A stretch of 64,000 bases of DNA from the NCBI GenBank assembly GCA_963805945.1, contig CAWDVP010000004.1, positions 96,001 to 160,000 of the forward strand. Reading direction: 5' to 3'. How positions within the stretch are numbered: the first letter of the stretch is position 1; the number at the start of each line of letters is the position of its first letter. This document shows, in pieces, positions 1-64,000 of the stretch. This DNA comes from Vulcanimicrobiota bacterium (GTDB lineage: Bacteria > Vulcanimicrobiota > Vulcanimicrobiia > Eremiobacterales > Eremiobacteraceae). The notes beneath the pieces are model-generated. The model made no database searches and was not told the DNA's origin. It saw only the letters and a list, made by a program, of their open reading frames with translations. The position numbers were made by a program, and so were the translations under genes.

Positions 1-118
1 CGAAGGTCGCGCGAACCGCGGCGATGGCCGCTTCCATCTTCTTCTTGTGGTCAGGATCGCGGAAATCGATGAACGGCTCGTTCGTGAACTCGGAGACGCG
101 CTCCAGGACGCTTGCCAT
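1..118 (-). CDS. rocA: 1-pyrroline-5-carboxylate dehydrogenase, N-terminal part (runs off window edge)
   Basis: Hand translation MASVLERVSEFTNEPFIDFRDPDHKKKMEAAIAAVRATF resembles the NEP-x-DF N-terminus of RocA/PruA. Confidence 0.7.
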   Translation of the reverse strand, partial: MASVLERVSEFTNEPFIDFRDPDHKKKMEAAIAAVRATF

Positions 119-134
119 TAGGTTGTTGCTTTCT

Positions 135-162
135 ATGGAGCGGTCGACTTTAGTCGACCGTT
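135..162 (+). repeat. REP-like palindrome (GGAG variant)
   Basis: atggagCGGTCGAC-ttta-GTCGACCGtt. Confidence 0.8.
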
Positions 163-202
163 TGAAGAGCCGCGGTTTTCGGCGCGATGGTGAGGGGCTC
201 CC

Positions 203-1810
203 TCACACCGCGGCGGATGCCGTCGTGTCCACGCGCCCGCCGCGGCCGCCCTTGCGTGCCGACGAATAGGCGCGCAGCGCTTTGCCGAAGCGGCGCATCG
301 CCTCGGCCGCGTGCTCTTCGGGCAGTTTGCCGAAAGAGAGACGCAGCGTGTTGGCCTCCGGCGCGGTGGGATAGAACGGCGTGCCGGGCAAGAAGATGAC
401 GCCCTCTTGGGCCGCGTAGCCGAAGAGCTCCATCGCTGACCAGTCCGCCGGCAACTCGACCCATATGTTGAGCCCGCCTCGCGGCAGCAGCGCCCGACCG
501 CCTTCGGGCAGGACCCGCTGGAGTTCTTCGTAGAGCGCGTCGCGCCGGCGCTTGTAGAGGAAGCGCGTCGCGCGCAAGTGCCGGCTCGCCGCTTTCGATT
601 CGAGGAAACGCAGCAGCGCGCGCTGCGCGACCGTGGTGGTGAACGAGTCGGCTCGCAGTTTGGCGGCGTACAAGGCCTGCAGCGCGGCGCCCTTGGCCGC
701 GATGTAGCCGATGCGCAGGCTCGGCATGAGCAGCTTCGACATGCTCTCCATCAGCACGACGCGGCCGTCGCGATCCGACGAGAACAGCGGCTGCGGCGCT
801 TCGGCGTCGTATGCCAGCGGCCAGCAGGTCTGGTCCTCGACGATGGTCAGCTGCGCGCGGCGCGCGGTGTCGAGGATCTTGCGATGCCGCGAGCGCGCGA
901 GGTACGCGCCGGTCGGGTTCTGCGCCGCGGTGTTGACGTACGCGACCTTCGGGCCGACGCGGTGGACCGCTTCGGCGAACGCGTCGGGCACCAGGCCGTC
1001 TTCGTCCGCGGCGAGGTTGGTCCACGACACGCGGCGCTGATCGAACACCTCGAGCGCGGAGAAGTACGTCGGCGCTTCGGCCGCCGCGACGCTGCCGTAT
1101 TCGAGCAGCGCCTCCGAGACGAGGCTCAGCGCCTGCTGCGCCCCGCTCACGATGAGGATGTCGTCGGCGTCGACGTCCGCGCCACGTGCGCTCAGGCGCT
1201 CGGCGAACAGCGCGCGCAGCGATTCGTCGCCGCGGTCGGCGCGATATTGGTGGATCTCGGCCGGGTCGTCGAGGAACGTGCGCGCGTAGCACTGCGCGAA
1301 GTCGGCGACGGGATAGGTCTCGGGCGCGGTGTGGCCGGCCGAGAGCGCGATCGCGCCGGGCCGCACCGCCGAGCGCAGCAGCTGCATCGCCGCGACGCGT
1401 CGGGTCTCGGCCGCATAGCGGTTCAGGCCCGCATCCCATTGGCCGACGGACGGTCGATCTAAAGATCGGCCCGCTACATGGCCGCGCATTTTCGGGCCGG
1501 TGGACCGGTCGAATTTATTCGACCGCTTCGGCGGCGCGATCTCGTCCGCGCCCGCATCGTACGACACGAAGGTGCCGCGGCCGGTGCGCGACTCGACGAG
1601 ACCTTCGGACGCGAGCACCTCGTAGGCTTGGCTCGCGGTCACCAGCGCGATGCCGTGCGTCTTGGCGACCTCGCGTTGCGGCGGCAGTTTCGCGCCCTTC
1701 ACGAGCACGCCGTCGCGGATCTGATTCGCGATGCCCTCGGCGAGCTGCTGGTACAGCGGCCGCCGGTCGCGGCCCGAGAGGGTCACCGCCGAGAAGGTGG
1801 TTGCCGGCAC
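203..1810 (-). CDS. MocR/GabR-family regulator (GntR HTH plus PLP aminotransferase-like domain)
   Basis: PLYQQLAEGIANQIRDG..KLPPQREVA HTH; QNPTG and SMSKLLMPSLRIGY motifs; GTG at 1810 with AGGAG upstream. Confidence 0.9.
   Translation of the reverse strand: MPATTFSAVTLSGRDRRPLYQQLAEGIANQIRDGVLVKGAKLPPQREVAKTHGIALVTASQAYEVLASEGLVESRTGRGTFVSYDAGADEIAPPKRSNKFDRSTGPKMRGHVAGRSLDRPSVGQWDAGLNRYAAETRRVAAMQLLRSAVRPGAIALSAGHTAPETYPVADFAQCYARTFLDDPAEIHQYRADRGDESLRALFAERLSARGADVDADDILIVSGAQQALSLVSEALLEYGSVAAAEAPTYFSALEVFDQRRVSWTNLAADEDGLVPDAFAEAVHRVGPKVAYVNTAAQNPTGAYLARSRHRKILDTARRAQLTIVEDQTCWPLAYDAEAPQPLFSSDRDGRVVLMESMSKLLMPSLRIGYIAAKGAALQALYAAKLRADSFTTTVAQRALLRFLESKAASRHLRATRFLYKRRRDALYEELQRVLPEGGRALLPRGGLNIWVELPADWSAMELFGYAAQEGVIFLPGTPFYPTAPEANTLRLSFGKLPEEHAAEAMRRFGKALRAYSSARKGGRGGRVDTTASAAV
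1448..1479 (-). repeat. REP-like palindrome inside the MocR CDS
   Basis: Minus strand reads atgtagcgGGCCGATC-ttta-GATCGACCgtcc. Confidence 0.75.
1500..1527 (+). repeat. REP-like palindrome inside the MocR CDS
   Basis: gtggacCGGTCGAA-ttta-TTCGACCGct. Confidence 0.75.
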
Positions 1811-1828
1811 GATCCAACTCCTGTCATG

Positions 1829-1855
1829 CTTGTACCTATAGATACCAGATACAAG
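1829..1855. promoter_or_regulatory. Putative MocR-family autoregulatory operator
   Basis: AT-rich CTTGTA...TACAAG inverted repeat enclosing ATACCA, the GabR-type half-site, just upstream of the MocR start. Confidence 0.45.
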
Positions 1856-1880
1856 TATAGCACGCGGAGCGTGGGTCGTG

Positions 1881-3182
1881 CTAGAGCGACCAGGACACCG
1901 TAGGCTCGATGTACTGCGTGCGCCCGAGCAGCCCGTTCTTGTTGAGGAAACTGGACGCATAGGCGAGCGTGACGCGCCAGCTCTTCGGCGACCAGTAGTT
2001 GACCTGCGCGGTCGTGCGCCCGAGCTCGCCGCCGGCGACGGTGCCGCCGTTCAAGTTTCCGTCCGAGTAACGCACGGCGATTTCGAACGCGCCGTTGTCG
2101 GGCCGCACCTGCTGCACGGAACCGAAGATCCCGCCGCGTTTCTTGTACGAGCGGTGGTCGCCGGTGATCATGAAGCTCAGCTGGGCATCCCAGCCGCCTA
2201 TCCACGGATCGCCCGTGCCGCCGCCGTAGACGCGCGTCGGATCGATCTCGCTGATGAACTGGAACGGGCCGCGCGCGACCGCGACCTCGTACCCGAGCGT
2301 CATCGCGCCTTTTGCCGCGAAGTTGCCCGTGTCGATGAAATTCGGCAGGTTGAAATCTTCGGGCTTCGAGCGGAAGCGCAGCGTGCCGTTCTGCTCGGTG
2401 CTGTAGCGCTCGTTGAAGCCGAGATGGATGAGGTCCGCGTCGTCTTTGTACTGAGCCAGCCAGGTGACCCGGGCGACGTACTGGTTGCCGGCGAGCGCCG
2501 GTCCGCCGCTCGTGATGAAGCCGTCGAAGTAGCCGACGGAATAGGTCATCCTTTCGTCGGCGGTGCTGCCGCTGAACCGGAATCCGTCGTTGCGCGAGGG
2601 GAAGAGCGCCGAGACATTCACCGGCAGCTCGTTGAACGAATAGAGGAGCCTTGAACCGAGGCGATCGAGCGCGGCGCCCTCCTTCTGTTTGCCGATCGAT
2701 AGCGCGCCGATGCGGCCGATGGGCGCCGTGACCGCGAGGTCGGTGAAGCTGAACGACGGCGCGTCGGTCTGGGCGTCGGCGCCGTCATAATTCACCGAGA
2801 CGATGAACGACCAAGGGTTCTTGAACTTGAGCTTGCCGTTGACGGTGAACCGGTCGGTGCGCAATTTCACCGACGGCCCAAGGCTGCCGACCTGCTCGAC
2901 GTTCGCGGCGTTCTGCGTCGGCACCACACCGCTGAGCGCGGCGACGATGCCGAGATGTCCGCTCCAGAACCTGCCATCCCACTCGTTCCAGGGGCTCAGT
3001 TCGCCCGGCTCGCCCTCGATCGGGATGCTCTCCTCTTCGGCGATCGGGTTTTCCGCCTCGTATGGCGTCGGCGAGGGCGACGGCGCAGGCGTGGGATCGG
3101 CGAGGGCTTGGCCCGCGCAGAGCACGACGAGCGCGGCGCAGACCAGCAAGCCGGCCGACGCTCGAGCGATAGTTTCTTTCAC
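1881..3182 (-). CDS. OprO/OprP-family phosphate-selective porin-like outer-membrane protein
   Basis: Signal peptide; IGKQKE, LRFRSKPE and GAFEIAVRYS motifs; beta-strand C-terminus. Confidence 0.75.
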   Translation of the reverse strand: MKETIARASAGLLVCAALVVLCAGQALADPTPAPSPSPTPYEAENPIAEEESIPIEGEPGELSPWNEWDGRFWSGHLGIVAALSGVVPTQNAANVEQVGSLGPSVKLRTDRFTVNGKLKFKNPWSFIVSVNYDGADAQTDAPSFSFTDLAVTAPIGRIGALSIGKQKEGAALDRLGSRLLYSFNELPVNVSALFPSRNDGFRFSGSTADERMTYSVGYFDGFITSGGPALAGNQYVARVTWLAQYKDDADLIHLGFNERYSTEQNGTLRFRSKPEDFNLPNFIDTGNFAAKGAMTLGYEVAVARGPFQFISEIDPTRVYGGGTGDPWIGGWDAQLSFMITGDHRSYKKRGGIFGSVQQVRPDNGAFEIAVRYSDGNLNGGTVAGGELGRTTAQVNYWSPKSWRVTLAYASSFLNKNGLLGRTQYIEPTVSWSL

Positions 3183-3518
3183 GATAGGGTTGTGGCGGCT
3201 GACTTTCGTGCGCGCCTGGCGTTCCTATTGTCCCCAGGTGCTACCATGACACCCACGATGATCTCCGCCATCACGAGCGCCGCGCGACGGGCTCGACCGG
3301 CAACTCCACAGTGTACTTGCGCCGACGAAGGTCGGGAAGTCCGGGCTTGGCCATCTCCATGCCCGCCGCTTCGATCGGCATTTCCTTATCGTTGACGCGG
3401 CCGGCGTGCCGCGCATCCACCACTCGAATGACTTCCGCTTTTGGTTCATCCATCGTCGCCGGTAGTACGGTGCGGCCGTGAGGCCGCCCTGCCCGGCTCA
3501 AGCAAAGTGAGGCATCCC

Positions 3519-4370
3519 ATGGCTATCAACACCGCAACCGCGCCCGACACGCTCGTCGACACCGAGTGGGCGCAATCGCATCTCACGGACACCGGCCTTC
3601 GTTTCGTCGAGGTCGACGTCGACACCACTGAATATGGCAAGGGCCATCTTCCCGGCGCGGTCGGCTTCAACTGGCAGACACAGCTCAACCATCCGGTGCG
3701 CCGCGACATCCCGAGCAAGGAAGAGTTCGAAGAGCTGCTGTCGGCTGCGGGCATCGCCAACGACACGACCGTCGTGCTGTACGGCGACAACAACAACTGG
3801 TTCGCCGCGTTCGCGCTGTGGCTGTTCAAGTATTACGGCCACGACAAGGTCGTGCTGATCGACGGTGGGCGCAAGAAATGGCTGGCGGAGAACCGGCCGC
3901 TCACACCTGAGGTCCCGTCGTATCCTCGCACCTCGTACAAGGTGGCGAAGGTGAACTCGCAGCTGCGCGCCACGCGCGACCTCGTCCTCGAGACGGTGCG
4001 CGATCGTTCGCGCAACCTCGTCGACGTGCGATCCGCGCCGGAGTTCAGCGGCGAGATCATCGCGCCGCCGGGCATGCCGGAGACCGCGCAGCGTGCCGGC
4101 CACATCCCCGGCGCGATCAACGTGCCGTGGAGCCAGGCGGTCAACGAGGACGGCACGTTCAAGTCGCGCGACGATCTCAAGCAGCTGTATGCGTCCAAGG
4201 GGCTCGACCCGTCGCGCTCGACGATCGCCTACTGCCGCATCGGCGAGCGCTCGTCGCACACTTGGTTCGTGCTGAAGTATCTGCTCGGCTTGGACGACGT
4301 GGTCAACTACGACGGATCGTGGACCGAGTACGGCAATCTCATCGGCGTGCCTATCGAGAAGAACGTCTAG
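3519..4370 (+). CDS. Tandem-domain thiosulfate sulfurtransferase (rhodanese, CysA/SseA-like)
   Basis: GHLPGA, YCRIGERSSHTWF and YDGSWTEYG motifs. Confidence 0.93.
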   Translation: MAINTATAPDTLVDTEWAQSHLTDTGLRFVEVDVDTTEYGKGHLPGAVGFNWQTQLNHPVRRDIPSKEEFEELLSAAGIANDTTVVLYGDNNNWFAAFALWLFKYYGHDKVVLIDGGRKKWLAENRPLTPEVPSYPRTSYKVAKVNSQLRATRDLVLETVRDRSRNLVDVRSAPEFSGEIIAPPGMPETAQRAGHIPGAINVPWSQAVNEDGTFKSRDDLKQLYASKGLDPSRSTIAYCRIGERSSHTWFVLKYLLGLDDVVNYDGSWTEYGNLIGVPIEKNV

Positions 4371-4398
4371 CGTAGGAAACCGCGCGCCTAGCACCCAA

Positions 4399-4432
4399 GG
4401 GGCCGAGCGTACGCGCTCGGCCTTCTTCTTTT
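4399..4432 (+). terminator. Intrinsic terminator after the rhodanese gene
   Basis: GGCCGAGCG-tacg-CGCTCGGCC followed by TTCTTCTTTT. Confidence 0.7.
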
Positions 4433-4444
4433 GGGGGTGCATTT

Positions 4445-5119
4445 GTGAATCGTTATATCGCTGAATTCGTCGGCACGTGGGTGCTCATGGTCGCCGGCAT
4501 CGGCACCGCGATGTATGACGGCAAGGGCGAGGGCCACCTCGGCATCTCGCTCGCTTTCGGCTTCGCGCTCTTGGCGCTCGTCTACGTCATCGGGCCGGTC
4601 TCCGGCTGCCACATCAATCCCGCGGTGACCATCGGCCTCGCGGTCGCCAAACGCTTCAGCTGGTCCGAGGTGCCGTGGTATGTCATCGCGCAAGTGCTCG
4701 GCGGCATCTGCGCGTTCGGCACGCTCGTGCTCGTGCTCTTCATCAACGGCAAGTACGACCAATCGCTCGCGGTCGCGGTCGCTAACGGCTACGATGCAAA
4801 CTCATCGCTCGGCGTCGGCTGGGCCGGCGCGTTCATCGTCGAAGCGTTCATGACGATGGTGCTCGTGTTCACCGTGCTCGGCGCGACCGCCGAGGGAGCG
4901 CCGGCGGGTTTTGCCGGCATCCCGATCGGCATCGCGCTCGCGGTGGCCAACTTCGTCGCCATCCCGGTCACCAACGCATCGATCAATCCGGCCCGCAGCA
5001 TCGGTCCTGCCCTCTACGCGGGCGGCGACGCGCTGACGCAGCTGTGGCTGTTCATCGTCGCGCCGATCGTCGGCGGCGTCATCGCGGCGCTCGTCTACGG
5101 CCTGCTTCGAAAGAAGTAG
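4445..5119 (+). CDS. aqpZ: Aquaporin Z-like MIP channel
   Basis: SGCHINPAVT and SINPARS NPA motifs. Confidence 0.88.
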   Translation: MNRYIAEFVGTWVLMVAGIGTAMYDGKGEGHLGISLAFGFALLALVYVIGPVSGCHINPAVTIGLAVAKRFSWSEVPWYVIAQVLGGICAFGTLVLVLFINGKYDQSLAVAVANGYDANSSLGVGWAGAFIVEAFMTMVLVFTVLGATAEGAPAGFAGIPIGIALAVANFVAIPVTNASINPARSIGPALYAGGDALTQLWLFIVAPIVGGVIAALVYGLLRKK

Positions 5120-5180
5120 CTCGCACCGGCGTGAGGGGCGGGCGGGCGCCGGCCGTCCCTGCGTCGAATCATCCACGCCC

Positions 5181-6344
5181 ATGACGACGCCAGCCCTCGA
5201 TCTCGAGCTCAGCCGCGACGAGCAGTCGCGCTACGGCCGCCATCTCATCCTGCCGGAGATCGGCAAGGCCGGCCAGCATGCGCTCAAAAGGGCGCGGGTG
5301 CTGCTCGTCGGCGCCGGCGGACTCGGTTCGCCGCTCGCGCTGTATCTCGCGGCTGCCGGCGTCGGCACGTTGGGCATCGTCGATCACGACGTGGTCGAGC
5401 TCTCCAACCTACAACGTCAGGTGCTCCATCCCACCGGCGCGGTTGGCACGCCGAAGACCGAGTCGGCCGCGCGCACCATCGCCAACGTCAATCCGCACGT
5501 CACGGTCGAGCCGCACTCGGTCCAGCTCAGCAGCGCGAACGCGCTCGAGATCCTGGGCGGCTATGAGATCGTCGTCGACGGCAGCGACAACTTCGCCACC
5601 CGCTATCTCGTCAACGACGCGTGCGTGCTGCTCGGCAAACCCGACGTCTACGGCTCGGTGTATCGCTTCGAAGGCCAGGCGTCGGTGTTCGACGCGCGCA
5701 ACGGCCCGTGTTACCGCTGCATCTTCCCCGAGCCGCCGCCGCCAGGCGCAGTGCCGTCGTGCGAGCAGGCGGGCGTGCTCGGCGTGCTGCCGGGCATCGT
5801 GGGGCTCATCCAAGCGACGGAGACGATCAAGCTCATCACCGGCGCCGGCGCACCGCTGCTCGGACGGCTGCTGATGTTCGACGCGCTCGAGATGCGTTTC
5901 CGCGAGCTCAAGCTGCGCAAGGATCCGCAGTGCCCGGTGTGCGGCCCCAACCCCTCCATCACCGCCTTGCTCGACTACGCACAGCTTTGCGGCGATGCTC
6001 CTATTGCGAGGAACGGCGAGATGGACGACTTCGAGATCACGGTGCGCGATCTGAAGAGCAGAATGGACCGCGGCGATAAGCTCGAGCTGCTCGACGTGCG
6101 GCGGCCCGACGAGCTCGCCGTCGCGAAGCTGCCCTACACGAAATGGATCGAGATGCGCGAGCTTGCGGCGCGCATGGCAGAGCTCGACAAGAACGCGGAG
6201 ATCATCGTGTATTGCCATTCCGGCGTGCGCAGCGCGCGCGCGACGCAGATGCTGCGCCAGGCCGGCTACGCGCACGCGCGCAACCTCGCGGGCGGCATCG
6301 ACCAATGGAGCCTCGACGTCGACCCGTCGGTCGAACGCTACTGA
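5181..6344 (+). CDS. moeB: MoeB/MoeZ adenylyltransferase with C-terminal rhodanese domain
   Basis: RYGRHLILPEIG, GAGGLG, SNLQRQ, PCYRC, CPVC and YCHSGVRS motifs. Confidence 0.92.
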   Translation: MTTPALDLELSRDEQSRYGRHLILPEIGKAGQHALKRARVLLVGAGGLGSPLALYLAAAGVGTLGIVDHDVVELSNLQRQVLHPTGAVGTPKTESAARTIANVNPHVTVEPHSVQLSSANALEILGGYEIVVDGSDNFATRYLVNDACVLLGKPDVYGSVYRFEGQASVFDARNGPCYRCIFPEPPPPGAVPSCEQAGVLGVLPGIVGLIQATETIKLITGAGAPLLGRLLMFDALEMRFRELKLRKDPQCPVCGPNPSITALLDYAQLCGDAPIARNGEMDDFEITVRDLKSRMDRGDKLELLDVRRPDELAVAKLPYTKWIEMRELAARMAELDKNAEIIVYCHSGVRSARATQMLRQAGYAHARNLAGGIDQWSLDVDPSVERY

Positions 6345-6360
6345 CGATGACCGCGCGCGG

Positions 6361-6777
6361 TCACTCCGTGCAGTAGCTGCGCGCCACAGCGTTCGTGATC
6401 GCCCAGAATTGTAGGCAGAAGACCAGCAGCGCGACGAGTCTCACGAAGAGACTCCCATCCCAGGCCGCCGGGCCGAGAGGCCAGTAGCCGAAAACCACAC
6501 CCGCCAGGTCGAATCCGATCGCGGCTCCCAAGCAGACCGCGCCGATCGTACGCCACAGCTTCTTGCCGAGCAAGATCCCGATTCCGATCGCGATGGAAAG
6601 CGTGCCCGAAACCGCGCGCTCCAGTCCGACCCCGGCGGACATCGCGCCGAGAAGCGGGTCCGTCTCCGTATGCTTGAGTTGACCGAACAGAGCCGGCACG
6701 AGCACCACGACGCCTTGGATGATGAACAACCCCACTGCGAGCCGCAGTGGGAGGAGCGCTCGATCTGCCTCGGTCAC
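6361..6777 (-). CDS. Hypothetical membrane protein
   Basis: About 4 hydrophobic segments; start overlaps the lutC stop. Confidence 0.6.
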   Translation of the reverse strand: MTEADRALLPLRLAVGLFIIQGVVVLVPALFGQLKHTETDPLLGAMSAGVGLERAVSGTLSIAIGIGILLGKKLWRTIGAVCLGAAIGFDLAGVVFGYWPLGPAAWDGSLFVRLVALLVFCLQFWAITNAVARSYCTE

Positions 6778-7487
6778 GACTGTTGATCTGCAATGCCGAC
6801 GACGAACACGATGAGCGCTCCGGGACCGTGCGCGCCGAGGACGAGCACTTTTTCGATGTCCGCTGAACGGCTAGGCCCGGTGATGATGACGCCCTCGCCC
6901 TTCGACCCATCGCGTGCAGCGCCGTAGAGCGAGCTCAGCGCCGCGTCGTCCATGTGGGGGTGGAGCTGCGACGCGTCAGCAAGCACGATGCAGGTGCGCG
7001 GCAGATACGGCAGCAGCCGTTCGCCGCGCGCCTTGAAGAGCGCGATCACCGAGCCGGTGTCGGCGAGCAGCGCTTCCGCCTCGACGATACCGCAGTTCGC
7101 CGCTTCGATCCGATCTTTCGTCGCGCCGGCCGCCTGGAAGAACCGGTCGCCCTTCAGGAGCGCAAGCGCAGCGCTCACACGCGTCGAGTTCTGCACCGCG
7201 GCGGTCGTCAGCCCGCGGTCGGTGAGGAAGCGCGCTAAGGCGAAAGGCAGTTCGCTCGCGGCGGAGACGAAGACCACCTCCCCTTGCAGCGCGATCAGCT
7301 CTTTCTTGAAAGCGGCTGCGAGCTCGGTGGTGTCCGTAGTGCCCGAGCGGAGCTCGGGGAACACGGACGCGATCGGCGGCAGCTCGCGCGCAGGCTCGTC
7401 CGCCAGCGCCGTGCGAATCGCGTCAAGCACATCGGCGCGCGCAGCACTCGACGTCTGCTTGGCCAGTTGAAGCGGATCGGTGCTCAC
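6774..7487 (-). CDS. lutC: LUD-domain lactate utilization protein C
   Basis: ITGPSRSADIEKVLVLGAHGP; GTGA coupling to lutB. Confidence 0.88.
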   Translation of the reverse strand: MSTDPLQLAKQTSSAARADVLDAIRTALADEPARELPPIASVFPELRSGTTDTTELAAAFKKELIALQGEVVFVSAASELPFALARFLTDRGLTTAAVQNSTRVSAALALLKGDRFFQAAGATKDRIEAANCGIVEAEALLADTGSVIALFKARGERLLPYLPRTCIVLADASQLHPHMDDAALSSLYGAARDGSKGEGVIITGPSRSADIEKVLVLGAHGPGALIVFVVGIADQQS

Positions 7488-8851
7488 TGCCGCTTTTCCC
7501 ACCATTCTTTGAACGTCTCGTCTGCCAAACGCGGCACCTCGCGCTGTTTCGCCCACGCGCCCAGCGGGCCAGGCCGCCAGCCGAGTTTCGCGAGCACGCC
7601 CGCACCCGTGCGCGCCAACCTCGTCGCGCGCCGATACTTGACCGCATCGCTCATCGCATCCGCCCACATCCCGAAGGCGGCGCGCTCGCTGCCCGAGCCG
7701 ACCGCTTTCTCGCTCACCGCTTTGTTGCGCAGGTGCACGAGCTGATGCGGCAGATCGATCTTGACCGGGCACTCCTCGCCGCACGCGCCGCACAGGCTCG
7801 AGGCGAACGGCAGTTCACCGGCCTTGTCGAGACCGAGCATCTGCGGCGTCTCGGTCGAGCCGATCGGCCCCGGATAGACCCAGCCGTACGCGTAGCCCCC
7901 GGCGCGGCGATAGATCGGACACACGTTCATGCACGCGCCGCAGCGGATGCAGTAGAGCGACTCGCGCGTCGCACGGTCTGCCATCACCTTGGTGCGGCCG
8001 GCGTCGATGATGATGCAGTACCACGTCTTGCCGTCGTCTGGCCCTAAGAAATGGTGCGTGTACACCGACAGCTTCTGGCCGGTCGCGGCGCGCGCGAGCA
8101 CGTGCAGGAACGGCGGCAGGTCCATGAGCCGCGGGATGATCTTCTCGATGCCCATGAGCGCGACGTACACCGGCGGCGCGGATGCCGAGAGCGCCTGATT
8201 GCCCTCGTTCTCGACGGTGACGACGGTGCCGGTCTCGGCGATCGCGAAATTGGCGCCGGTCATCCCGAGTTCGGCTTCCAGATAGCGCGTGCGCAGACGC
8301 GAGCGCGCGGCTTCGAGCAGCGCCTGCGGATCGTCCGTGTACGGGATGCCCAGCTTCTCGGTGAAGAGCTTGCCGATCTCTTGGCGCGACAGGTGCAGCG
8401 CCGGCGCGATGATGTGCGACGGCTTCTGGCCGGCGAGCTGCACGATGTACTCGCCGAGATCGGTCTCGACCGCGTCGATGCCGGCGGCCTCGAGCCGCTC
8501 GTTGAGCTCGAGCTCCTCCGAGAGCATCGACTTGCCTTTGACGACCGAATGCACGCCGTGCTTGCGACAGATGTCGAGGAAGTGCGCCGCGCCTTCTTCG
8601 GCGGTGCGCGCCCACAGCACGGTGCCGCCGCGCGCGCTGAACTGCTTCTCGAACTCGACGAGCAGCCAGTCGAGGTTGGCGATCGCGTATTCCTTGATCG
8701 CATGCACGCGCGCGCGCAGCTCCTGCCATGGCACCTGCTCTTGCGCGCGATGCTTGTCGTCGACGATGCGCGCCATGGTCGCCGGCATGCCGGGCGGACC
8801 GTGCGGATGCAGGAGCGCCGCGTGGACCGCCCGTTTGTCGTAGAGGCTCAC
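7484..8851 (-). CDS. lutB: Lactate utilization Fe-S protein B
   Basis: VETDLGEYIVQL, PSHIIAPALH, CIRCGACMNVCP and LCGACGEECP motifs. Confidence 0.93.
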   Translation of the reverse strand: MSLYDKRAVHAALLHPHGPPGMPATMARIVDDKHRAQEQVPWQELRARVHAIKEYAIANLDWLLVEFEKQFSARGGTVLWARTAEEGAAHFLDICRKHGVHSVVKGKSMLSEELELNERLEAAGIDAVETDLGEYIVQLAGQKPSHIIAPALHLSRQEIGKLFTEKLGIPYTDDPQALLEAARSRLRTRYLEAELGMTGANFAIAETGTVVTVENEGNQALSASAPPVYVALMGIEKIIPRLMDLPPFLHVLARAATGQKLSVYTHHFLGPDDGKTWYCIIIDAGRTKVMADRATRESLYCIRCGACMNVCPIYRRAGGYAYGWVYPGPIGSTETPQMLGLDKAGELPFASSLCGACGEECPVKIDLPHQLVHLRNKAVSEKAVGSGSERAAFGMWADAMSDAVKYRRATRLARTGAGVLAKLGWRPGPLGAWAKQREVPRLADETFKEWWEKRQ

Positions 8852-9612
8852 GTGGCGGCCAGCACTTGCGCGAGGTGCATCGTGCGGATGCCGGCGCTCG
8901 CGGGATCGCGCCGCAGCAGACCGTCGATCTGCATGAGACAGCTCGAATCGGCGGAGACGAGCACCTCTGCGCCCGTCGCGCGCACGTTGGCGCACTTGGC
9001 GTTGCCCATCGACGCCGACAGCTCGTCGAACTTGACGCTGAACAGGCCGCCGAAACCGCAGCACTCTTCGACCGCGGGCAGCTCGATAAGGGTGGCGTCT
9101 TTCACCGCGCGCAGCAGGCGCAGCGGCGCGTCGCCGACCTTGAGCTCGCGACGGCCGTGGCAGCCGTCGTGATAGGTGAGCGTGTGCGGGAAGCGCGCCC
9201 CGACGTCGATGACGCCGAGCGCTTCCACTAAGAACGTGGACAGCTCCCATACGCGCGCGCCGACTTCCGCGGCGAGCGAGCCTGGGTCGAGCGTCGGATA
9301 GAACACCTTGCACATGGACGCGCACGAGCCCGACGGCACGACGATCCATTCATAACCGTCGAACGTCTCGGCGAAATGTTGCGCGACTGGGCGGGCCTGG
9401 TCCCAGTGACCGGCGTTGAACGCCGGCTGGCCGCAGCAGGTCTGCTCGACCGGATAGCCGAGCGGTATGCCCAAGCGCTCGAACAGCGTGACCACGGACT
9501 TGCCGACGTCGGGATAGAGCAGATCGACGTAGCACGGCACGAAGAGCGCGACTCGATCTCCGGTCGCATAGGTCTTCTTCGTCTGCGGTAAGGCGGCGTC
9601 CATTGCGCGCAT
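8848..9612 (-). CDS. lutA: Lactate utilization protein A (CCG-domain Fe-S protein)
   Basis: QTCCGQP, SGSC, YHDGCH and ECCGFGG motifs; start uncertain (9603 or 9612). Confidence 0.9.
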   Translation of the reverse strand: MRAMDAALPQTKKTYATGDRVALFVPCYVDLLYPDVGKSVVTLFERLGIPLGYPVEQTCCGQPAFNAGHWDQARPVAQHFAETFDGYEWIVVPSGSCASMCKVFYPTLDPGSLAAEVGARVWELSTFLVEALGVIDVGARFPHTLTYHDGCHGRRELKVGDAPLRLLRAVKDATLIELPAVEECCGFGGLFSVKFDELSASMGNAKCANVRATGAEVLVSADSSCLMQIDGLLRRDPASAGIRTMHLAQVLAAT

Positions 9613-9695
9613 GGCTTTTGTGGCGGCATCGCTTTCACCCGCTGTCGTCCCGGCCGGCAAATGCGCGGCGACGACTCTTCGACAACAGCGCGGGC

Positions 9696-10490
9696 ATGGC
9701 GGACTTCAAAGGTAAGAACATCATCATCACCGGCGGCGGCAGCGGCTTGGGCGCTGCGATGGCCATACATCTCGCTGCATTGGGCGGGCGGGTCATCGTG
9801 GCCGGGCGGCGCCCGGAGATGCTCGCGGAAACGGTTGCCGCGATCGAGACCGCAGGCGGCAAGGCTGACGCCATACCGACCGACGTCCGCGTGCCCGAAC
9901 AGGTGCAGGCGCTCGTCGACGGCGTGGTCAGCAAGCACGGCAGCGTCGATTGCCTGGTCAACAACGCCGCCGGCAACTTCATCGTGCGCGCGGAAGAGCT
10001 CTCGCCGAACGGCTGGAACGCGGTGATCAACATCGTGCTCAACGGCACGTTCTATTGCTCGCGCGCCGTGGGCAAGGCGATGATCGCCGCCGGTCATGGC
10101 GGTTCGATCCTCAACATCGTCGCGGCGTACGCGTGGACCGGTGGACCCGGCACGATCCATTCCGCGGCGGCCAAGGCGGGCGTCATCTCGATGACGCAAA
10201 CGCTAGCGGTGGAGTGGGGCCATCACGGCATCCGCGTGAACGCGCTGTGTCCGGGCGTCGTGAACACGCCGGGCGCCGCCGCGAAGCTCTTCCCGACCGA
10301 GGCGATCCGCGATCGCATCGCGCGGCGCGTGCCGCTCGGCCGGCTCGAGACGTCTGACGAAGTCGCTAAGGCAGCCGCATATCTGCTGTCCGACGATGCG
10401 TCCTATGTCAACGGCGCGGTGCTGGTGGCCGACGGCGGCATGTGGCTCGATCAGGGATTGCTCGCCGCAAACGCCCCCGAAGGCATGTAG
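9696..10490 (+). CDS. SDR oxidoreductase, 2,4-dienoyl-CoA reductase-like
   Basis: TGGGSGLG, NNAAGNF and HSAAAKAG motifs. Confidence 0.85.
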   Translation: MADFKGKNIIITGGGSGLGAAMAIHLAALGGRVIVAGRRPEMLAETVAAIETAGGKADAIPTDVRVPEQVQALVDGVVSKHGSVDCLVNNAAGNFIVRAEELSPNGWNAVINIVLNGTFYCSRAVGKAMIAAGHGGSILNIVAAYAWTGGPGTIHSAAAKAGVISMTQTLAVEWGHHGIRVNALCPGVVNTPGAAAKLFPTEAIRDRIARRVPLGRLETSDEVAKAAAYLLSDDASYVNGAVLVADGGMWLDQGLLAANAPEGM

Positions 10491-10512
10491 GGGTCGACCT
10501 TTAGGTCGACCC
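10485..10512 (+). repeat. REP-like palindrome (GTAG type)
   Basis: atgtagGGGTCGACC-ttta-GGTCGACCC, identical to 13638-13665; its TAG is the SDR stop codon. Confidence 0.85.
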
Positions 10513-10516
10513 AGGA

Positions 10517-10535
10517 ATTGAGACCCATTCTCAAT
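10517..10535. promoter_or_regulatory. Fur/Zur-type operator candidate
   Basis: ATTGAGACC-C-ATTCTCAAT, similar to the perfect box at 25384-25404. Confidence 0.5.
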
Positions 10536-10581
10536 AAGAAGGCCTGAAGAACCTTGCCCTTCGCGCCGATATTGTGGATAT

Positions 10582-11196
10582 ATGAGTGACCTCGCGCTGC
10601 GGATGACCCGCGGCCTCACCCCGATGTACGTCTGCCTGGTGGTGCTGGGCAGCATCGTCGCGCACTTGGCATCCGAATTCTTCTCCATGGGTTCCGAGGC
10701 GAGCGACATCGCGCTCTCGCCCAAGCATCTGTATCTCGGCGTCGCCGCGCTCGTCTGTGCGGCGGTCGTCGTGCTGCAAGCGCGTTCGCTACTGCGATCT
10801 TCCGAAGGCGCGCGCGACCTCAAGCGCCGGCTTCATCTCGGTCTGGAAGCGCTGCCCTTGCGCGGACGCGGCCTCGCGTTCTTGACGCTTACCGCAGGAC
10901 TCCAGCTCGCCATCGGCCTCGCGACGCAGTACGGCGAGGGCTGCCCGTTCTGCGGCCACGACGTGGCAGCGGGCGTCCTCGGCGCGCTGCTCACCGTCAT
11001 CGTGCTCGCGTTTGCGGGACGCTTCATCGGCGCCCGCTTGCCGTCAATCGCCGCGGCCATCGCTGCCCTCTTCATCGAACCTTCGACCAACGCACACGCG
11101 TTGTCATCGCTACGCGACGTCGCGTCGCCGGCGTTCTTCCGCTTCATCTGGTTCAGCCAGCTCTACAACCGCCCTCCGCCTTCCCTCTCGATCTAA
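10582..11196 (+). CDS. Membrane leader protein with CxxC-GH and a C-terminal RPPP motif (putative arrest peptide)
   Basis: About 4 TM segments, CPFCGH, ends YNRPPPSLSI; paralogous to 14802-15473; directly upstream of a TonB-dependent receptor. Confidence 0.75.
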   Translation: MSDLALRMTRGLTPMYVCLVVLGSIVAHLASEFFSMGSEASDIALSPKHLYLGVAALVCAAVVVLQARSLLRSSEGARDLKRRLHLGLEALPLRGRGLAFLTLTAGLQLAIGLATQYGEGCPFCGHDVAAGVLGALLTVIVLAFAGRFIGARLPSIAAAIAALFIEPSTNAHALSSLRDVASPAFFRFIWFSQLYNRPPPSLSI

Positions 11197-11271
11197 CGGC
11201 CGAAGCACTCGGCCGCGCCCAGGACGGTCGAGTGAATTCGACCGCTCCATTCATTTTGAGAGGGAGTCATG
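11170..11271 (+). promoter_or_regulatory. Anti-SD/SD helix coupling the leader ORF to receptor translation
   Basis: TTCCCTCTCGA (11181-11191) can pair with TTGAGAGGGAG (11256-11266), enclosing two hairpins. Confidence 0.6.
11221..11250 (-). repeat. REP-like palindrome (GGAG variant)
   Basis: Minus strand reads atggagCGGTCGAA-ttca-CTCGACCGtcc. Confidence 0.75.
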
Positions 11272-13638
11272 TCATACCATCTCTTCAGCCGCCCGCTGTG
11301 GGCGGCGCTAGCGCTCGCCGGCGTGCTCGCTATGCCGTCGGTCGGCGCGTGCGCCGGAGCGTTTCTGACCGGCTCGGTGACGCTCGACGGCAAACCCGCC
11401 GCCGGTGCGACGGTCACCGCCACGGGCAACAACCTCGTGCAGACGAAGCGCACCGATGCACAGGGACGCTTCAGCTTCAGCACGCTCCAACCGGGCGCGT
11501 ACGCGCTCGACGCGGCGTGGAACGATCGGCGCGCGCATCGCTCGATCGAGCTGTCGGCGAGCGGCGCCGATGTCTCGCTGGAACTTGATCCGAAGAACAT
11601 CGGCAGCATCAAAGTCACCGCGTCGAGCGCCGCGCCCATCAGGGGCGCCGGCACCGACGTCACGCTCAACTCGACGATGCTCACCCGCACGCCGGCCGGC
11701 GGCAGCTTCCCGGAATTGCTCGTGCAGTTGCCCGGCGCGGCGCGCGGGGCCAACGGCGTGGTCCATATCAACGGCGATCACGGCGACATCAACTACATCG
11801 TCGACGGGGCCTCCATCCCGCAAGCGCTCAACCGCGTCATCGGCACCGAGTTCGACGCGAACGACGTCGCGTTCGTCGACGTGCTGCAGGGCGCGTATCC
11901 CGCGCAATACGGAGAGCGTTTCGCCAGCGTGCTCAACATCAGCACGCGCACGGGCACCGGGCCGCCCGGCGCGATCCTCGATCTCTCCGGCGGCTCGTAC
12001 GCGAACTACGATTCGACCGTCGGGTACCACGGCCCGGTCGGTGCGGGCTCACTGGTGCTGGCGGTCCGTGACGGACGCTCGAGCTACGGCCTGGACCCGC
12101 CCGATCTGACCTCGCTTCACAACGACGCGAGCGATGCCAGCCAGTTCCTCCGCTACACGGTGCCTGTCGGCCACGACTACCTCAACTTCACCATGTCGCA
12201 TTCGTATCAGACGTTCCAGGTCCCGATCGACGTGCTCGGCGGCCAGCCCGCGAGCAGCGACGACAACGAGACACAGAACGACACCTTTGCGACGCTGCAG
12301 TACCGCCGCGCCATCGCGGACCGCGGTTCGCTGTCGCTGGGCGCGGCGTATAAGCGCTCGCAGATCCGCGACTTCGGCGATCCGCTGCCCGATTGGGCGT
12401 TCGGCATAAACACGTGGGTCGGCAGCGGCGGGCTGCCGTCGGACTGCTTCAACGCGCTCACGATCACCAATTACGCCAACAGCACGTGCGCCTACACGCT
12501 TGCCGACAACCGCACCGCCACCGATTACAAGTTCAATCTCGACGACGCGCTGCGCGGCGGCGCGCACGAGGTGCGCTGGGGCGCGCTTTATGACGTGACG
12601 CTCGTGCCCAAGCTCTACGACATCACGCTGCAACCGGGCAACTATCTCGCACCGATGTTCACGCCGGGGACGCCGCTCGCGCCGTATCCGGTGATCGACA
12701 ACGCGCCGAACGTCGGCCACACCGAAGCCGCATACCTTCAAGACAGCTGGCGCATGGGCCAGGCGTATCAGCTCGACTACGGGCTGCGCGTCGACGCGTT
12801 CCAGATCTTTTCGGATCAGTTCGACCAGGGCTTTTCCATGTTCAGCCCGCGCATCAAGCTGACGCGCTTCTTCAGTCCGCGCGCGAGCGCGTACGCCTAC
12901 TACGGCCGCTTCTTCACGCCGTTCTCGTTCGAGAACGTGTCGCCGAGCGCGGCGTACCTGCTCAACCTGCCGCTTCAGCCGACGCTCGCTCAGTTCGACC
13001 TCAAGCCGCAGCGCGACTCCGATTACGAGATCGGCGGCCACTTGCCGCTCGGCAAGGGCGATCTCGGCTTGCGCGTGATGCAGAAAGACGCGACTGATCT
13101 CATCGACGACACGCAAGTAGGCGTGACGCTGCTGCACCAGGACATCAACTACCAGCTCGGGCGGATAGCCACGCAGTCGGCGTACTACCAGCAGACGCTT
13201 GCGCACGGCGGTCGTTTTTATGTGACCGGCAACCACACGTATTCGGTCAACAAAGGCTGTGAGACGCAGCTGTTGGCGCCGTGCTTCGGCTCGTCGACGG
13301 ATTGGACGCCAGCCGACCACATGCAGGCGTGGGGCGCCACCTCAGGGATCGTGCTCAACGACGCGCGCGGCGGCTGGTTCTCGATCGACGGCGAGTACGG
13401 GACCGGGCTATCGTCAGCGGGTTGCTCCGCCGCGACGCCGGGCTTCTGCGAATACACGCCGCATCTCACGTTCAACGCGGTGAAGGGCTTCGCGATCGGA
13501 CCGAAGACCGTGGCGACGGTGGGGATCGGCAACCTGCTCAACCATCAGTTCTTCATCACGTATCTCAACGCGCAGGGCAATCATTACTACCCGCCGCTCA
13601 CCGTGAACGTCGGCCTGCGCTTCGGCGTAAGCCGCTGA
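11269..13638 (+). CDS. TonB-dependent receptor-like outer-membrane protein with N-terminal carboxypeptidase-regulatory-like domain
   Basis: Signal peptide; TDAQGRFSF; plug HINGDHGDINYIVDG and GAYPAQYG; barrel YLQDSW, GLRVD, SPRI, LKPQR and NLLN motifs. Confidence 0.85.
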   Translation: MSYHLFSRPLWAALALAGVLAMPSVGACAGAFLTGSVTLDGKPAAGATVTATGNNLVQTKRTDAQGRFSFSTLQPGAYALDAAWNDRRAHRSIELSASGADVSLELDPKNIGSIKVTASSAAPIRGAGTDVTLNSTMLTRTPAGGSFPELLVQLPGAARGANGVVHINGDHGDINYIVDGASIPQALNRVIGTEFDANDVAFVDVLQGAYPAQYGERFASVLNISTRTGTGPPGAILDLSGGSYANYDSTVGYHGPVGAGSLVLAVRDGRSSYGLDPPDLTSLHNDASDASQFLRYTVPVGHDYLNFTMSHSYQTFQVPIDVLGGQPASSDDNETQNDTFATLQYRRAIADRGSLSLGAAYKRSQIRDFGDPLPDWAFGINTWVGSGGLPSDCFNALTITNYANSTCAYTLADNRTATDYKFNLDDALRGGAHEVRWGALYDVTLVPKLYDITLQPGNYLAPMFTPGTPLAPYPVIDNAPNVGHTEAAYLQDSWRMGQAYQLDYGLRVDAFQIFSDQFDQGFSMFSPRIKLTRFFSPRASAYAYYGRFFTPFSFENVSPSAAYLLNLPLQPTLAQFDLKPQRDSDYEIGGHLPLGKGDLGLRVMQKDATDLIDDTQVGVTLLHQDINYQLGRIATQSAYYQQTLAHGGRFYVTGNHTYSVNKGCETQLLAPCFGSSTDWTPADHMQAWGATSGIVLNDARGGWFSIDGEYGTGLSSAGCSAATPGFCEYTPHLTFNAVKGFAIGPKTVATVGIGNLLNHQFFITYLNAQGNHYYPPLTVNVGLRFGVSR

Positions 13639-13665
13639 TGTAGGGGTCGACCTTTAGGTCGACCC
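13638..13665 (+). repeat. REP-like palindrome (GTAG type)
   Basis: atgtagGGGTCGACC-ttta-GGTCGACCC; the loop supplies the TAA of the convergent MauE gene. Confidence 0.85.
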
Positions 13666-14094
13666 TTCGACCGGCCTCCGCCACGACCACCACATCAGAT
13701 AGATCGCGGGGATGATCGCCGCGCCGTCGCGCGCGATCGTCCACCAGGTTACCGGGTCGGTCTCGCGTGGCCCGAAGCAGCCGCACGGAGTCGGGATGCC
13801 GCGCACCACCACGGACGCGAGCGCCGCGATGAACACGAGCAGCACTGCGACCGCCACCACTGAGACGATGCGCAACTGCCAGCCGAGCAGCAGGTACACG
13901 CCCAGCACTATCTCAAGCAACGGCAAAGCGATGGCGGCGAAGCCGACGAATTGCGCCGGCAGATCGAGCCGGAAGGCGACGATCGTGGACCCGAGATCCG
14001 GCGCATGGCCCATCTTGAGGACGCCGGCGGCGATGAACACCAGCCCGACGATGATCCGGGCGATGAGGGGCAGCACGTGAAGAAGACGAGCCAA
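13654..14094 (-). CDS. MauE/DoxX-family redox-associated membrane protein
   Basis: RIIVGLVFIAAGVLK, LPLLEIVLG and CGCFG motifs. Confidence 0.88.
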   Translation of the reverse strand: MARLLHVLPLIARIIVGLVFIAAGVLKMGHAPDLGSTIVAFRLDLPAQFVGFAAIALPLLEIVLGVYLLLGWQLRIVSVVAVAVLLVFIAALASVVVRGIPTPCGCFGPRETDPVTWWTIARDGAAIIPAIYLMWWSWRRPVEGST

Positions 14095-14721
14095 GCATCA
14101 CAACCTTCCGCGAAGCCGACGACGGGACCGCGATGGGGCACCATTTTGCCAGTCATCGCGGGCGTCCTCGTCGTCATCGCGATCGCCGTATATGCGATCA
14201 CGCAATCCCACAAGCTGCCGAGCGCGGCCGTCGAGCCGAACGCGCTGCCGTCGGTGCCGCCGCCGATCAAAGTCGGCGCGCGTGCGCCCGCGTTCTCGGT
14301 GCAGACGCCGCTCGGCGCCGTCTCCAACGACACGTTCGCCGGCAAACCGTACATGGTCGAGCTGTTCGCCACATGGTGCCCGCATTGCCAGCGCATGACG
14401 GCCGTGCTGCGCTCGCTGCGCGCGAAACTGCCGGAGTCGCGCTTCGGCATGGTCTCCGTCACCGGCTCGCCGTACGCCGCAGGCTCGACGCAGGGTGCCC
14501 CCATCGCCGAGAGTCAAGCGGACGTCGACGCGTTCGACAAGTACTTCAACGTCACATGGCTGTCCGTGTGGGATCCGCAACTCACGACGGCGGCGGCGTT
14601 CGGGCTCAACGGCTTTCCGACGATCTTCATCGTGGACGCCAAGGGCACGATTGTCTATACTGCAAGCGGTGAGCTCCCCGAGGCGACGCTGCTCGCCGCC
14701 GCCCGCAAGGCAGGCGCCTGA
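14077..14721 (+). CDS. Membrane-anchored TlpA/ResA-like thiol-disulfide oxidoreductase
   Basis: N-terminal TM, FATWCPHC, cis-Pro GFPT; GTG at 14077 with GAGG upstream. Confidence 0.85.
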   Translation: MKKTSQASQPSAKPTTGPRWGTILPVIAGVLVVIAIAVYAITQSHKLPSAAVEPNALPSVPPPIKVGARAPAFSVQTPLGAVSNDTFAGKPYMVELFATWCPHCQRMTAVLRSLRAKLPESRFGMVSVTGSPYAAGSTQGAPIAESQADVDAFDKYFNVTWLSVWDPQLTTAAAFGLNGFPTIFIVDAKGTIVYTASGELPEATLLAAARKAGA

Positions 14722-14801
14722 CCTTAGAATCCGCTGAGATGTCCACCACGCGGAGCACGGCCACAGGGGGCGCGCGCCCTACGGCCTAATGTATATGCAT
14801 C

Positions 14802-15473
14802 ATGAGGAACCGGGAGGTCTGCTGGCTGTTGATCGGAGCGGTGGCACTTGGCGCATCGCTCGCGGGCCACGCCGTGCAACTCGCGATCGAGTCCGCTCAC
14901 CTCTTCGGCGGCGTGCCTGCGCGCTACAGCCACGTGCTGCAGACACCGATCTCGCTCATCATGTTCGGCGCACTCGTCGTCGCCGCGCTGTTCATCGCGC
15001 GCGGTATCCTCGAAAGCGTCTATGACGAATTCGGCGGTGCCGACTGGCTCGTGCCGGCGCTCGATGCCGTCGCGGCGATCGCGCCCGGCCGCCTCATCGC
15101 ATTGGTCGTCGGTCTGCAGCTCGCGTCGCTCATCGGCGGCGAGCTGACCGAGCAAGCGCTGTCGTCCTACGGCGCATTCGGCTTGGGAGCCATCTTCGGC
15201 CCCGGTCATCTCAGCGCGCCATTCGTGCACGTCGCCATCGGCACGCTCGCCGCGTGGCTGCTGCTCGCGTTCGCGCGCGCCGTCTGCGCTCGCGTTGCGG
15301 ATATCGCTCGCTTCGCGCGCTCGCTCATCGCGTGGGTCTCCCGGCCCGCGCGCGTCCGTTGTGCTCCGGCGCTGCGCGTCCTCGCGCTCGCCTCGGAGTC
15401 ACCCGCACCACCGCTGCTGGCGCGACACATCGCCAGCCGTCCGCCTCCGGCCGCCGCTACGCTTGTAGCATAG
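14802..15473 (+). CDS. Membrane leader protein with His residues and a C-terminal RPPP motif (putative arrest peptide)
   Basis: About 4 TM segments, GLQLA shared with the paralog, ends IASRPPPAAATLVA; upstream of the second receptor. Confidence 0.75.
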   Translation: MRNREVCWLLIGAVALGASLAGHAVQLAIESAHLFGGVPARYSHVLQTPISLIMFGALVVAALFIARGILESVYDEFGGADWLVPALDAVAAIAPGRLIALVVGLQLASLIGGELTEQALSSYGAFGLGAIFGPGHLSAPFVHVAIGTLAAWLLLAFARAVCARVADIARFARSLIAWVSRPARVRCAPALRVLALASESPAPPLLARHIASRPPPAAATLVA

Positions 15474-15534
15474 GCGGCCAAATCCGGCTTCCCGCCTTTT
15501 GGCCGCCTCCCCATAGGGTGGAGGTATGGTCTTG
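15438..15534 (+). promoter_or_regulatory. Mutually exclusive hairpin switch controlling SD access
   Basis: Hairpins 15449-15479, 15472-15508 (perfect 11-bp stem) and 15505-15525 (sequesters GGAGG). Confidence 0.65.
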
Positions 15535-17793
15535 CGTTTTCGTATTTTCTTTTTCATTTCCGTCGCATGCGCCGCGGCGCTCGCAGCGGTCGGCTCATTC
15601 GCACCGGCGTCCGCGAGCACGCTCGGCGCGATCCGCGGCACCGTCTACGATTCCGCCGGGCATCCGCTGCAGCACGCCAAGGTCGTCATCGTGGCCGGCG
15701 TCGGCACCAAGGACAGCACGGCGACCGATGCGTCCGGACGCTACATCTTCCCGCGCGTCGAGTTCGATACGTACACGGTGACCGTCACCGCGGCGGGCCT
15801 GCCGCCGAACAGCCAGATCGTGACCGTCGCGAGCGGCACCGTCACGGTACTTGATTTCCACCTCTCGGAGAAGAAGCTCGCCAGCGTCGTCACCGTCGCC
15901 AAAGCCGGGCACCCGGTGAGCGTGACCGTGATGACGCCGCAGATGATCCAGACGCTGCCGAGCAACTTCAAGCTCGCGAGCGTCACCGAGACGGTGCCCG
16001 GGGTCGTGCCGTTCTCGTACGACGAACCGGTGGTGCGCGGCTTCCACGGCGTCGCGTACTACATCGACGGCATCCCGATCCCGCAGACATCGTCGTCCGC
16101 GTTCGCCGAGGTCCTCGATCCGCGCGATATCGGCTCGGTGGAGGTCTACACAGGCTCGTTCCCCGCCGAGTACGGCGGCAGCCGCCAGGGCGGCGTGGTC
16201 AACATCATCTCCAAACGGCCGAGCGGGAACGGCGGCGACATCACGCTCACCGGCGGCAACTACGCCACCGGCGCCACGCAGCTCAGCGAATCGTTCGGCG
16301 GTCCGACCCTCAAAGCGTACGTATCGCTCAACTTCGACCGCACCGACCGCGGCCTCGATTCACCGACCGCGCAGCCCATCCATGACGCCGCGAGCCAATC
16401 GAACGAATTCATGCGGCTCACATATGTCCCCGACAGCCGCGACTCATGGGCGTTGCATTTCTCCAATCTGTTCTCGACGTTCCAGATCCCGATCGACACG
16501 AATCCGACCAGCGTGAGCTTCGCGCCGCAGGGAAGCGACGACTTGCAGTACGAGTACGCCCGCTATGCGAGCATCGTCTACAACCGCCTGAGCGCGGACG
16601 GCCAAGGCTACCTCGAGATCTCGCCCTGGTATAACCGCAGCCAGGTGAAGTTCTTCCCGGATCCGACCAACGATCTCGCGAGCGCCGCCATGGCGTCGAC
16701 CTTCCAGGATCGGGTCGGCACGTACTACGGGTTGACCGGGGCCTACTTCCGCAGCTGGACGAAGGACAATCTGAAGATCGGCTTCACCGGCGCGGTCGAG
16801 GACTTCACCAGCGCGTTCAACATCCAGTTCATCGATCCCACGACGATGATGTTGCAGCAGTTCAACGACAACGCGGCGCAGACCGGCACGAACTTCGGCA
16901 TCTACGCCGAAGACAAGATGATCCTGTCACCCATGTTCACCACGAACATCGGCCTGCGCTACGACCGCTCGACGGGTTTCACCGACGGCAACCAGGTGAG
17001 TCCGCGCTTCGAGCTCGATTACCTCGCCAATCCCAAGGAGACGGTCCATTTCTATTACGGACGCTTGTACGCGGCGCCGGCGCTCGAAGACACGCGGCGC
17101 AGCGCCGTCGTCATCGGCGGCGGCTCAGGCTTGCCGGTGTACGACCTCAAGCCCGAGACCGATTCGATCTACGAGTTCGGCTTTTCGCATCAGGTGACGC
17201 AGACGTCGAGATGGTACATCAACTATTGGGCGCGCTCCGTCGCCAACGTGCTCGACACGACCCAGATCGGCTCGACGCCGATCTTCACGATCTTCAATTC
17301 GACCTCCGGTCGCGCGCAAGGCATCGAGTTCAGCTACAGCGGGCAGGCGCAGAATCTCAACAGCTACTTCGTGTCGTATGGCCTCTCCGAGAGCCTTGCG
17401 TCGGGCATCTCGGGCGGCACGTTCCTGTTCTCTCCTGATCAGCTTCAGGGCGCCAATGGCTTCGCCCCGGAGGACCACGACCAGACTAACACGCTCAACA
17501 CCGCGTACACGTGGCGGCTGTCGAAGGACCGCCAGACCTGGACCTCGCTGCAGGCGATCTACGGCAGCGGCTATCCCGTGCAGTTCGAGAACGGACCGGG
17601 CAGGCTGCCCGCGCACTGGGAGCTCAACGCGTCGTACGGGCGCTTCGCGACGGGCGGGCATCTCGGCTACCAGCTGCAGGCGACCAACTTGACCAACAAC
17701 ATCTATCTCATCAAACTCAACAACGGCTTCAACACGACCCAATACGCGCGCGGCTTCCAGCTCACGGCGCAGATCACCGCGCCGATCCACTAG
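15526..17793 (+). CDS. TonB-dependent receptor-like outer-membrane protein (paralog of 11269-13638)
   Basis: Signal peptide; TDASGRY, VRGFHG..YYIDG, GSFPAEYG, GLRYD, SPRF, LKPE and DHDQ motifs. The real start is probably TTG 15532, given SD spacing. Confidence 0.85.
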   Translation: MVLRFRIFFFISVACAAALAAVGSFAPASASTLGAIRGTVYDSAGHPLQHAKVVIVAGVGTKDSTATDASGRYIFPRVEFDTYTVTVTAAGLPPNSQIVTVASGTVTVLDFHLSEKKLASVVTVAKAGHPVSVTVMTPQMIQTLPSNFKLASVTETVPGVVPFSYDEPVVRGFHGVAYYIDGIPIPQTSSSAFAEVLDPRDIGSVEVYTGSFPAEYGGSRQGGVVNIISKRPSGNGGDITLTGGNYATGATQLSESFGGPTLKAYVSLNFDRTDRGLDSPTAQPIHDAASQSNEFMRLTYVPDSRDSWALHFSNLFSTFQIPIDTNPTSVSFAPQGSDDLQYEYARYASIVYNRLSADGQGYLEISPWYNRSQVKFFPDPTNDLASAAMASTFQDRVGTYYGLTGAYFRSWTKDNLKIGFTGAVEDFTSAFNIQFIDPTTMMLQQFNDNAAQTGTNFGIYAEDKMILSPMFTTNIGLRYDRSTGFTDGNQVSPRFELDYLANPKETVHFYYGRLYAAPALEDTRRSAVVIGGGSGLPVYDLKPETDSIYEFGFSHQVTQTSRWYINYWARSVANVLDTTQIGSTPIFTIFNSTSGRAQGIEFSYSGQAQNLNSYFVSYGLSESLASGISGGTFLFSPDQLQGANGFAPEDHDQTNTLNTAYTWRLSKDRQTWTSLQAIYGSGYPVQFENGPGRLPAHWELNASYGRFATGGHLGYQLQATNLTNNIYLIKLNNGFNTTQYARGFQLTAQITAPIH

Positions 17794-17855
17794 CAAGTGC
17801 GGGCGTCCGGCGCTGCAAAGGCCTGGTGACGCCGCATTTTCTCTAGGAGATCGAG

Positions 17856-18722
17856 ATGGAGCGAAGCGTCTTTCTTCGGGGTTTGAGCGCCGGCGTGGCG
17901 GGAGCATCTGTTTGCGGATTGGCACCGCTCGTGGCGCGTGCGGCCGATCATGGCGATGCGCCGCATTGGACCTACGGCGGGGGTGAGGACGGCCCCGCGC
18001 ATTGGGGCGACCTCGCGCCCGACTTCCACACCTGCTCGATCGGCCAGCAGCAATCGCCGGTCAATATCAGCGACGTCGCCACCGGCGCGATCGGCGACAT
18101 CCAGCGTTCGTATCGCACCTCGCCGCTGCGCATCATCAACAATGGCCACACCATCCAGGTCGATTACGCCGCCGGCAGCACGCTCACGCTGCGCGGCCGG
18201 ATGTGGGAGATCGTCCAGTTCCACTTCCACACGCCGAGCGAGCACACGTACCAGGGCGCGCACTACGACATGGAGCTGCACATCGTGCATCAGAACACCG
18301 CGAAACATGTGTGCGTCCTCGGCGTCTTCATGAAGGCCGGCACGGCGAACGCCGAGATCCAGAAGATATGGGACGCGATGCCGATGAAGGAGGGGCCCGA
18401 GCAAACGGTGAGCGGCGTCAGCGTCAACGTCGGCGCGCTCGTGCCTGCGACGAAGGTCTACTACAACTATCTCGGTTCGTTCACCACGCCGCCGTGCACT
18501 GAGAACGTCGAATGGCTGGTGCTGCGCGATCCGATCCAGGTCTCAGCCGCGCAGATCGCGCGCTTCAAAGCGGCGATCCCGATGAACGCGCGGCCGGTGC
18601 AGCCGGTCAACCAGCGGTTGGTCATCAGAACCTGTCTACTGCGACGCGTTTGCCTGGTTGTGCAGGTACGCGTCGATGAACGACTGGATCTTGGCCTGAT
18701 CGATCGTGTCGAGCGTCCCTAA
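17856..18722 (+). CDS. Alpha-class carbonic anhydrase, exported
   Basis: QSPVNI, NNGHT, QFHFHTPSEH, ELHIVH, GSFTTPPCTE and NARPVQP motifs. The 3' end overlaps the convergent gene, so the true stop may be near 18640. Confidence 0.9.
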   Translation: MERSVFLRGLSAGVAGASVCGLAPLVARAADHGDAPHWTYGGGEDGPAHWGDLAPDFHTCSIGQQQSPVNISDVATGAIGDIQRSYRTSPLRIINNGHTIQVDYAAGSTLTLRGRMWEIVQFHFHTPSEHTYQGAHYDMELHIVHQNTAKHVCVLGVFMKAGTANAEIQKIWDAMPMKEGPEQTVSGVSVNVGALVPATKVYYNYLGSFTTPPCTENVEWLVLRDPIQVSAAQIARFKAAIPMNARPVQPVNQRLVIRTCLLRRVCLVVQVRVDERLDLGLIDRVERP

Positions 18723-19303
18723 TCGCGTCCACGCGGTCACCGCGATCTTGTGCTTCATGCCTGGATACGGCGCGACGATGACCGCTTGGCCGGATTCTTC
18801 AGCGCTCTGGACGTCTGCCGGCAGCGGCTGGAGCTGGCTCACCGGGACCAGTTTCGAGTCGTAGGTATAGGCGATCTGGTAGAGCGCACCCGCGATGTCC
18901 GGACAGTTGCAGTTGTACTGCAGCAGCACGTTGCCGTGCTCGAGCAGATGGACTTGCACCCACTTGGGCAGCGGCGTCGGGCTGTTGAACGAATCGTTGA
19001 ACGCCTCTTTGTGCGGCCCGGACGTCGGCGGGTCGGAGTTGTAGGCGAAGTCGGTGGACTCGCCAGCATCGAAATGCTTGTGCCCCTGCGACGGGTAGTG
19101 CGTGCCCAGGAATTTGAGCATGATGACCGTCCCCGCCGAGGCGCTCGCCGCGGCAGCGGTTGCGCCCGACGGCGCCGGGGATGCGCTCGCATCGCTGGCG
19201 GATTTGGTGCAGCCGCCGACGGCAAGCGCGAGGGCGATTGCGCCGGCCGCTGCGATGGCCTGTAGTGCCCGAGCGAAGCTCGGGTTTTTTCTTTCGTCGT
19301 CAT
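18636..19303 (-). CDS. DUF3105-like lipoprotein (probable 1-nt indel near the start)
   Basis: YNSDPPTSGPH, VHLLEHG and AWTR motifs; lipobox AVGGC. The coupled ATG at 19303 is one base out of frame; an alternative in-frame TTG lies at 19328. Confidence 0.75.
19262..19284 (+). repeat. REP-like palindrome, type B
   Basis: GTAGTG-CCCGAGC-gaa-GCTCGGG, identical to 63191-63213 and to the reverse complement of 48240-48262. Confidence 0.85.
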
Positions 19304-19983
19304 TGCGTCGAATTCGCCTGGTTCGCAAGATACGCGTTGATGAAGCGGATGATCGTCGCCTGATCGAACGCGTCGAGCCACTCGAGCCGCGTCCAGGCGG
19401 TGAGCGCGATCTTGTGCTTCATGCCCGGATACGGCGCGACGATGACGCCGGTGCCGCGCTCTTCGACGCCCTGCGCCAAGTCAGCCGTGAAACCGGTCGC
19501 GCCCGGCGGCAGCTGCCGGTTGTTGTACTCGGCGGCGAGCTGCGCCAATGCGCCTGCGATATCGGGGCACTGGCAGCTGTACTGCATCAACACGTTGCCG
19601 TGCTCGAGCAAGTGGACCTGCATGTACTTGGGAAGCGGCTGCATGCTGATGAGCTCCTGGGAGAACTGCTCGAGGTGCATGCCCGAGGTCGGCGGATCGG
19701 AGCTGTAATGGAAGGTCGAGACGCCGGCGTCATCGGGTCCCTTCTTATCGTGACCTTGATGGCCTTGCGATTTGAAGAACAGGCCCGGCGTCTCGCGGGG
19801 TCCCGGCGACGCGGTCGACGTGGCCGCGGGCGAAGGGCTTGCGCTGACCGCCGACGGCGGGTTGCGGTGCGAGATGCTCATGACGATGAGCGCGACGATG
19901 GCGATGACGACGAAGGCGGCGAACGCGAGCGTCGCCATGCGGGCGGTCTGGTCGGCCGCCGGCGTGGTGGATTTCTTCGACAT
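19300..19983 (-). CDS. DUF3105-like membrane-anchored protein
   Basis: N-terminal TM; YSSDPPTSGMH, VHLLEHG and AWTR motifs; tandem paralog. Confidence 0.8.
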   Translation of the reverse strand: MSKKSTTPAADQTARMATLAFAAFVVIAIVALIVMSISHRNPPSAVSASPSPAATSTASPGPRETPGLFFKSQGHQGHDKKGPDDAGVSTFHYSSDPPTSGMHLEQFSQELISMQPLPKYMQVHLLEHGNVLMQYSCQCPDIAGALAQLAAEYNNRQLPPGATGFTADLAQGVEERGTGVIVAPYPGMKHKIALTAWTRLEWLDAFDQATIIRFINAYLANQANSTQ

Positions 19984-20048
19984 GGCGCGGCCTATTCGCG
20001 GGGATTCAGGGCGACGCCTGTAGCGGATGCGCCATCAGCGGCATCGCA

Positions 20049-21542
20049 TCAGGGTACCGCATGCAGCGCATTCACGAATGCGTAGATGACGAGCGGCACG
20101 GCGATGACCACATAGATGCGCAAGAGCCATAACAGCGCCGTCACGCCAGGCCCGAGCTTGCGGCGGGGCAGAGGCGGCCTCATTTCGGGATGATGTTCGG
20201 GAACACGGTGATGACGCCGTATGCCGAACCCATGAGCGCGATGATGATGATGATGGCGCCTCCCAGCGCTTGCTCTTCCACCCGTTCGCCAGCGGTCCGA
20301 TGACCTCACGGTCGTTGGCGAGCAGGAGCAAGAACAGCAGCGCCGGCGCCATCAGCAGGGTGGCGATGACGTTGACGGCAGATCGTGATGGCGAGCAGCG
20401 GCGCGTGCGGGATCAGCACGACGGCGGCGGCGACGACGACCGAGACGATGGCCGACGCGTAGAACGGCCGCGCGCTGGCGAAATCCGGCGTTGAGGCTGT
20501 GCGCGCGCGGATACTCTCGCCGAACGCGTAGGCCGAGCTCGTGGAGATCGTCATCGCGGCCACCAGCCCGGCCTCGATGATGCCGAGCGCGAACAGCGTC
20601 GCCGCCTGTGCCCGCCGAGCAACGGCTGCAGCGCGGTCGCGAAGTCGGCGCCGCTGGCGAAGCTGACGAGACGTTGACATGATGCGATGAAGAGCGGCGC
20701 GGCGGCCACGAGAGTGGCGATCGCGGCGACCGCCGCGACCGCCGCGCCGATCGCGGTGTCGAACCGGCCCTGCGGCAGATCGGCTCGCGCCAGGCCTTTG
20801 TCCACCACCGCGCTCTGCTGGAAGAAGATCATCCACGGCGTGACCGTGGCGCCGATGTCGCCAGGATGAGCGTCACGAAGCGCAGCAGTCGAGCCCGCCT
20901 GGCAGCGGGCTCCAGGTGCCGAACGCGTGCGCCAGCGCCGCCCCGCTCGGATGCGCCAAGAGCGCCGCGGGGACGAACAGCAGGTTGAACGCCGCGAGCG
21001 CCAGCACGGCGCGCTCCCAGGTGAAGTAGCGCCGCATGCGAGCGACGCGAAGATCACAGGCCGCGCCGCCCGCCACCGACAGCCAGCGGCGCGGAGATGC
21101 CGAAGTACAGCCCACCGGCCTGGATCGCGATGAACTCGGTGATCAGGGTCAGCACGTTGCCGAACGGCGAGATCGACCATCGAGAAGTAGCCCCAGAACG
21201 GCCGAAGCGGTCGAAGATGAGCTCGGCATGTCCGCGATGCGTCGCGATGCCGAGACGCACCGTCATCTCCTGCACGACGAACGCCATGAAGAACGTGAGC
21301 AGGATGAACGGGACGAAGAAACCGATGCCGTAGGTCGCGCCGGTCGTCGCGTACGAGAGCATGCTCGGGCCGTCGTTCTCGCCGAGCATGACCAGAATGC
21401 CGGGACCCGCGAGCAGGAAGTACAACCAGATGGGCTGGTGTTCGCGGCGCGCTTCGACCACCCGCGCTCGATCGCGCGCGCGCAGCGTCTCCTCGCGCGA
21501 CGCGCGCTGGTCCGCGGCGGAGACCTCCACGAACTCACCCAT
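20049..21542 (-). pseudogene. Nramp-family divalent metal transporter (multiple frameshifts, likely sequence errors)
   Basis: GPGILVMLGENDG, QEMTVRLG, IGATVTPWMIFFQQS and LLLLANDRE motifs split over several frames. Confidence 0.8.
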
Positions 21543-22230
21543 GCGCGGCAGCCTTCACCCGGATCGCCGTGCAGCGCACTTCGCCGGCGGCCTTGCGCGC
21601 GACGGTCAAAGATCGCCGGCCGATCCGCAACCGGATGCCGGCCGCGCTTGCGGACTCCACCGTGCCGCGTAAACCCGGCAGCACGCCTCGTTCGCGCAGA
21701 TACTTGACCGCCGCTTCATCGCGATCGTCGAGAAACGTGACGACCACCGTGTCGCCGCGACCGGTATCCGAAAGACGCATGCCCTTCGCCTTGACGTTCG
21801 CACCGCGCGGCGACGGGATGGGATGCCCATGCGGATCGGTCGCCGGATTGCCGAGGAAGTCGGCGAGTCGGCGCGCGATGTCGTCCGAGATCGCGTGCTC
21901 GATCTTCTCCGCGTCCGCGTGGACGCGCTCGAGCGGCACCTTCAGCGCGAGATGGAGGAACGTCTCGACGAGGCGATGCCGGCGCACCATGTCGAGCGCG
22001 AGACGCGTGCCGCGCGCGGTCAGCTGCAGCAGGCCGCCCGCGCCGAGGTCGCGCACGAAGCCGCGCCGCTGCAGGTCGCGCACCAGCTTGCTCACCGACG
22101 CGCGTGACACGCCGAGGCGCCGCGCCACATCCGCCGACTTGACGGGCTCGCCTCCGCCGAGCTGGTAGATCGCCTTGCAGTAGTCCTGCCGCGCACGCTC
22201 CGGCGAACGGTCGCCGCCGGCGTTAACCAT
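21535..22230 (-). CDS. DtxR/MntR-family metal-dependent repressor with FeoA/SH3 domain
   Basis: QDYCKAIY, VSRASVS, RRHRLVETFL, AEKIEH and DPHGHPIP motifs. Confidence 0.92.
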   Translation of the reverse strand: MVNAGGDRSPERARQDYCKAIYQLGGGEPVKSADVARRLGVSRASVSKLVRDLQRRGFVRDLGAGGLLQLTARGTRLALDMVRRHRLVETFLHLALKVPLERVHADAEKIEHAISDDIARRLADFLGNPATDPHGHPIPSPRGANVKAKGMRLSDTGRGDTVVVTFLDDRDEAAVKYLRERGVLPGLRGTVESASAAGIRLRIGRRSLTVARKAAGEVRCTAIRVKAAAHG

Positions 22231-22253
22231 AGCTAACGTCAACCATGGTTAAC
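22222..22253. promoter_or_regulatory. Tandem 16-bp imperfect palindromes, candidate DtxR/MntR operator
   Basis: GTTAACCATAGCTAAC followed by GTCAACCATGGTTAAC, overlapping the start codon. Confidence 0.6.
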
Positions 22254-22287
22254 AGTTTAGCGGCTGGCCGGCCCTCTTCCTCTGGCG

Positions 22288-22316
22288 ATGTAGGGGCCGA
22301 TCTTCAGATCGGCCCT
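22288..22316 (+). repeat. REP-like palindrome (GTAG type)
   Basis: atgtagGGGCCGATC-ttca-GATCGGCCC. Confidence 0.8.
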
Positions 22317-22735
22317 CACGAGCAACGCGCGCACAGGCCGAACAGCTCGAGCTTGTGCTGGGTGAGGGTGAAATGCAGCCTTGAGGTGATCGTGCGGGCG
22401 AAGCGCTCGATCGAGGCGCACGGCACGTCGTCGACCTTACCGCACTTGACGCAGACCGCGTGGTGGTGATGGGCGATCGGGCAGAACACGTACGCGTTCT
22501 CGCCGTGCGGCCCGGGCGACCTCGAGGCGGCGCCCACGTGCTCCAGCACTTCGAGCGTCCGATAGACCGTGGCCAGTCCGATGCGCGGCCGGCGCGCGGC
22601 AAGTCGCTCGTGCAGCTGCTGCGGCGTGACGTAACGGCGCACGCGCGCGAACTCGGCGACGATCGCCTTGCGCTGGCTGGTGACGCGGCAGCCGTTCTTC
22701 GCGAGGGCGTCGTAGACGGCGGTGGAGGCGGTCAT
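22316..22735 (-). CDS. Fur-family regulator (Zur-like by context)
   Basis: RVTSQR, IGLATVYRTL, HHHHAVCVKCG and GLCARC motifs. Confidence 0.9.
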   Translation of the reverse strand: MTASTAVYDALAKNGCRVTSQRKAIVAEFARVRRYVTPQQLHERLAARRPRIGLATVYRTLEVLEHVGAASRSPGPHGENAYVFCPIAHHHHAVCVKCGKVDDVPCASIERFARTITSRLHFTLTQHKLELFGLCARCS

Positions 22736-23592
22736 GCCTGCACCTTTTCGCGTTGCCGGCGCGCCTCGATCACCTGGGTGAGCAGCGAGCGGCGCTTGGG
22801 CGAGACAACACGCGAGGAAGAAGCACGGCGTGGCGGTGAGCACGATGGTCGAGCCGGACGCCGCATCGAGATAGTAGGAGGCGTACAGTCCGATGACGGC
22901 CGAGCCCACGCCGACGGCCGCCGAGGTCGCCATCATCGGGCCGAAGCGATTCGGTGAGCTGGTACGCGGTGGCGGCAGGCGTCACGAGCAGCGCCGCGAC
23001 GAGCACGATGCCGGCCGCCTGCAGCGAGACGATGATGGTCACCGCGATGATCACGAGCAGCAGATTGCTCAGCGCGACCGTCGGCAGGCCGCTCGCCTGC
23101 GCCATGAGCGGATCGAACGACGCGAACAGCAGCTCCTTGTAGAACGCGAGATGAGCAGCAGCGCGACGATGGCGAGCCCGCGACGAGAGCGATGTCCGTC
23201 TTGTCGACGAGAGCACGTTGCCGAACAGGAAATCCTGCAGATCGACCATGTAGGTGCGCGTGCGCGACATGAGCAGCACGCCGAGCGCGAACACCGCGGT
23301 GAACAGCACGCCGATCGCGGTGTCCATCGAGACCACGAACGGCGGCTCACCGCGCCGATGCCAAGCGCGGTTAGGATGGCGAAGATGAGGCCGCCCACGT
23401 ACAGGTTATCTTGAACATATAGGCGAGCACGATGCCCAGAAACGATGCGTGCGCGAGGCCGTCGCCGATGAACGCGAGATTGCGCAGCACGACGTAGACG
23501 CCGACGACGCGAACACCAGGCCGATGAGCGTCGACGCGATGAGCGCGCGCTGCATGAACTCGTGCTGCAGCGGGAGCGAGCAGCCAGTCCAC
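22732..23592 (-). pseudogene. Metal ABC transporter permease, ZnuB/MntB-like (frameshifted)
   Basis: FMQRAL, AFIGDGLAHAS, DTAIG, LFGN, SFDP and LLVTPAATA motifs across several frames. Confidence 0.8.
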
Positions 23593-23593
23593 G

Positions 23594-24488
23594 TCAGTGC
23601 TGCATCGAGCGGACGGCCGCTGCGCTTCAGGGATGAGCGAGCACGTGGCTGCCGAAGGTCGCCGAGAGGGTCGCGTCGGTGAGCACCTCGCTCGGCGGAC
23701 CGTAGGCGATGACGCGATGGTTGAGGCAGAGCACCTTGTCGAACCAGGTGGCGACGCACGAAAGGTCGTGCGTCTCGCGATGATGGTCATGCCGGCTTTC
23801 TGCCGCGCTTCGAGCAGCGTGAAGATCGCGTGCTGGCTGGTCGCGTCGACGCCGGCGATCGGCTCGTCGAGCAGCAGCAACGCCGGGTTCTGCACCAGCG
23901 AGCGCGCGACGAAGACGCGCTGCTGCTGGCCGCCCGAAAGTTCGCCGATCTGCGCGCGCGCGAAGTCGCGCATGCCGACTTCGTCGAGCGCGCTCATGGC
24001 GGCGCGCTTGTCCTCGTCCTTGGGCCGATGGAAGAGACCGAGCTTCCCGTATACTCCCATGAGCACGACGTCGAAGACGCTCACCGGAAAAGTCCAGTTC
24101 ACCGCTTCGGTCTGCGGCACATAGCCGACGCCCGGCCCTGGCCGGGAGGCCCGCCGAGCACGTCGATGCTGCCGCAGCCGGCTCGCAGGCCGGCGATGAC
24201 CTTCAGCAAAGTGGACTTGCCGGAGCCGTTAGGCCCGATGATGCCGATGAACTCGCCGCGCCGACGTCGAAGGTGACTTCGTCGAGCACGTCGCGGCCGA
24301 AGTAGCCCGCGCAGATGCCTCCATCCAGACCGCATAGCGCGAGTCGTCGGCGGCGGCTTCCATTCAAGCGGATGGTGGCCTTCGTGCCGGTGCAGAGTGC
24401 GGGGCGACCGGTGCGACCGTGTGGCGTGGTCGCGCGGTGCGGCGGGCGCCGCCGGATCGACGTGGGTGTGGTCGTGCGGTTCGTTCAT
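23594..24488 (-). pseudogene. Metal ABC transporter ATPase, ZnuC-like, with His-rich N-terminus (frameshifted)
   Basis: GPNGSGKSTLL, LSGGQQQRV and LLLDEP motifs. Confidence 0.8.
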
Positions 24489-25369
24489 TGCTGTAGTGCC
24501 TTACGATCGGTCGACGTCGTAGCGCATCAACCGTCGTATGTGGCAAGCTCCGGCGTCGTGCCGAGGGTGTCATCGTAGAGATCGGTGACCGTTTGGATGC
24601 CGGCGCTCGAGGCGAGCTCGTCGGCGAGTTTCCGCGAGAATTGCGGCTCCGCGAAGACGGCGTGCACATGGTGGCGCCGCGCGTCAGGCGATGAGCGCTG
24701 CAGCGCGCCCGCCGACGGCTCTGGCCGGGTGACGGTTCGATCGCGCCGACGTCGTGCATGCCATAGCGCTTGTCGAAGTAGTACCACGCGTCGTGGAAGC
24801 AGATCATGACGCGCGGCGGGCGGGATGGTGGCGATCCGCGCGATCCAGCTATCGAGCGTGCTGAGCGCGCGCGTACGTCTTGCTCGCTTCGCCGCGTTGT
24901 AGGCCGCGTTGGCCGGACGGTCTCGCGCAGTGCGGCGCCGATCTTCTTCGCGTAGTCCTGCGCATAGGTCGCATCCAGCCACAGATGGGGATTGCCGGGC
25001 TCGCTTGCGCGTGCGGCCCGCACCGGCATGCCGTCGGAGAGCACGATCAGCGTGCCTTCGTGTTCGCGACGCTGGCAGCAGTTTGTCCATCCAAGCTCGA
25101 GGCCCGCGCCGTTCTTCACGATGAGCTGGGCCTGTGCGAGCTCGACGAGGTCCTGCGGCGACGGTTCGTACGTCTCCGGCGCGGCGCCGATGGGCACGAG
25201 GCTGACGACATCGATTTGTCGCCGCCGACAGGACTTGACGATCGCGCGAGCGTGGACAAGGTCGCCATGACGTTGATGCGGCCGCCGGACGTCGTGCGAT
25301 GACGCGCTCGTCTGGACTGCGGCGCGCAGGCGCCGGCGAGCAGCGCGAGCACGAGAGCCGCTGCCACAT
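24485..25369 (-). pseudogene. Metal ABC transporter substrate-binding protein, ZnuA/TroA-like (frameshifted)
   Basis: PETYEPSP, NGAGLE, NPHLWLD, FHDAWYYF and VFAEPQ motifs. Confidence 0.8.
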
Positions 25370-25383
25370 GCGGCCACGATTCT

Positions 25384-25404
25384 TATCGAGAATCATTCTC
25401 GATA
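25384..25404. promoter_or_regulatory. Fur/Zur box upstream of the metal ABC operon
   Basis: Perfect 10-1-10 palindrome TATCGAGAAT-C-ATTCTCGATA about 15 nt upstream of the znuA-like start. Confidence 0.75.
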
Positions 25405-25450
25405 GCCTTTCGAGCCGTACCTAGGCCCGACCTTCGAGCCGCCCGGAGGC

Positions 25451-25478
25451 TGGACCGGTCGAGTTTACTCGACCGTCC
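25451..25478 (+). repeat. REP-like palindrome
   Basis: tggacCGGTCGAG-ttta-CTCGACCGtcc. Confidence 0.75.
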
Positions 25479-25480
25479 GG

Positions 25481-26814
25481 CTAGAAATCGTCGTCGGGCG
25501 GCACCGTCGAGAGCGGCGCCCCAGGAAGTACTGGGCTCGTCGATCCGCCGTGATGACCTGGAATGGCGTCGGCGTCTGGCCATAGTTGAAGCAGTCCGCG
25601 AGGTCGTCGGCGCGCGCGTCGGTGTAGCCCAGCGACGGCAGGCCGAACGTCTCCTCGATGTACTTGAGGATGCTGCCGTATTCGTGCTGCACGTGCGACA
25701 CGTAGCCGGGCTTCGCATACGGCGAGACGACGATGAGCGGCACGCGGAAGCCGAGCTCGTACGAGTTGTAGATCTGCGGCTGGACGTGATCGAACCAGCC
25801 GCCCCAATCGTCCCAGGTGATGAAGATCGCGGTGTTCTGCCAGTACGGGCTCTGGCCGACCGCGTTGACGATCGAGGCCACCCACGCCGGGCCCGAGCCG
25901 TCGGTGGACAGCGCGTGATCCGAGGCCGCCGCGCTCGGGATGACCCATGAGACTGGCGCAGCTGTCCCGCCGCGATATCGGTGAGGACTGTCGTCTCGGC
26001 ACGATCACGTTCGCCCAGTCCGCGCCGTAGCGAATGTGCTGGATCGCGTCTGGCGCGGACCACAGGCGCCGTTGTACGAATCGTAGTAGCGCCAGGTGAC
26101 GCCGTCGCGTCGAGCTCGTCGAACAGCACCGGGTGGTCGAAGCATGGCGGCAGCATCGTCGCCTCGCTGCCCGACGGGTCGATCATCGCCACCAGCGACG
26201 AGGTTCGAGCCGTCGCAGTTGAGGGTGTTCGCCTACGATTGTATTTCGGGTTCTCGGAGGCGAGCAGGTTGCTGCCGACCGCGTTGGTGGACGTTCCCGA
26301 GATGATGTACTGGTGCGCGGGAAAACTCGGGCCCTGATTCGTCTCGAACATCCGGTCGGCGAACGTGTAGCGCTCCGCCATAGTGAAGTACGGCTGCACC
26401 TCGGCTTGCGGCACGTAGCCGAACGCCGTGAGCGGGCTGCACGCATGGCTCGGGCAGTTTAAACCACCAGGTCCCAACCGTTCATCGAGCCGCCGGCGTA
26501 CTCGGTCTTGAAGCCGGTATGGCTGTGGTCGATATCGTACGGCGCCGTGATGTCGACGGGCTGCAGCGGCACGACTTGCCCCATCGAGTTGGTCCCGCTG
26601 TTGGCGGTGTCGGCGCCGGCAAGCCGTGGAAGAGGTTGTCGGTTGAGCGGTTCTCCTGGAAGATGATGATGACGTATTTGATCTTGCCTTGCCCGGGCGG
26701 TGGCGTGGGGCTAGGGCCCGGCAGCACGCCGCCACCGCTGCCGCTTCCACCGCACGCGGCCAGCGAGAACACAGCCGTCAACGCGATCGCCAAGCCAAGC
26801 ACTGAGCGCTTCAT
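25481..26814 (-). pseudogene. Phosphoesterase/phospholipase C-family lipoprotein (frameshifted)
   Basis: Lipobox LAAC; QENRSTDNLF, GPSFPAH, TWDDWGGWFDHV and GFRVP motifs. Confidence 0.82.
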
Positions 26815-26857
26815 AGTTCCAGATTAGCACCCTCGCGCGGTTCCGTGCCTGAGAACG

Positions 26858-26879
26858 CGATGAGAACGATTTCTCATCG
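26858..26879. promoter_or_regulatory. Fur/Zur-like palindrome
   Basis: CGATGAGAA-cgat-TTCTCATCG upstream of the phosphoesterase. Confidence 0.5.
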
Positions 26880-26965
26880 GGATTTCACCCTTGTGGGGGT
26901 AAAAGAGCGCGCGCTCGCTTCGTTCTTATGGATAGAGAAACGGGCGGGCACAGAGGAGACGGGAC

Positions 26966-27091
26966 ATGGTGCAAGAGACAGCAGCGACGACCGGCAGCGG
27001 ATCGGCGCTCACCCGCGCCGAGATGCACGCTTACTACATCGCGTTCGTGACCATGACGCGGGTGGGCTTCGACCCGCGCGCAGCTCGCTGA
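26966..27091 (+). CDS. Small hypothetical protein (about 41 aa)
   Basis: GAGGAG SD followed by MVQETAATTGSGSALTRAEMHAYYIAFVTMTRVGFDP; the end is uncertain. Confidence 0.35.
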   Translation: MVQETAATTGSGSALTRAEMHAYYIAFVTMTRVGFDPRAAR

Positions 27092-27104
27092 CCAAGTCGG
27101 CTTC

Positions 27105-27443
27105 TTAGGCCGTCAGCAGCTCGTCGCCTTCGCTGGGCGCAAGCTCGATGAGTTCGACTTCTCCGTCGGGAAAGCGAGCGATGATCTGGGAGCTCTCCGC
27201 CCACCGCCTCGATATAGCGACGCAGCGTGCTCACATAGACATCCGTGCAATGCTCGAGTTACGACACCTCGGGCTCGCGTCATGTCGAGTATGCCCGCAA
27301 GCGTCTCTTGTGTGAGCTGGCGCGCGCGCCGCACTTCGCCGAGCAGGGCTGCGCGCTTCTTCCAATCTTGCTCTGCGAGCTCTACAACGCCCGGTTTCGA
27401 GTGGGTTGCACGAATCTCGCTCCATCTTCTTGGTACTGGGCAT
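27105..27443 (-). pseudogene. XRE/HTH antitoxin, HigA-like (frameshifted)
   Basis: RRARQLTQETLAGIL and STLRRYIEAVGGEL in different frames. Confidence 0.75.
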
Positions 27444-27811
27444 CAGATCAAACCCTCGGCTTTCGAGCTCTTCAAGGTGGTAGGCATGAGAGTTTCGGTC
27501 AGCGATCGGCACCATGCGCTCGTAGAATCGTCCGTCACCGGTCTTGTCGCCGCCGATAAGCAGAATCGCTACGCGTCGCGGGTCGAAGGCGAAGAACGTG
27601 CGCGAAGTAGGACGGCCCCCGAGCCTGAGTCCGCAACTCCTTCATGTTGGCGAATCGCGAATCTCGAACTGCGTCGGCGTATGGGCGAGCTAGACCCGGA
27701 CCGCTTTCTTCGAGGAGTTTGATCGAGACGTAAAGCGCGCGCTGCTCGGCGATGCCCGAAGGATCCGTACCACCCCTTGAACTCGTTCGTGCTCTCGACC
27801 ACCCATATCAC
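27440..27811 (-). pseudogene. RelE/HigB-like toxin (frameshifted)
   Basis: WVVESTNEFKGWY N-terminus and MVPIAD...YHLEEL C-terminus; toxin-first order upstream of the XRE gene. Confidence 0.7.
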
Positions 27812-27815
27812 CGCT

Positions 27816-27844
27816 ATTATACCTTCTATATCATAGTCTGTCAA
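27816..27844 (-). promoter_or_regulatory. Consensus sigma70 promoter of the TA operon
   Basis: TTGACA-17 bp-TATAAT; overlapping inverted repeat ATACCTT...AAGGTAT. Confidence 0.8.
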
Positions 27845-27871
27845 AGGTATGAGGCCATCGCCACAACGCAA

Positions 27872-27901
27872 AGAGGCCGACCTGAAGGTCGGCCTCTACA
27901 T
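27872..27901 (-). repeat. REP-like palindrome (GTAG type)
   Basis: Minus strand reads atgtAGAGGCCGACC-ttca-GGTCGGCCTCT; supplies the TAG of the transglycosylase. Confidence 0.85.
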
Positions 27902-28627
27902 GGAGCCGCGGGCGTTGAATAAGCCCAGAGCGTGCGCCCGGTAGTCCGCTAAGATCGAGCTCACGTAGTTGCGCGTCTCCGCATACGGCGGCACGCCGTG
28001 GTACCTGTCGACCGCGCCTGAACCCGCGTTGTAGGCGGCGAGCGCGAGGTCGAGCCGGCCGCCATACTGATCGATAAGACCGCGCAGCATCTTCGCCCCC
28101 GCGTCCACGTTTTGCACAGGATCGTACGGGTCGTTGACGCCGAGCGATTTCGCGGTGTCCGGCATGAGCTGCATGAGGCCCATCGCGCCGGCCGACGACT
28201 GCGCCTTCGGATTGAACCCAGATTCTTGCTGGATGACCGCGGTGAGCAGCGCCGGATCGAGCTCATGCCGCTGTGCGCTGCGCTGGATGAGGCCGTCATA
28301 CGGATTTGCCGCCTGCGCCTGCGATTGGGCGCGGCGGGTGGGAGTGGACGGCTGCGCGGCCGACGCGGCGGATTCGGCGCTGCGCGCGAGCGACTGCAGC
28401 GCTTTCATGAACGTGCGCTCGATGGACTTGAGCTGGCTGGAGAGCTGTGTGATGAGCTTGGACAGGCTCATCTCGTTCGGATCGGTATGATTATCGCCGC
28501 TGGCGCTGGGCGCCGGCTCGGACGGCGGAAGACCTGTATCGCCGCCTGCGTCGATCGGACGCGTCGCGACGGGCAACGTCCAGCGTAAACTCGAGGGGTC
28601 GGGCGTATCGATCGGTGCGATGCTCAT
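27896..28627 (-). CDS. Lytic transglycosylase (SLT domain)
   Basis: IQQESGFNP, GAMGLMQLMP, AAYNAG and PPYAETRNYV motifs. Confidence 0.92.
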   Translation of the reverse strand: MSIAPIDTPDPSSLRWTLPVATRPIDAGGDTGLPPSEPAPSASGDNHTDPNEMSLSKLITQLSSQLKSIERTFMKALQSLARSAESAASAAQPSTPTRRAQSQAQAANPYDGLIQRSAQRHELDPALLTAVIQQESGFNPKAQSSAGAMGLMQLMPDTAKSLGVNDPYDPVQNVDAGAKMLRGLIDQYGGRLDLALAAYNAGSGAVDRYHGVPPYAETRNYVSSILADYRAHALGLFNARGSM

Positions 28628-28707
28628 CGCCAATCCTTTCCGCAAGAGAACAGCGCTCGTACTATCACGCGATCGCCTGCATCGGTCCAGGGGCGCGGCG
28701 CAATCGC

Positions 28708-29978
28708 TCAGGCGATCGCCCCAAGCGCCTCGATCGGATCGCCGGCCCTGCCGTCGCCGTCGAAGACGAATGCCTCGAGCTCCTCGCGCGCGGCGACACA
28801 CGCGTCGAGCCAGCCATCCGAGCCGGCGCGGTACGCGCCGATAGCGAAGAGATCTTCTGCACCGGCGAGCGTGGCGAGCGCGTGGCGGACGATCGCCGCG
28901 TCGTGCCGATGCTCGGGTGTGACGATCTCCGGCATCGCGCGGCTCAAGCTGCGCAGCACGTCGATCGCCGGGTAGCGCGCGGCTTCGGCGAAGCGCCGCG
29001 ACAGCGCGATGTGCCCGTCGAGCAGCGCGCGCACCGCGTCGGTGACGGGCTCGAATTCGTCGTCGCCGTCGACCAAGACCGTGTACACCGCGGTGATCGA
29101 GCCCTGCGGACGCGCGCCGGCCCGCTCGACGAGCCGCGCGAGTGCGAGCGGCATCGAGGGCGGATGGCCGCGCTGCGCTGGTGGCTCGCCGGCCGCGAGC
29201 GCCATCTCGCGCCACGCCGCGGCGACGCGGGTGAGCGAATCGATGACGAGCAGCACGCGTCGGCCGCTGCGGCACAGCCATTCCGCTTGTGCGGTCGCGG
29301 TTCGGGCCGCGGTGAAGCGCTCGATCGCGCTCGTTTCGGAGGTCGCGCAATATAAGGAAGTGCTCGGCCAGCACGGCAGCACTTGAAGCCGGTCGCGAGC
29401 CTCTGCGGCCTCGCGGGCGCGCTCACCGACGAGCGCCACGACACGCGCATCGACCGCCGCGTTTCCGACGATGCGCCGCAGCAGCGTCGTTTTGCCGACG
29501 CCTGCGCCGGCGGTGAGCGAGACGCGCTGTCCGTAACCGAGCGTCGCGAACGCGTCGATCGCGGCGACACCGGTGCGCAAGACCCGCGCGATGGGAGCGC
29601 GGGCGCGCAGCGGCAAGCGCGGCGGATCCAGCGGCGCGACGATGCGCGCGCGGCTGCCGCGCGCCCGGCCCCACGCGTCGGCGACTGCGCCGAGCAGCGC
29701 CGTACCGACGTATGCGCCGAGCCTGCCGAGTTCGCTAAGCGCCGGCGCGCCGACCGCGACGCCGGCGACGCCGCCCAACGGCGTGCAGCGCGCGCCGTCG
29801 CCATCCACCGCGCGCACTTCGGCGAGCACGCGACCGCCGTCGCGCGTGGCGATCGTCAGGACATCGCCCGGCGTCAGCGCGGGCGCGCGGACCACCACGA
29901 TGTCGGCGCCCACGCTCGTGACACAACCACGGCTATGAATCCGTCGGCGTGCTCGAAGGTGAGCGGCAAATCACGCAT
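28708..29978 (-). CDS. fliI: FliI/YscN-family export ATPase (probable 1-nt deletion near the start)
   Basis: AGAGVGKTT, GERARE, LLVIDSLTR, GSITAVYTVLVDGDD and LDGHIALSR motifs. ATG 29978 joins the frame if one T is restored. Confidence 0.88.
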
Positions 29979-30545
29979 ACGCGGCGGCGCGCGCGAGCAG
30001 CAGCGCGCGCTCTTCGATCGTCGCACCGAGCGTGCCGGCGTCGGTGGTGACGCTGACGGCACCTCGCGCGAGCGAGGCATCCGCGACGACATCCGCCTCG
30101 CGGCTCGGCCGGAACGCGATCGCATCCTCGGGATGAAGATGGATCGCGGCGCGGCCCACGCGGCCGCACGCCCGTAGCGCTTCATCGACGTAACGCGTCA
30201 GCTCGTCCGCGTCGGCCGCGACGGCTTTGCGCAGCGCGCGGGCGCAGGCGATGGCGGCGAAGCGGATCGCCTCTTCCCGCAGCGCGACGTGAGCCTCTTC
30301 TTCATCGCGTACGCGCCTGCGGTCGTGGCGTACGGCGGTGAGCCTCATCGCCTCCGCCATCACGTTCGACATCAGCCTCGGGCTCGCGCGACTCGACGAT
30401 CTCCGTGACCGGAGCGTTCGCCGCGCGCGCTGTCGGCGATGACGGTGATTTGTTCGAGAACCGGCATGATCTCCGACGGGACATCGGCCTGAGGCGCCCC
30501 GTGCCGCCGCGGGCGCAGCGGCACGAACTCACGCTCGTCGTGCAT
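29971..30545 (-). CDS. fliH: Short FliH/SctL-like protein (N-terminal part frameshifted)
   Basis: IHLHPED..VVADASLARGAVSVTTDAGTLGA C-terminal domain; position before fliI. Confidence 0.65.
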
Positions 30546-31935
30546 CGTGCAGACATGCCTCGACGGAAGCGCGGCGCAGCGGGCCGTAGGATTCCAGCAC
30601 GCGCTCGCGCAGCCCGCGCGGCAGCGACGAGAGCACGTACGCCGCCGTGCGCGGCGATTCGCGATCGAGCGTGTCGCGCAAGCGGCTCACGACGGGATCG
30701 GCGGGCTTGGCTGTGCGATGCGGCCAAAACGTCAGGCACAGCGCGACCATGAGCACCGCCGCGGCGGGCAGCACCGCGCGGGCGAACGGCGCGGGTGGCG
30801 GCACTGCAGGCGCAGCCTTCGCGGCGAACGGCACCGCCTCGACCACCACCTCGTCGCCTGCTTCGAGGTCCGCGCCGGCGGCCGCGCGCACCAACGCGGC
30901 GATCGGCTGCGAACGCTCGGCATCCGTGCGCGCCGCGTCGAGAAAGACCGCCACAGAGATCTTGGCGAGCGCGTCGGCGGCGGTCGAGCGGTGCTCGATG
31001 ATGGTGTCGTACGCATAGTGCCGCGCCGTGCGCTCCTTGGAAAGCCGCCGGCCGTTCTCAAGCCCGTGCTCGCTGCCGGTGTCGGCGTCGAGCAGTCCAT
31101 GCGGCACCACACGTGTGCTCTGCACTGTGCTCTCGGCGCCCTGGCTGCGCACGCTCACGCGCACTACCGCGGCGCCGGCGCCGAGCACCGCGTCGAGCGC
31201 TGTCTGCACGTTCGCCTGGATGCGCGTCTCGCGGCTCGCGGCGCGATCGGGTGCGGCAGCGCCGAGCAACGCGCCCGAGCCGTCCACGATCGCCACGCGA
31301 TCCGGATTGAGTCCCGGATATCCCGCGGCGACGAAACGGCGGATGCCGGCGACGGTCGACGCCGCCAGCTGCACGCCGGGCTGCAGGATGAGCTGCACGC
31401 TCGCGCTCGGCGGCGAACGCTCCGCTTCGTCCGCGAACGCGTCTCCGCTCGCCGGCGCGATGACCACCGACGCATCCGCGACGCCGTCCATGCGCCGCAG
31501 CCCGCTCACCAAGTCTCCCTCGATGCCGGAGCGGCGGCGATCGTCGACGACCTCAGGCGGCGCGAGCGGGTTGTCTTGGGTCTGGAGCACGTCCGCCGTG
31601 GTCGGCACGTAATGATGAGGCAGATCGGCGAGCGCCAAGCGCAGCAGCAGATCGCGCCGGCGATGGGCGTTGACGAAGATCTGCGTGCCTTGGGCGTCGG
31701 CGGAGAACGGCTCGTTCCACAGCGTGAGCGCCTGCGCGACTTCTGCGACTTGCCGCGGGTGCAGCGGCGCGTCGAACAGCGCGACCGGAGCGGCGCCGCG
31801 CACGACCAGCGCGATGACAGTTGCCACGACCACACAGGCGGCGGCAGCGCCAAGCGCCGCGGTCCGGCGTCGCCGTATCCAGAAGACGCAGTCCTCGACG
31901 ACGCGGGGCAGTTTCGCGGGCAGCAGGGCCAGCAC
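30529..31935 (-). CDS. fliF: FliF/YscJ-like M-ring protein with a C-terminal FliG-middle-like segment
   Basis: TM, IEGDL..LRRMDGVADASV, PSASV, NPDRVAIVDGSG, ISVAV, second TM, then ESPRTAAYVLSSLP. Confidence 0.8.
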   Translation of the reverse strand: MLALLPAKLPRVVEDCVFWIRRRRTAALGAAAACVVVATVIALVVRGAAPVALFDAPLHPRQVAEVAQALTLWNEPFSADAQGTQIFVNAHRRRDLLLRLALADLPHHYVPTTADVLQTQDNPLAPPEVVDDRRRSGIEGDLVSGLRRMDGVADASVVIAPASGDAFADEAERSPPSASVQLILQPGVQLAASTVAGIRRFVAAGYPGLNPDRVAIVDGSGALLGAAAPDRAASRETRIQANVQTALDAVLGAGAAVVRVSVRSQGAESTVQSTRVVPHGLLDADTGSEHGLENGRRLSKERTARHYAYDTIIEHRSTAADALAKISVAVFLDAARTDAERSQPIAALVRAAAGADLEAGDEVVVEAVPFAAKAAPAVPPPAPFARAVLPAAAVLMVALCLTFWPHRTAKPADPVVSRLRDTLDRESPRTAAYVLSSLPRGLRERVLESYGPLRRASVEACLHDARRA

Positions 31936-31937
31936 GA

Positions 31938-32225
31938 TTAGAGCTGCGTCTGCAGCAGCGTCGAGACGGCGTTGCTGACGCGCGAGGCGGTGATCGCCGC
32001 GACCTCCAGCATGACGTCCGCCTTGGCGCGGGCGATCGCCGCCTCGGCGACCCCGCCGTGTCCTGCGGCGAGCGCTGCGGCCGCGCCGTCGGCGCCTTCC
32101 AACGAGCGCTGTGCTTGATCCACCAGCGCAGCGAACGACGAACCAGCCGAAGGCCCGGCGGCAGGGGCACCTTCGACGAGCACGGCTGGGCGCAGCGCCG
32201 CGATCGGCTCGATGCCGCCCGTCAC
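31938..32225 (-). CDS. fliE: Hook-basal body protein FliE-like
   Basis: SFAALV..AIARAKADVMLE..VSTLLQTQL; synteny. Confidence 0.75.
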   Translation of the reverse strand: MTGGIEPIAALRPAVLVEGAPAAGPSAGSSFAALVDQAQRSLEGADGAAAALAAGHGGVAEAAIARAKADVMLEVAAITASRVSNAVSTLLQTQL

Positions 32226-32692
32226 GGCTGCTCGATCTCCAGCGCTTGCGTGTCCATGAGTTTGGCGGCTTGGAGCGAAGCGACGTCGGCGTCGTACGCG
32301 CGCCCGGCGGTGATCAGACCGATCATCTGCGAGATCGAATCCACGTCGGAGACCTCGACGTAGCCTTTGTGCGGGCCGGAGACGGCGGCCAGCGGATTGC
32401 CTGGATCGAGGCGGTATTGCGGTTCGTATGGCTGCTCGGTGAGTCCGGCGAAACGCACCGCCGCGGGCGCCGTGTCCGTGTCGTCGAAGGAGATGGCGAA
32501 GTCGTCTGCCGACGCCGCATCGAGCGCGGCGGAGAACGAAGACTCGAACAGCGCGGCCTGTGCACGAAACGGCACACCGTCCGCCTGCGTCACGTTCGCG
32601 TGGGCGAGGTTGTTCGCGATGACGTCCATCTGCACGCGCTGGGCTGCCATGCCGCTCGCCGCGATATCGAACGCGCTCAGCGGCTCGCTCAT
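32222..32692 (-). CDS. flgC: Basal-body rod protein FlgC
   Basis: IAASGMAAQRVQMDVIANNLAHAN, DPGNPLA..GYV and RAYDA motifs. Confidence 0.92.
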   Translation of the reverse strand: MSEPLSAFDIAASGMAAQRVQMDVIANNLAHANVTQADGVPFRAQAALFESSFSAALDAASADDFAISFDDTDTAPAAVRFAGLTEQPYEPQYRLDPGNPLAAVSGPHKGYVEVSDVDSISQMIGLITAGRAYDADVASLQAAKLMDTQALEIEQP

Positions 32693-33003
32693 CGGCGCGA
32701 TTCTTCCGCGACCGTGCGCAGCTCGCGCAGCAGCGCGTGCGCCTGCGTCGCGAGCGCGCGATACCATACCGCGTTCTGGGCGCTCGCGCCCATGGCGTAC
32801 TCGACGGTCGCCGGGGCGGACCCAGATTCCACATCGTGCAACGCAGCGGCGAAGCGCATACCGCCCGCCGTCGCCTGCGCCTCGAGCGTGGCATCGCGCA
32901 TGGTGAACCCCGGCGTGTTGGCATTGGCGACGTCGCTCGCCAGCAGACCGGCGCGGTAGCGCCCGAACGCCATCGCCTGTTCGATGCTCTCGAAGACCGT
33001 CAT
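32689..33003 (-). CDS. flgB: Short basal-body rod protein FlgB-like
   Basis: LASDVANANTPGF and VEYAMGASAQNAVWYRAL motifs. Confidence 0.8.
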   Translation of the reverse strand: MTVFESIEQAMAFGRYRAGLLASDVANANTPGFTMRDATLEAQATAGGMRFAAALHDVESGSAPATVEYAMGASAQNAVWYRALATQAHALLRELRTVAEESRR

Positions 33004-33065
33004 GGCTGCCAGGGTAGCGCCCATACGTGAGCGGGAATTGAACGGCGTGTGAAAAACAGATACAC

Positions 33066-33524
33066 ATGAAGGCTCCGCTCGCCGTCGCCGCGCTCGCCGC
33101 CATCGCACTGGCCGCCATTGCGGCGCCGACACAAGCGCTGGAGCCCCAAGACGGCGATCAGCAGACGCCGGTGCAGGTCACGCTGCCTCAAGGCATGACC
33201 GCTACCACGACCACCGTCATGCCAGGCCCGACGCCCGACACGAAATACCTCGTCATCAACTGGCTGCGTCTGTTCAACCAGAGCAAGCTGCAACCGCTCA
33301 ATATCGATTACAAAGACTTCCGCCTGCGCGCCGAAAACGGCGACTTCTTCGACGTCGACCAGAAAGTGACGAGATCGCTGCTCAATCCCCTGTCCGAGGA
33401 GTCCCTTGGGGTGGGCCAGGAAGCGACCGGCTCCCTCGCGTTCAAGGTGCCTGCGACGATGCGGACGGCGCATTTGGGCTATTACGTCATCCAGTTCGAT
33501 GCGATCTACCCCTCGAACAACTAG
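33066..33524 (+). CDS. Secreted DUF4352-like Ig-fold protein
   Basis: Signal peptide; DFRLRAENG and LGVGQEATGSLAFKVP motifs. Confidence 0.6.
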   Translation: MKAPLAVAALAAIALAAIAAPTQALEPQDGDQQTPVQVTLPQGMTATTTTVMPGPTPDTKYLVINWLRLFNQSKLQPLNIDYKDFRLRAENGDFFDVDQKVTRSLLNPLSEESLGVGQEATGSLAFKVPATMRTAHLGYYVIQFDAIYPSNN

Positions 33525-33568
33525 ACCCGGGTAAGCGGCCGGGGCAGCCGCGCCGATGACTTAATAAG

Positions 33569-35356
33569 ATGGAACACGATCGGCGCGACAATCCTTGGGA
33601 GCGCATCGCCGCGCGCCTCGACGAGGCGCTCGAGGAGGGGCGTAGCCTCGCCGAACGCCCGCAGAGCGCGCCGCGCGCCGCATCCACCGCCAATAAGCTG
33701 CTCGATCTGCTCGCCCGCGCCCGTTCCGAGGTGAACGCGCGCGAACTCGAGGCGAGCGCGGCGTCCGCACGCGCACAACGGCTTCAGAGCGAACTCGATA
33801 TCCAGCGGCGGCGCGCCGACACGCTCGTGCGGATCGGCAAGGCGATCAACGCGGTGCGGCGGCTCGATTCGCTGCTCCAGCTCGTCGTCGATCTTGCCGT
33901 CGAGGCGACCGGCGCCGAGCGCGGGCTCATCGTCGTGCCGGACCCCGCCGGCGGCCGCCAGGAGTTCAGCGCAGGCGCCAACCTCGATCCCGACATCGTC
34001 GCGCGGCCTGAGTTCGCGGTGAGCCGTTCGATCATCGAACGCGTCTTCAGCGAGGGCACGCCGCTCGTCACCACCGACGCGCAGAACGACCCGGACGTCG
34101 ACGCGTCGCCGAGCATCCGCTCGCTGCACATCCGCTCGATCAACTGCGTGCCGATCCAGAGCAAGAGCGGCACCATCGGCGTCATCTATGTGGACTCGCG
34201 CATCCGCACGGACAGCCTGTTCCAGCACGATCCCGAACTGCTCTCGACCATCGCCGACCAGGCGGCGGTCGCGATCGACAACGCGCGCCTGTACGACGAC
34301 TGGAACCGCAGCTTCAACGAACTGTCGACGATCAAGGCGCAGACCGACGAGATCCTCGAGTCGATCGCCTCGGGCGTCATCGTGCTCGATCCGAACGACG
34401 TGATCGCGCAGTTCAACCGCGCGGCAGAGATCACGTTCGGCCTCTCCGCATCGACGCTCGAAGGCCGCCACGCGCGCATCCTCAACTCGTGGCTGCCGGG
34501 CTTCACGACGCTGCTCGAACAGTACAAGAAACGGCCGGAATCGCGCGCCGAGGTCGAGATGCGCGGCACGCACTTCGTGCGCGGCCCGATCGTGCTGCAG
34601 GCGGCGTTCCTGCGCATCCATCCGTTGTCCGGCGCCGGCGTCGGCACGGCCGTCGTGCTCAACGACCTCACCGCGCGGCGCCTGCTCGAAGCGGAGAACC
34701 AAGCGCAGATCGAGCACAGCGAAAAGGTCGCGCGATCGTTCGAGCGCTATCTCGCGCCGCACGTCGTCAGCGGCTTGCTGCTCGATCCGGATAAGGTGCC
34801 GCTCGGCGGCACGCGCCTCACCGCGACGATGCTGTTCGCCGATATCCGCGGCTTCACCGAGCTCTCCGAACGGCTCATGCCTGAAGAAGTCGTCGACATG
34901 CTCAACCGCTACCTCGCGCCGACGGTCGACGTCGTGCTCGCCAACCTCGGCTTGCTCGACAAGTACTATGGCGACGGCATCATGGCGGTCTTCGGCGCAC
35001 CGCGGCCAGCGAACGATGACGCCAACCGCGCGGTGCTCGCCGCGCGCCAGATCCTCGAACAGGTGGAGCTGCTCAACGCGCAGCCGGGCGTGCATTGGCC
35101 GCTGTCGGTGAGCATCGGCCTGGCGACGGGCGACGTCGTCGCGGGCAACATCGGCTCGGAACGGCGGCTCGAGTACACCGTCGTCGGCAGCGCGGTCAAT
35201 CTCGCGCAGCGCTTGCAGTCGATCGCCGAACCGAACCAGATCCTCGCGGACGCGCGCACGTATGAGAAGGTGCGCGGGCAGATCGCGGCGACCCAGCGTC
35301 AGGCGCGCATCAAGGGCCGCGCCGGGCTGACGACCGTCTACGTCTTGCACGGCTAG
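33569..35356 (+). CDS. Class III adenylate cyclase with GAF and PAS domains
   Basis: GAF IRSINCVPI..GVIYVDS; PAS FNRAAE; catalytic LFADIRGFT, DKYYGDG and EYTVVGSAVNLAQRL. Confidence 0.93.
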   Translation: MEHDRRDNPWERIAARLDEALEEGRSLAERPQSAPRAASTANKLLDLLARARSEVNARELEASAASARAQRLQSELDIQRRRADTLVRIGKAINAVRRLDSLLQLVVDLAVEATGAERGLIVVPDPAGGRQEFSAGANLDPDIVARPEFAVSRSIIERVFSEGTPLVTTDAQNDPDVDASPSIRSLHIRSINCVPIQSKSGTIGVIYVDSRIRTDSLFQHDPELLSTIADQAAVAIDNARLYDDWNRSFNELSTIKAQTDEILESIASGVIVLDPNDVIAQFNRAAEITFGLSASTLEGRHARILNSWLPGFTTLLEQYKKRPESRAEVEMRGTHFVRGPIVLQAAFLRIHPLSGAGVGTAVVLNDLTARRLLEAENQAQIEHSEKVARSFERYLAPHVVSGLLLDPDKVPLGGTRLTATMLFADIRGFTELSERLMPEEVVDMLNRYLAPTVDVVLANLGLLDKYYGDGIMAVFGAPRPANDDANRAVLAARQILEQVELLNAQPGVHWPLSVSIGLATGDVVAGNIGSERRLEYTVVGSAVNLAQRLQSIAEPNQILADARTYEKVRGQIAATQRQARIKGRAGLTTVYVLHG

Positions 35357-35364
35357 GAGCGACG

Positions 35365-35856
35365 GTGATCGTCCGCCTGCTCAAAGCGATCGGCTGGTCC
35401 GCCTTGTTCGGCTTCCTGACGGGCGCCGCGACGTATGTGGTCGCCGCGATCGTCAATCAGGTGTACGGCCCCGTCTTCTACATCACCCGAGGGTTCTCCG
35501 AGCATGTCGGGTTCACGCTCATGTATGCGATCGGCGGCTTGATCATCTTCGGCGCCGCGTTCTCGATCTCGTACCTGGTGTGGCTGCGTGCTTGGCCGGC
35601 GCGCGGCGCGATCGCCCGCCTTGCAGGCATCGCGCTCGCGGTGCAGTGCCTCGAACTCGGTATCGTCGAGACGCTTGCCGTCCGCGAGCATAACGCGTTG
35701 AGCTGGCCCGTCGCCGACCAGCTCATGCCGTTCAATTTCGGCCTTTTCGCGCCGGTCGGTATTTGGGAAGGCCGGCCGGACGCGTTCTTCTTCTGGTTCT
35801 CTGCGGCATTCGCGGCGTTCGTCGCGGCCTGGCTATGGAGCCGGCACCGGGGCTAG
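35365..35856 (+). CDS. Hypothetical membrane protein
   Basis: About 4 TM segments; AGGAG SD. Confidence 0.6.
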   Translation: MIVRLLKAIGWSALFGFLTGAATYVVAAIVNQVYGPVFYITRGFSEHVGFTLMYAIGGLIIFGAAFSISYLVWLRAWPARGAIARLAGIALAVQCLELGIVETLAVREHNALSWPVADQLMPFNFGLFAPVGIWEGRPDAFFFWFSAAFAAFVAAWLWSRHRG

Positions 35857-35871
35857 ACCGCCGAAAACCCC

Positions 35872-36138
35872 CTAAGGCTTGCAGCCCTGCGTCTGCCACG
35901 CTTTGAAACGTGCGCACATCTCGGGCGTCCAGCGCGTGCCGGTGCCCGGCGGCGGCATGCTTCCGTCGCTCACCACGTCGTAGATCGAGTCGGCGTGCGC
36001 CACGACTTCGTCAAGGCTGCTGAGGTCGATGCCGTAGCCCTGCATATGGTCGACGTCGATGTCGGTGAACAGCGGCCGTATGTCGCGCGCGAACGATAGG
36101 TCCGGATTGCTGGTGCTCATAGTGGCGGGCTGATTCAT
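35872..36138 (-). CDS. Small conserved-looking hypothetical protein
   Basis: SFARDIRPLF..IDL..GSMPP..W..FKAW pattern. Confidence 0.7.
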   Translation of the reverse strand: MNQPATMSTSNPDLSFARDIRPLFTDIDVDHMQGYGIDLSSLDEVVAHADSIYDVVSDGSMPPPGTGTRWTPEMCARFKAWQTQGCKP

Positions 36139-36185
36139 GCTCCCGTGCGCGCGTCCCTATCGGGCATAACAAAAAAGGCCGGCGT
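36016..36185. repeat. 170-bp direct repeat, copy 1
   Basis: Colinear and highly similar, but not identical, to 36829-36998. Confidence 0.9.
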
Positions 36186-36296
36186 CGTGCTCGCATTCGC
36201 ACGCATCGACACGCTCGCAGCGCTGCTGCTCGTCCCTACTTGATCTGGGTGGGCTTCGCCGCCGTCCTCAACTTCGCGATCTGGCGGCTGAACTAG
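36184..36296 (+). pseudogene. 3' remnant of a TspO/MBR gene
   Basis: Reads VVLAFARIDTLAALLLVP/YLIWVGFAAVLNFAIWRLN* with one frameshift, the typical TspO C-terminus. Confidence 0.7.
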
Positions 36297-36766
36297 CTTC
36301 GGGTCAAGTCGGGCGCTTCGACTCCCAGCGCGGTGGCCAGGTCGATCTGATGGTCTTGTTCGTTGACTAGGATACCGCGGATCTGCTCTGCCATCGCGAA
36401 CTCGCCCAGCTCCTCGCACTGGCGGACCCGCTCGCGGTAATTCCGGATGGTGTCGTTCTCGTTGGCCAGATCGAAACGCAGCATGTCCTTGGGCTTGTCC
36501 GATGTCCGCACCGGCTTGGGCGTCACGGTCGGCATCGCGCCGAGGTAGTCGATCTGCCGCGAGATGATGAGCGCATGATCGAGCTCCTGTTTGGCGTGGA
36601 GCTCGAGCTGCGCGGCGATGTTCATATACTCGGCGCCTTTGAGCACCTGCGAGTACACGACGTACGCGATGATAGCCTGATATTCGCGCGATAGATCTTC
36701 GTTCAGCAGCTCTGCCAAGCGCTTTCTGGTGATGGTGGCGTTGCCTTTTGCGGCCGGTGCTTTCAT
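36293..36766 (-). CDS. Ferritin-like (bacterioferritin-like) protein
   Basis: LNEDLSREYQAIIAY, QELDH and EQDH di-iron ExxH motifs. Confidence 0.88.
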   Translation of the reverse strand: MKAPAAKGNATITRKRLAELLNEDLSREYQAIIAYVVYSQVLKGAEYMNIAAQLELHAKQELDHALIISRQIDYLGAMPTVTPKPVRTSDKPKDMLRFDLANENDTIRNYRERVRQCEELGEFAMAEQIRGILVNEQDHQIDLATALGVEAPDLTRS

Positions 36767-36816
36767 GTACAGCTCCTCGCTAGCACGTGATGCGGACCCA
36801 CGGGTTCGAATACGCC

Positions 36817-36951
36817 TTATCCGCTCGCGCTGCTGAGATCGATGCCGTAGGTCTGCATATGATCGACGTCGGTCTCGGTGAACATCGGCCGTATACCGCG
36901 CGCGAACGATAGGTCCGGATTGCTGGTGCTCATAGTGGCGGGCTGATTCAT
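36817..36951 (-). pseudogene. Truncated duplicate of the 35872-36138 gene
   Basis: MSTSNPDLSFARGIRPMFTETDVDHMQTYGIDLSS, then an early stop. Confidence 0.8.
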
Positions 36952-36998
36952 GCTCCCGTGCGCGCGTCCCTATCAGCCATAAGAAAAAAGGCCGGCGT
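36829..36998. repeat. 170-bp direct repeat, copy 2
   Basis: Matches 36016-36185. Confidence 0.9.
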
Positions 36999-37007
36999 TG
37001 CGGCCTG
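36981..37007 (-). terminator. Intrinsic terminator of rplM-rpsI
   Basis: Minus strand reads AGGCCG-caacgc-CGGCCT-TTTTT. Confidence 0.75.
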
Positions 37008-37024
37008 CCTTTCGTCTTGTCATC

Positions 37025-37053
37025 GAGGGCCGATCTAAAGATCGGCTCCTACA
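37025..37053 (-). repeat. REP-like palindrome (GTAG type)
   Basis: Minus strand reads tgtagGAGCCGATC-ttta-GATCGGCCC. Confidence 0.8.
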
Positions 37054-37055
37054 GC

Positions 37056-37466
37056 TTAGCGCTTGCTGAACTGGAAGCGCTTGCGGGCGCGCTTGCGGCC
37101 GTACTTCTTCGATTCTTTCTCGCGCGGATCGCGGGTGAGCAACCCGGCTTTGCGCAGCACGGGGCGCAACGACTCGTCCGCGGCGACGAGCGCGCGCGCG
37201 ATGCCGTGGCGCACGGCGCCGGCTTGACCAGCCAGCCCGCCGCCGAAGGCGTTCGCGAGGACGTTGAAGCGGCCGACGCTGTTGGTGGCCTCGAACGGCT
37301 GGCGCACGATCTGCATGAGCGTCGCGCGGCCGAAGTATGCCTCGGCAGGTTTCTCGTTGATGGTGATCTCGCCGGTGCCGGCGATGAGCCGGATGCGGAC
37401 GACGGCGCGCTTGCGCCGGCCGGTGCCGGAGGGTATCGCGGGAGAAGTCGTTGCGGTCTCGGTCAT
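37056..37466 (-). CDS. rpsI: 30S ribosomal protein S9
   Basis: [22 protein letters not shown] and QFSKR motifs. Confidence 0.97.
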
Positions 37467-37897
37467 CAATTCACTTTCAGGGGCTGCGGCTTGTGCGCAT
37501 CGTGCGTATGCTCTGCGCCGGCGAACACGCGCAGCCGCTTCATGCGCAGCGCGCGAAGTTTGTTGGTCGGCAGCATGCCCTTCACCGAGTGCTCGATGAG
37601 CCGTTCCGGATGCTTCGCCTTGATCTCGCCCGCGGTCTCGGTGAGCAGGCCGCCCGGATACTGGGTGTGGCGGTGGTAGAGCTTGTCGGTCCACTTCTTG
37701 CCGGTGAGATGGACGTGCTCGGCGTTGATCACGACGACGAAGTCGCCGCAATCCGCGTGCGGGGTGAAATCCGGCTTATGCTTGCCGATGAGCACGGCGG
37801 CGACGCGCGTCGAGAGACGGCCCAGCGTCTCGCCTTTGGCGTCGACGATGAACCACTGCCGTTTGATGGAATCTTTGGCTAGGAGCGGGGTGCGCAA
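37466..37897 (-). CDS. rplM: 50S ribosomal protein L13
   Basis: [24 protein letters not shown] and VKGMLP motifs; TTG start with AGGA. Confidence 0.96.
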
Positions 37898-37950
37898 TTT
37901 CGATGTCCTGTCAGAAAGAAACCCTACCCCGGCGGGGAGGGACAAGGGTA

Positions 37951-37980
37951 ATAATACGCGAGCGCGCCGTGCGGCGTCAA
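37951..37980 (-). promoter_or_regulatory. sigma70-type promoter of rplM-rpsI
   Basis: TTGACG-18 bp-TATTAT. Confidence 0.6.
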
Positions 37981-38039
37981 GTTTCGATACGGTTTTCCCC
38001 GTCTGTCCCTCATGGCGGGTTCAGACGCCGTCAGAATCA

Positions 38040-38780
38040 TCATCGCGGCGTCATCACGACCTGATGCGCGGCGATCTGCCACAACGCGAACAGGCCGGCC
38101 GCTAAACCGAAATACGCCGCGCCGGCAACCCACTTGGCGGACGTGGGCATCTGCGACGCACGCGACCACAGCGCATACGCGACCCAGCCGCCGTCGAACG
38201 GCACCATCGGGACCAGGTTGATGAGGTTGATGAAGAACATCGTCGAGGCGAGCGCATACCAGAACGGGCTGCCCGTTTGGACGCCGGCCACATAACACCC
38301 GAGCGCGCCAAGACCGCCGACGAATGGTCCGGCGAGCGAGATCACGGCCGACGTGGTGGAATCGCGCGGCAGGTTCTTGATGGAGACCGCCGCGCCGATG
38401 AACGGGATGAAGATGGGCAGGCTCACCGGCAACCCGTACAGACGGGCGGCGATGAAGTGCCCCATCTCGTGGACGAAGATCAGCAGGACGAAGCCGACCG
38501 CGAAGGGCCAGCCGAAGAGCAGCGACCACGCCCACATGTTGAGCAGCAGCGAGCCGAAGCTCAACGCGAACTTGGCGCCGATCGCGACCCATTTGAAGTT
38601 GAGCAGCAGCAGCAGCGCGGTCTTGAACTTCAGAGCGAGCGCGAGCAGTACCGCGCCGATGCCGATGGCGCCACCGCGGCCCTTCGAGCGCGGCTTGAGC
38701 TCGAACGATGGCGTTTGCTGCAGGCTCGGCGGCAGCACGTGTGCGTATTGCGCGAGCGGATCTGGTTTCGGGTCTTCCAC
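38040..38780 (-). CDS. Site-2 protease (M50) family protein
   Basis: VHEMGH, LAGP and NLVPMVPFDGG motifs. Confidence 0.92.
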   Translation of the reverse strand: MEDPKPDPLAQYAHVLPPSLQQTPSFELKPRSKGRGGAIGIGAVLLALALKFKTALLLLLNFKWVAIGAKFALSFGSLLLNMWAWSLLFGWPFAVGFVLLIFVHEMGHFIAARLYGLPVSLPIFIPFIGAAVSIKNLPRDSTTSAVISLAGPFVGGLGALGCYVAGVQTGSPFWYALASTMFFINLINLVPMVPFDGGWVAYALWSRASQMPTSAKWVAGAAYFGLAAGLFALWQIAAHQVVMTPR

Positions 38781-38794
38781 GTGGTATCGCTTCT

Positions 38795-39544
38795 CTAGAT
38801 CGGCTCGGCGTACCTCACGCCGGTGAGATAGAGCGCGTGCGCCGGCGCCGTGATGCCAGCCGCGGCGCGGTCTTTGGCCGCGAGGATCGCGTTCATCGAC
38901 GCCGGATCGCGCTTGCCCCGGCCGACTTCGACCAGCGTGCCGACGATGATGCGCACCATCTGATGCAAGAACGAGTCCGCGGTGATCTCGATCTCGACGA
39001 AATCACCGTCGCGCGCGATCTCGAGCCGCTCGATCGTGCGCTGCGTCCGCCCACCGTCGGGCGGTTGCACGCAGAACGACGCGAAGTCGTGCTCGCCCGT
39101 CAGCGAAGCGGCAGCCCCGCGCATGCGCTCGATATCGAGCCGGCTGCGCACGAAGAACGCGCGCCGCTCGTGCAGCGGGGACGGCGAGAGCCGGTTGAGG
39201 ATGCGATACAGATACGTCCGCGCGAGCGCGTCGTGGCGTGCCGAGAAGCCCTGCGGCCGCTCGACCGCCTTCAATACGGAGATGCGCTGCGCGTGCAGCA
39301 TGCCGCTCAACGCGATCGGCATGCGCCGCAGCTCGAGGTCGGCGTCCGTCGAGAAGCTGCAGACCTGGCCTAAGGCATGGACGCCGGCATCGGTGCGGCC
39401 CGCGCCGACGACGGTCACCGGATGGCCGCACAGCGTCGTCAGCGCGCGATCGAGCTCGCCGGCCACCGTCGGCAAATCTGATTGGCGCTGGAATCCGTGG
39501 AGGGCCGTGCCGTCGTACTCGACGACGATCGCGAACGTACGCAT
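38795..39544 (-). CDS. truA: tRNA pseudouridine(38-40) synthase
   Basis: YDGT, GAGRTDAGVHA, GEHDFASF and FLHQMVR motifs. Confidence 0.96.
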   Translation of the reverse strand: MRTFAIVVEYDGTALHGFQRQSDLPTVAGELDRALTTLCGHPVTVVGAGRTDAGVHALGQVCSFSTDADLELRRMPIALSGMLHAQRISVLKAVERPQGFSARHDALARTYLYRILNRLSPSPLHERRAFFVRSRLDIERMRGAAASLTGEHDFASFCVQPPDGGRTQRTIERLEIARDGDFVEIEITADSFLHQMVRIIVGTLVEVGRGKRDPASMNAILAAKDRAAAGITAPAHALYLTGVRYAEPI

Positions 39545-39550
39545 CGCCGT

Positions 39551-40021
39551 TCAGCCCGCCTTGGTGAGGCGCAGCACTTCCGTGAGCACGTCGTTCGCGG
39601 CCCAGAAGAGATCGGACAGCTCGCTCTTCTTCTGCGTGAGCGCGGTCGCGGCGAGCGGCGCCGACGCGTAGACGCCGTCGGATTTCAATATGAAGAAACC
39701 GACGTTGCCCGGCGCCGGCGGCGCATACTGCGTGGTCTTGGTGAAGCGATCGAGATGCTGTCCGGCGAGCTTGAGCAGCTTCGCGCCGGCGTTGCGGACC
39801 GCCGCGTGCGCGCCGGCGCCGATCGTGCCGCCGCCGGTGCCGAGGTAGAGGCTCGTCGTGCCGTCCGCGAGGGTGACGATCGTCGCCAAGCCCGCCGGCA
39901 GCGCGAAGTCGACCACGGCGCCCCACACGCCGTTGGGCAGCGGCGTGATGCCGACGCGCTCGAACGTGGTGGTGAGCGCCATCGTGCGCATCGTCTCCAT
40001 GACGTTGGGAGAATCCGGCAT
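39551..40021 (-). CDS. Hypothetical protein
   Basis: ATIVTLADGTTSLYLGTGGGTIGAG pattern; lies in the lysS-truA operon. Confidence 0.7.
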   Translation of the reverse strand: MPDSPNVMETMRTMALTTTFERVGITPLPNGVWGAVVDFALPAGLATIVTLADGTTSLYLGTGGGTIGAGAHAAVRNAGAKLLKLAGQHLDRFTKTTQYAPPAPGNVGFFILKSDGVYASAPLAATALTQKKSELSDLFWAANDVLTEVLRLTKAG

Positions 40022-40026
40022 GAGGG

Positions 40027-41523
40027 CTACTCCGGTTTTTGCAGCGGGAACAGCAGCACGTCGCGGATCGATTCTTCGCCGGTGAGCAGCATGATGAGGC
40101 GATCGACGCCGATGCCCAGGCCGCCGGTGGGCGGCATGCCGTACTCGAGCGCTTGGACGTAATCCCAATCGGGCTCGGGCGCTTCGGCGTCGCCCTTGGC
40201 GCGCTCGGCCGCCTGCGCCTCGAAGCGTTTGCGCTGGTCGTCCGGGTCGTTGAGCTCCGAGAACGCGTTGACCATCTCCATGTGCGCGATGAACAGCTCG
40301 AAGCGCTCGACGAGCTGTGGGTCGTTCGCTTTGCGCTTCGCCAGCGGCGAGAGCACCACGGGAAAATCGGTGATGAAGGTGGGGCTGATCAGCTGCGGCT
40401 CGACGACCTGCTCGAAGATCTTGTCGATGACGTGGCCGTGGCTGTCGCCTTTCTTGACGTCGAGTTTGAGCTTCGCCGCGACGTCGCGCGCGCGGCGCTC
40501 GTCGAGCGCGTCCTCGCGCGAAAGATTTCCCCATTTCGCCAGCGCGTCGAGATAGGCGATGCGCCCGAACGGCCGCTCCAGCGCGATCGGCTCGCCCGCG
40601 AAGATGTGTTCACCGCGCACGCCTGCGACCGCGGCGAGGTGCAAGATGAGATCCTCGGACAGCTCCATCATGCTCTCGTAATCGCCGTACGCCTCGTACA
40701 GCTCGAGCATGGTGAACTCCGGGTTGTGGCGCCGGTCGATGCCCTCGTTGCGGAAGATGCGGCCCAGCTCGTACACCTTCTCGATGCCGCCGACGATGCA
40801 GCGCTTGAGGTTCAGTTCGGTCGCGATGCGCAATTGCAGCGGGATGTCGAGCGCGTTCGAGCGCGTCATGAACGGCCGCGCGTTGGCGCCGCCGGCGATC
40901 GAGACGAGCGTCGGCGTCTCCACCTCGACGTAACCGCGGTCGTCGAGATAGCGGCGCGTCTCGGCGATCAGCCGGCTGCGCAGCAGCATCGTCTCGAGCA
41001 CCGGCCGGTTTACGATGAGGTCGACGTAGCGGCGGCGATAGCGCGCCTCGTGATCGGTGAGTCCGTGCCACTTCTCGGGCAGCGGGCGTAGCGACTTGGC
41101 GAGCACGCTCAGTCGCTTGACGGCGATCGTCAGCTCGCCGGTCTTGGTGACGAACGGCTCGCCGTCGACGCCGACGAGGTCGCCGCGATCGAGCATGTCG
41201 GCGAAGCGGAACTCATCGCCGAGCGTATCGGCGCGCAGGTATATCTGGATGCGGCCGGACTGGTCCGAGAGATCCGAGAACATCGCCTTCTTGCCCATGT
41301 CGCGCACCGTGCCGAGCCGCCCGGCGACGCTGACAGACACGTCGGCATGCTCGCCGGCTTTGAGCTCGCCATAGGTATCGTGGAGCGCGCGCGCGCTGTG
41401 CGTACGCTCGAACTTGGTGATCGCGAACGGGTCGCGGCCGGATGAACGCAGCGCGTCGAGCTTGGCCCGACGCGCCTTGATGAGCTCTGACTCGGTCGTG
41501 CCGAGCTCGTGGTCTTCGCTCAC
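40027..41523 (-). CDS. lysS: Lysine--tRNA ligase (class II)
   Basis: LPEKWHGL, RYRRRYVDL, FRNEG, HNPEFT and YGMPPTGG motifs. Confidence 0.97.
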   Translation of the reverse strand: MSEDHELGTTESELIKARRAKLDALRSSGRDPFAITKFERTHSARALHDTYGELKAGEHADVSVSVAGRLGTVRDMGKKAMFSDLSDQSGRIQIYLRADTLGDEFRFADMLDRGDLVGVDGEPFVTKTGELTIAVKRLSVLAKSLRPLPEKWHGLTDHEARYRRRYVDLIVNRPVLETMLLRSRLIAETRRYLDDRGYVEVETPTLVSIAGGANARPFMTRSNALDIPLQLRIATELNLKRCIVGGIEKVYELGRIFRNEGIDRRHNPEFTMLELYEAYGDYESMMELSEDLILHLAAVAGVRGEHIFAGEPIALERPFGRIAYLDALAKWGNLSREDALDERRARDVAAKLKLDVKKGDSHGHVIDKIFEQVVEPQLISPTFITDFPVVLSPLAKRKANDPQLVERFELFIAHMEMVNAFSELNDPDDQRKRFEAQAAERAKGDAEAPEPDWDYVQALEYGMPPTGGLGIGVDRLIMLLTGEESIRDVLLFPLQKPE

Positions 41524-42026
41524 CGAGCCTTCGCTCTACCGCTCTTGCGATTCGCTCTGATGGAGATGACGCGCAGCTGCACGTCGCCGCTGGGCGTCGT
41601 CGCGGTGACCGTCTGGCCGGGCTTCGCGCCCATGAGCGCGGTGCCGATCGGCGAATCGTTCGAGATCTTGGCGTCGAGCGGATCGCTCTCGGCGCTGCCG
41701 ACGATCGTGTACTCGGCCTCGCTGTTCGCGGTGATGTTGCGCACCTTGACGGTGCTCGCGAGATGGACTTCATCCGCGCCGCCCTCACCCTCGACGATGA
41801 TCTTCGCGTTGCGGATCATCGCTTCGAGCTTCATGATGCGGCCTTCGATGAACGCCTGCTCCTGCTTGGCGTCCTCGTACTCCGCGTTTTCCGAGATATC
41901 GCCGAATTCTTTGGCCTGGCGGATGCGGTCGTTCACCTCTTTGCGGTGGACGGTCTTGAGCTCCTCGAGCTCGGCTTCGAGCTTTTTCAGCCCATCAGCG
42001 GTGAGGACGGTCTCTTTTTCTTGCAC
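41520..42026 (-). CDS. greA: Transcription elongation factor GreA
   Basis: GDISENAEY and SPIGTAL motifs. Confidence 0.96.
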   Translation of the reverse strand: MQEKETVLTADGLKKLEAELEELKTVHRKEVNDRIRQAKEFGDISENAEYEDAKQEQAFIEGRIMKLEAMIRNAKIIVEGEGGADEVHLASTVKVRNITANSEAEYTIVGSAESDPLDAKISNDSPIGTALMGAKPGQTVTATTPSGDVQLRVISIRANRKSGRAKAR

Positions 42027-42036
42027 TTGGTCCCTT

Positions 42037-42960
42037 TCAGGTTGTCGTTGCGGGGAGGCGGAAATCTTCGATCCGCGGTGCGAACTTCAGCTCTTTCATG
42101 ACGCGCATGTAATCGTCGTGGGTCACGTCCGCCCAGCGCTTGCCGAGCAGCGCGAGCAGCGCCGCCTCAAGCACATTGGTGCCGAACGAGCGGCCGCCCA
42201 GGTTCGGCGTGCTCGTCACCAGACGCGCCACGCCGCGCGAGCGAAGCTCTTCGACGTTCGTCTGCGTCACCGTGTTGGTGAGGATGGTCTTGCCGCGCAG
42301 ATCGTCTGGCATGTGCTGGCGGATGAAGTGGAAATCGCCGGCGACCGTCTCGGCGGCCGCGTAGTACTGCGAGTACTTCGGCGACGGCGGCTTCTCTTGT
42401 TTCTTGCCGGTCGGATAGAAGAACTGGAACGGCAGCTTGCAGGCGTCGGGCAGATACTTCTCGGCGAGCGCCTCGAACTCGGCGAGCGAGGTGACCGGCT
42501 TGTCGACGTCGAGCGCGAAGATGAAATCGCCGAAGGTGAGGCGTGCGCCCGCTTCGGAGAGCGCCTGCGCCATGCCGAAGCGATCGAGCGCGCTCACCAT
42601 GAGCACTGGCATGTCGCGGAAATCCATGATGCCGTTGGATTGCAGATAGCGCACGGTCTCGCGCTCGAGGCTGTTCTTGAGCCCGCTGCCGTCCACCACC
42701 GGCGTCACCTTCACCGCTTCGAGCATGCGCAAGCCGTCGCGCAGCGCGTAGCGTTTGGTGCCGGCATACAGGTAGACATCGATGCCGCCCAAACCGATCG
42801 CGTCGACGGTGCCGTCCAACTCGTGCAGCTTCGCGATGGCGCGGTCGAGCGATCCATCGAAGCCGATGCGGCTGATGTCGAAACGCTCGCCCAACCACTC
42901 CACCTCGACGCGGTGGTCGCGGGTCGACGAGCCGAGACTGACCGAGACGACCTTCTTCAT
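42037..42960 (-). CDS. Uncharacterised dehydrogenase-like protein (family often labelled quinate 5-dehydrogenase)
   Basis: KVVSVSLGSSTRD, IGLGGID, VDGSGLKN, AGDF and GRSFGTNVLEA motifs. Confidence 0.7.
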   Translation of the reverse strand: MKKVVSVSLGSSTRDHRVEVEWLGERFDISRIGFDGSLDRAIAKLHELDGTVDAIGLGGIDVYLYAGTKRYALRDGLRMLEAVKVTPVVDGSGLKNSLERETVRYLQSNGIMDFRDMPVLMVSALDRFGMAQALSEAGARLTFGDFIFALDVDKPVTSLAEFEALAEKYLPDACKLPFQFFYPTGKKQEKPPSPKYSQYYAAAETVAGDFHFIRQHMPDDLRGKTILTNTVTQTNVEELRSRGVARLVTSTPNLGGRSFGTNVLEAALLALLGKRWADVTHDDYMRVMKELKFAPRIEDFRLPATTT

Positions 42961-44165
42961 GTCGCTTTCGCCGGCCGCGTCGTCGCTTTTGCCGTCCGCT
43001 TCGCGGGCTTGAGCGCCGGCGTGACTTCGGGCGCGCCGTTGTGCGCGATGGCGCCGGGCTGCGCGGTCTGCTGTGCGGCCTGTGCGGCGCGCGCCGCGCG
43101 CGCGAGCTCCCGCGTGCGCGCGATCTGCTCGTCGCTCACCGGTTTGTCGAACGCGCGCATGCTCGCGAGCTTGAAGCCGTGCTTGTCGGCGAGCCGCTCC
43201 ATCTCGAGCACTTTGTCGAGATGGATGCCGCGGCCGAGCGAATAGTTCTCGAAACGTCCTTCGAGCGTGAGGATCATCGTCTCCGACATGCACGCGAGCG
43301 CGGTGCGCGGCGGCAGGCCGAAGTCGAAGTGGAAATCGGGCTCGCCCGGCACGAGGATGTTGCCGCCTTCGCTCACCAGCACGTCCGGCCGCTCCGACGC
43401 GACGCGTCGCGAGACGTCGTGCGGCAGCGAGACCTCGGAGATGACCGCGCCAGGGCGCAGGTCCTCAGGCTCGACGATCGTCGAGACGGCGGAGGTCGCG
43501 GTGAGGATGAGGTCGGCGCTGCGCACCGCCTCGCGGATATCGGTGGTCCAGTCGAGCGCCGCCGAGACGTGCGGTTGCATCGCTTGCGTGAGATTCTTCA
43601 AGCGCGTCGCGTTACGCGCGGCAAGCGTCAGGCGCGCGACCTTAGTGCCGAGGATCTGGGAACACGCCGAGCCGATAGAGCCGGTCGCGCCGATGACCAC
43701 GGCGTGCGCGGACGCGAGATCGACATCGAGCTCGCGCGCGCCGCGGAACGCGCTTTGGATGCCCGACGCGATGGTGTACGTGTTGCCGGTGGTGATGGCG
43801 ATCCCCGGCACGGTCTCGGCAAGCGTCACGCCGCCGTCGCCGACGACCGCGGAGAAGCCGCCCAGGCCGATGATGCCGCAGCCAAGCTCCTTCGCCAGCT
43901 TCGCGGCGCCGACGAGGCGGTCCATGATGAAGTCCCGCGGCAGATCAAGCCATTGTTCGGGCATGATCGGCACGCCGATGAACACGCCTTCGATCTCCTC
44001 GCCGGTGCTCGCGCTGCGCACGCCGGTGATGTCGGAGACGCGATACGGCGGGATCCACTCGAGGATCTTCTTGATGATGGCGCGCCCCTTGCCGACGGCG
44101 CCGGGCTCGTAACGCTCGACGTCGTCGTAGGACAGCGGGTGCACCAGGAAGCCGAACTTGCGCAA
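42957..44165 (-). CDS. Long-chain acyl-ACP reductase-like protein
   Basis: FGFLVHP, GLGGFS, TTGNTYT, GATGSIG and ACMSE..LEGRFENYSLGR parallel the cyanobacterial AAR motifs, including the catalytic Cys. Confidence 0.75.
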   Translation of the reverse strand: MRKFGFLVHPLSYDDVERYEPGAVGKGRAIIKKILEWIPPYRVSDITGVRSASTGEEIEGVFIGVPIMPEQWLDLPRDFIMDRLVGAAKLAKELGCGIIGLGGFSAVVGDGGVTLAETVPGIAITTGNTYTIASGIQSAFRGARELDVDLASAHAVVIGATGSIGSACSQILGTKVARLTLAARNATRLKNLTQAMQPHVSAALDWTTDIREAVRSADLILTATSAVSTIVEPEDLRPGAVISEVSLPHDVSRRVASERPDVLVSEGGNILVPGEPDFHFDFGLPPRTALACMSETMILTLEGRFENYSLGRGIHLDKVLEMERLADKHGFKLASMRAFDKPVSDEQIARTRELARAARAAQAAQQTAQPGAIAHNGAPEVTPALKPAKRTAKATTRPAKAT

Positions 44166-44222
44166 TGGGCGGCCTGAACCTCAGATAGGCCCGGTCAAAG
44201 GGCGCCGGGACAGAGGCTCTTT

Positions 44223-44669
44223 CTACGCGCGGCGCGCCGCTTCCGCCCTGGTCTTCAGCGCGGTGAGCATCATGAGCGAGTTCTCTTCGACCTTCCTCTG
44301 AAGCGTCGGCCCGATGAGCTCGGCCAGCGTCGGCACCCCGAAATCGTAGTCGACGCCGAGGACCACGTGGGTCGTGCCGCCGCGCTCTTCAAAGGTCCAC
44401 GAGCCCTCGAATTTGTCGAGATCGCCCTCGGTGAGGCGGTAGTCGATGCGGGTGCGGGCGTCGTCGAAGACGTCGATCTCCGTCCATTCGATCGGCGCTT
44501 CTTCCACCAACGTCTTCCAACGCGTCGTCGTGCTGTTGCCGTCGCGCGAGAGCACGGTGACGGCCTCGACGTCGGGCATGAAGTCCGGATAGTGCTCCAT
44601 GTCCTTGGCGAGCTCGTAGATAGCCCGCGCCGGCGCAGCGATGTCGATCGTGGTCTCTACATAAGGCAT
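44223..44669 (-). CDS. SRPBCC/START (polyketide cyclase-like) protein
   Basis: DMEHYPDFMP and GDLDKFEGSWTF motifs. Confidence 0.88.
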   Translation of the reverse strand: MPYVETTIDIAAPARAIYELAKDMEHYPDFMPDVEAVTVLSRDGNSTTTRWKTLVEEAPIEWTEIDVFDDARTRIDYRLTEGDLDKFEGSWTFEERGGTTHVVLGVDYDFGVPTLAELIGPTLQRKVEENSLMMLTALKTRAEAARRA

Positions 44670-44714
44670 TGAGCGGCCGTGCGGGCTCCCGTGCGCATGA
44701 AAAATCGCGCCGTC

Positions 44715-45977
44715 TTACGAGCGCGCGGTGCGTGCAAGGTCACCCAGTTTTTCCTTGGCGGTGACCAGTCCTTGTTCGAGCAGCCGCAGCGCTTCGTCGA
44801 TCTCGTCTTTCGTCACGATGAGCGCGGGCTCGAGCCGGATGACCCGCTGTTGATTGAGGGTGTAGGCGACGGTGAGCCCGAGTTTGAGACATTCCGGGAT
44901 GATCGCGCCGCCGTAGCCTTCGTTGGTCAGCTCGACGCCGACGACAAGGCCACGACCGCGCACTTCGCTGATGACGTCGGGGTGGCGCGCCATCAGTCTC
45001 TCGGCCTGCGCAAGCAAGTATTCCCCCAACTCGCTCGAGCGCTCCACCAGGTGTTCTTCTTCTAAGACCTGCAGCGCGGCGAGGCCGGCGGTGCAAGCGA
45101 GCGGGTTGCCGCCGAAGGTCGAGGTGTGGATGAGCGGCGCGTGTCCGAAGGCGCTCATCCACACATCGCGTCTGGAGACCGTGACGCCGATCGGAATGAC
45201 GCCGCCGGAGAGGCCTTTGGCGGCGGTAAGGATGTCGGGCACGACCCCGTCGTGATCCACGCCCCACAGGTAGCCCGTGCGTCCGAGCCCGGTCTGTACT
45301 TCATCGGCGATGAACAGCGCGCCGTGCTTGTCGCACAGCTCGCGCACGCCGCGCAAGTAGCCGTCGGGCGGCACGATGACGCCGCCTTCGCATTGGATCG
45401 GCTCGACGATGAACGCGGCCGCCTCGGGCAGCGCCTCATCGAGCGCCTCGAGATCGCCGAAGACCACATGGGTGAACTCAGGGATCAGCGGCTTGAACGA
45501 ATCTTTGAAGACGTCGCGGCCGGTGGCGGTGAGCGAGCCCATCGTCTTGCCGTGGTAGGCGTTGTGCGTGCTCACGAGCTTGGTGCGTTTGGTCGACAGG
45601 CGCGCCATCTTCAGCGCCGCCTCCACCGCTTCGGTGCCGCTGTTCGAGAAGAAGCTGATCGTGAGGTCGCCCGGCGCGATGCGCGCGACTGCTGTCGCGA
45701 GTTCGGCGGTCTTGGCGTTGAAGAACACGCGCGACGAGAGCGCCATGTGCTCGAGCTGGGCGCGCACCGCGGCAACGACCTTCGGGTGCATGTAGCCGAG
45801 TGTGAAGACGCCGTAGCCGCCGCAGAAATCGAGATACGACTTGCCTTTTTCGTCGAAGACGCGGCAGCCGTGCGACTCGACCTCGACCGTCGCGCCGGCG
45901 AGCTTCATGAAGCGCGCCAGCGGCGGGTTGATGTGCTCTTTATACGCGTTGTAGACGCTATCGAAATCCATCGTCAC
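44715..45977 (-). CDS. Class III aminotransferase (PatA/ArgD-like)
   Basis: NSGTEAVE, YHGKT, EPIQCEGG, DEVQTGLGRTG, AKGLSGG and STFGGNP motifs. Confidence 0.93.
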   Translation of the reverse strand: MTMDFDSVYNAYKEHINPPLARFMKLAGATVEVESHGCRVFDEKGKSYLDFCGGYGVFTLGYMHPKVVAAVRAQLEHMALSSRVFFNAKTAELATAVARIAPGDLTISFFSNSGTEAVEAALKMARLSTKRTKLVSTHNAYHGKTMGSLTATGRDVFKDSFKPLIPEFTHVVFGDLEALDEALPEAAAFIVEPIQCEGGVIVPPDGYLRGVRELCDKHGALFIADEVQTGLGRTGYLWGVDHDGVVPDILTAAKGLSGGVIPIGVTVSRRDVWMSAFGHAPLIHTSTFGGNPLACTAGLAALQVLEEEHLVERSSELGEYLLAQAERLMARHPDVISEVRGRGLVVGVELTNEGYGGAIIPECLKLGLTVAYTLNQQRVIRLEPALIVTKDEIDEALRLLEQGLVTAKEKLGDLARTARS

Positions 45978-45984
45978 GACCGCT

Positions 45985-47610
45985 TTAGTGCGACACGACG
46001 GTTATCATGCCGGTCATGCCCTGATGGTAATCGCAGTGGTAGCTGATAGGACCCACCCGTGGGAACTTATAGGTGAAGGATTCGCCGGGCGGCAAGTCGC
46101 CGACGATCGAGCTGTCGCTCGACACCACGTCGTGCGCGTCCGTGTCCTTGTTCACCCACGTCACCGACCCGCCGACGTGGACGACGGTGTTGCTCGGAAA
46201 CGAATCATCGGTGATATCGATCTCGACATGCATCGGCGCCGGTGGGGGCGCGGCGGTCGGCGGCGGAGACGAGACCACCTGCGAATTGACGCACAGCGGC
46301 GAACTTGGATCCGACTGGACGCTGCCGTGATAGGCCCTGACGATGAAACACTCGGGAACCTTGAACGGCCCGAGGTCGGCGCCTCGTATGCCGCCGTTGG
46401 ACTGGTGGGCGACCTCCGGGCCGCCCGCTTGATACACGTTGTAGCCGTCGACGCTGGACACGCAACCGGATCCGCCGCACGGATTCCAATTCCAATACAA
46501 CACGGTGTGCCCCGTGCTGATGTATCCATCGCACTGTCCGCTCGACGATCCGAAGACGGCCTCACACGTGGCGATGTTCTGGATGGTGCGCACGTTCCAC
46601 GGCGCCGCCACGTACGCGCTCTGCCCGACGCAGTGCGTGCCGCTGTCATTCGATTCACGGCTCGTCGTGAACGCCGTGACCACGAAGCACTCGCCTTGGC
46701 TGAACGGCGAGATGCCTCGCAGCGTGATGCTGGGATTCGTCTGCGTGTCCACCAGCGTGCGCGTATAGCCTGCGTAGTGCACCTGATGCGCCATCGTGGT
46801 ATGCAGTGTCGTGATCGGCTCGAGCTTGAGCATCGTCACCGAGTATATGTGAAAGCCTTGGATCTGCTGCACACAGTTCGCGCTCTTGCAGGCCGCCCAG
46901 TTCCACACGAGCAGCAGCAGCCCGGTTTGCCCGATCACGGTCGGGCATATGAAGGCACCGGCCAAGCCCACATGGGCGGTGCAGACGCTGGGATTTGTGG
47001 TATACGTGAGGCCGGTGGGCGCGGCGACGAAACTCGGCGGCCCGGGGCTCGCCGTCGGATGCCCAAAGGGGATGACTTTCGTCGGATGCAGCACGATCAT
47101 GCTCGGGCTGGGATGCGGCGTCGCGCCGGCGTGCCCTTTGTTTGTGGAATGCGCGACGGACGCCGCTGATGCCGTCGTGCAACCGGCCGAGCGCACGGTC
47201 GTGATCTGGCCGGCGTCGTTGTTGAAATCGCTCTCTTTGATCCAGTGGCCCTGATTGATGATGACCGCGAGCGGCATCTTGGGCGCGGTCGCTTTGCCGG
47301 ACGCGTGGCGCACCAGATCGACTTCGACGACAGCCGAGCCGTTGGCCGCGATGGCGGGTAGCCCGGCGCTGCCGGTCCAGCTATGCGGCGTCGCGCTATC
47401 GTGGACGAACACCGCCGCGACGCCGCTGGCCGCCGGGCTGGACGCCGAACCGTGATTCGCGACGGTGATGCTGACCGCATACGTCTGTTCCGACCCGCTG
47501 CACGTCTCGGTCGCCGCTGTCGCCGCGATCACGAGATCCGGCTTGCCGCTCGCGTGAGCATGCGCCGACCCGATGACGAGCAGAAGCACGAAAAGAGCTA
47601 GCGTCTTCAT
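45985..47610 (-). CDS. Secreted multidomain protein: CARDB-like domain, two Cys-rich repeats, C-terminal cupredoxin
   Basis: Signal peptide; PDL..ITVAN..ESDFNND; WVNKD..HDV and YHCDYH..M type-1 copper ligands. Confidence 0.75.
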   Translation of the reverse strand: MKTLALFVLLLVIGSAHAHASGKPDLVIAATAATETCSGSEQTYAVSITVANHGSASSPAASGVAAVFVHDSATPHSWTGSAGLPAIAANGSAVVEVDLVRHASGKATAPKMPLAVIINQGHWIKESDFNNDAGQITTVRSAGCTTASAASVAHSTNKGHAGATPHPSPSMIVLHPTKVIPFGHPTASPGPPSFVAAPTGLTYTTNPSVCTAHVGLAGAFICPTVIGQTGLLLLVWNWAACKSANCVQQIQGFHIYSVTMLKLEPITTLHTTMAHQVHYAGYTRTLVDTQTNPSITLRGISPFSQGECFVVTAFTTSRESNDSGTHCVGQSAYVAAPWNVRTIQNIATCEAVFGSSSGQCDGYISTGHTVLYWNWNPCGGSGCVSSVDGYNVYQAGGPEVAHQSNGGIRGADLGPFKVPECFIVRAYHGSVQSDPSSPLCVNSQVVSSPPPTAAPPPAPMHVEIDITDDSFPSNTVVHVGGSVTWVNKDTDAHDVVSSDSSIVGDLPPGESFTYKFPRVGPISYHCDYHQGMTGMITVVSH

Positions 47611-47660
47611 GGCTGGGCCACTGCTTCTGCCTCGGAGGTGCGGCATCCCGCGATTCGAAC

Positions 47661-48236
47661 GTGCTCGCCATGCTCGACAGCGCCGAAGCTACCATAAGTT
47701 CGCAGCTCCAAGACGGCGAGCAGCTTCTCTGGAGCGGCCGGCCGCGTCAGGGCCTGCTGCTCCAGAACACGGACATCATCGTCATCCCCACCACTCTGCT
47801 CTTCAGCGGCTTCATCTTCTATTGGGAATACGAGGTCGTCACCACGCATCAGTTCTGGGTGCTGCAGCTGTGGGGCATCCCGTTCGTGCTGCTCGCGCTC
47901 TTCTTGGTGATCGGGCGTTTTTTTATCGACGCCGCGGTGCGCGGCAAGACGTACTACGGCCTCACCGACCGGCGCATCGTCAGCGTGGTCGGCGACAAGA
48001 CGACGAGCTACGCGTTAGGCGACATCAGCGGCATGGGAGCGAGCGCCGCCAGGAACGGCGTCGGCAATATCGTGTTCGGTGTGCCCGGCACGACGGTGCC
48101 GAACGACATGAGCGCGATCCTCGGCAGTTCCCGCTCGGGCTGGCCGCAGTGGAGCTTGATCGACGACGCGCGCGGAGTGCGCGCGCAGATCGAAACCGCG
48201 CGCCAGGCGCTTCAAACGGGATCCGCCGCGACCTAG
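47661..48236 (+). CDS. Membrane protein with bacterial PH-like domain
   Basis: GEQLLWSGRP, two TM segments, YGLTDRRI. Confidence 0.7.
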   Translation: MLAMLDSAEATISSQLQDGEQLLWSGRPRQGLLLQNTDIIVIPTTLLFSGFIFYWEYEVVTTHQFWVLQLWGIPFVLLALFLVIGRFFIDAAVRGKTYYGLTDRRIVSVVGDKTTSYALGDISGMGASAARNGVGNIVFGVPGTTVPNDMSAILGSSRSGWPQWSLIDDARGVRAQIETARQALQTGSAAT

Positions 48237-48239
48237 TTA

Positions 48240-48262
48240 CCCGAGCTTCGCTCGGGCACTAC
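48240..48262 (-). repeat. REP-like palindrome, type B
   Basis: CCCGAGC-ttc-GCTCGGG-CACTAC between convergent genes. Confidence 0.85.
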
Positions 48263-48277
48263 GGCCCGTTTCGCGTG

Positions 48278-49348
48278 TTAGCCGAGTTTGGTGCCGCAGT
48301 TACCGCAGAACTTGGCGCCTTCGGGATTCTGCTGATGGCATTGCGGGCACTCGACCGTCGTGACCACCGCTTTGCCGCACTCCGGGCAGAACTTCGCGTC
48401 TGCCGGGATCTTCGCCTGACAGTGCGGGCAGGCGATCATCGCGACCGCCGCGCCGGCAGCGGCCGCGCCGCCACCGCCCGCAGCCGCGCCCGCGTTGCCC
48501 GCTTGCATCGCTTGGTTGAGCATGCCGGGGATCGCAAAACCGAGTCCGGCGCCCATGCCGATGCCCGCGGCCGCGCCCGCTGAGCCGCCGGGGTTCTGCG
48601 CGGCCTCTTCGAGCGAACGCGCAGCCTTGAACTGCATGTACTGATTCATGTTCCCGACGACGCCCATGCCGGTACGCTCGTCGATGACCTTCTGCACGTC
48701 GTCCGGCGGCGTGATCGCGTTGATGAGGAAATCGACCAGCTCGACGCCGTACTGCGCGAAGTCGTCCTTGACGCGCGCCTTGGCGGCCGCGTCGAGCGCG
48801 TCGTAGTTCTTGGCCAGGTCGAGCACGCTCTTCACCGTCTCGCCGAGCAGGTTGTTGAGCCGCGACACGATGATGTTGCGGAAGAAGTCCTGTAGCGACT
48901 CAGACGTGTAGACGTTTGCCGTGCCGACGATCTTGTTGACGAACAGCTGCGCATCGGTGACGCGCACCGAGAAGATGCCGTACGCGCGCAGACGCACCAT
49001 CGAGAACTCGGCATCGCGGAAGAGGATCGGCTCGGCCGTGCCCCAGCGCAGGTTCGTGAAGACGTTCATGCTCACGAAGTAGACCTGGCTCTGGAACGGC
49101 GAGGTGCCGCCGAACGGGATCGACAGGAACTTGGTGAGGACGGGCAGGTTCTGCGTCGACAGCGTGTAGCGGCCCGGCGTGAAGGTGTCGAGCGCGCGGC
49201 CATCGCGGAAGAACACCGCGGCCTGGCTCTCCTGCACGATGAGCTGGCTGCCCCACTTGATGTCGGTGGAGCCGGTCTCGGGCCAGCGATGCACGATCTG
49301 CTGCCCTGTGTTGTCGAAGAACTCGATGACCGAAAGGCCGAGTGCCAT
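48278..49348 (-). CDS. SPFH/band-7-like (YdjI-type) protein with double zinc ribbon
   Basis: GSQLIVQESQAAVF, PGRYTLST.NLP, WGT; four CxxC motifs at the C-terminus. Confidence 0.88.
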   Translation of the reverse strand: MALGLSVIEFFDNTGQQIVHRWPETGSTDIKWGSQLIVQESQAAVFFRDGRALDTFTPGRYTLSTQNLPVLTKFLSIPFGGTSPFQSQVYFVSMNVFTNLRWGTAEPILFRDAEFSMVRLRAYGIFSVRVTDAQLFVNKIVGTANVYTSESLQDFFRNIIVSRLNNLLGETVKSVLDLAKNYDALDAAAKARVKDDFAQYGVELVDFLINAITPPDDVQKVIDERTGMGVVGNMNQYMQFKAARSLEEAAQNPGGSAGAAAGIGMGAGLGFAIPGMLNQAMQAGNAGAAAGGGGAAAAGAAVAMIACPHCQAKIPADAKFCPECGKAVVTTVECPQCHQQNPEGAKFCGNCGTKLG

Positions 49349-49397
49349 GATGTGTGTCCTTTTACCTCGTGCTCACGCCGTTTGAGTGTGGGTAACG

Positions 49398-50042
49398 CTA
49401 GTTCTGCGGTGCGGTCAATGGATCGAAGAGATGCTGCCGCGCCTCGAAGCGCCGATCGAATTCCGCGCTCAGCGCGTCAAGCGCCGAGAGCGCCGCGGTG
49501 AGTTTGGCAGGATCGCTCGCCGCCGCTTCCACGCCCGCGATCGCGGAGTCGAAACCGCCGAGATCGTTCATAATGCCCGCGTCGTATTGGTACAACCGCG
49601 CGAGCTCGGGATCGCCGAGCTGCACGCGATCGAAGACGGCGGAGTAGCCGTAATCGGCGAAGCGCATGCGGTCGATCAATTTCTCGAGGCGCCGTCCGCT
49701 CAGATCGATGAGCGACAATCCGTCGAGGCTGCCCGAGCGCGAGATGCTGTCGACGACGCCGTCGAGCCGGCCCTTGATGCCGGTCAGCCGCTCGCCGATG
49801 ATCGCGCGCAGCTGCTTGTCCGCGGTCCGGCGATCCTCGACCGCCTTGTAGCCTGCGAACCCAGGGATGAGGTGCGCGATGTTGGCCAGCGCATCGCCGA
49901 CGCTGGGCAGATGCGCGTTGATGGTGTCGACCCGTTGCTGGAAGGTCGGCCCAGGCGCAGGCGCGGCGGCCGGCGACACGGGTACCGCGGCGGGCGCAGC
50001 CGGCACTACGGCCGGTGCTTGCGGGGCGTCTTGATCAGGCAT
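49398..50042 (-). CDS. Hypothetical helical protein
   Basis: IPGFAGY...EDRRTADKQLR and ADYGYS pattern; upstream of the SPFH gene. Confidence 0.7.
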   Translation of the reverse strand: MPDQDAPQAPAVVPAAPAAVPVSPAAAPAPGPTFQQRVDTINAHLPSVGDALANIAHLIPGFAGYKAVEDRRTADKQLRAIIGERLTGIKGRLDGVVDSISRSGSLDGLSLIDLSGRRLEKLIDRMRFADYGYSAVFDRVQLGDPELARLYQYDAGIMNDLGGFDSAIAGVEAAASDPAKLTAALSALDALSAEFDRRFEARQHLFDPLTAPQN

Positions 50043-50167
50043 GCGATGGTCGCTCCTTGGAAAGGCGTGTTCGTGCGGCCCGTGTTTCGTCCATTATATC
50101 GGTATCCCCGGCCAAAGGTTGCACCGCGCGAGGCCCGCGTTGTCCCGCTCGGCCTTAACGGGAAGAA

Positions 50168-50196
50168 AGGGCCGACCTAAAGGTCGGCCCCTACAT
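50168..50196 (-). repeat. REP-like palindrome (GTAG type)
   Basis: Minus strand reads atgtagGGGCCGACC-ttta-GGTCGGCCC. Confidence 0.85.
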
Positions 50197-50210
50197 ATGA
50201 GCGCGTGGGG

Positions 50211-51590
50211 CTATTTCGAGGCTTGGAGCGGCGGCGCCGTCCACTGGCCGTCGAGCACCTCTTGCTTCGGCCAGTACAAGCGCATCACCACGTAGATGAG
50301 ACCATCCGGCGCGGGCAGCCAGTTCGATTCCAAATCCTTGCCGGGCGATGTGGCTTGGAGGTACAGCGTGATGCCCCCGTCCGCGTTCTTCTTCAACTGC
50401 GGCAGCATCGGCGAGTTGATCAAGTATCGGTCCAGCGGATTGGCGACGAGCAGTTGGGTCTTGCCGTCGTACATCGTCACCGACCAGAAGGCGTTCACCG
50501 GCGGCAGTTTGCCTGGCGCGAAAGTCAGCTGATAGTTATTTTTGGACGCGTCGAATTGGTTGCCGTCCGGGCCGAGCTTATAGAACGCGTAGGTCGCCTC
50601 CGCCGCGGAATTGCCGTAGATCCCCAGTTGCGCGCCCACCGCCCGATTCAGGTAGTTGTTCTTCAGGAACTCGCGCGTGCCGAAATATTGGGCGGAAGAG
50701 CCCTTTGCCTTCGCGACGGCTGCGTCAATGGCTGCGTTCCCATCCGTCATCCCGCCGGCGAGCGCGGTCGCCATAGGGCCTGTCATCGCGACGGTCTTGA
50801 ACGGCGCGATGCCGATGATCGCGAAATTCTGACGCAGCTGAACCTCGCTCGGGTCGACGGAACAGAGCTGCAGCAAGAAGTTCAGATAGTTGAAGAAGCC
50901 GATACCCGCCACTGCCTTGGGATCGTAGGTCGGCCAGTTGATCTTCGGCGGCGGCTCCGGCCTGGGGCGGTTCGCGAAGACGCTGAGCTGCTGGACCTTA
51001 TAGCCCGCCTGGATCTTCTTCACGTTATCAAGGTCGCTCGGGCCGAACAGCTGCGTCCGGTAGAGGGCGATCGCGAACCGCGTTTCGCTCCTGATGACTT
51101 TCGTGATGCCCGCGGGGGTCGCACCCGTCCACTCGGGGCCGGCGATCAAGAAGTGGCCGCCGCCGTTGCCGGTCGTGCGCGAGCCGAGATACGCGAAATT
51201 GTAGGTGTACAGGTCGATCAACTGGACCGAATAGTAGCGGTCTTTCTCGATCGCCGGCAGCGTGAGCACGAGCGGCTCGGTCAGGTCCATGCCGACGAAT
51301 GAATACGGCGTGTCGCTGTTCGGCGTCACGACGGTGGTGTCGGCAGGTGTGTACACGTTGGCGGTGTTGTAGATCGTGTTGAAGCCTGTCTTGTATTGCG
51401 GATTGTTTTTATCGATAAAATAGGCGAATATGGCCTTGTAGTTGTCGACCATGGGATAGCCGTAGATGTAGGCTTGCGTCGCGATCGCGCGAGCTTGCGT
51501 CGGATTCGGTGAGTCCGCAGCCCGCGCACTCGTGGCGCCAGCGAGGGCGACGAAAAGAGAGAGACTCAGTGCGAATACATGCTTTTGCAT
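50211..51590 (-). CDS. DUF1254/DUF1214 exported protein
   Basis: AYIYGYP, VTPNSDTPYS, FWSVTMYD, NWLPAP and RLYWP motifs. Confidence 0.9.
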   Translation of the reverse strand: MQKHVFALSLSLFVALAGATSARAADSPNPTQARAIATQAYIYGYPMVDNYKAIFAYFIDKNNPQYKTGFNTIYNTANVYTPADTTVVTPNSDTPYSFVGMDLTEPLVLTLPAIEKDRYYSVQLIDLYTYNFAYLGSRTTGNGGGHFLIAGPEWTGATPAGITKVIRSETRFAIALYRTQLFGPSDLDNVKKIQAGYKVQQLSVFANRPRPEPPPKINWPTYDPKAVAGIGFFNYLNFLLQLCSVDPSEVQLRQNFAIIGIAPFKTVAMTGPMATALAGGMTDGNAAIDAAVAKAKGSSAQYFGTREFLKNNYLNRAVGAQLGIYGNSAAEATYAFYKLGPDGNQFDASKNNYQLTFAPGKLPPVNAFWSVTMYDGKTQLLVANPLDRYLINSPMLPQLKKNADGGITLYLQATSPGKDLESNWLPAPDGLIYVVMRLYWPKQEVLDGQWTAPPLQASK

Positions 51591-51636
51591 GCCGCGTCTT
51601 TCTGAGCGACGCGCGCCGACTCCCTCGGGCATTGGA

Positions 51637-52674
51637 CTAGATCGCGAGCGCGGTGTCCTGGTCTTCGAAGTCGCCGACGCCGACGACTTCAAGTTCTTGA
51701 GATCGCGCTTCTTCTAATATCGCGCGCACGTCGTCCGAGGTCGGCGCGTGGTTGATCCGCTCGCGCAGGCTCGACGCGCCGTGGATGCCCTTGACGTACC
51801 AACCGAGATGTTTGCGCATCTGCAGCACGCCCGACTTCTCGCCGTAGCGCTCGACCATCGCATCGAGATGCGCGCGCGCGAAATCGATGCGCTCGGCCAC
51901 CGACGGCGCCGCCGGCACCGGCTCTCCGCGCATCGCCGCCGCGATCTCGCGCACCAGCCACGGATTGCCGAGCGACGCGCGGCCGATCATGATCGCGTCG
52001 ACGCCGGTCTCGCTCATGCGCCGCATCGCGTCGGCGGCGCTGCCGATGTCGCCGTTGCCGATCACCGGCACGTGGAGCACTTCTTTGAGCTTGGCGATAT
52101 ACGACCAGTCAGCCGTGCCCTTATAGAACTGCTTGCCGTAGCGCCCGTGCAGCGTGAACGCGTCGATGCCGACCGCCTCCGCCCGTTGCGCGATGTCGAG
52201 ATGGGTGAAGTTGCTCTGCTCCCAGCCGAGCCGCATCTTCACGGTGACCGGGACCTTCTTCACCGCTTTGCGCACCGCGTCGCAGATGCGCACCGCGAGA
52301 TCGGGATCGCGCAGGATGGCGGCGCCATCGCCGCCTTTGGTGATCTTGGGCGCCGGGCAGCCGAAATTGATGTCGACGATGTCGGCGCCGCATTCTTCCA
52401 CGAACGCGGCCGCTTGCGCCATGACTTCGGGATCGCTGCCGTGCAGCTGGACCGCGGTCGGCCGCTCTTCCGGGTAGACGTCGACCATCTCGAGCGTACG
52501 CTTGTTCATCCGCAAGAGCGACTGGGCCGAGACGAATTCGCTCACCGTCAGCCCCAGGCCGAACGGCTTGAGGAGCTTGCGGAACAGAGCATTGGTGACC
52601 CCGGCCATCGGCGCGAGGGCCAGCGGCGGGAACATCTCGATGGCGCCGATGCGCAGCGGTTTGATGGGAGTCAT
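51637..52674 (-). CDS. dusB: tRNA-dihydrouridine synthase B
   Basis: LAPMAG, DINFGCP, VTVKMR, HGR, NGDI and RKHLGWY motifs. Confidence 0.93.
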   Translation of the reverse strand: MTPIKPLRIGAIEMFPPLALAPMAGVTNALFRKLLKPFGLGLTVSEFVSAQSLLRMNKRTLEMVDVYPEERPTAVQLHGSDPEVMAQAAAFVEECGADIVDINFGCPAPKITKGGDGAAILRDPDLAVRICDAVRKAVKKVPVTVKMRLGWEQSNFTHLDIAQRAEAVGIDAFTLHGRYGKQFYKGTADWSYIAKLKEVLHVPVIGNGDIGSAADAMRRMSETGVDAIMIGRASLGNPWLVREIAAAMRGEPVPAAPSVAERIDFARAHLDAMVERYGEKSGVLQMRKHLGWYVKGIHGASSLRERINHAPTSDDVRAILEEARSQELEVVGVGDFEDQDTALAI

Positions 52675-52712
52675 ACTCTCGGCCAGATTCGACCGGGCGG
52701 GGCGCCGCGCCT

Positions 52713-52738
52713 CGGTCGAATAAATTCGACCGCTCCAT
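52713..52738 (-). repeat. REP-like palindrome (GGAG variant)
   Basis: Minus strand reads atggagCGGTCGAA-ttta-TTCGACCG. Confidence 0.8.
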
Positions 52739-52785
52739 CGCCACGTGCGCGAAGGGCGAGCCCGCACGCAAGCGAACCCCTCTAG

Positions 52786-53904
52786 ATGAAGACTTATCGA
52801 TCGTCGATCGCGTCGCTATGCGTCGCGGTCGCACTCATCCTGGTGGCGGGCGCACCGGCATCGGCAGCATTGCGCGCCGTCACCTTCGTATCGCCGAGCA
52901 CCGGCTGGGTCGCCGGCGACGGCATCATCGCCGCGACCACCGACGGCGGCAGGACGTGGCACCAGCAATATTCGGGCAGGGCGCAGATCTCGTCGTTGAG
53001 CTTCGTCAGCGCGAGCACCGGCTGGGCCGCCGGCGTCGATCCGATTCCGGGCACGGGCGTGCTCTTGGGAACGCTCGACGGCGGACGCACGTGGAACAAA
53101 CTCGCCGAACCGCCGAGCAGCGCGCGCATCGTGAGCTTCGGCGATTCGTCTGTCGGCTACGCGATGGAGGGCGGCTCGCTGCTCGAGTCCGGCGTCGTGC
53201 CCGAACGTTCGACGCCGTTCTTCGGCGGCCGCCTCGCGCAATCGACCGATGGCGGACATTCCTGGCACGTCTTGGACAATCCGATGCTCGTCGACACCGT
53301 GTGCGCCAGCAGCTCGCGCAGCGCGTTCGCCGCGTACCAAGCGGCGGTGCTACGCGCGGTCGACAATGGCGAATCGTTCAACCACGTCTTCTCACCGCAC
53401 ATCGACACCCATCTCGTGTGGTATGCGAGCGTGCATTGCGCCGGCGACGACGTCGCGTGGGTGCAGTTCTCGAGCACGCCGGTCGGTGATCAACGGCCGT
53501 GGATCGTCTTCCGTACGACCGATAGCGGGCAGACGTGGCAGCCGATGCTCATGAACAAGAAGACGCCGGCGGCGTACTACCATCCCGATAACAGCAGCGC
53601 TGCTGACGCACCGGGTCCCTGGCCCGGACCGTTCGCAGTCATCGATGCGAGCACCGCGTTCTTCGTCGGCGGGTGTCCGCAATGCGGCGCGCACGGCACG
53701 CTCACGATCACCGGCACGATCGACGGCGGCGCCACCTGGCAACCCGTCGCGAGCATCCCCGATCTGACGCTTGCCGGTCCCGTCGCCGTGTCGTTCGCGA
53801 ACCGCGCGCGCGGTTGGGTGGTCGGCACCGGAGCCGACGGCTCTCCCGCCATCGAGATGACCGCCAACGGCGGTCTTGCCTGGACGAGGCAGCGGCTGAA
53901 ATGA
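52786..53904 (+). CDS. Secreted BNR/Asp-box (YCF48-like) beta-propeller protein
   Basis: Signal peptide; repeated TxDGGxTW. Confidence 0.85.
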   Translation: MKTYRSSIASLCVAVALILVAGAPASAALRAVTFVSPSTGWVAGDGIIAATTDGGRTWHQQYSGRAQISSLSFVSASTGWAAGVDPIPGTGVLLGTLDGGRTWNKLAEPPSSARIVSFGDSSVGYAMEGGSLLESGVVPERSTPFFGGRLAQSTDGGHSWHVLDNPMLVDTVCASSSRSAFAAYQAAVLRAVDNGESFNHVFSPHIDTHLVWYASVHCAGDDVAWVQFSSTPVGDQRPWIVFRTTDSGQTWQPMLMNKKTPAAYYHPDNSSAADAPGPWPGPFAVIDASTAFFVGGCPQCGAHGTLTITGTIDGGATWQPVASIPDLTLAGPVAVSFANRARGWVVGTGADGSPAIEMTANGGLAWTRQRLK

Positions 53905-55083
53905 CGTCAACGGTGCTCGAGGTCCCCGCGGCGGTCGTCCGCGATGTGGTCGCGCTGCGGCGCGATTTCCACGCGCATCCGGAATTGGGTTTCGAAGAGA
54001 ACCGCACCGCGGGCATCGTGGCGGAACGCCTCAAGGCGCTCGGGTACGAAGTGCGCACCGGCATCGGCCAGACCGGCGTCGTCGGCATTCTGCGCACGAA
54101 GAAGCCCGGTAAGACCGTGCTGCTGCGCGCGGACATGGACTGCTTGCCGATTCGAAGAGCTCAGCGGCGTCGAATATTCGTCCACGCATGCCGGCAAGAT
54201 GCACGCGTGCGGTCACGACGGCCACACCGCCATGCTGCTCGGCGCAGCGCAGCTCATCATGGAGCGCCGCGATCTGCTCAGCGGCACGATCGTGCTCTGC
54301 TTCCAGCCCGCCGAAGAAGGCAAAGGCGGCGCCAAGGCGATGATCGAGGACGGCCTGCTCGACGATCCGCACGTCGATCGCGTCTACGGCATCCATCTCA
54401 CCTCGCTCTATCCGGTCGGCCAGGTGCTCGTCAAAGCGGGCCCGGTGATGGCGTCGAGCGATTCCATCGAGATCACGATCCACGGGCGCGGCGGCCATGG
54501 CGCTGCGCCGCACCAGACCGTCGACCCGATCGTCACGGCGGCGCACTTCGTGACGCAGCTGCAGCAGGTCGTGAGCCGCCAGGTCGATCCGTTGCAGCCG
54601 GCGGTGGTGACGATCGGTGCGATCCACGGCGGCACGATCCACAATGTCATCCCCGACAAGGTCGACCTGCTCGGCACCGTGCGCGCGTTCTCAGAAGATG
54701 AGCGCAGTCGGATGCACCCGCGCATCGAGACGGTGCTCGGCGGCTGCTGCGAGGCCTTCGGCGCGAGCTACGACTACAAATATCTCGATCGCTATCCGGT
54801 GACGGTGAACGATCCCGTGCACGCGGCCTACGTGCGCGACCTGGCGGCGCGCACCGTCGGCGCCGAGCGCTCGCGCGAGCTCACGCCCACCATGGGCGCG
54901 GAGGACTTCTCGTTCATGCTGCTGGAGCGGCCCGGCTGCTTCTTCTTCGTCGGCTCGCAATCCGACGAGCGCACCGCGGTCGCCCACCACAACGCACGCT
55001 TCGCCATCGACGAGGCGTGCCTGCCCACCGGCGTGCAGATGTTGCTCGCGCTCGCGCTCGATGCGCCCACCCGTGAACTGTAG
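53901..55083 (+). CDS. M20D amidohydrolase (single frameshift near 54152, probably an error)
   Basis: RRDFHAHPELGFEE and LRADMD in one frame; MHACGHDGH, FQPAEE, GGHGA and AEDF in the next. Confidence 0.85.
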
Positions 55084-55098
55084 CCGAGAAGGGATCGC

Positions 55099-55869
55099 AT
55101 GACGATCTTTCACGTCCAATTCGACGTCCGCCTCATCGTGCTCGCCGTGGCGGTGCTCATCCTCATCTGCAGCGAGCTGGGGTTCCGCTACGGGCGCCGG
55201 CGCGCTGGCCGCCTCGGCGCCGAGGAATCGGTCGGCGCGATTCTGGCGGCCGCGTTCGGCGTCGTCGCTCTCCTGCTCGCCTTCTCGTTCCAACTCGCGG
55301 TCACGCGCTATGACGTGCGCCGCGAAACGGTGGTCCGCGAGGCGAACGCCATCGGCACGACCATCCTGCGCGCGCAGCTGCTCGACGCGCCGACCCGCGC
55401 ACAGATGCTGCCGCTGCTGCGCCAATACGTCGCGAGCCGGATCGCGTTCTCAGAAGCCGGGGCCGATGCGGCCGGCCGGACGTCGGCCGATGTGGGGTCC
55501 GACCGGCTGCAGCACGAGATGTGGGCGCTTGCGATGTCGGCGGCACGGCGCGATCCGCACTCGACGCTGATGCCGTTGTTCATCGCCACGCTCAACGACG
55601 CGATCGACGCGAGCGGCGAGCAGAGCGCCGCGCTCGCCGCGGCTATCCCGACACCGATCCTCTCGGTGCTGCTCGTCATCGTGCTCGTCTCTGCGGTCCT
55701 GCTCGGCATGGACTCAGGGCGCCAGGGCCAGAGAGGCCTCGTGCCAACGCTGTTGTTCGCGTTCATGCTGGCGCTGTCGATCTACATCATCTTGGATCTA
55801 GACCTTCCGCAGCGAGGGTTGATCAAGGTCAATATCTCGCCGCTCATCCAGCTGCAGAGCCTATTCTGA
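55099..55869 (+). CDS. DUF4239/bestrophin-like membrane protein
   Basis: LLAFSF...RYDVRR...EANAIGT and DLDLPQRGLI motifs. Confidence 0.8.
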   Translation: MTIFHVQFDVRLIVLAVAVLILICSELGFRYGRRRAGRLGAEESVGAILAAAFGVVALLLAFSFQLAVTRYDVRRETVVREANAIGTTILRAQLLDAPTRAQMLPLLRQYVASRIAFSEAGADAAGRTSADVGSDRLQHEMWALAMSAARRDPHSTLMPLFIATLNDAIDASGEQSAALAAAIPTPILSVLLVIVLVSAVLLGMDSGRQGQRGLVPTLLFAFMLALSIYIILDLDLPQRGLIKVNISPLIQLQSLF

Positions 55870-55877
55870 CGGCCGCG

Positions 55878-56453
55878 GTGCAGCCCATCGAGCATCAGGC
55901 GCACACCCGCGCGCGGCTGGAGTCGTTCAGCGACATCGTCTTCGGCTTCAGCCTCGCGCAGCTGGCGCTCGCATTGCCCACGCCCAGTCATGTGAGCGAG
56001 TTGCGCTGGACCGACATCTTTCTCTTCGTCGCCACGTTCACCGCGGTGAGCTTCCTGTGGTGGCGGCACCATCTCATCTTCCGCGACGTCTTCGTCCCCG
56101 AACGATGGAGCATCGTGCTCAACTTCGTCATGCTGGCCGCGGTCGCGCTGTCCACGTATGCCATCCAAGCGACGTTCCGCGGCCACATGGGCCTGTCGTC
56201 CGTCGTCCTGTACGCGACGGTCCTCGGCGTCACGTTTCTCTCGCTGAGCGCCATGATCGCGCGTGGTCTGCCGCGGCGCGAGGGCATCACCGACGAGACG
56301 CGGCTCGCCAACAAGAGGCTGATGTATGCGTTCGGCGGCATCGGCGTCATCTTCTTGGGCTCGATCGCGCTCTTGCCGCTCGGCGCGGAGTACATCCCGC
56401 TCGCCTGGTGCCTCACGCCGTTCGTACGCATCGCTGCCGGGCGGGTCCGCTAA
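55878..56453 (+). CDS. TMEM175-family channel-like protein
   Basis: RLESFSDIVF and WWRHH motifs. Confidence 0.75.
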   Translation: MQPIEHQAHTRARLESFSDIVFGFSLAQLALALPTPSHVSELRWTDIFLFVATFTAVSFLWWRHHLIFRDVFVPERWSIVLNFVMLAAVALSTYAIQATFRGHMGLSSVVLYATVLGVTFLSLSAMIARGLPRREGITDETRLANKRLMYAFGGIGVIFLGSIALLPLGAEYIPLAWCLTPFVRIAAGRVR

Positions 56454-56455
56454 GC

Positions 56456-57244
56456 ATGTCGCGCGCGTCCGCCCATGGCGAGGAGTTCCTGTATGAAGCG
56501 CCGCGCGGCACACGCCCGCACGTCGTGCTGCTGCCGGGCCTGATCGCGGGCAGCTGGATGTGGGAGCCGACGATGGCGATGCTCGCCGAGCACGGCTACG
56601 GCTATCTCGCACTTGCCCGCCCGCTCGCGGTCGAACGCGAGGACGTGAAGTCCATGCAGGGTTGGGCGCTAGAGCTGATGGACCGCTGCGAGATCGAGCG
56701 GGCCGTCATCGCAGGCGGCTCGTTCGGATCGCACGTGGCGCTCGCCTGTGCGCTCGAGGCGCCTGAGCGCGTCGAGATGCTCGTGCTCAGCGGCGCGCCC
56801 GGGGCGATCACCGCTGCCCAGCTCGGTATCTCGTGGCCGGGTAAGATGACACGCTCTGTCGGCGATAAGGTGATCGATAAGCTCTTCGTCGATTGCTCCG
56901 TCGTCGCGGAGGAGACGATCGTGCGGACGCATCAGCTCTTTCGGGAGAGCCGCAACATGCTTCGCGCCATCCGGCTCATGAAAGAGTGCACCGCGTTCGA
57001 CTACGGCGCGGCGCTCGCGCGCGTCGAGCCCTTTGTGCTCATGATCTGGGGCGCCGCGGATCAGTTCAGTCCATGCGCGATCTGGCAGGACATCGCGCTC
57101 CGCGTTCGCGACGGCGCATTTGTCGTCATCGACGGCTGCGGCCATGTGCCGATGATCGAACGGCCGGACGTCTTCAACGCACTGCTCTTGGAACATCTGA
57201 TGAAGAACAGGACGACGAAAGGCTCAGGCAGCGCCGCCGACTAG
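56456..57244 (+). CDS. Alpha/beta-fold hydrolase
   Basis: GGSFG, WGAAD and GCGHVPMIE motifs. Confidence 0.85.
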   Translation: MSRASAHGEEFLYEAPRGTRPHVVLLPGLIAGSWMWEPTMAMLAEHGYGYLALARPLAVEREDVKSMQGWALELMDRCEIERAVIAGGSFGSHVALACALEAPERVEMLVLSGAPGAITAAQLGISWPGKMTRSVGDKVIDKLFVDCSVVAEETIVRTHQLFRESRNMLRAIRLMKECTAFDYGAALARVEPFVLMIWGAADQFSPCAIWQDIALRVRDGAFVVIDGCGHVPMIERPDVFNALLLEHLMKNRTTKGSGSAAD

Positions 57245-57255
57245 CCATCGAAGTG

Positions 57256-57392
57256 TGCTATACTTGACGTACAGCGACTAAGGCATTACCAGATAGCTGC
57301 CCCGTACGCATCGCGTACGTCATTGTCGGGCGGTTTTTTATTTGGCGAACCCATGATTATCGGCTGTCGTCCATTCATCCAAAGGAGTTCCC
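57256..57392 (+). promoter_or_regulatory. Extended -10 promoter plus structured 5' leader with terminator-like hairpin
   Basis: TGCTATACT; hairpin 57296-57334 followed by TTTTTTATTT; alternative pairings possible. Confidence 0.5.
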
Positions 57393-57713
57393 ATGTTCGC
57401 ACGCATCGTCAAGATGACCATCAAGCCGGCCCATGTCACCGACTGGAACGCGACCTTCGAGAAGCAGATCCTCCCCACGCTGCGCAAAGAGAAGGGTTTC
57501 CAGGACGAGATCACGCTCGTCGGCCCGACCGGCACCGAGATCCTCGCGATCAGCCTGTGGGATAGCAAAGCGAGCGCGGAAGCGTACAACGTCGGAGCCT
57601 TCCCGGAGCTGGTGAAGAACCTGTCGCACATGCTCGACGGAAGCCCGAACGTCAAGACCTACGAAGTGGGCAATTCGACCATGCACACGATCTCGCATCC
57701 CCTCCCCGTCTAA
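57393..57713 (+). CDS. ABM-like dimeric alpha/beta-barrel protein
   Basis: ILPTLRKEKGF and ISLWDSKASAEAY motifs; AAGGAG SD. Confidence 0.8.
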   Translation: MFARIVKMTIKPAHVTDWNATFEKQILPTLRKEKGFQDEITLVGPTGTEILAISLWDSKASAEAYNVGAFPELVKNLSHMLDGSPNVKTYEVGNSTMHTISHPLPV

Positions 57714-57735
57714 CGTCGACACTCCGTCACATGAC

Positions 57736-57771
57736 AAGAGCGGCCGGAATCCGGCCGCTCTTCTCTTTTTT
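57736..57771 (+). terminator. Intrinsic terminator
   Basis: AAGAGCGGCCGG-aat-CCGGCCGCTCTT-CTCTTTTTT. Confidence 0.8.
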
Positions 57772-57787
57772 CCGCCGCCGGCTCGCG

Positions 57788-58468
57788 CTAGGAGCTGAGC
57801 GCGCCGTCTTCCATGCGGATCGTGCGGTCGGCGACGTCGGCGATGCGCGGATCGTGGGTCACGGTCAGCACCGCGCAGCCGCGGTCTTTGGCGAGCGCGC
57901 GCAGCAGCTGGGTGACGTGCCGGCCGTTCTCCGAATCGAGCGACGCGGTGGGTTCGTCTGCCATGATGAGCGGCGGCGCACCGGCGAGCGCGCGCGCGAT
58001 CGAGACGCGCTGCTTCTCGCCCGCCGAGAGGTCGCGCGGCAAGCGCTCGGCCTTGGCGGCCAGTCCGACGTCGTCGAGCAGCGCCAGCGCCTGTTGACGT
58101 GCGACCGGATTGCGCCCGCCCTTGAGCGCGAGCGCGAGTTGCACGTTCTCGCACGCCGTGAGCGCGCCGAACAGGTTGAAGCCCTGGAAGATGAAACCGA
58201 CGCGCTCGAGCCGGAACCGCGCGAGATCGCGCACCGAGAGCGAGCTGACGTCGGTGCCGAAGGCGGTCACGGTACCCGACGTCGGGGTGAGGATGCCGCC
58301 GAGGATCGAGACGAGCGTCGTCTTGCCCGAACCCGACGGGCCCATGAGCAGCAAGAACTCGCCCTGCTTGATGTCGAGCGACACGCCTTTGAGCGCGCGC
58401 ACCTGCGTCGAACCCGTGCGGTAGACCATCACCAGATCGCGGCCGGTGACCGCCACAGACGCGCTCAT
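57788..58468 (-). CDS. ABC transporter ATPase (DevA/LolD-like)
   Basis: GPSGSGKT, LSAGEKQR, ADEPT and VTHD motifs. Confidence 0.9.
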   Translation of the reverse strand: MSASVAVTGRDLVMVYRTGSTQVRALKGVSLDIKQGEFLLLMGPSGSGKTTLVSILGGILTPTSGTVTAFGTDVSSLSVRDLARFRLERVGFIFQGFNLFGALTACENVQLALALKGGRNPVARQQALALLDDVGLAAKAERLPRDLSAGEKQRVSIARALAGAPPLIMADEPTASLDSENGRHVTQLLRALAKDRGCAVLTVTHDPRIADVADRTIRMEDGALSS

Positions 58469-59658
58469 GCTTTGAACACCATCGCCGGATCGACGCGCAA
58501 CGCGCGCTGCACCGCGATCACGGCGGCGAGCACGCACATGGCGACGATGACCGCGAACGTGAGCGCCGCGCTCGCCGGCGTGATGAGGATGAGCACGTCT
58601 TTATGCGCGTGCGCCCACGCCGCGACCACATCGCTGAAGACGATCCCCGGCACGAAGCCGAGCAGCGCCAAGAGCACCGCCTGTTCGACCACGACGCGAT
58701 AGAACAGCCCATCCGGCGCGCCCATCGCGCGCAACGTGCCGTACTCCTTGATGTGATCGGCGATCGACGTGTAGAGGATCTGCCCGACCACCGCCATGCC
58801 GACGATCAATCCGACGATCGCGGCGAACCCGAGGATGAATCCGATGCTGGTGCGCTGCTGCCAATAGGCATGCGTCCTGGCGGCCATCTCGGCTTGCGTG
58901 TACGCGACCGTTCCCGGCAGCGCATCGTCGAGACGCTGCTTGAGCGCCACGATATCGGTGCCCGGTTTCGCCCTGACGAGGATGTAGCTGATATCGTCGG
59001 TCGGTTTGAGGGCGGCGCCCCCGGGCGGCGGGGCGTTGATCGCCAGCCCGAGGAACAGCGGCGGCTGCGGCGGCGCGAGGAACGCCTTGGCGTTGGACAG
59101 CGACGCATAGATGAAGGTGGCGGAGATGATCGGCTGCGTGTCGTGCGCGAGGCCGACGACGCTCACGTCGCGCGTGCCGATCTTGCCCGTGCCGCCGACG
59201 CCGGCGATGTTGAGCGACTTGAGATTGCCGGCGTCCACCACGACGGTGTCGACGCCGGCGAGTTTGGCGAGCACGTCATCTGAGAGCGGCCCGGGCGACC
59301 ACAGCGCGCCCTGCGGGTCAAAACCGATGACGCGGATGTAATCGATCTTATGCTCGGGCCCGCGCCAGGCCGAGGTCTTGATGAGCAGCGCTTCGGCGCG
59401 CTCCACGCCGTCGACGCGGCGCGCCTTCGCGAGGGTGTCGTACTTGATCGGGAACGCGAGCTCGAAGTGCAGATTCTCCTTGGCGGCGACCCAGATGTCC
59501 GCTTTCGATTCATCCACCGCCCGGCCCGACGACTTGACGAAGCCGAGGAAGATGCCGCTCTGGATGGCGATGAGCCCGACCGCGAACATGACGCCGAGCA
59601 ACGCGACCACCAGTCGCGGCACGTCTTCGAACAGCGTCTTGCGGCCGAGCGGGACCAC
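58465..59658 (-). CDS. FtsX/MacB-type ABC permease (DevC-like)
   Basis: ADIWV, QILY..IKEYGTLRAMG and VDPAMVF motifs. Confidence 0.88.
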   Translation of the reverse strand: MVPLGRKTLFEDVPRLVVALLGVMFAVGLIAIQSGIFLGFVKSSGRAVDESKADIWVAAKENLHFELAFPIKYDTLAKARRVDGVERAEALLIKTSAWRGPEHKIDYIRVIGFDPQGALWSPGPLSDDVLAKLAGVDTVVVDAGNLKSLNIAGVGGTGKIGTRDVSVVGLAHDTQPIISATFIYASLSNAKAFLAPPQPPLFLGLAINAPPPGGAALKPTDDISYILVRAKPGTDIVALKQRLDDALPGTVAYTQAEMAARTHAYWQQRTSIGFILGFAAIVGLIVGMAVVGQILYTSIADHIKEYGTLRAMGAPDGLFYRVVVEQAVLLALLGFVPGIVFSDVVAAWAHAHKDVLILITPASAALTFAVIVAMCVLAAVIAVQRALRVDPAMVFKA

Positions 59659-59661
59659 GGT

Positions 59662-60576
59662 TCAGGATTTCAAGTACTTGGCGTACCAGGCGAGCATGCG
59701 CGCCCACGCGTCGGTCGCGGCCGAGGCGACGTACGAGTCGCGGGTGTCGTCCATGAACGCGTGGCCGGCCTCGTCGTAGATCTTGATGTCGTTGGGCACG
59801 GTGAGGCGCTTGGCCATCTCGCGCACGTCGGCCGGGAGAATGCTCGTGTCGCGGCCGCCGAAACTTCCCATGAGCGGCACGCGTACCCGATCGGTCCAGG
59901 CGAGCGCCATGTCGGTGATCGGTCCGACGTTCTCCTGTCCCCAGCGCACCTTGCCGTAGAACATCGCGCACGCGTTGAAGTTCGCGTCGTCGACCGCCGC
60001 GCGCAGCGCGATGGAGCCGCCCATGCAGAATCCCATGATCCCGATCTTCGGCGGGCGCTGCAATTCGGCGGCGCCGACGCGCTGGCGGATCCACGTCGCG
60101 CCGGCCGCCAGGTCGGAGTCGACCGTCGCGTCCACGAGCTGCTGCGCGAGGGCTGAGAACGGTTTGTAATCGGTGGCGCCGTCGCCGTTGGGCACGTTCT
60201 GAAAACGCGCGAAGAGCTCGGGCGCGATCGCGAAGTAGCCTTGCTTGGCGAGACGCCGCACGATGTCGCGGATCTGCGCGTCGACGCCCCAGATGGCTTG
60301 CGTCACGACGACGCCCGGCGTTCTGCCGCTGGCGTCGCGCGGATATGCGGCGTACGCGGGGATCGATGACGGCGCCGGCAGCATGAAGCGGCCGGTGATG
60401 AGCGATGGATCGTCGTCGGGCACGATCGGCGGATGGGGCTTGCCGAAGCCTGTATCGTCCGCGAGCGCGGTCGCGATCGCGCTCGACGCCGCGGCGACGC
60501 CGGCCGAGAGACCGATGAACGCCTTGCGGCTGAGGTCGAGCGCGGTGGAATTGACGGGATCGGTCGTGTCTGTCAT
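59662..60576 (-). CDS. Dienelactone hydrolase-family protein with Tat-like signal
   Basis: SRKAFIG, GFCMGG and AGHAF motifs. Confidence 0.9.
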   Translation of the reverse strand: MTDTTDPVNSTALDLSRKAFIGLSAGVAAASSAIATALADDTGFGKPHPPIVPDDDPSLITGRFMLPAPSSIPAYAAYPRDASGRTPGVVVTQAIWGVDAQIRDIVRRLAKQGYFAIAPELFARFQNVPNGDGATDYKPFSALAQQLVDATVDSDLAAGATWIRQRVGAAELQRPPKIGIMGFCMGGSIALRAAVDDANFNACAMFYGKVRWGQENVGPITDMALAWTDRVRVPLMGSFGGRDTSILPADVREMAKRLTVPNDIKIYDEAGHAFMDDTRDSYVASAATDAWARMLAWYAKYLKS

Positions 60577-60600
60577 GTTCGTGCGTCCCTCTTGCAGAAT

Positions 60601-61158
60601 CTACGTCGACTTGAGGCGGCGGGTGTAGGCCGCCAGCGCTTCGAGCAGCTCCACCAGCTTTTTCTTGATGCTCTCGTCGGTCAACTCGCCGACCTCGTTG
60701 AATTTCTCTTGCGCGAGCGCGACGTTGAGTTGCTCGTCGAGGATGCGCATGCCGTTGGTCAACAGGACAGGCAGCAATGCGATCTTCGAACGCACGCTGC
60801 CGAAGTAGCTCGTCGAGCAGCCGGCCAGACCGACGGGCTTGTCTTCCAAGCACGAATCGTCCCTCGATGCCCAATCGAGCACGTTCTTGGTGATGCCGGA
60901 CATGGAATTGTTGTATTCGGGCGAGACGATGAGGAGCGCATCGGCCGCGCGGATGCCCGCGCACAGGCGCTCCACCGCCGGTGGCGTGCCCGCGTCTTCG
61001 ACGTCTGCGTTGAAGAGCGGCACGTCGCCGATGTCGATCGACTCGACGCGCACCCCGGCTGGTGCGAACTTCACCGCGGCGCGCAACAGGGATCTATTGT
61101 ATGAACCCTTGCGCAGGCTGCCGGAGAAGGCGGCGATGGTGATCGGCGCTTCGGCCAC
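60601..61158 (-). CDS. NADPH-dependent FMN reductase
   Basis: GSLRKGSYN, SPEYN and KNVLDW motifs. Confidence 0.92.
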   Translation of the reverse strand: MAEAPITIAAFSGSLRKGSYNRSLLRAAVKFAPAGVRVESIDIGDVPLFNADVEDAGTPPAVERLCAGIRAADALLIVSPEYNNSMSGITKNVLDWASRDDSCLEDKPVGLAGCSTSYFGSVRSKIALLPVLLTNGMRILDEQLNVALAQEKFNEVGELTDESIKKKLVELLEALAAYTRRLKST

Positions 61159-61979
61159 TAGCGGGCCTTCTTCGCGCCCAATGCGCGCGCCCCATCGGAC
61201 TTGGCGGATCTGGTGGCCCACGTGTACAGCCCGTCGAGCACGAGGCGTTCGTCCACGGCGTCGAAGATCTCGGTGTGCGACGCGATGAGGTCGGCGAGGC
61301 CGCCCGTCGCGATGACTTTGGGCTTGCCGCCGAGCTCCGCGCTGATGAGCTTCACCAGATGCTCCACCTGGCCGACGAATCCGAAGATGATGCCGGATTG
61401 CAGCGCGCCCGGTGTGTCGGTGCCGATCGCCGCCGGCGGCTTCACCAGCGGCACATCCATCAGTTTGGCGGCGCGCCCGATGAGGCCGTCCACCGACACT
61501 TCGATGCCCGGTGCGATGGCCGTGCCGAGATACTCGCCGGCTGCCGAGATGGCCGCGAAGGTCGTCGCCGTGCCGAACTGCACCACGATGAGCGGCGCGC
61601 CGAACTTCGCGACGCCGCCGATCGCCCCGCCGATGAGATCCGCGCCCAGCTCTGAGGCATGGCGCGTCTTCACGGGCACGAGCGTCTGTCGCGCCGCGGA
61701 CAAGAACTCAGGCCGGCAGCCGAAGTAGCGCTGGGCCATGTCGTTGATCGCGCGGTACAGCGGCGGCACGACGCTCGCGACGACGACGCGCGTCACCGAG
61801 GACCGGGTGACGCTGTTGAGCCCGAGCATGGAGGCGACGTGCGCGGCGAGGTCGTCGCCGGTCTGGCGGCGGTCGGTGACCGAGCGCCAGGTGTGCACGA
61901 GCGTGCCCGCGGCCGCGCCGTCGGCCTCGAACAGGCCGAACTTCACATTGGTGTTGCCGACTTCGACCGCGAGCAGCAC
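61158..61979 (-). CDS. coaX: Type III pantothenate kinase
   Basis: VGNTN, SVVP, LGAD, FGTATT, IAPG and ATGG motifs. Confidence 0.92.
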   Translation of the reverse strand: MLLAVEVGNTNVKFGLFEADGAAAGTLVHTWRSVTDRRQTGDDLAAHVASMLGLNSVTRSSVTRVVVASVVPPLYRAINDMAQRYFGCRPEFLSAARQTLVPVKTRHASELGADLIGGAIGGVAKFGAPLIVVQFGTATTFAAISAAGEYLGTAIAPGIEVSVDGLIGRAAKLMDVPLVKPPAAIGTDTPGALQSGIIFGFVGQVEHLVKLISAELGGKPKVIATGGLADLIASHTEIFDAVDERLVLDGLYTWATRSAKSDGARALGAKKAR

Positions 61980-61981
61980 GG

Positions 61982-63229
61982 TCAGCCGGCGTTTCGCAGG
62001 ACGTCGATGCGGTCGAGGATGGCTGCCGCAACGGCCGCCTTGGATGCGCGCGGCAACCTTTCGTCGCCGTCGCGGCCCCACAACAGCGTCACTTCGTTGT
62101 CGTCGGCGCCGAATGCGCCGCCCGGGCCGCCGACACGGTTGGCGACGATGAGGTCCAAGTGCTTGCGCTCCAGTTTTTCGCGCGCGTGTTCTTCGACGCG
62201 CTCGGATTCGGCGGCGAAACCGATCACGAGACAACCCGGCGGGCGATGCGCGACGACATCCGCGATGATGTCGGGATTGCGCGCGAGCGTCATGCTCAGT
62301 TCGGCGGCTTCCTTCTTCACCTTGGCGGCGGCGACGAGTTCAGGACGGAAATCGGAGACGGCAGCGCTGCCGACGAACAGCGTCGCCGCCGGCAGATGTT
62401 CGAGCACCGCATTGTGCATCTCGCGCGCGCTCGTCACGCGCACGAGCTCGACGCCCGCGGGGGCGCGCAGTTCGGTCGGCCCGCTCACCAGCGTCACCGC
62501 GGCGCCGCGCGCGGCGGCTTCGGCCGCGAGCGCGTAGCCCATCTTGCCTGTCGACGGATTTGAGAGGAAGCGCACGGGATCGGCGTACTCGCGCGTCGGT
62601 CCGGCGGTGATGAGCAGGCGCTGACCGTCGAGCTGATGGCGGCGCGCGACGACGCGCGCGACGGCGGCGACGATCTCGTCCTCGTCGGCGAGCCGGCCGC
62701 TGCCGACCTCGCCGCAGGCCAAGAAACCGGCGCCGGGTTCGATGAACTCGAAGCCGCGCGTCTGCAGCGCGAGGATGTTCGCTTGCGTCGCGGGCGATTC
62801 GAGCATCGCGGTGTTCATCGCCGGCGCGATGAGCACCGGATTGCGCGTCGCGAGGACGCACGTCGTGAGCAGATTATCGGCGACGCCGTGCGCCAGCTTG
62901 GCGATGGTGTTGGCGGTCGCGTTGAGGACGAGCAGCAGCGCGCTCTTGCGCACAAGGCCGATGTGCGCGATGTCCCAGCTCGACCCGGCGGCGAACATGT
63001 CGGTGTGGACGTCGTGGTTCGAGAGCGCCTGGAAGGTCAGCGGGGTCACGAAGCGCTGTGCGGACTCGGTCATGATCACGTGCACGTCTGCGCCGGCTTG
63101 GCGCAATGCGCTCACCACGCCCGCGCACTTATATGCGGCGATGCCACCGCACACGCCGACGAGCAGGGTGCTCCCCTCAAGGTGGTTCGTGTAGTGCCCG
63201 AGCGAAGCTCGGGTCTCTTGTTCCTTCAT
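61982..63229 (-). CDS. coaBC: Bifunctional PPC decarboxylase/synthetase
   Basis: GGIAAYK, APAMN, LACG, TAGPTRE..DPVRF, AAVSDF and GFAAE motifs. Confidence 0.95.
   Translation of the reverse strand: MKEQETRASLGHYTNHLEGSTLLVGVCGGIAAYKCAGVVSALRQAGADVHVIMTESAQRFVTPLTFQALSNHDVHTDMFAAGSSWDIAHIGLVRKSALLLVLNATANTIAKLAHGVADNLLTTCVLATRNPVLIAPAMNTAMLESPATQANILALQTRGFEFIEPGAGFLACGEVGSGRLADEDEIVAAVARVVARRHQLDGQRLLITAGPTREYADPVRFLSNPSTGKMGYALAAEAAARGAAVTLVSGPTELRAPAGVELVRVTSAREMHNAVLEHLPAATLFVGSAAVSDFRPELVAAAKVKKEAAELSMTLARNPDIIADVVAHRPPGCLVIGFAAESERVEEHAREKLERKHLDLIVANRVGGPGGAFGADDNEVTLLWGRDGDERLPRASKAAVAAAILDRIDVLRNAG
63191..63213 (+). repeat. REP-like palindrome, type B, inside the coaBC 5' end
   Basis: GTAGTGCCCGAGCGAAGCTCGGG, read as TRASLGHY in CoaBC. 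Confidence 0.85.
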
Positions 63230-63231
63230 CT

Positions 63232-64000
63232 TTATGGTGTCGTCACTTCCAGGTTATCGATCAGGCGCGTCGTACCGGCGAAGACCGCACCCAGCACGAG
63301 CAGCTCTCGCCCGAGCGGCGCTTCATGCAGCGGTGCGAACACCGCCGGCTCCACGACCGCGAGGTAGTCTAGTTTCAAGGGCGGCAGGTCCGCCTCCGCC
63401 TGGGCGAGCGCGGCATCCACGTCGCGCGCACCTCCGTGCAGCGCAGCGGCCACCCTCGCCAGCGCCTTATAGAGCCGCGGCGCGTCGCACCGCTCGCTCG
63501 GCGTGAGGTAGGCATTGCGCGAGGACAGCGCGAGGCCGTCGGCTTCGCGCACGGTCGAGCATGCGGTGATGGCGATCGGCAGATCGAAATCGGCGACGAG
63601 GCGGCGCACGACGGCGAGCTGCTGCGCATCTTTCTGTCCGAAGTAGGCGATGTCGGGCGCGGTGATATTGAAGAGCTTGAGCACCACGGTGGCGACGCCG
63701 CCGAAGAAGCCGGGGCGCCGTTCGCCTTCCAGATATTTCGCGACCGCCCCGGGCGCCACGACCGACTGCGCGCCTGGCGGATACATCTCCTCACGGCTCG
63801 GCATGAAGAGTAGATCAACGCCCGCCTTCTCGAGGGCCGCGGCGTCGGCTTCCGGCGAGCGCGGATAACGCTCGAGGTCCTCTGCCGGCCCGAACTGCAG
63901 CGGGTTGACGAACACCGATGCGATGACCGAGGCGCACTCGCGGCGCGCGCGCGCGACCAGCGACTCGTGCCCGGCATGCAGGGCGCCCATGGTCGGGACG
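63232..64000 (-). CDS. panC: Pantoate--beta-alanine ligase (N-terminus beyond window)
   Basis: PTMGALHAGH, FVNPLQF, FGQKDAQQ, LSSRN and RLIDN motifs. Confidence 0.96.
   Translation of the reverse strand, partial: VPTMGALHAGHESLVARARRECASVIASVFVNPLQFGPAEDLERYPRSPEADAAALEKAGVDLLFMPSREEMYPPGAQSVVAPGAVAKYLEGERRPGFFGGVATVVLKLFNITAPDIAYFGQKDAQQLAVVRRLVADFDLPIAITACSTVREADGLALSSRNAYLTPSERCDAPRLYKALARVAAALHGGARDVDAALAQAEADLPPLKLDYLAVVEPAVFAPLHEAPLGRELLVLGAVFAGTTRLIDNLEVTTP

Follow-up and report, generated by a model that had tools for sequence, protein, structure and literature searches.

Which biochemical step is encoded by four co-oriented genes that stand, in the genome of a soil bacterium, not yet cultured, of the Eremiobacterota/Vulcanimicrobiota, directly upstream of greA-lysS? 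The initial annotation had suggested that acyl-ACP is converted to an aldehyde and then to a fatty amine. Our analysis of the window (the whole stretch of 64,000 nucleotides), of the genome and of related loci, all of it computational, supports this route by the PigE-like halves of two of the proteins, by a phyletic match and by links to lipids. On balance, we lean to the reading that the four genes form a split PigE-like thioester-to-amine module, which would act on long-chain fatty acyl groups and provide the amine for membrane lipids.

The four genes were confirmed on the minus strand in the order AT (44715-45977), encoding a class III (omega-type) PLP aminotransferase of 420 aa; a gene for a small SRPBCC/START-fold protein of 148 aa (44223-44669); RED (42957-44165, 402 aa, TTG start), a predicted NAD(P)H thioester reductase of the AAR/PigE-N type; and UNK (42037-42960, 307 aa), which belongs to a large family without a model and is named "quinate 5-dehydrogenase" in the databases. 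The long ORF of UNK (42037-43293) overlaps RED, and the real start of UNK is the ATG at 42960, where the RED stop and the UNK start share a 4-base ATGA overlap. UNK ends 10 bases before greA (41520-42026, minus strand; Pfam GreA_GreB_N and GreA_GreB), which is probably in the same transcript as the cluster and overlaps by 4 bases with lysS (40027-41523, minus strand), encoding class II lysyl-tRNA synthetase (Pfam tRNA-synt_2 and anticodon-binding OB domain).

The upstream anchor is dus, encoding tRNA dihydrouridine synthase (51637-52767, minus strand; Pfam Dus, 323 bits). The cluster is an insertion in the conserved dus ... greA-lysS block, and the locus order in Bacillota is dus-(HTH)-UNK and/or RED-greA-lysS. 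Against a lipid role, the neighbours conserved beside the cluster are genes of translation and transcription (dus, greA, lysS), not lipid genes, and no acyl-activating or fatty acid synthesis gene was detected within the 64-kb window.

The gene neighbourhoods were compared in the best 80 related loci, counting an AT homologue at an identity of at least 45%. All four genes are together in 50 of these loci, under several phylum labels and with the SRPBCC gene between AT and RED, and RED adjoins UNK in 66; the four-gene arrangement is therefore more than chance, and the genes do recur together elsewhere, on which the initial annotation depended. The next genes after the cluster are greA and/or lysS in 59 of the 80 loci.

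Candidate reductase, aminotransferase and START-fold protein

The AAR-like motifs proposed for the RED frame, after cyanobacterial acyl-ACP reductase (AAR), were all located in its translation: GLGGF (aa 100-104), TTGNT (125-129), GATGSIG (159-165), ACMSE (291-295) and NYSLGR (307-312), followed by an Ala/Lys/Pro-rich tail (~353-402). The top NCBIfam model for RED is PigE, matched in its N-terminal half (1.1e-55, 189.4 bits), while the AAR model TIGR04058 scores 100.9 bits (8.8e-29), below its cut-off of 449.7. The closest solved chain in the PDB is likewise PigE (4ppm, 1.9e-31), then AAR (6jzq, 3.8e-21). Weak similarity to glutamyl-tRNA reductase was detected for the NAD domain (2.1e-10 in NCBIfam; 3oj0, 0.005 in the PDB). 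In the HMMER alignments Cys292 of RED falls on the Cys of the ACxAE stretch in cyanobacterial AAR and PigE, which we take to be the catalytic Cys, and Cys292, G159, G162 and G165 are invariant in 20/20 homologues from several phyla. RED would load the fatty acyl chain of a thioester onto Cys292 and reduce it with NAD(P)H to the fatty aldehyde. The donor would most likely be acyl-ACP from fatty acid synthesis, with acyl-CoA and acyl-phosphate as alternatives. The genome has one RED copy and one PP-binding carrier protein, an ACP of the FAS type.

AT is indeed an omega-type class III aminotransferase, matching Pfam Aminotran_3 with 364.8 bits (cut-off 30.5). Its top NCBIfam models are the C-terminal half of PigE (423.9 bits, cut-off 850) and then PRK11522, putrescine aminotransferase (422 bits against 612), neither score reaching its cut-off, and its best solved relatives are the E. 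coli putrescine aminotransferase (8e-100) and PigE 4ppm (1e-89). The E. coli enzyme is the closest characterised relative of AT, so that AT may instead use a diamine or other polar substrate. As a PLP-dependent omega-transaminase, AT could convert the fatty aldehyde to the primary long-chain alkylamine.

The START fold assigned to the small protein was borne out by Pfam Polyketide_cyc (77.5 bits, cut-off 23.4) and Polyketide_cyc2 (64.4 bits). Its closest solved relative is TTHA0849 of Thermus thermophilus (2d4r, E 2.5e-23, full length). The protein may serve as a holder of the water-insoluble aldehyde or amine.

UNK and its association with RED

The initial annotation called the fourth gene a dehydrogenase, and this could not be upheld: UNK has no Pfam or NCBIfam match, and no consistent Pfam match was found across the family in any of 66 members. 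The AF2 model of UNK (pLDDT 96.4) matches AAR 6jzq first (Z 13.5, rmsd 4.6 over 248 residues), then the carmabin TAD 9e4s (Z 12.0), with the next structure at Z 10.1. The UNK family has no conserved Cys and no glycine-rich motif. By fold similarity and motif alignment, the near-invariant Asn262 appears to stand in place of the catalytic Cys, with the glycine-rich nucleotide motif degenerate; profile-profile comparison did not link the sequences of RED and UNK (probability 0.3%), so the putative Cys-to-Asn equivalence rests on the fold and that alignment.

RED and UNK are associated also by fusion. Such fusions are common: of the 120 matches listed, 116 span 91% or more of a 700-aa UNK-RED fusion, and their source names include Chloroflexota and Acidobacteriota, among others. 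In the sample of 101 Bacillota-type genomes, 67 have RED and UNK and 25 neither; the nine discordant ones comprise eight with UNK only and one with RED only, at a contig edge. Where an UNK locus lacks RED, RED was found elsewhere in the genome (5/5 genomes). "Partner subunit or second reductase" had been proposed for this gene, and the AAR fold without the Cys, together with the fusion to RED, favours the former over the latter. UNK would work in physical association with RED, whether to deliver the substrate, to hand on the product or to regulate.

It is possible, though we consider it doubtful, that UNK catalyses a separate step of the pathway, e.g., for glyceroyl joining or activation or for an aldehyde/amine step, with RED and AT acting as proposed above. 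Across phyla, none of the other three proteins is as well conserved as UNK: its identity to the homologue in Thermus composti is 55% (RED, 32%) and to that in Thermoanaerobacter 53% (RED, 46%). Such conservation, higher than that of RED, is not what a simple scaffold usually shows and suggests that a catalytic role has gone unrecognised, as would the invariant or near-invariant polar residues (R31, D90, K95, E99, R127, D145, Y182, D209, K224, R257 and N262), the eight Bacillota-type genomes with UNK and no RED, and one representative in which UNK is fused to a different acyl-thioester enzyme, of the BioF/serine-palmitoyltransferase type. An independent enzyme is harder to reconcile with the lack of any cofactor motif or family model, and the fusion and tight co-occurrence with RED, rather than with AT, fit a role in the reductase step.

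Fate of the aldehyde and nature of the acyl donor

The initial annotation had noted no adjacent aldehyde-deformylating oxygenase, and a search of the whole genome (82% complete) likewise found none (PF11266). Under the preferred fatty amine route, the amine would most likely end up in the membrane, in lipids of the N-glyceroyl alkylamine phosphoglycolipid type. Alkylamine phosphoglycolipids occur in both Thermus and Deinococcus, and the accessible text of the 2022 paper names no enzyme for their fatty amine (PMC9636437). N-glyceroyl alkylamine lipids were reported in several Bacillota, by the title of Bale et al. 2025 as cited in PMC13274423, and a table of PMC13274423 has a row for Moorella thermoacetica. 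In the literature we found no description of biosynthesis genes for membrane lipids built from long-chain amines, and no lipid data for Eremiobacterota/Vulcanimicrobiota.

The expected co-occurrence of the cluster with taxa known for alkylamine lipids was observed for RED (120 of 121 Deinococcota genomes) and UNK (119 of 121), both also widespread in Bacillota, but it is weak for AT and the SRPBCC protein in Deinococcus-like genomes. Thermus-like genomes have AT at 50-51% identity and the SRPBCC protein at 34-35%, with the SRPBCC gene not beside RED, UNK or AT. In the Deinococcus-like genomes (3/3) the identity of the best AT match falls to 39-41%, and the SRPBCC match is weak or not found. 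Since Deinococcus is reported to have alkylamine lipids and yet has no close AT or SRPBCC protein, only RED and UNK track the trait across Deinococcota. The AAR model, run on 14 named controls, matches only Synechococcus elongatus, Thermus thermophilus and Deinococcus radiodurans. Eremiobacterota genomes of high quality carry RED almost without exception (244/247), as a core membrane function would lead one to expect. Against the match, RED and UNK are present, by source names, also in Anaerolineae, Blastocatellia and Negativicutes, for which we know of no report of alkylamine lipids.

Alternatively, RED and UNK could make a fatty aldehyde that is used otherwise (for a fatty alcohol, a long-chain diol or another lipid block), with AT as an ordinary amino-acid or polyamine transaminase and a chance neighbour in Eremiobacterota; the gap in Deinococcus would suit this reading. 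We regard this as unlikely. Many Bacillota loci have the order UNK-RED-greA-lysS without AT or the SRPBCC gene, 12 of the 80 best related loci carry RED and UNK without these two, and the AT scores, all under the curated cut-offs, would agree with an ordinary transaminase. However, genomes with such UNK-RED-only loci have AT elsewhere at 46-48% identity (5/5 tested), Alkaliphilus pronyensis keeps RED and AT adjacent with UNK elsewhere, and a chance neighbour would not account for AT being in the cluster under several phylum labels. RED-type and class III aminotransferase domains are moreover fused in both orders, in PigE and, with the aminotransferase first, in a frame of ~880 aa from a Bacillota MAG; frames of this size with split RED matches were found in ~14 of 68 RED-positive Bacillota-type genomes.

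Further partners in relatives bear on the acyl group. In 6/6 Deinococcota loci examined, a PlsY-like membrane acyltransferase domain (PF02660) precedes RED in one fused protein, the RED Cys being kept in these fusions, and a separate canonical PlsY is also present in 3/3 Deinococcota genomes tested. Peptococcaceae-type loci have an SCP2 lipid-carrier gene after UNK, and a YbgC acyl-CoA thioesterase is encoded directly upstream of the Thermus-like AT orthologue. Together with the SRPBCC protein and the BioF-type fusion of UNK, these partners point to hydrophobic acyl chains.

Least likely of all, in our estimate, is a housekeeping module on a small or polar acyl donor, such as a malonyl- or aminoacyl-thioester, an acyl phosphate or, in the manner of GluTR, an aminoacyl-tRNA, giving for instance malonate semialdehyde and then beta-alanine for CoA, or an amino aldehyde for polyamines: the housekeeping neighbours (with coaX beside the cluster in a Thermovenabulum locus), the putrescine aminotransferase nearest to AT, the NAD domain likeness of RED to glutamyl-tRNA reductase, the near-universal RED in Eremiobacterota and the failure to find panD in the 82%-complete genome would suit it, but T. 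thermophilus and D. radiodurans, our controls, have panD and still keep RED and UNK, so that beta-alanine supply is no explanation for these two, the hydrophobic partners argue the other way, and the two characterised relatives work on chains of at least C8, with fatty acyl-ACP as the substrate of AAR and a medium-chain thioester as that of PigE.

Comparison with known systems

TTHA0849, the START superfamily protein of T. thermophilus (2d4r) closest to the SRPBCC protein among solved structures, is a "hypothetical protein" in its deposition. The carmabin TAD (9e4s), second-best structural match of UNK, is an AAR-like domain in which, in the available text, NAD is bound near the invariant Cys (bioRxiv 10.1101/2024.10.28.620694), whereas UNK has neither the conserved Cys nor the glycine-rich motif.

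The sequence of a Cys-dependent acyl reductase, an aldehyde and a class III PLP enzyme is shared with HemA/HemL (glutamyl-tRNA reductase and glutamate-1-semialdehyde aminomutase), whose substrate is however an aminoacyl-tRNA, and RED matches HemA only in the Rossmann part. Cyanobacterial AAR (TIGR04058; 6jzq, 6jzy) and RED belong to one fold family and have in common the ACxxE Cys and a GxTGxIG motif for the nucleotide; RED is far under the model cut-off, the oxygenase that works with AAR was not found in the genome, and amination rather than deformylation is the proposed fate of the aldehyde.

By description, in the accessible parts of the sources, TamH (tambjamine YP1, Pseudoalteromonas; PMC9594044) and TabE/TabA (tambjamine BE-18591, Streptomyces; bioRxiv 10.1101/2025.08.11.669332) follow the same chemical logic, with a reductase and omega-transaminase route from fatty acyl thioester through aldehyde to fatty amine. 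They differ in belonging to secondary-metabolite clusters that bring along a dedicated carrier protein and an editing thioesterase, and TabE is described there as being without the usual AAR signatures.

The nearest system is PigE of the prodigiosin/MAP pathway in Serratia (NF053554, 4ppm), which combines an AAR-like Cys-dependent reductase domain with a class III aminotransferase domain and ranks first among models and solved chains for RED, and first or second for AT. According to the available text of PMC8341465, the thioester is reduced and the resulting aldehyde transaminated to the amine, and AAR served as the template for a model of the N-terminal domain. PigE is a single chain of 837-861 aa encoded in a pigment cluster, whereas the window has separate genes, with 189 and 424 bits against the cut-off of 850. 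Unlike PigE, the RED and AT halves go with UNK and the SRPBCC protein, have housekeeping genes around them and belong to the core gene set of entire phyla.

The four-gene cluster and its recognizable enzymes

The window lies on contig 4 of a 2.3-Mb, 82% complete genome, and close homologues of its proteins carry Eremiobacterota/Vulcanimicrobiota labels. The four-gene cluster upstream of greA-lysS, noticed in the initial annotation, was confirmed at the locus. In transcription order, all on the minus strand, it consists of a 420-aa class III aminotransferase (AT, 44715-45977), a 148-aa SRPBCC (START) protein (44223-44669), a 402-aa thioester reductase of the AAR/PigE-N type (RED, 42957-44165, TTG start) and a 307-aa protein (UNK, 42037-42960), followed by greA (41520-42026, minus) and lysS (40027-41523, minus). 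The gaps are 45 bases between AT and the SRPBCC gene, 57 bases between the SRPBCC gene and RED, and 10 bases between UNK and greA; RED and UNK overlap by ATGA, and greA and lysS by 4 bases. The long ORF listed for the fourth gene (42037-43293) extends into RED, and the UNK start was placed at position 42960 from the MKKVV start of homologues.

Upstream, a gene for a 553-aa CARDB/cupredoxin protein with a signal-peptide-like start (45985-47646, minus) stops 7 bases before AT and may be co-transcribed with the cluster; dus lies further upstream. A 159-aa ORF with no Pfam match (39551-40030, minus) is located between lysS and truA and overlaps the lysS stop region. The 18 neighbours scanned (33569-55869) are housekeeping or unrelated genes, and the context of a prodiginine/tambjamine pigment cluster is absent among them. 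A GAF-PAS adenylate/guanylate cyclase (33569-35356) and an SPFH/Band-7 protein with two C-terminal zinc ribbons (48278-49348) are unrelated to the cluster. Rfam detected no RNA element anywhere in the window, so there is no riboswitch or T-box to explain the lysS link.

According to Pfam, AT is a class III aminotransferase (PF00202, 364.8 bits vs gathering 30.5, profile positions 14-401 of 403). Its top NCBIfam models are the C-terminal half of PigE, the reductase-transaminase fusion of the prodigiosin pathway (NF053554; 423.9 bits, model positions 378-732), and then putrescine aminotransferase (422 bits), and it remains under the curated cut-offs of PRK11522 (422 vs 612 bits) and TIGR03372 (359.5 vs 658.65 bits). 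Among solved structures, E. coli putrescine aminotransferase comes first (8e-100) and PigE second (1e-89). The SRPBCC protein exceeds the Pfam gathering thresholds of PF03364 (77.5 vs 23.4 bits) and PF10604 (64.4 vs 27.4 bits), and the solved structure closest to it, over the full length, is that of TTHA0849 (2d4r, E 2.5e-23), a hypothetical protein from Thermus thermophilus.

For RED, the NCBIfam ranking begins with the PigE N-terminal half (1.1e-55; 189.4 bits, positions 37-371), followed by the cyanobacterial acyl-ACP reductase AAR (TIGR04058, 8.8e-29) and, weakly, glutamyl-tRNA reductase; the score on TIGR04058 is below the equivalog cut-off (100.9 bits, 101.1 in the genome search, vs 449.7). 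The best PDB chains are PigE 4ppm (1.9e-31) and AAR 6jzq (3.8e-21), and Cys292 of RED aligned with the Cys of both. All AAR motifs previously quoted for this ORF are present. In an alignment of homologues drawn from several phyla, all 20 of 20 share C292, G159, G162 and G165, and the GLG stretch and T125/G127 are likewise invariant. The RED tail (residues ~353-402, window 42960-43109, minus) is Ala/Gln/Lys/Pro-rich and basic, has no counterpart in most homologues, is only partly common to the closest relative (locus L002) and is probably disordered. The database names that RED carries in cultured Bacillota disagree with one another: amino acid dehydrogenase, shikimate dehydrogenase, saccharopine dehydrogenase domain protein or acetylornithine aminotransferase, with a few entries called acyl-ACP reductase.

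Predicted fold and conservation of UNK

UNK gave no Pfam or NCBIfam match at E <= 0.01 and no PDB sequence match at E <= 1. Pfam searches with 66 family members at E <= 1 returned scattered single matches, none of them consistent, and shikimate/quinate dehydrogenase models matched 0 of the 66 at this threshold. The family is large, with 7961 matches at E <= 0.001 among 8000 scored candidates (90% clustering) and 930 representatives at the same E-value after clustering at 50% identity. Its database labels are 'hypothetical protein' or 'quinate 5-dehydrogenase', the auto-named ESM Atlas clusters carrying solely the latter, and this name is misleading.

The AlphaFold model of UNK (66-sequence alignment) reached pLDDT 96.4 and pTM 0.93. 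Its best structural match, in a search independent of Foldseek, was AAR (Z 13.5, 248 residues, rmsd 4.6), superposed over model residues 3-302 and AAR residues 1-344, and the second was the AAR-like terminal amidation domain (TAD) of the carmabin pathway (PDB 9e4s, Z 12.0). The next unrelated family was glutamate dehydrogenase (Z 10.1); many two-domain alpha/beta proteins were found near Z 8-9.6, with the AroE-like folds represented by shikimate dehydrogenases (Z 8.4-9.2) and quinate dehydrogenase 3jyo (8.2). Foldseek gave AAR and TAD the top TM-scores, of only 0.47-0.54 and with weak E-values. A sequence relation between RED and UNK was not found by hhalign, profile vs profile (probability 0.3%).

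There is no conserved Cys in the UNK family; Gly and charged residues make up most of its invariant or near-invariant positions (R31, D90, K95, E99, R127, D145, Y182, D209, K224, R257, N262). From setting the last helix-loop-helix-strand of RED against that of UNK, a pairing that is our own and not tool output, we infer that the RED stretch around ACMSE pairs with the UNK stretch around TNVLE, and RED GATGSIG with UNK SALDRFG. If this pairing is right, UNK would retain the AAR scaffold, with the nucleophile replaced by Asn and the dinucleotide motif lost. Identity to the Thermus composti proteins is 55% for UNK and 32% for RED; UNK is better conserved across phyla than RED, a pattern more in keeping with an enzyme than with a passive partner.

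Genomic linkage, fusions and phyletic distribution

Homologues of the window proteins were located in the best 80 of at least 599 species-level UNK loci (20-sequence alignment), with record labels including Bacillota, Actinomycetes, Armatimonadota, Sumerlaeota and Thermus. In this similarity-ranked and so Eremiobacterota-biased list, with several loci ending at contig edges, all four genes stood together in 50 of the 80, demonstrating that they do co-occur elsewhere; UNK was adjoined by RED in 66, and greA and/or lysS came next in 59. Bacillota-type loci usually lack AT and SRPBCC and have the order dus-(small HTH protein)-UNK-RED-greA-lysS. A protein of ~175-187 aa is encoded between dus and UNK or RED in three Bacillota loci (L059:6470-6997, L082:954-1484, L079:6434-6997), two of the three with a weak HTH_3 match, and may be a regulator of the block.

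Five Peptococcaceae/Desulfallas-type loci (L062, L065, L066, L076, L077, ~7000-9700) have, after UNK, genes for an SCP2 lipid carrier of 117-122 aa and for an amino-acid permease of the APC family; an opposite-strand L,D-transpeptidase gene is next in 4 of these 5. In a different set of five genomes (Desulfallas, Alkaliphilus pronyensis, two Bacillota MAGs and Thermus composti) RED was missing from the UNK locus, and in all five (5/5) it was found elsewhere in the genome; in Desulfallas (L077) it is apart from UNK, at the dus/greA position.

UNK-RED fusions were detected in 3 of the best 150 representatives (687-703 aa, UNK N-terminal, RED C-terminal), the fused RED being 40% identical to the window RED. 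A search with one such fusion returned 866 proteins at E <= 1e-30, and 116 of 120 among the matches listed covered at least 91% of its length; source names, where given, are Anaerolineae/Chloroflexota, Blastocatellia/Acidobacteriota, Wallbacteria and Riflebacteria. These fusions are the strongest comparative evidence of a functional link. In addition, a 762-aa protein (P0203) has a BioF/serine-palmitoyltransferase-type alpha-oxoamine synthase (91-435) in front of the UNK domain (467-735), so that UNK, through the RED fusions and this one, is repeatedly joined to acyl-thioester enzymes. The AF2 model of a natural UNK-RED fusion (P0207, 51-sequence alignment; pLDDT 88.2, pTM 0.69) is compatible with a compact two-domain protein but does not decide the matter, and the complex prediction for separate RED (1-352) and UNK scored 0.02 vs a mark of 0.32, a value that we count neither for nor against binding.

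RED was found joined to aminotransferases as well. In Alkaliphilus pronyensis RED directly follows a 485-aa AT whose best model is PigE, and in two Bacillota MAGs RED is inside a ~880-aa frame. One frame (L086:1-2046, genome G405) has a class III aminotransferase domain and then a RED domain, the reverse of the PigE order, and similar frames of ~880-1080 aa occur in about 14 genomes of a 101-genome Bacillota-type sample. The RED match is split in two pieces in L086 and similar frames, which suggests an insertion. A DegT/DnrJ-type aminotransferase gene follows in L086.

We detected a further fusion in Deinococcota. RED is the C-terminal part of a 553-562-aa protein with an N-terminal PlsY match (PF02660) in 6 of the 6 loci examined (L085:874-2535, L088:865-2532, L092:577-2535, L095:1492-3153, L102:3098-4780, L104:3652-5340), from both small Thermus-like and 70-74% GC Deinococcus-like genomes; in Thermus composti, too, RED is fused behind a PlsY-like domain. 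The N-terminal part is a divergent PlsY-like membrane acyltransferase domain, and the fused RED has retained its Cys as well as the nucleotide motif, here in the variant form GANGVV. Canonical PlsY is also encoded in 3 of the 3 Deinococcota genomes tested, with 168-174 bits vs 90-105 for the fused domain, which marks the latter as a specialised paralogue. PLD-type and DedA/VTT-type membrane proteins are beside the fusion in two Deinococcus-like loci examined. Through the fused domain, production of the amine may be coupled to a membrane transfer step that depends on acyl phosphate.

In Eremiobacterota, RED was detected in 382 of 401 sampled genomes (368 of 387 without 14 unpublished-flagged genomes, all with a match), in 244 of 247 high-quality genomes and in 114 of 116 genera. 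Among 101 Bacillota-type genomes (the phylum of a Thermoanaerobacter MAG), RED was present in 68 and UNK in 75; both were found in 67, RED alone in 1 (contig edge), UNK alone in 8 and neither in 25, a tally that is descriptive because related genomes are not independent. The AAR model, among 14 named controls, matches only Synechococcus elongatus (above cut-off), Thermus thermophilus and Deinococcus radiodurans. The suggested correspondence with alkylamine-lipid taxa was borne out for RED and UNK, which extend across Deinococcota (120 and 119 of 121 sampled genomes); AT and SRPBCC are not phylum-wide. In Thermus-like genomes AT homologues have 50-51% identity (next paralogue 40-41%) and SRPBCC homologues 34-35%; in three Deinococcus-like genomes the best AT has 39-41% identity and the SRPBCC match is weak or not found. 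A YbgC-type acyl-CoA thioesterase gene precedes the Thermus-like AT in the one locus examined (L107, genome G410). In a Thermus-like genome, the genes near the SRPBCC homologue encode RecX and a transposase and are uninformative. In two Thermus-like loci (L098:1495-2397 and L100:1495-2397) UNK is located between an alpha/beta hydrolase gene and efp and overlaps the efp start by 4 bases; in L098, the one of the two that was scanned, the gene after efp encodes a biotin carboxyl carrier protein (accB type).

A candidate fatty-amine pathway and its relation to known systems

In the proposed pathway, RED would take a fatty acyl thioester as substrate, form an acyl-Cys292 intermediate and release the fatty aldehyde, which AT would aminate. 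The START protein, or SCP2 in other lineages, would carry the hydrophobic molecule, UNK would act jointly with RED, and the amine would enter membrane lipids. A 79-aa ACP is the sole PP-binding carrier protein encoded in the genome, which makes acyl-ACP supplied by fatty acid synthesis the simplest donor. The PlsY family uses acyl phosphates, and acyl phosphate is kept open as a donor because RED is fused to a PlsY-type domain. The fatty-amine interpretation proposed earlier is supported as far as the comparative evidence reaches, and we give the complete sequence of steps, into the membrane lipids, a slight preference over its being wrong. Several observations argue against it: AT has a diamine transaminase as its nearest relative; across Deinococcota as a whole, RED and UNK are tracked but AT and SRPBCC are not; the genes are also present in groups from which amine lipids have not been reported; the genes conserved beside the cluster (dus, greA and lysS) are not lipid genes; and cross-phylum conservation is stronger for UNK than for RED.

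A housekeeping role on a small polar substrate, such as beta-alanine supply, is conceivable. The panD gene was not found in the 82% complete window genome, yet the Thermus and Deinococcus controls have panD and keep RED and UNK; this weakens the beta-alanine reading, which stays conceivable for the window genome. The alternative that RED and UNK make an aldehyde for some other product, and that AT has no part in it, loses weight from the fusions of RED with AT, which exist in both orders, and from the loci where AT adjoins RED and UNK is elsewhere.

Returning to the fatty-amine pathway, Deinococcus and Thermus have phosphoglycolipids with an alkylamine among their major membrane lipids. These phosphoglycolipids are built on N-glyceroyl alkylamine, and the 2022 T. 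thermophilus paper states, in the excerpts available, that the genus 'probably' has a pathway attaching a branched fatty amine, the enzyme being unnamed there (PMC9636437). N-glyceroyl alkylamines are also listed for Moorella thermoacetica in a table of a 2026 paper (PMC13274423), which in addition cites Bale et al. 2025 (Syst Appl Microbiol 48:126609), a study whose title reports such lipids from Bacillota. As a tentative prediction, held at rather less than even confidence, the amine produced would be the one found in N-glyceroyl alkylamine phosphoglycolipids. A shade more doubtful is the combined proposal that RED, UNK, AT and START are the machinery for this amine, with UNK a new enzyme or obligate subunit having Asn for Cys on the AAR scaffold.

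The searched literature named no enzyme making the fatty amine of alkylamine phosphoglycolipids, mentioned no PlsY-like-RED fusion and, with the contents of Bale et al. 2025 outside the search, assigned none of these genes. Within the same scope, we found no published account of the split four-gene form, the AAR-fold partner family UNK, the PlsY-like-RED fusion in Deinococcota, the genes as a core of whole phyla, or their match to amine-lipid-producing groups.

The analysis provides concrete candidate genes that are deletable in two easily manipulated model organisms, and brings out UNK as a very large family with no model. Eremiobacterota is a widespread soil phylum known mostly from metagenomes, with Vulcanimicrobium alpinus as the only isolate known to us, and the cluster predicts unexpected membrane chemistry for it and for other phyla. 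If the combined proposal on RED, UNK, AT and START is true, Deinococcota, many Bacillota and the uncultured Eremiobacterota would share membrane lipids based on amines as a core trait, and the UNK-RED fusions suggest that such lipids would probably also be present in Anaerolineae and Blastocatellia. Biocatalysis, too, would have an interest in a soluble, unfused reductase-transaminase pair of natural origin for fatty amines.

Among known systems, RED resembles AAR in the Cys of the ACxxE stretch and in the GxTGxIG NAD(P)H motif, but differs in having no aldehyde-deformylating oxygenase (ADO) partner: PF11266 is unmatched in the 82% complete window genome, and an alkane pathway was rejected on this ground. 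PigE is needed to turn a thioester intermediate into the amine-derived H2MAP, and its N-terminal domain was modelled on AAR by authors who liken the pair to GluTR/GSAM (PMC8341465); fatty amines for tambjamine are made by PigE-like logic by TamH (PMC9594044) and TabE/TabA (bioRxiv 10.1101/2025.08.11.669332). PigE is the top NCBIfam model for both RED and AT and the top PDB chain for RED, although among the PDB matches of AT it stands behind the E. coli putrescine aminotransferase entries. PigE is one polypeptide with a cut-off of 850 bits, whereas the window has two genes with the SRPBCC gene between them. The chemistry of RED and AT is of a known kind, a reductase with a transaminase as in PigE.
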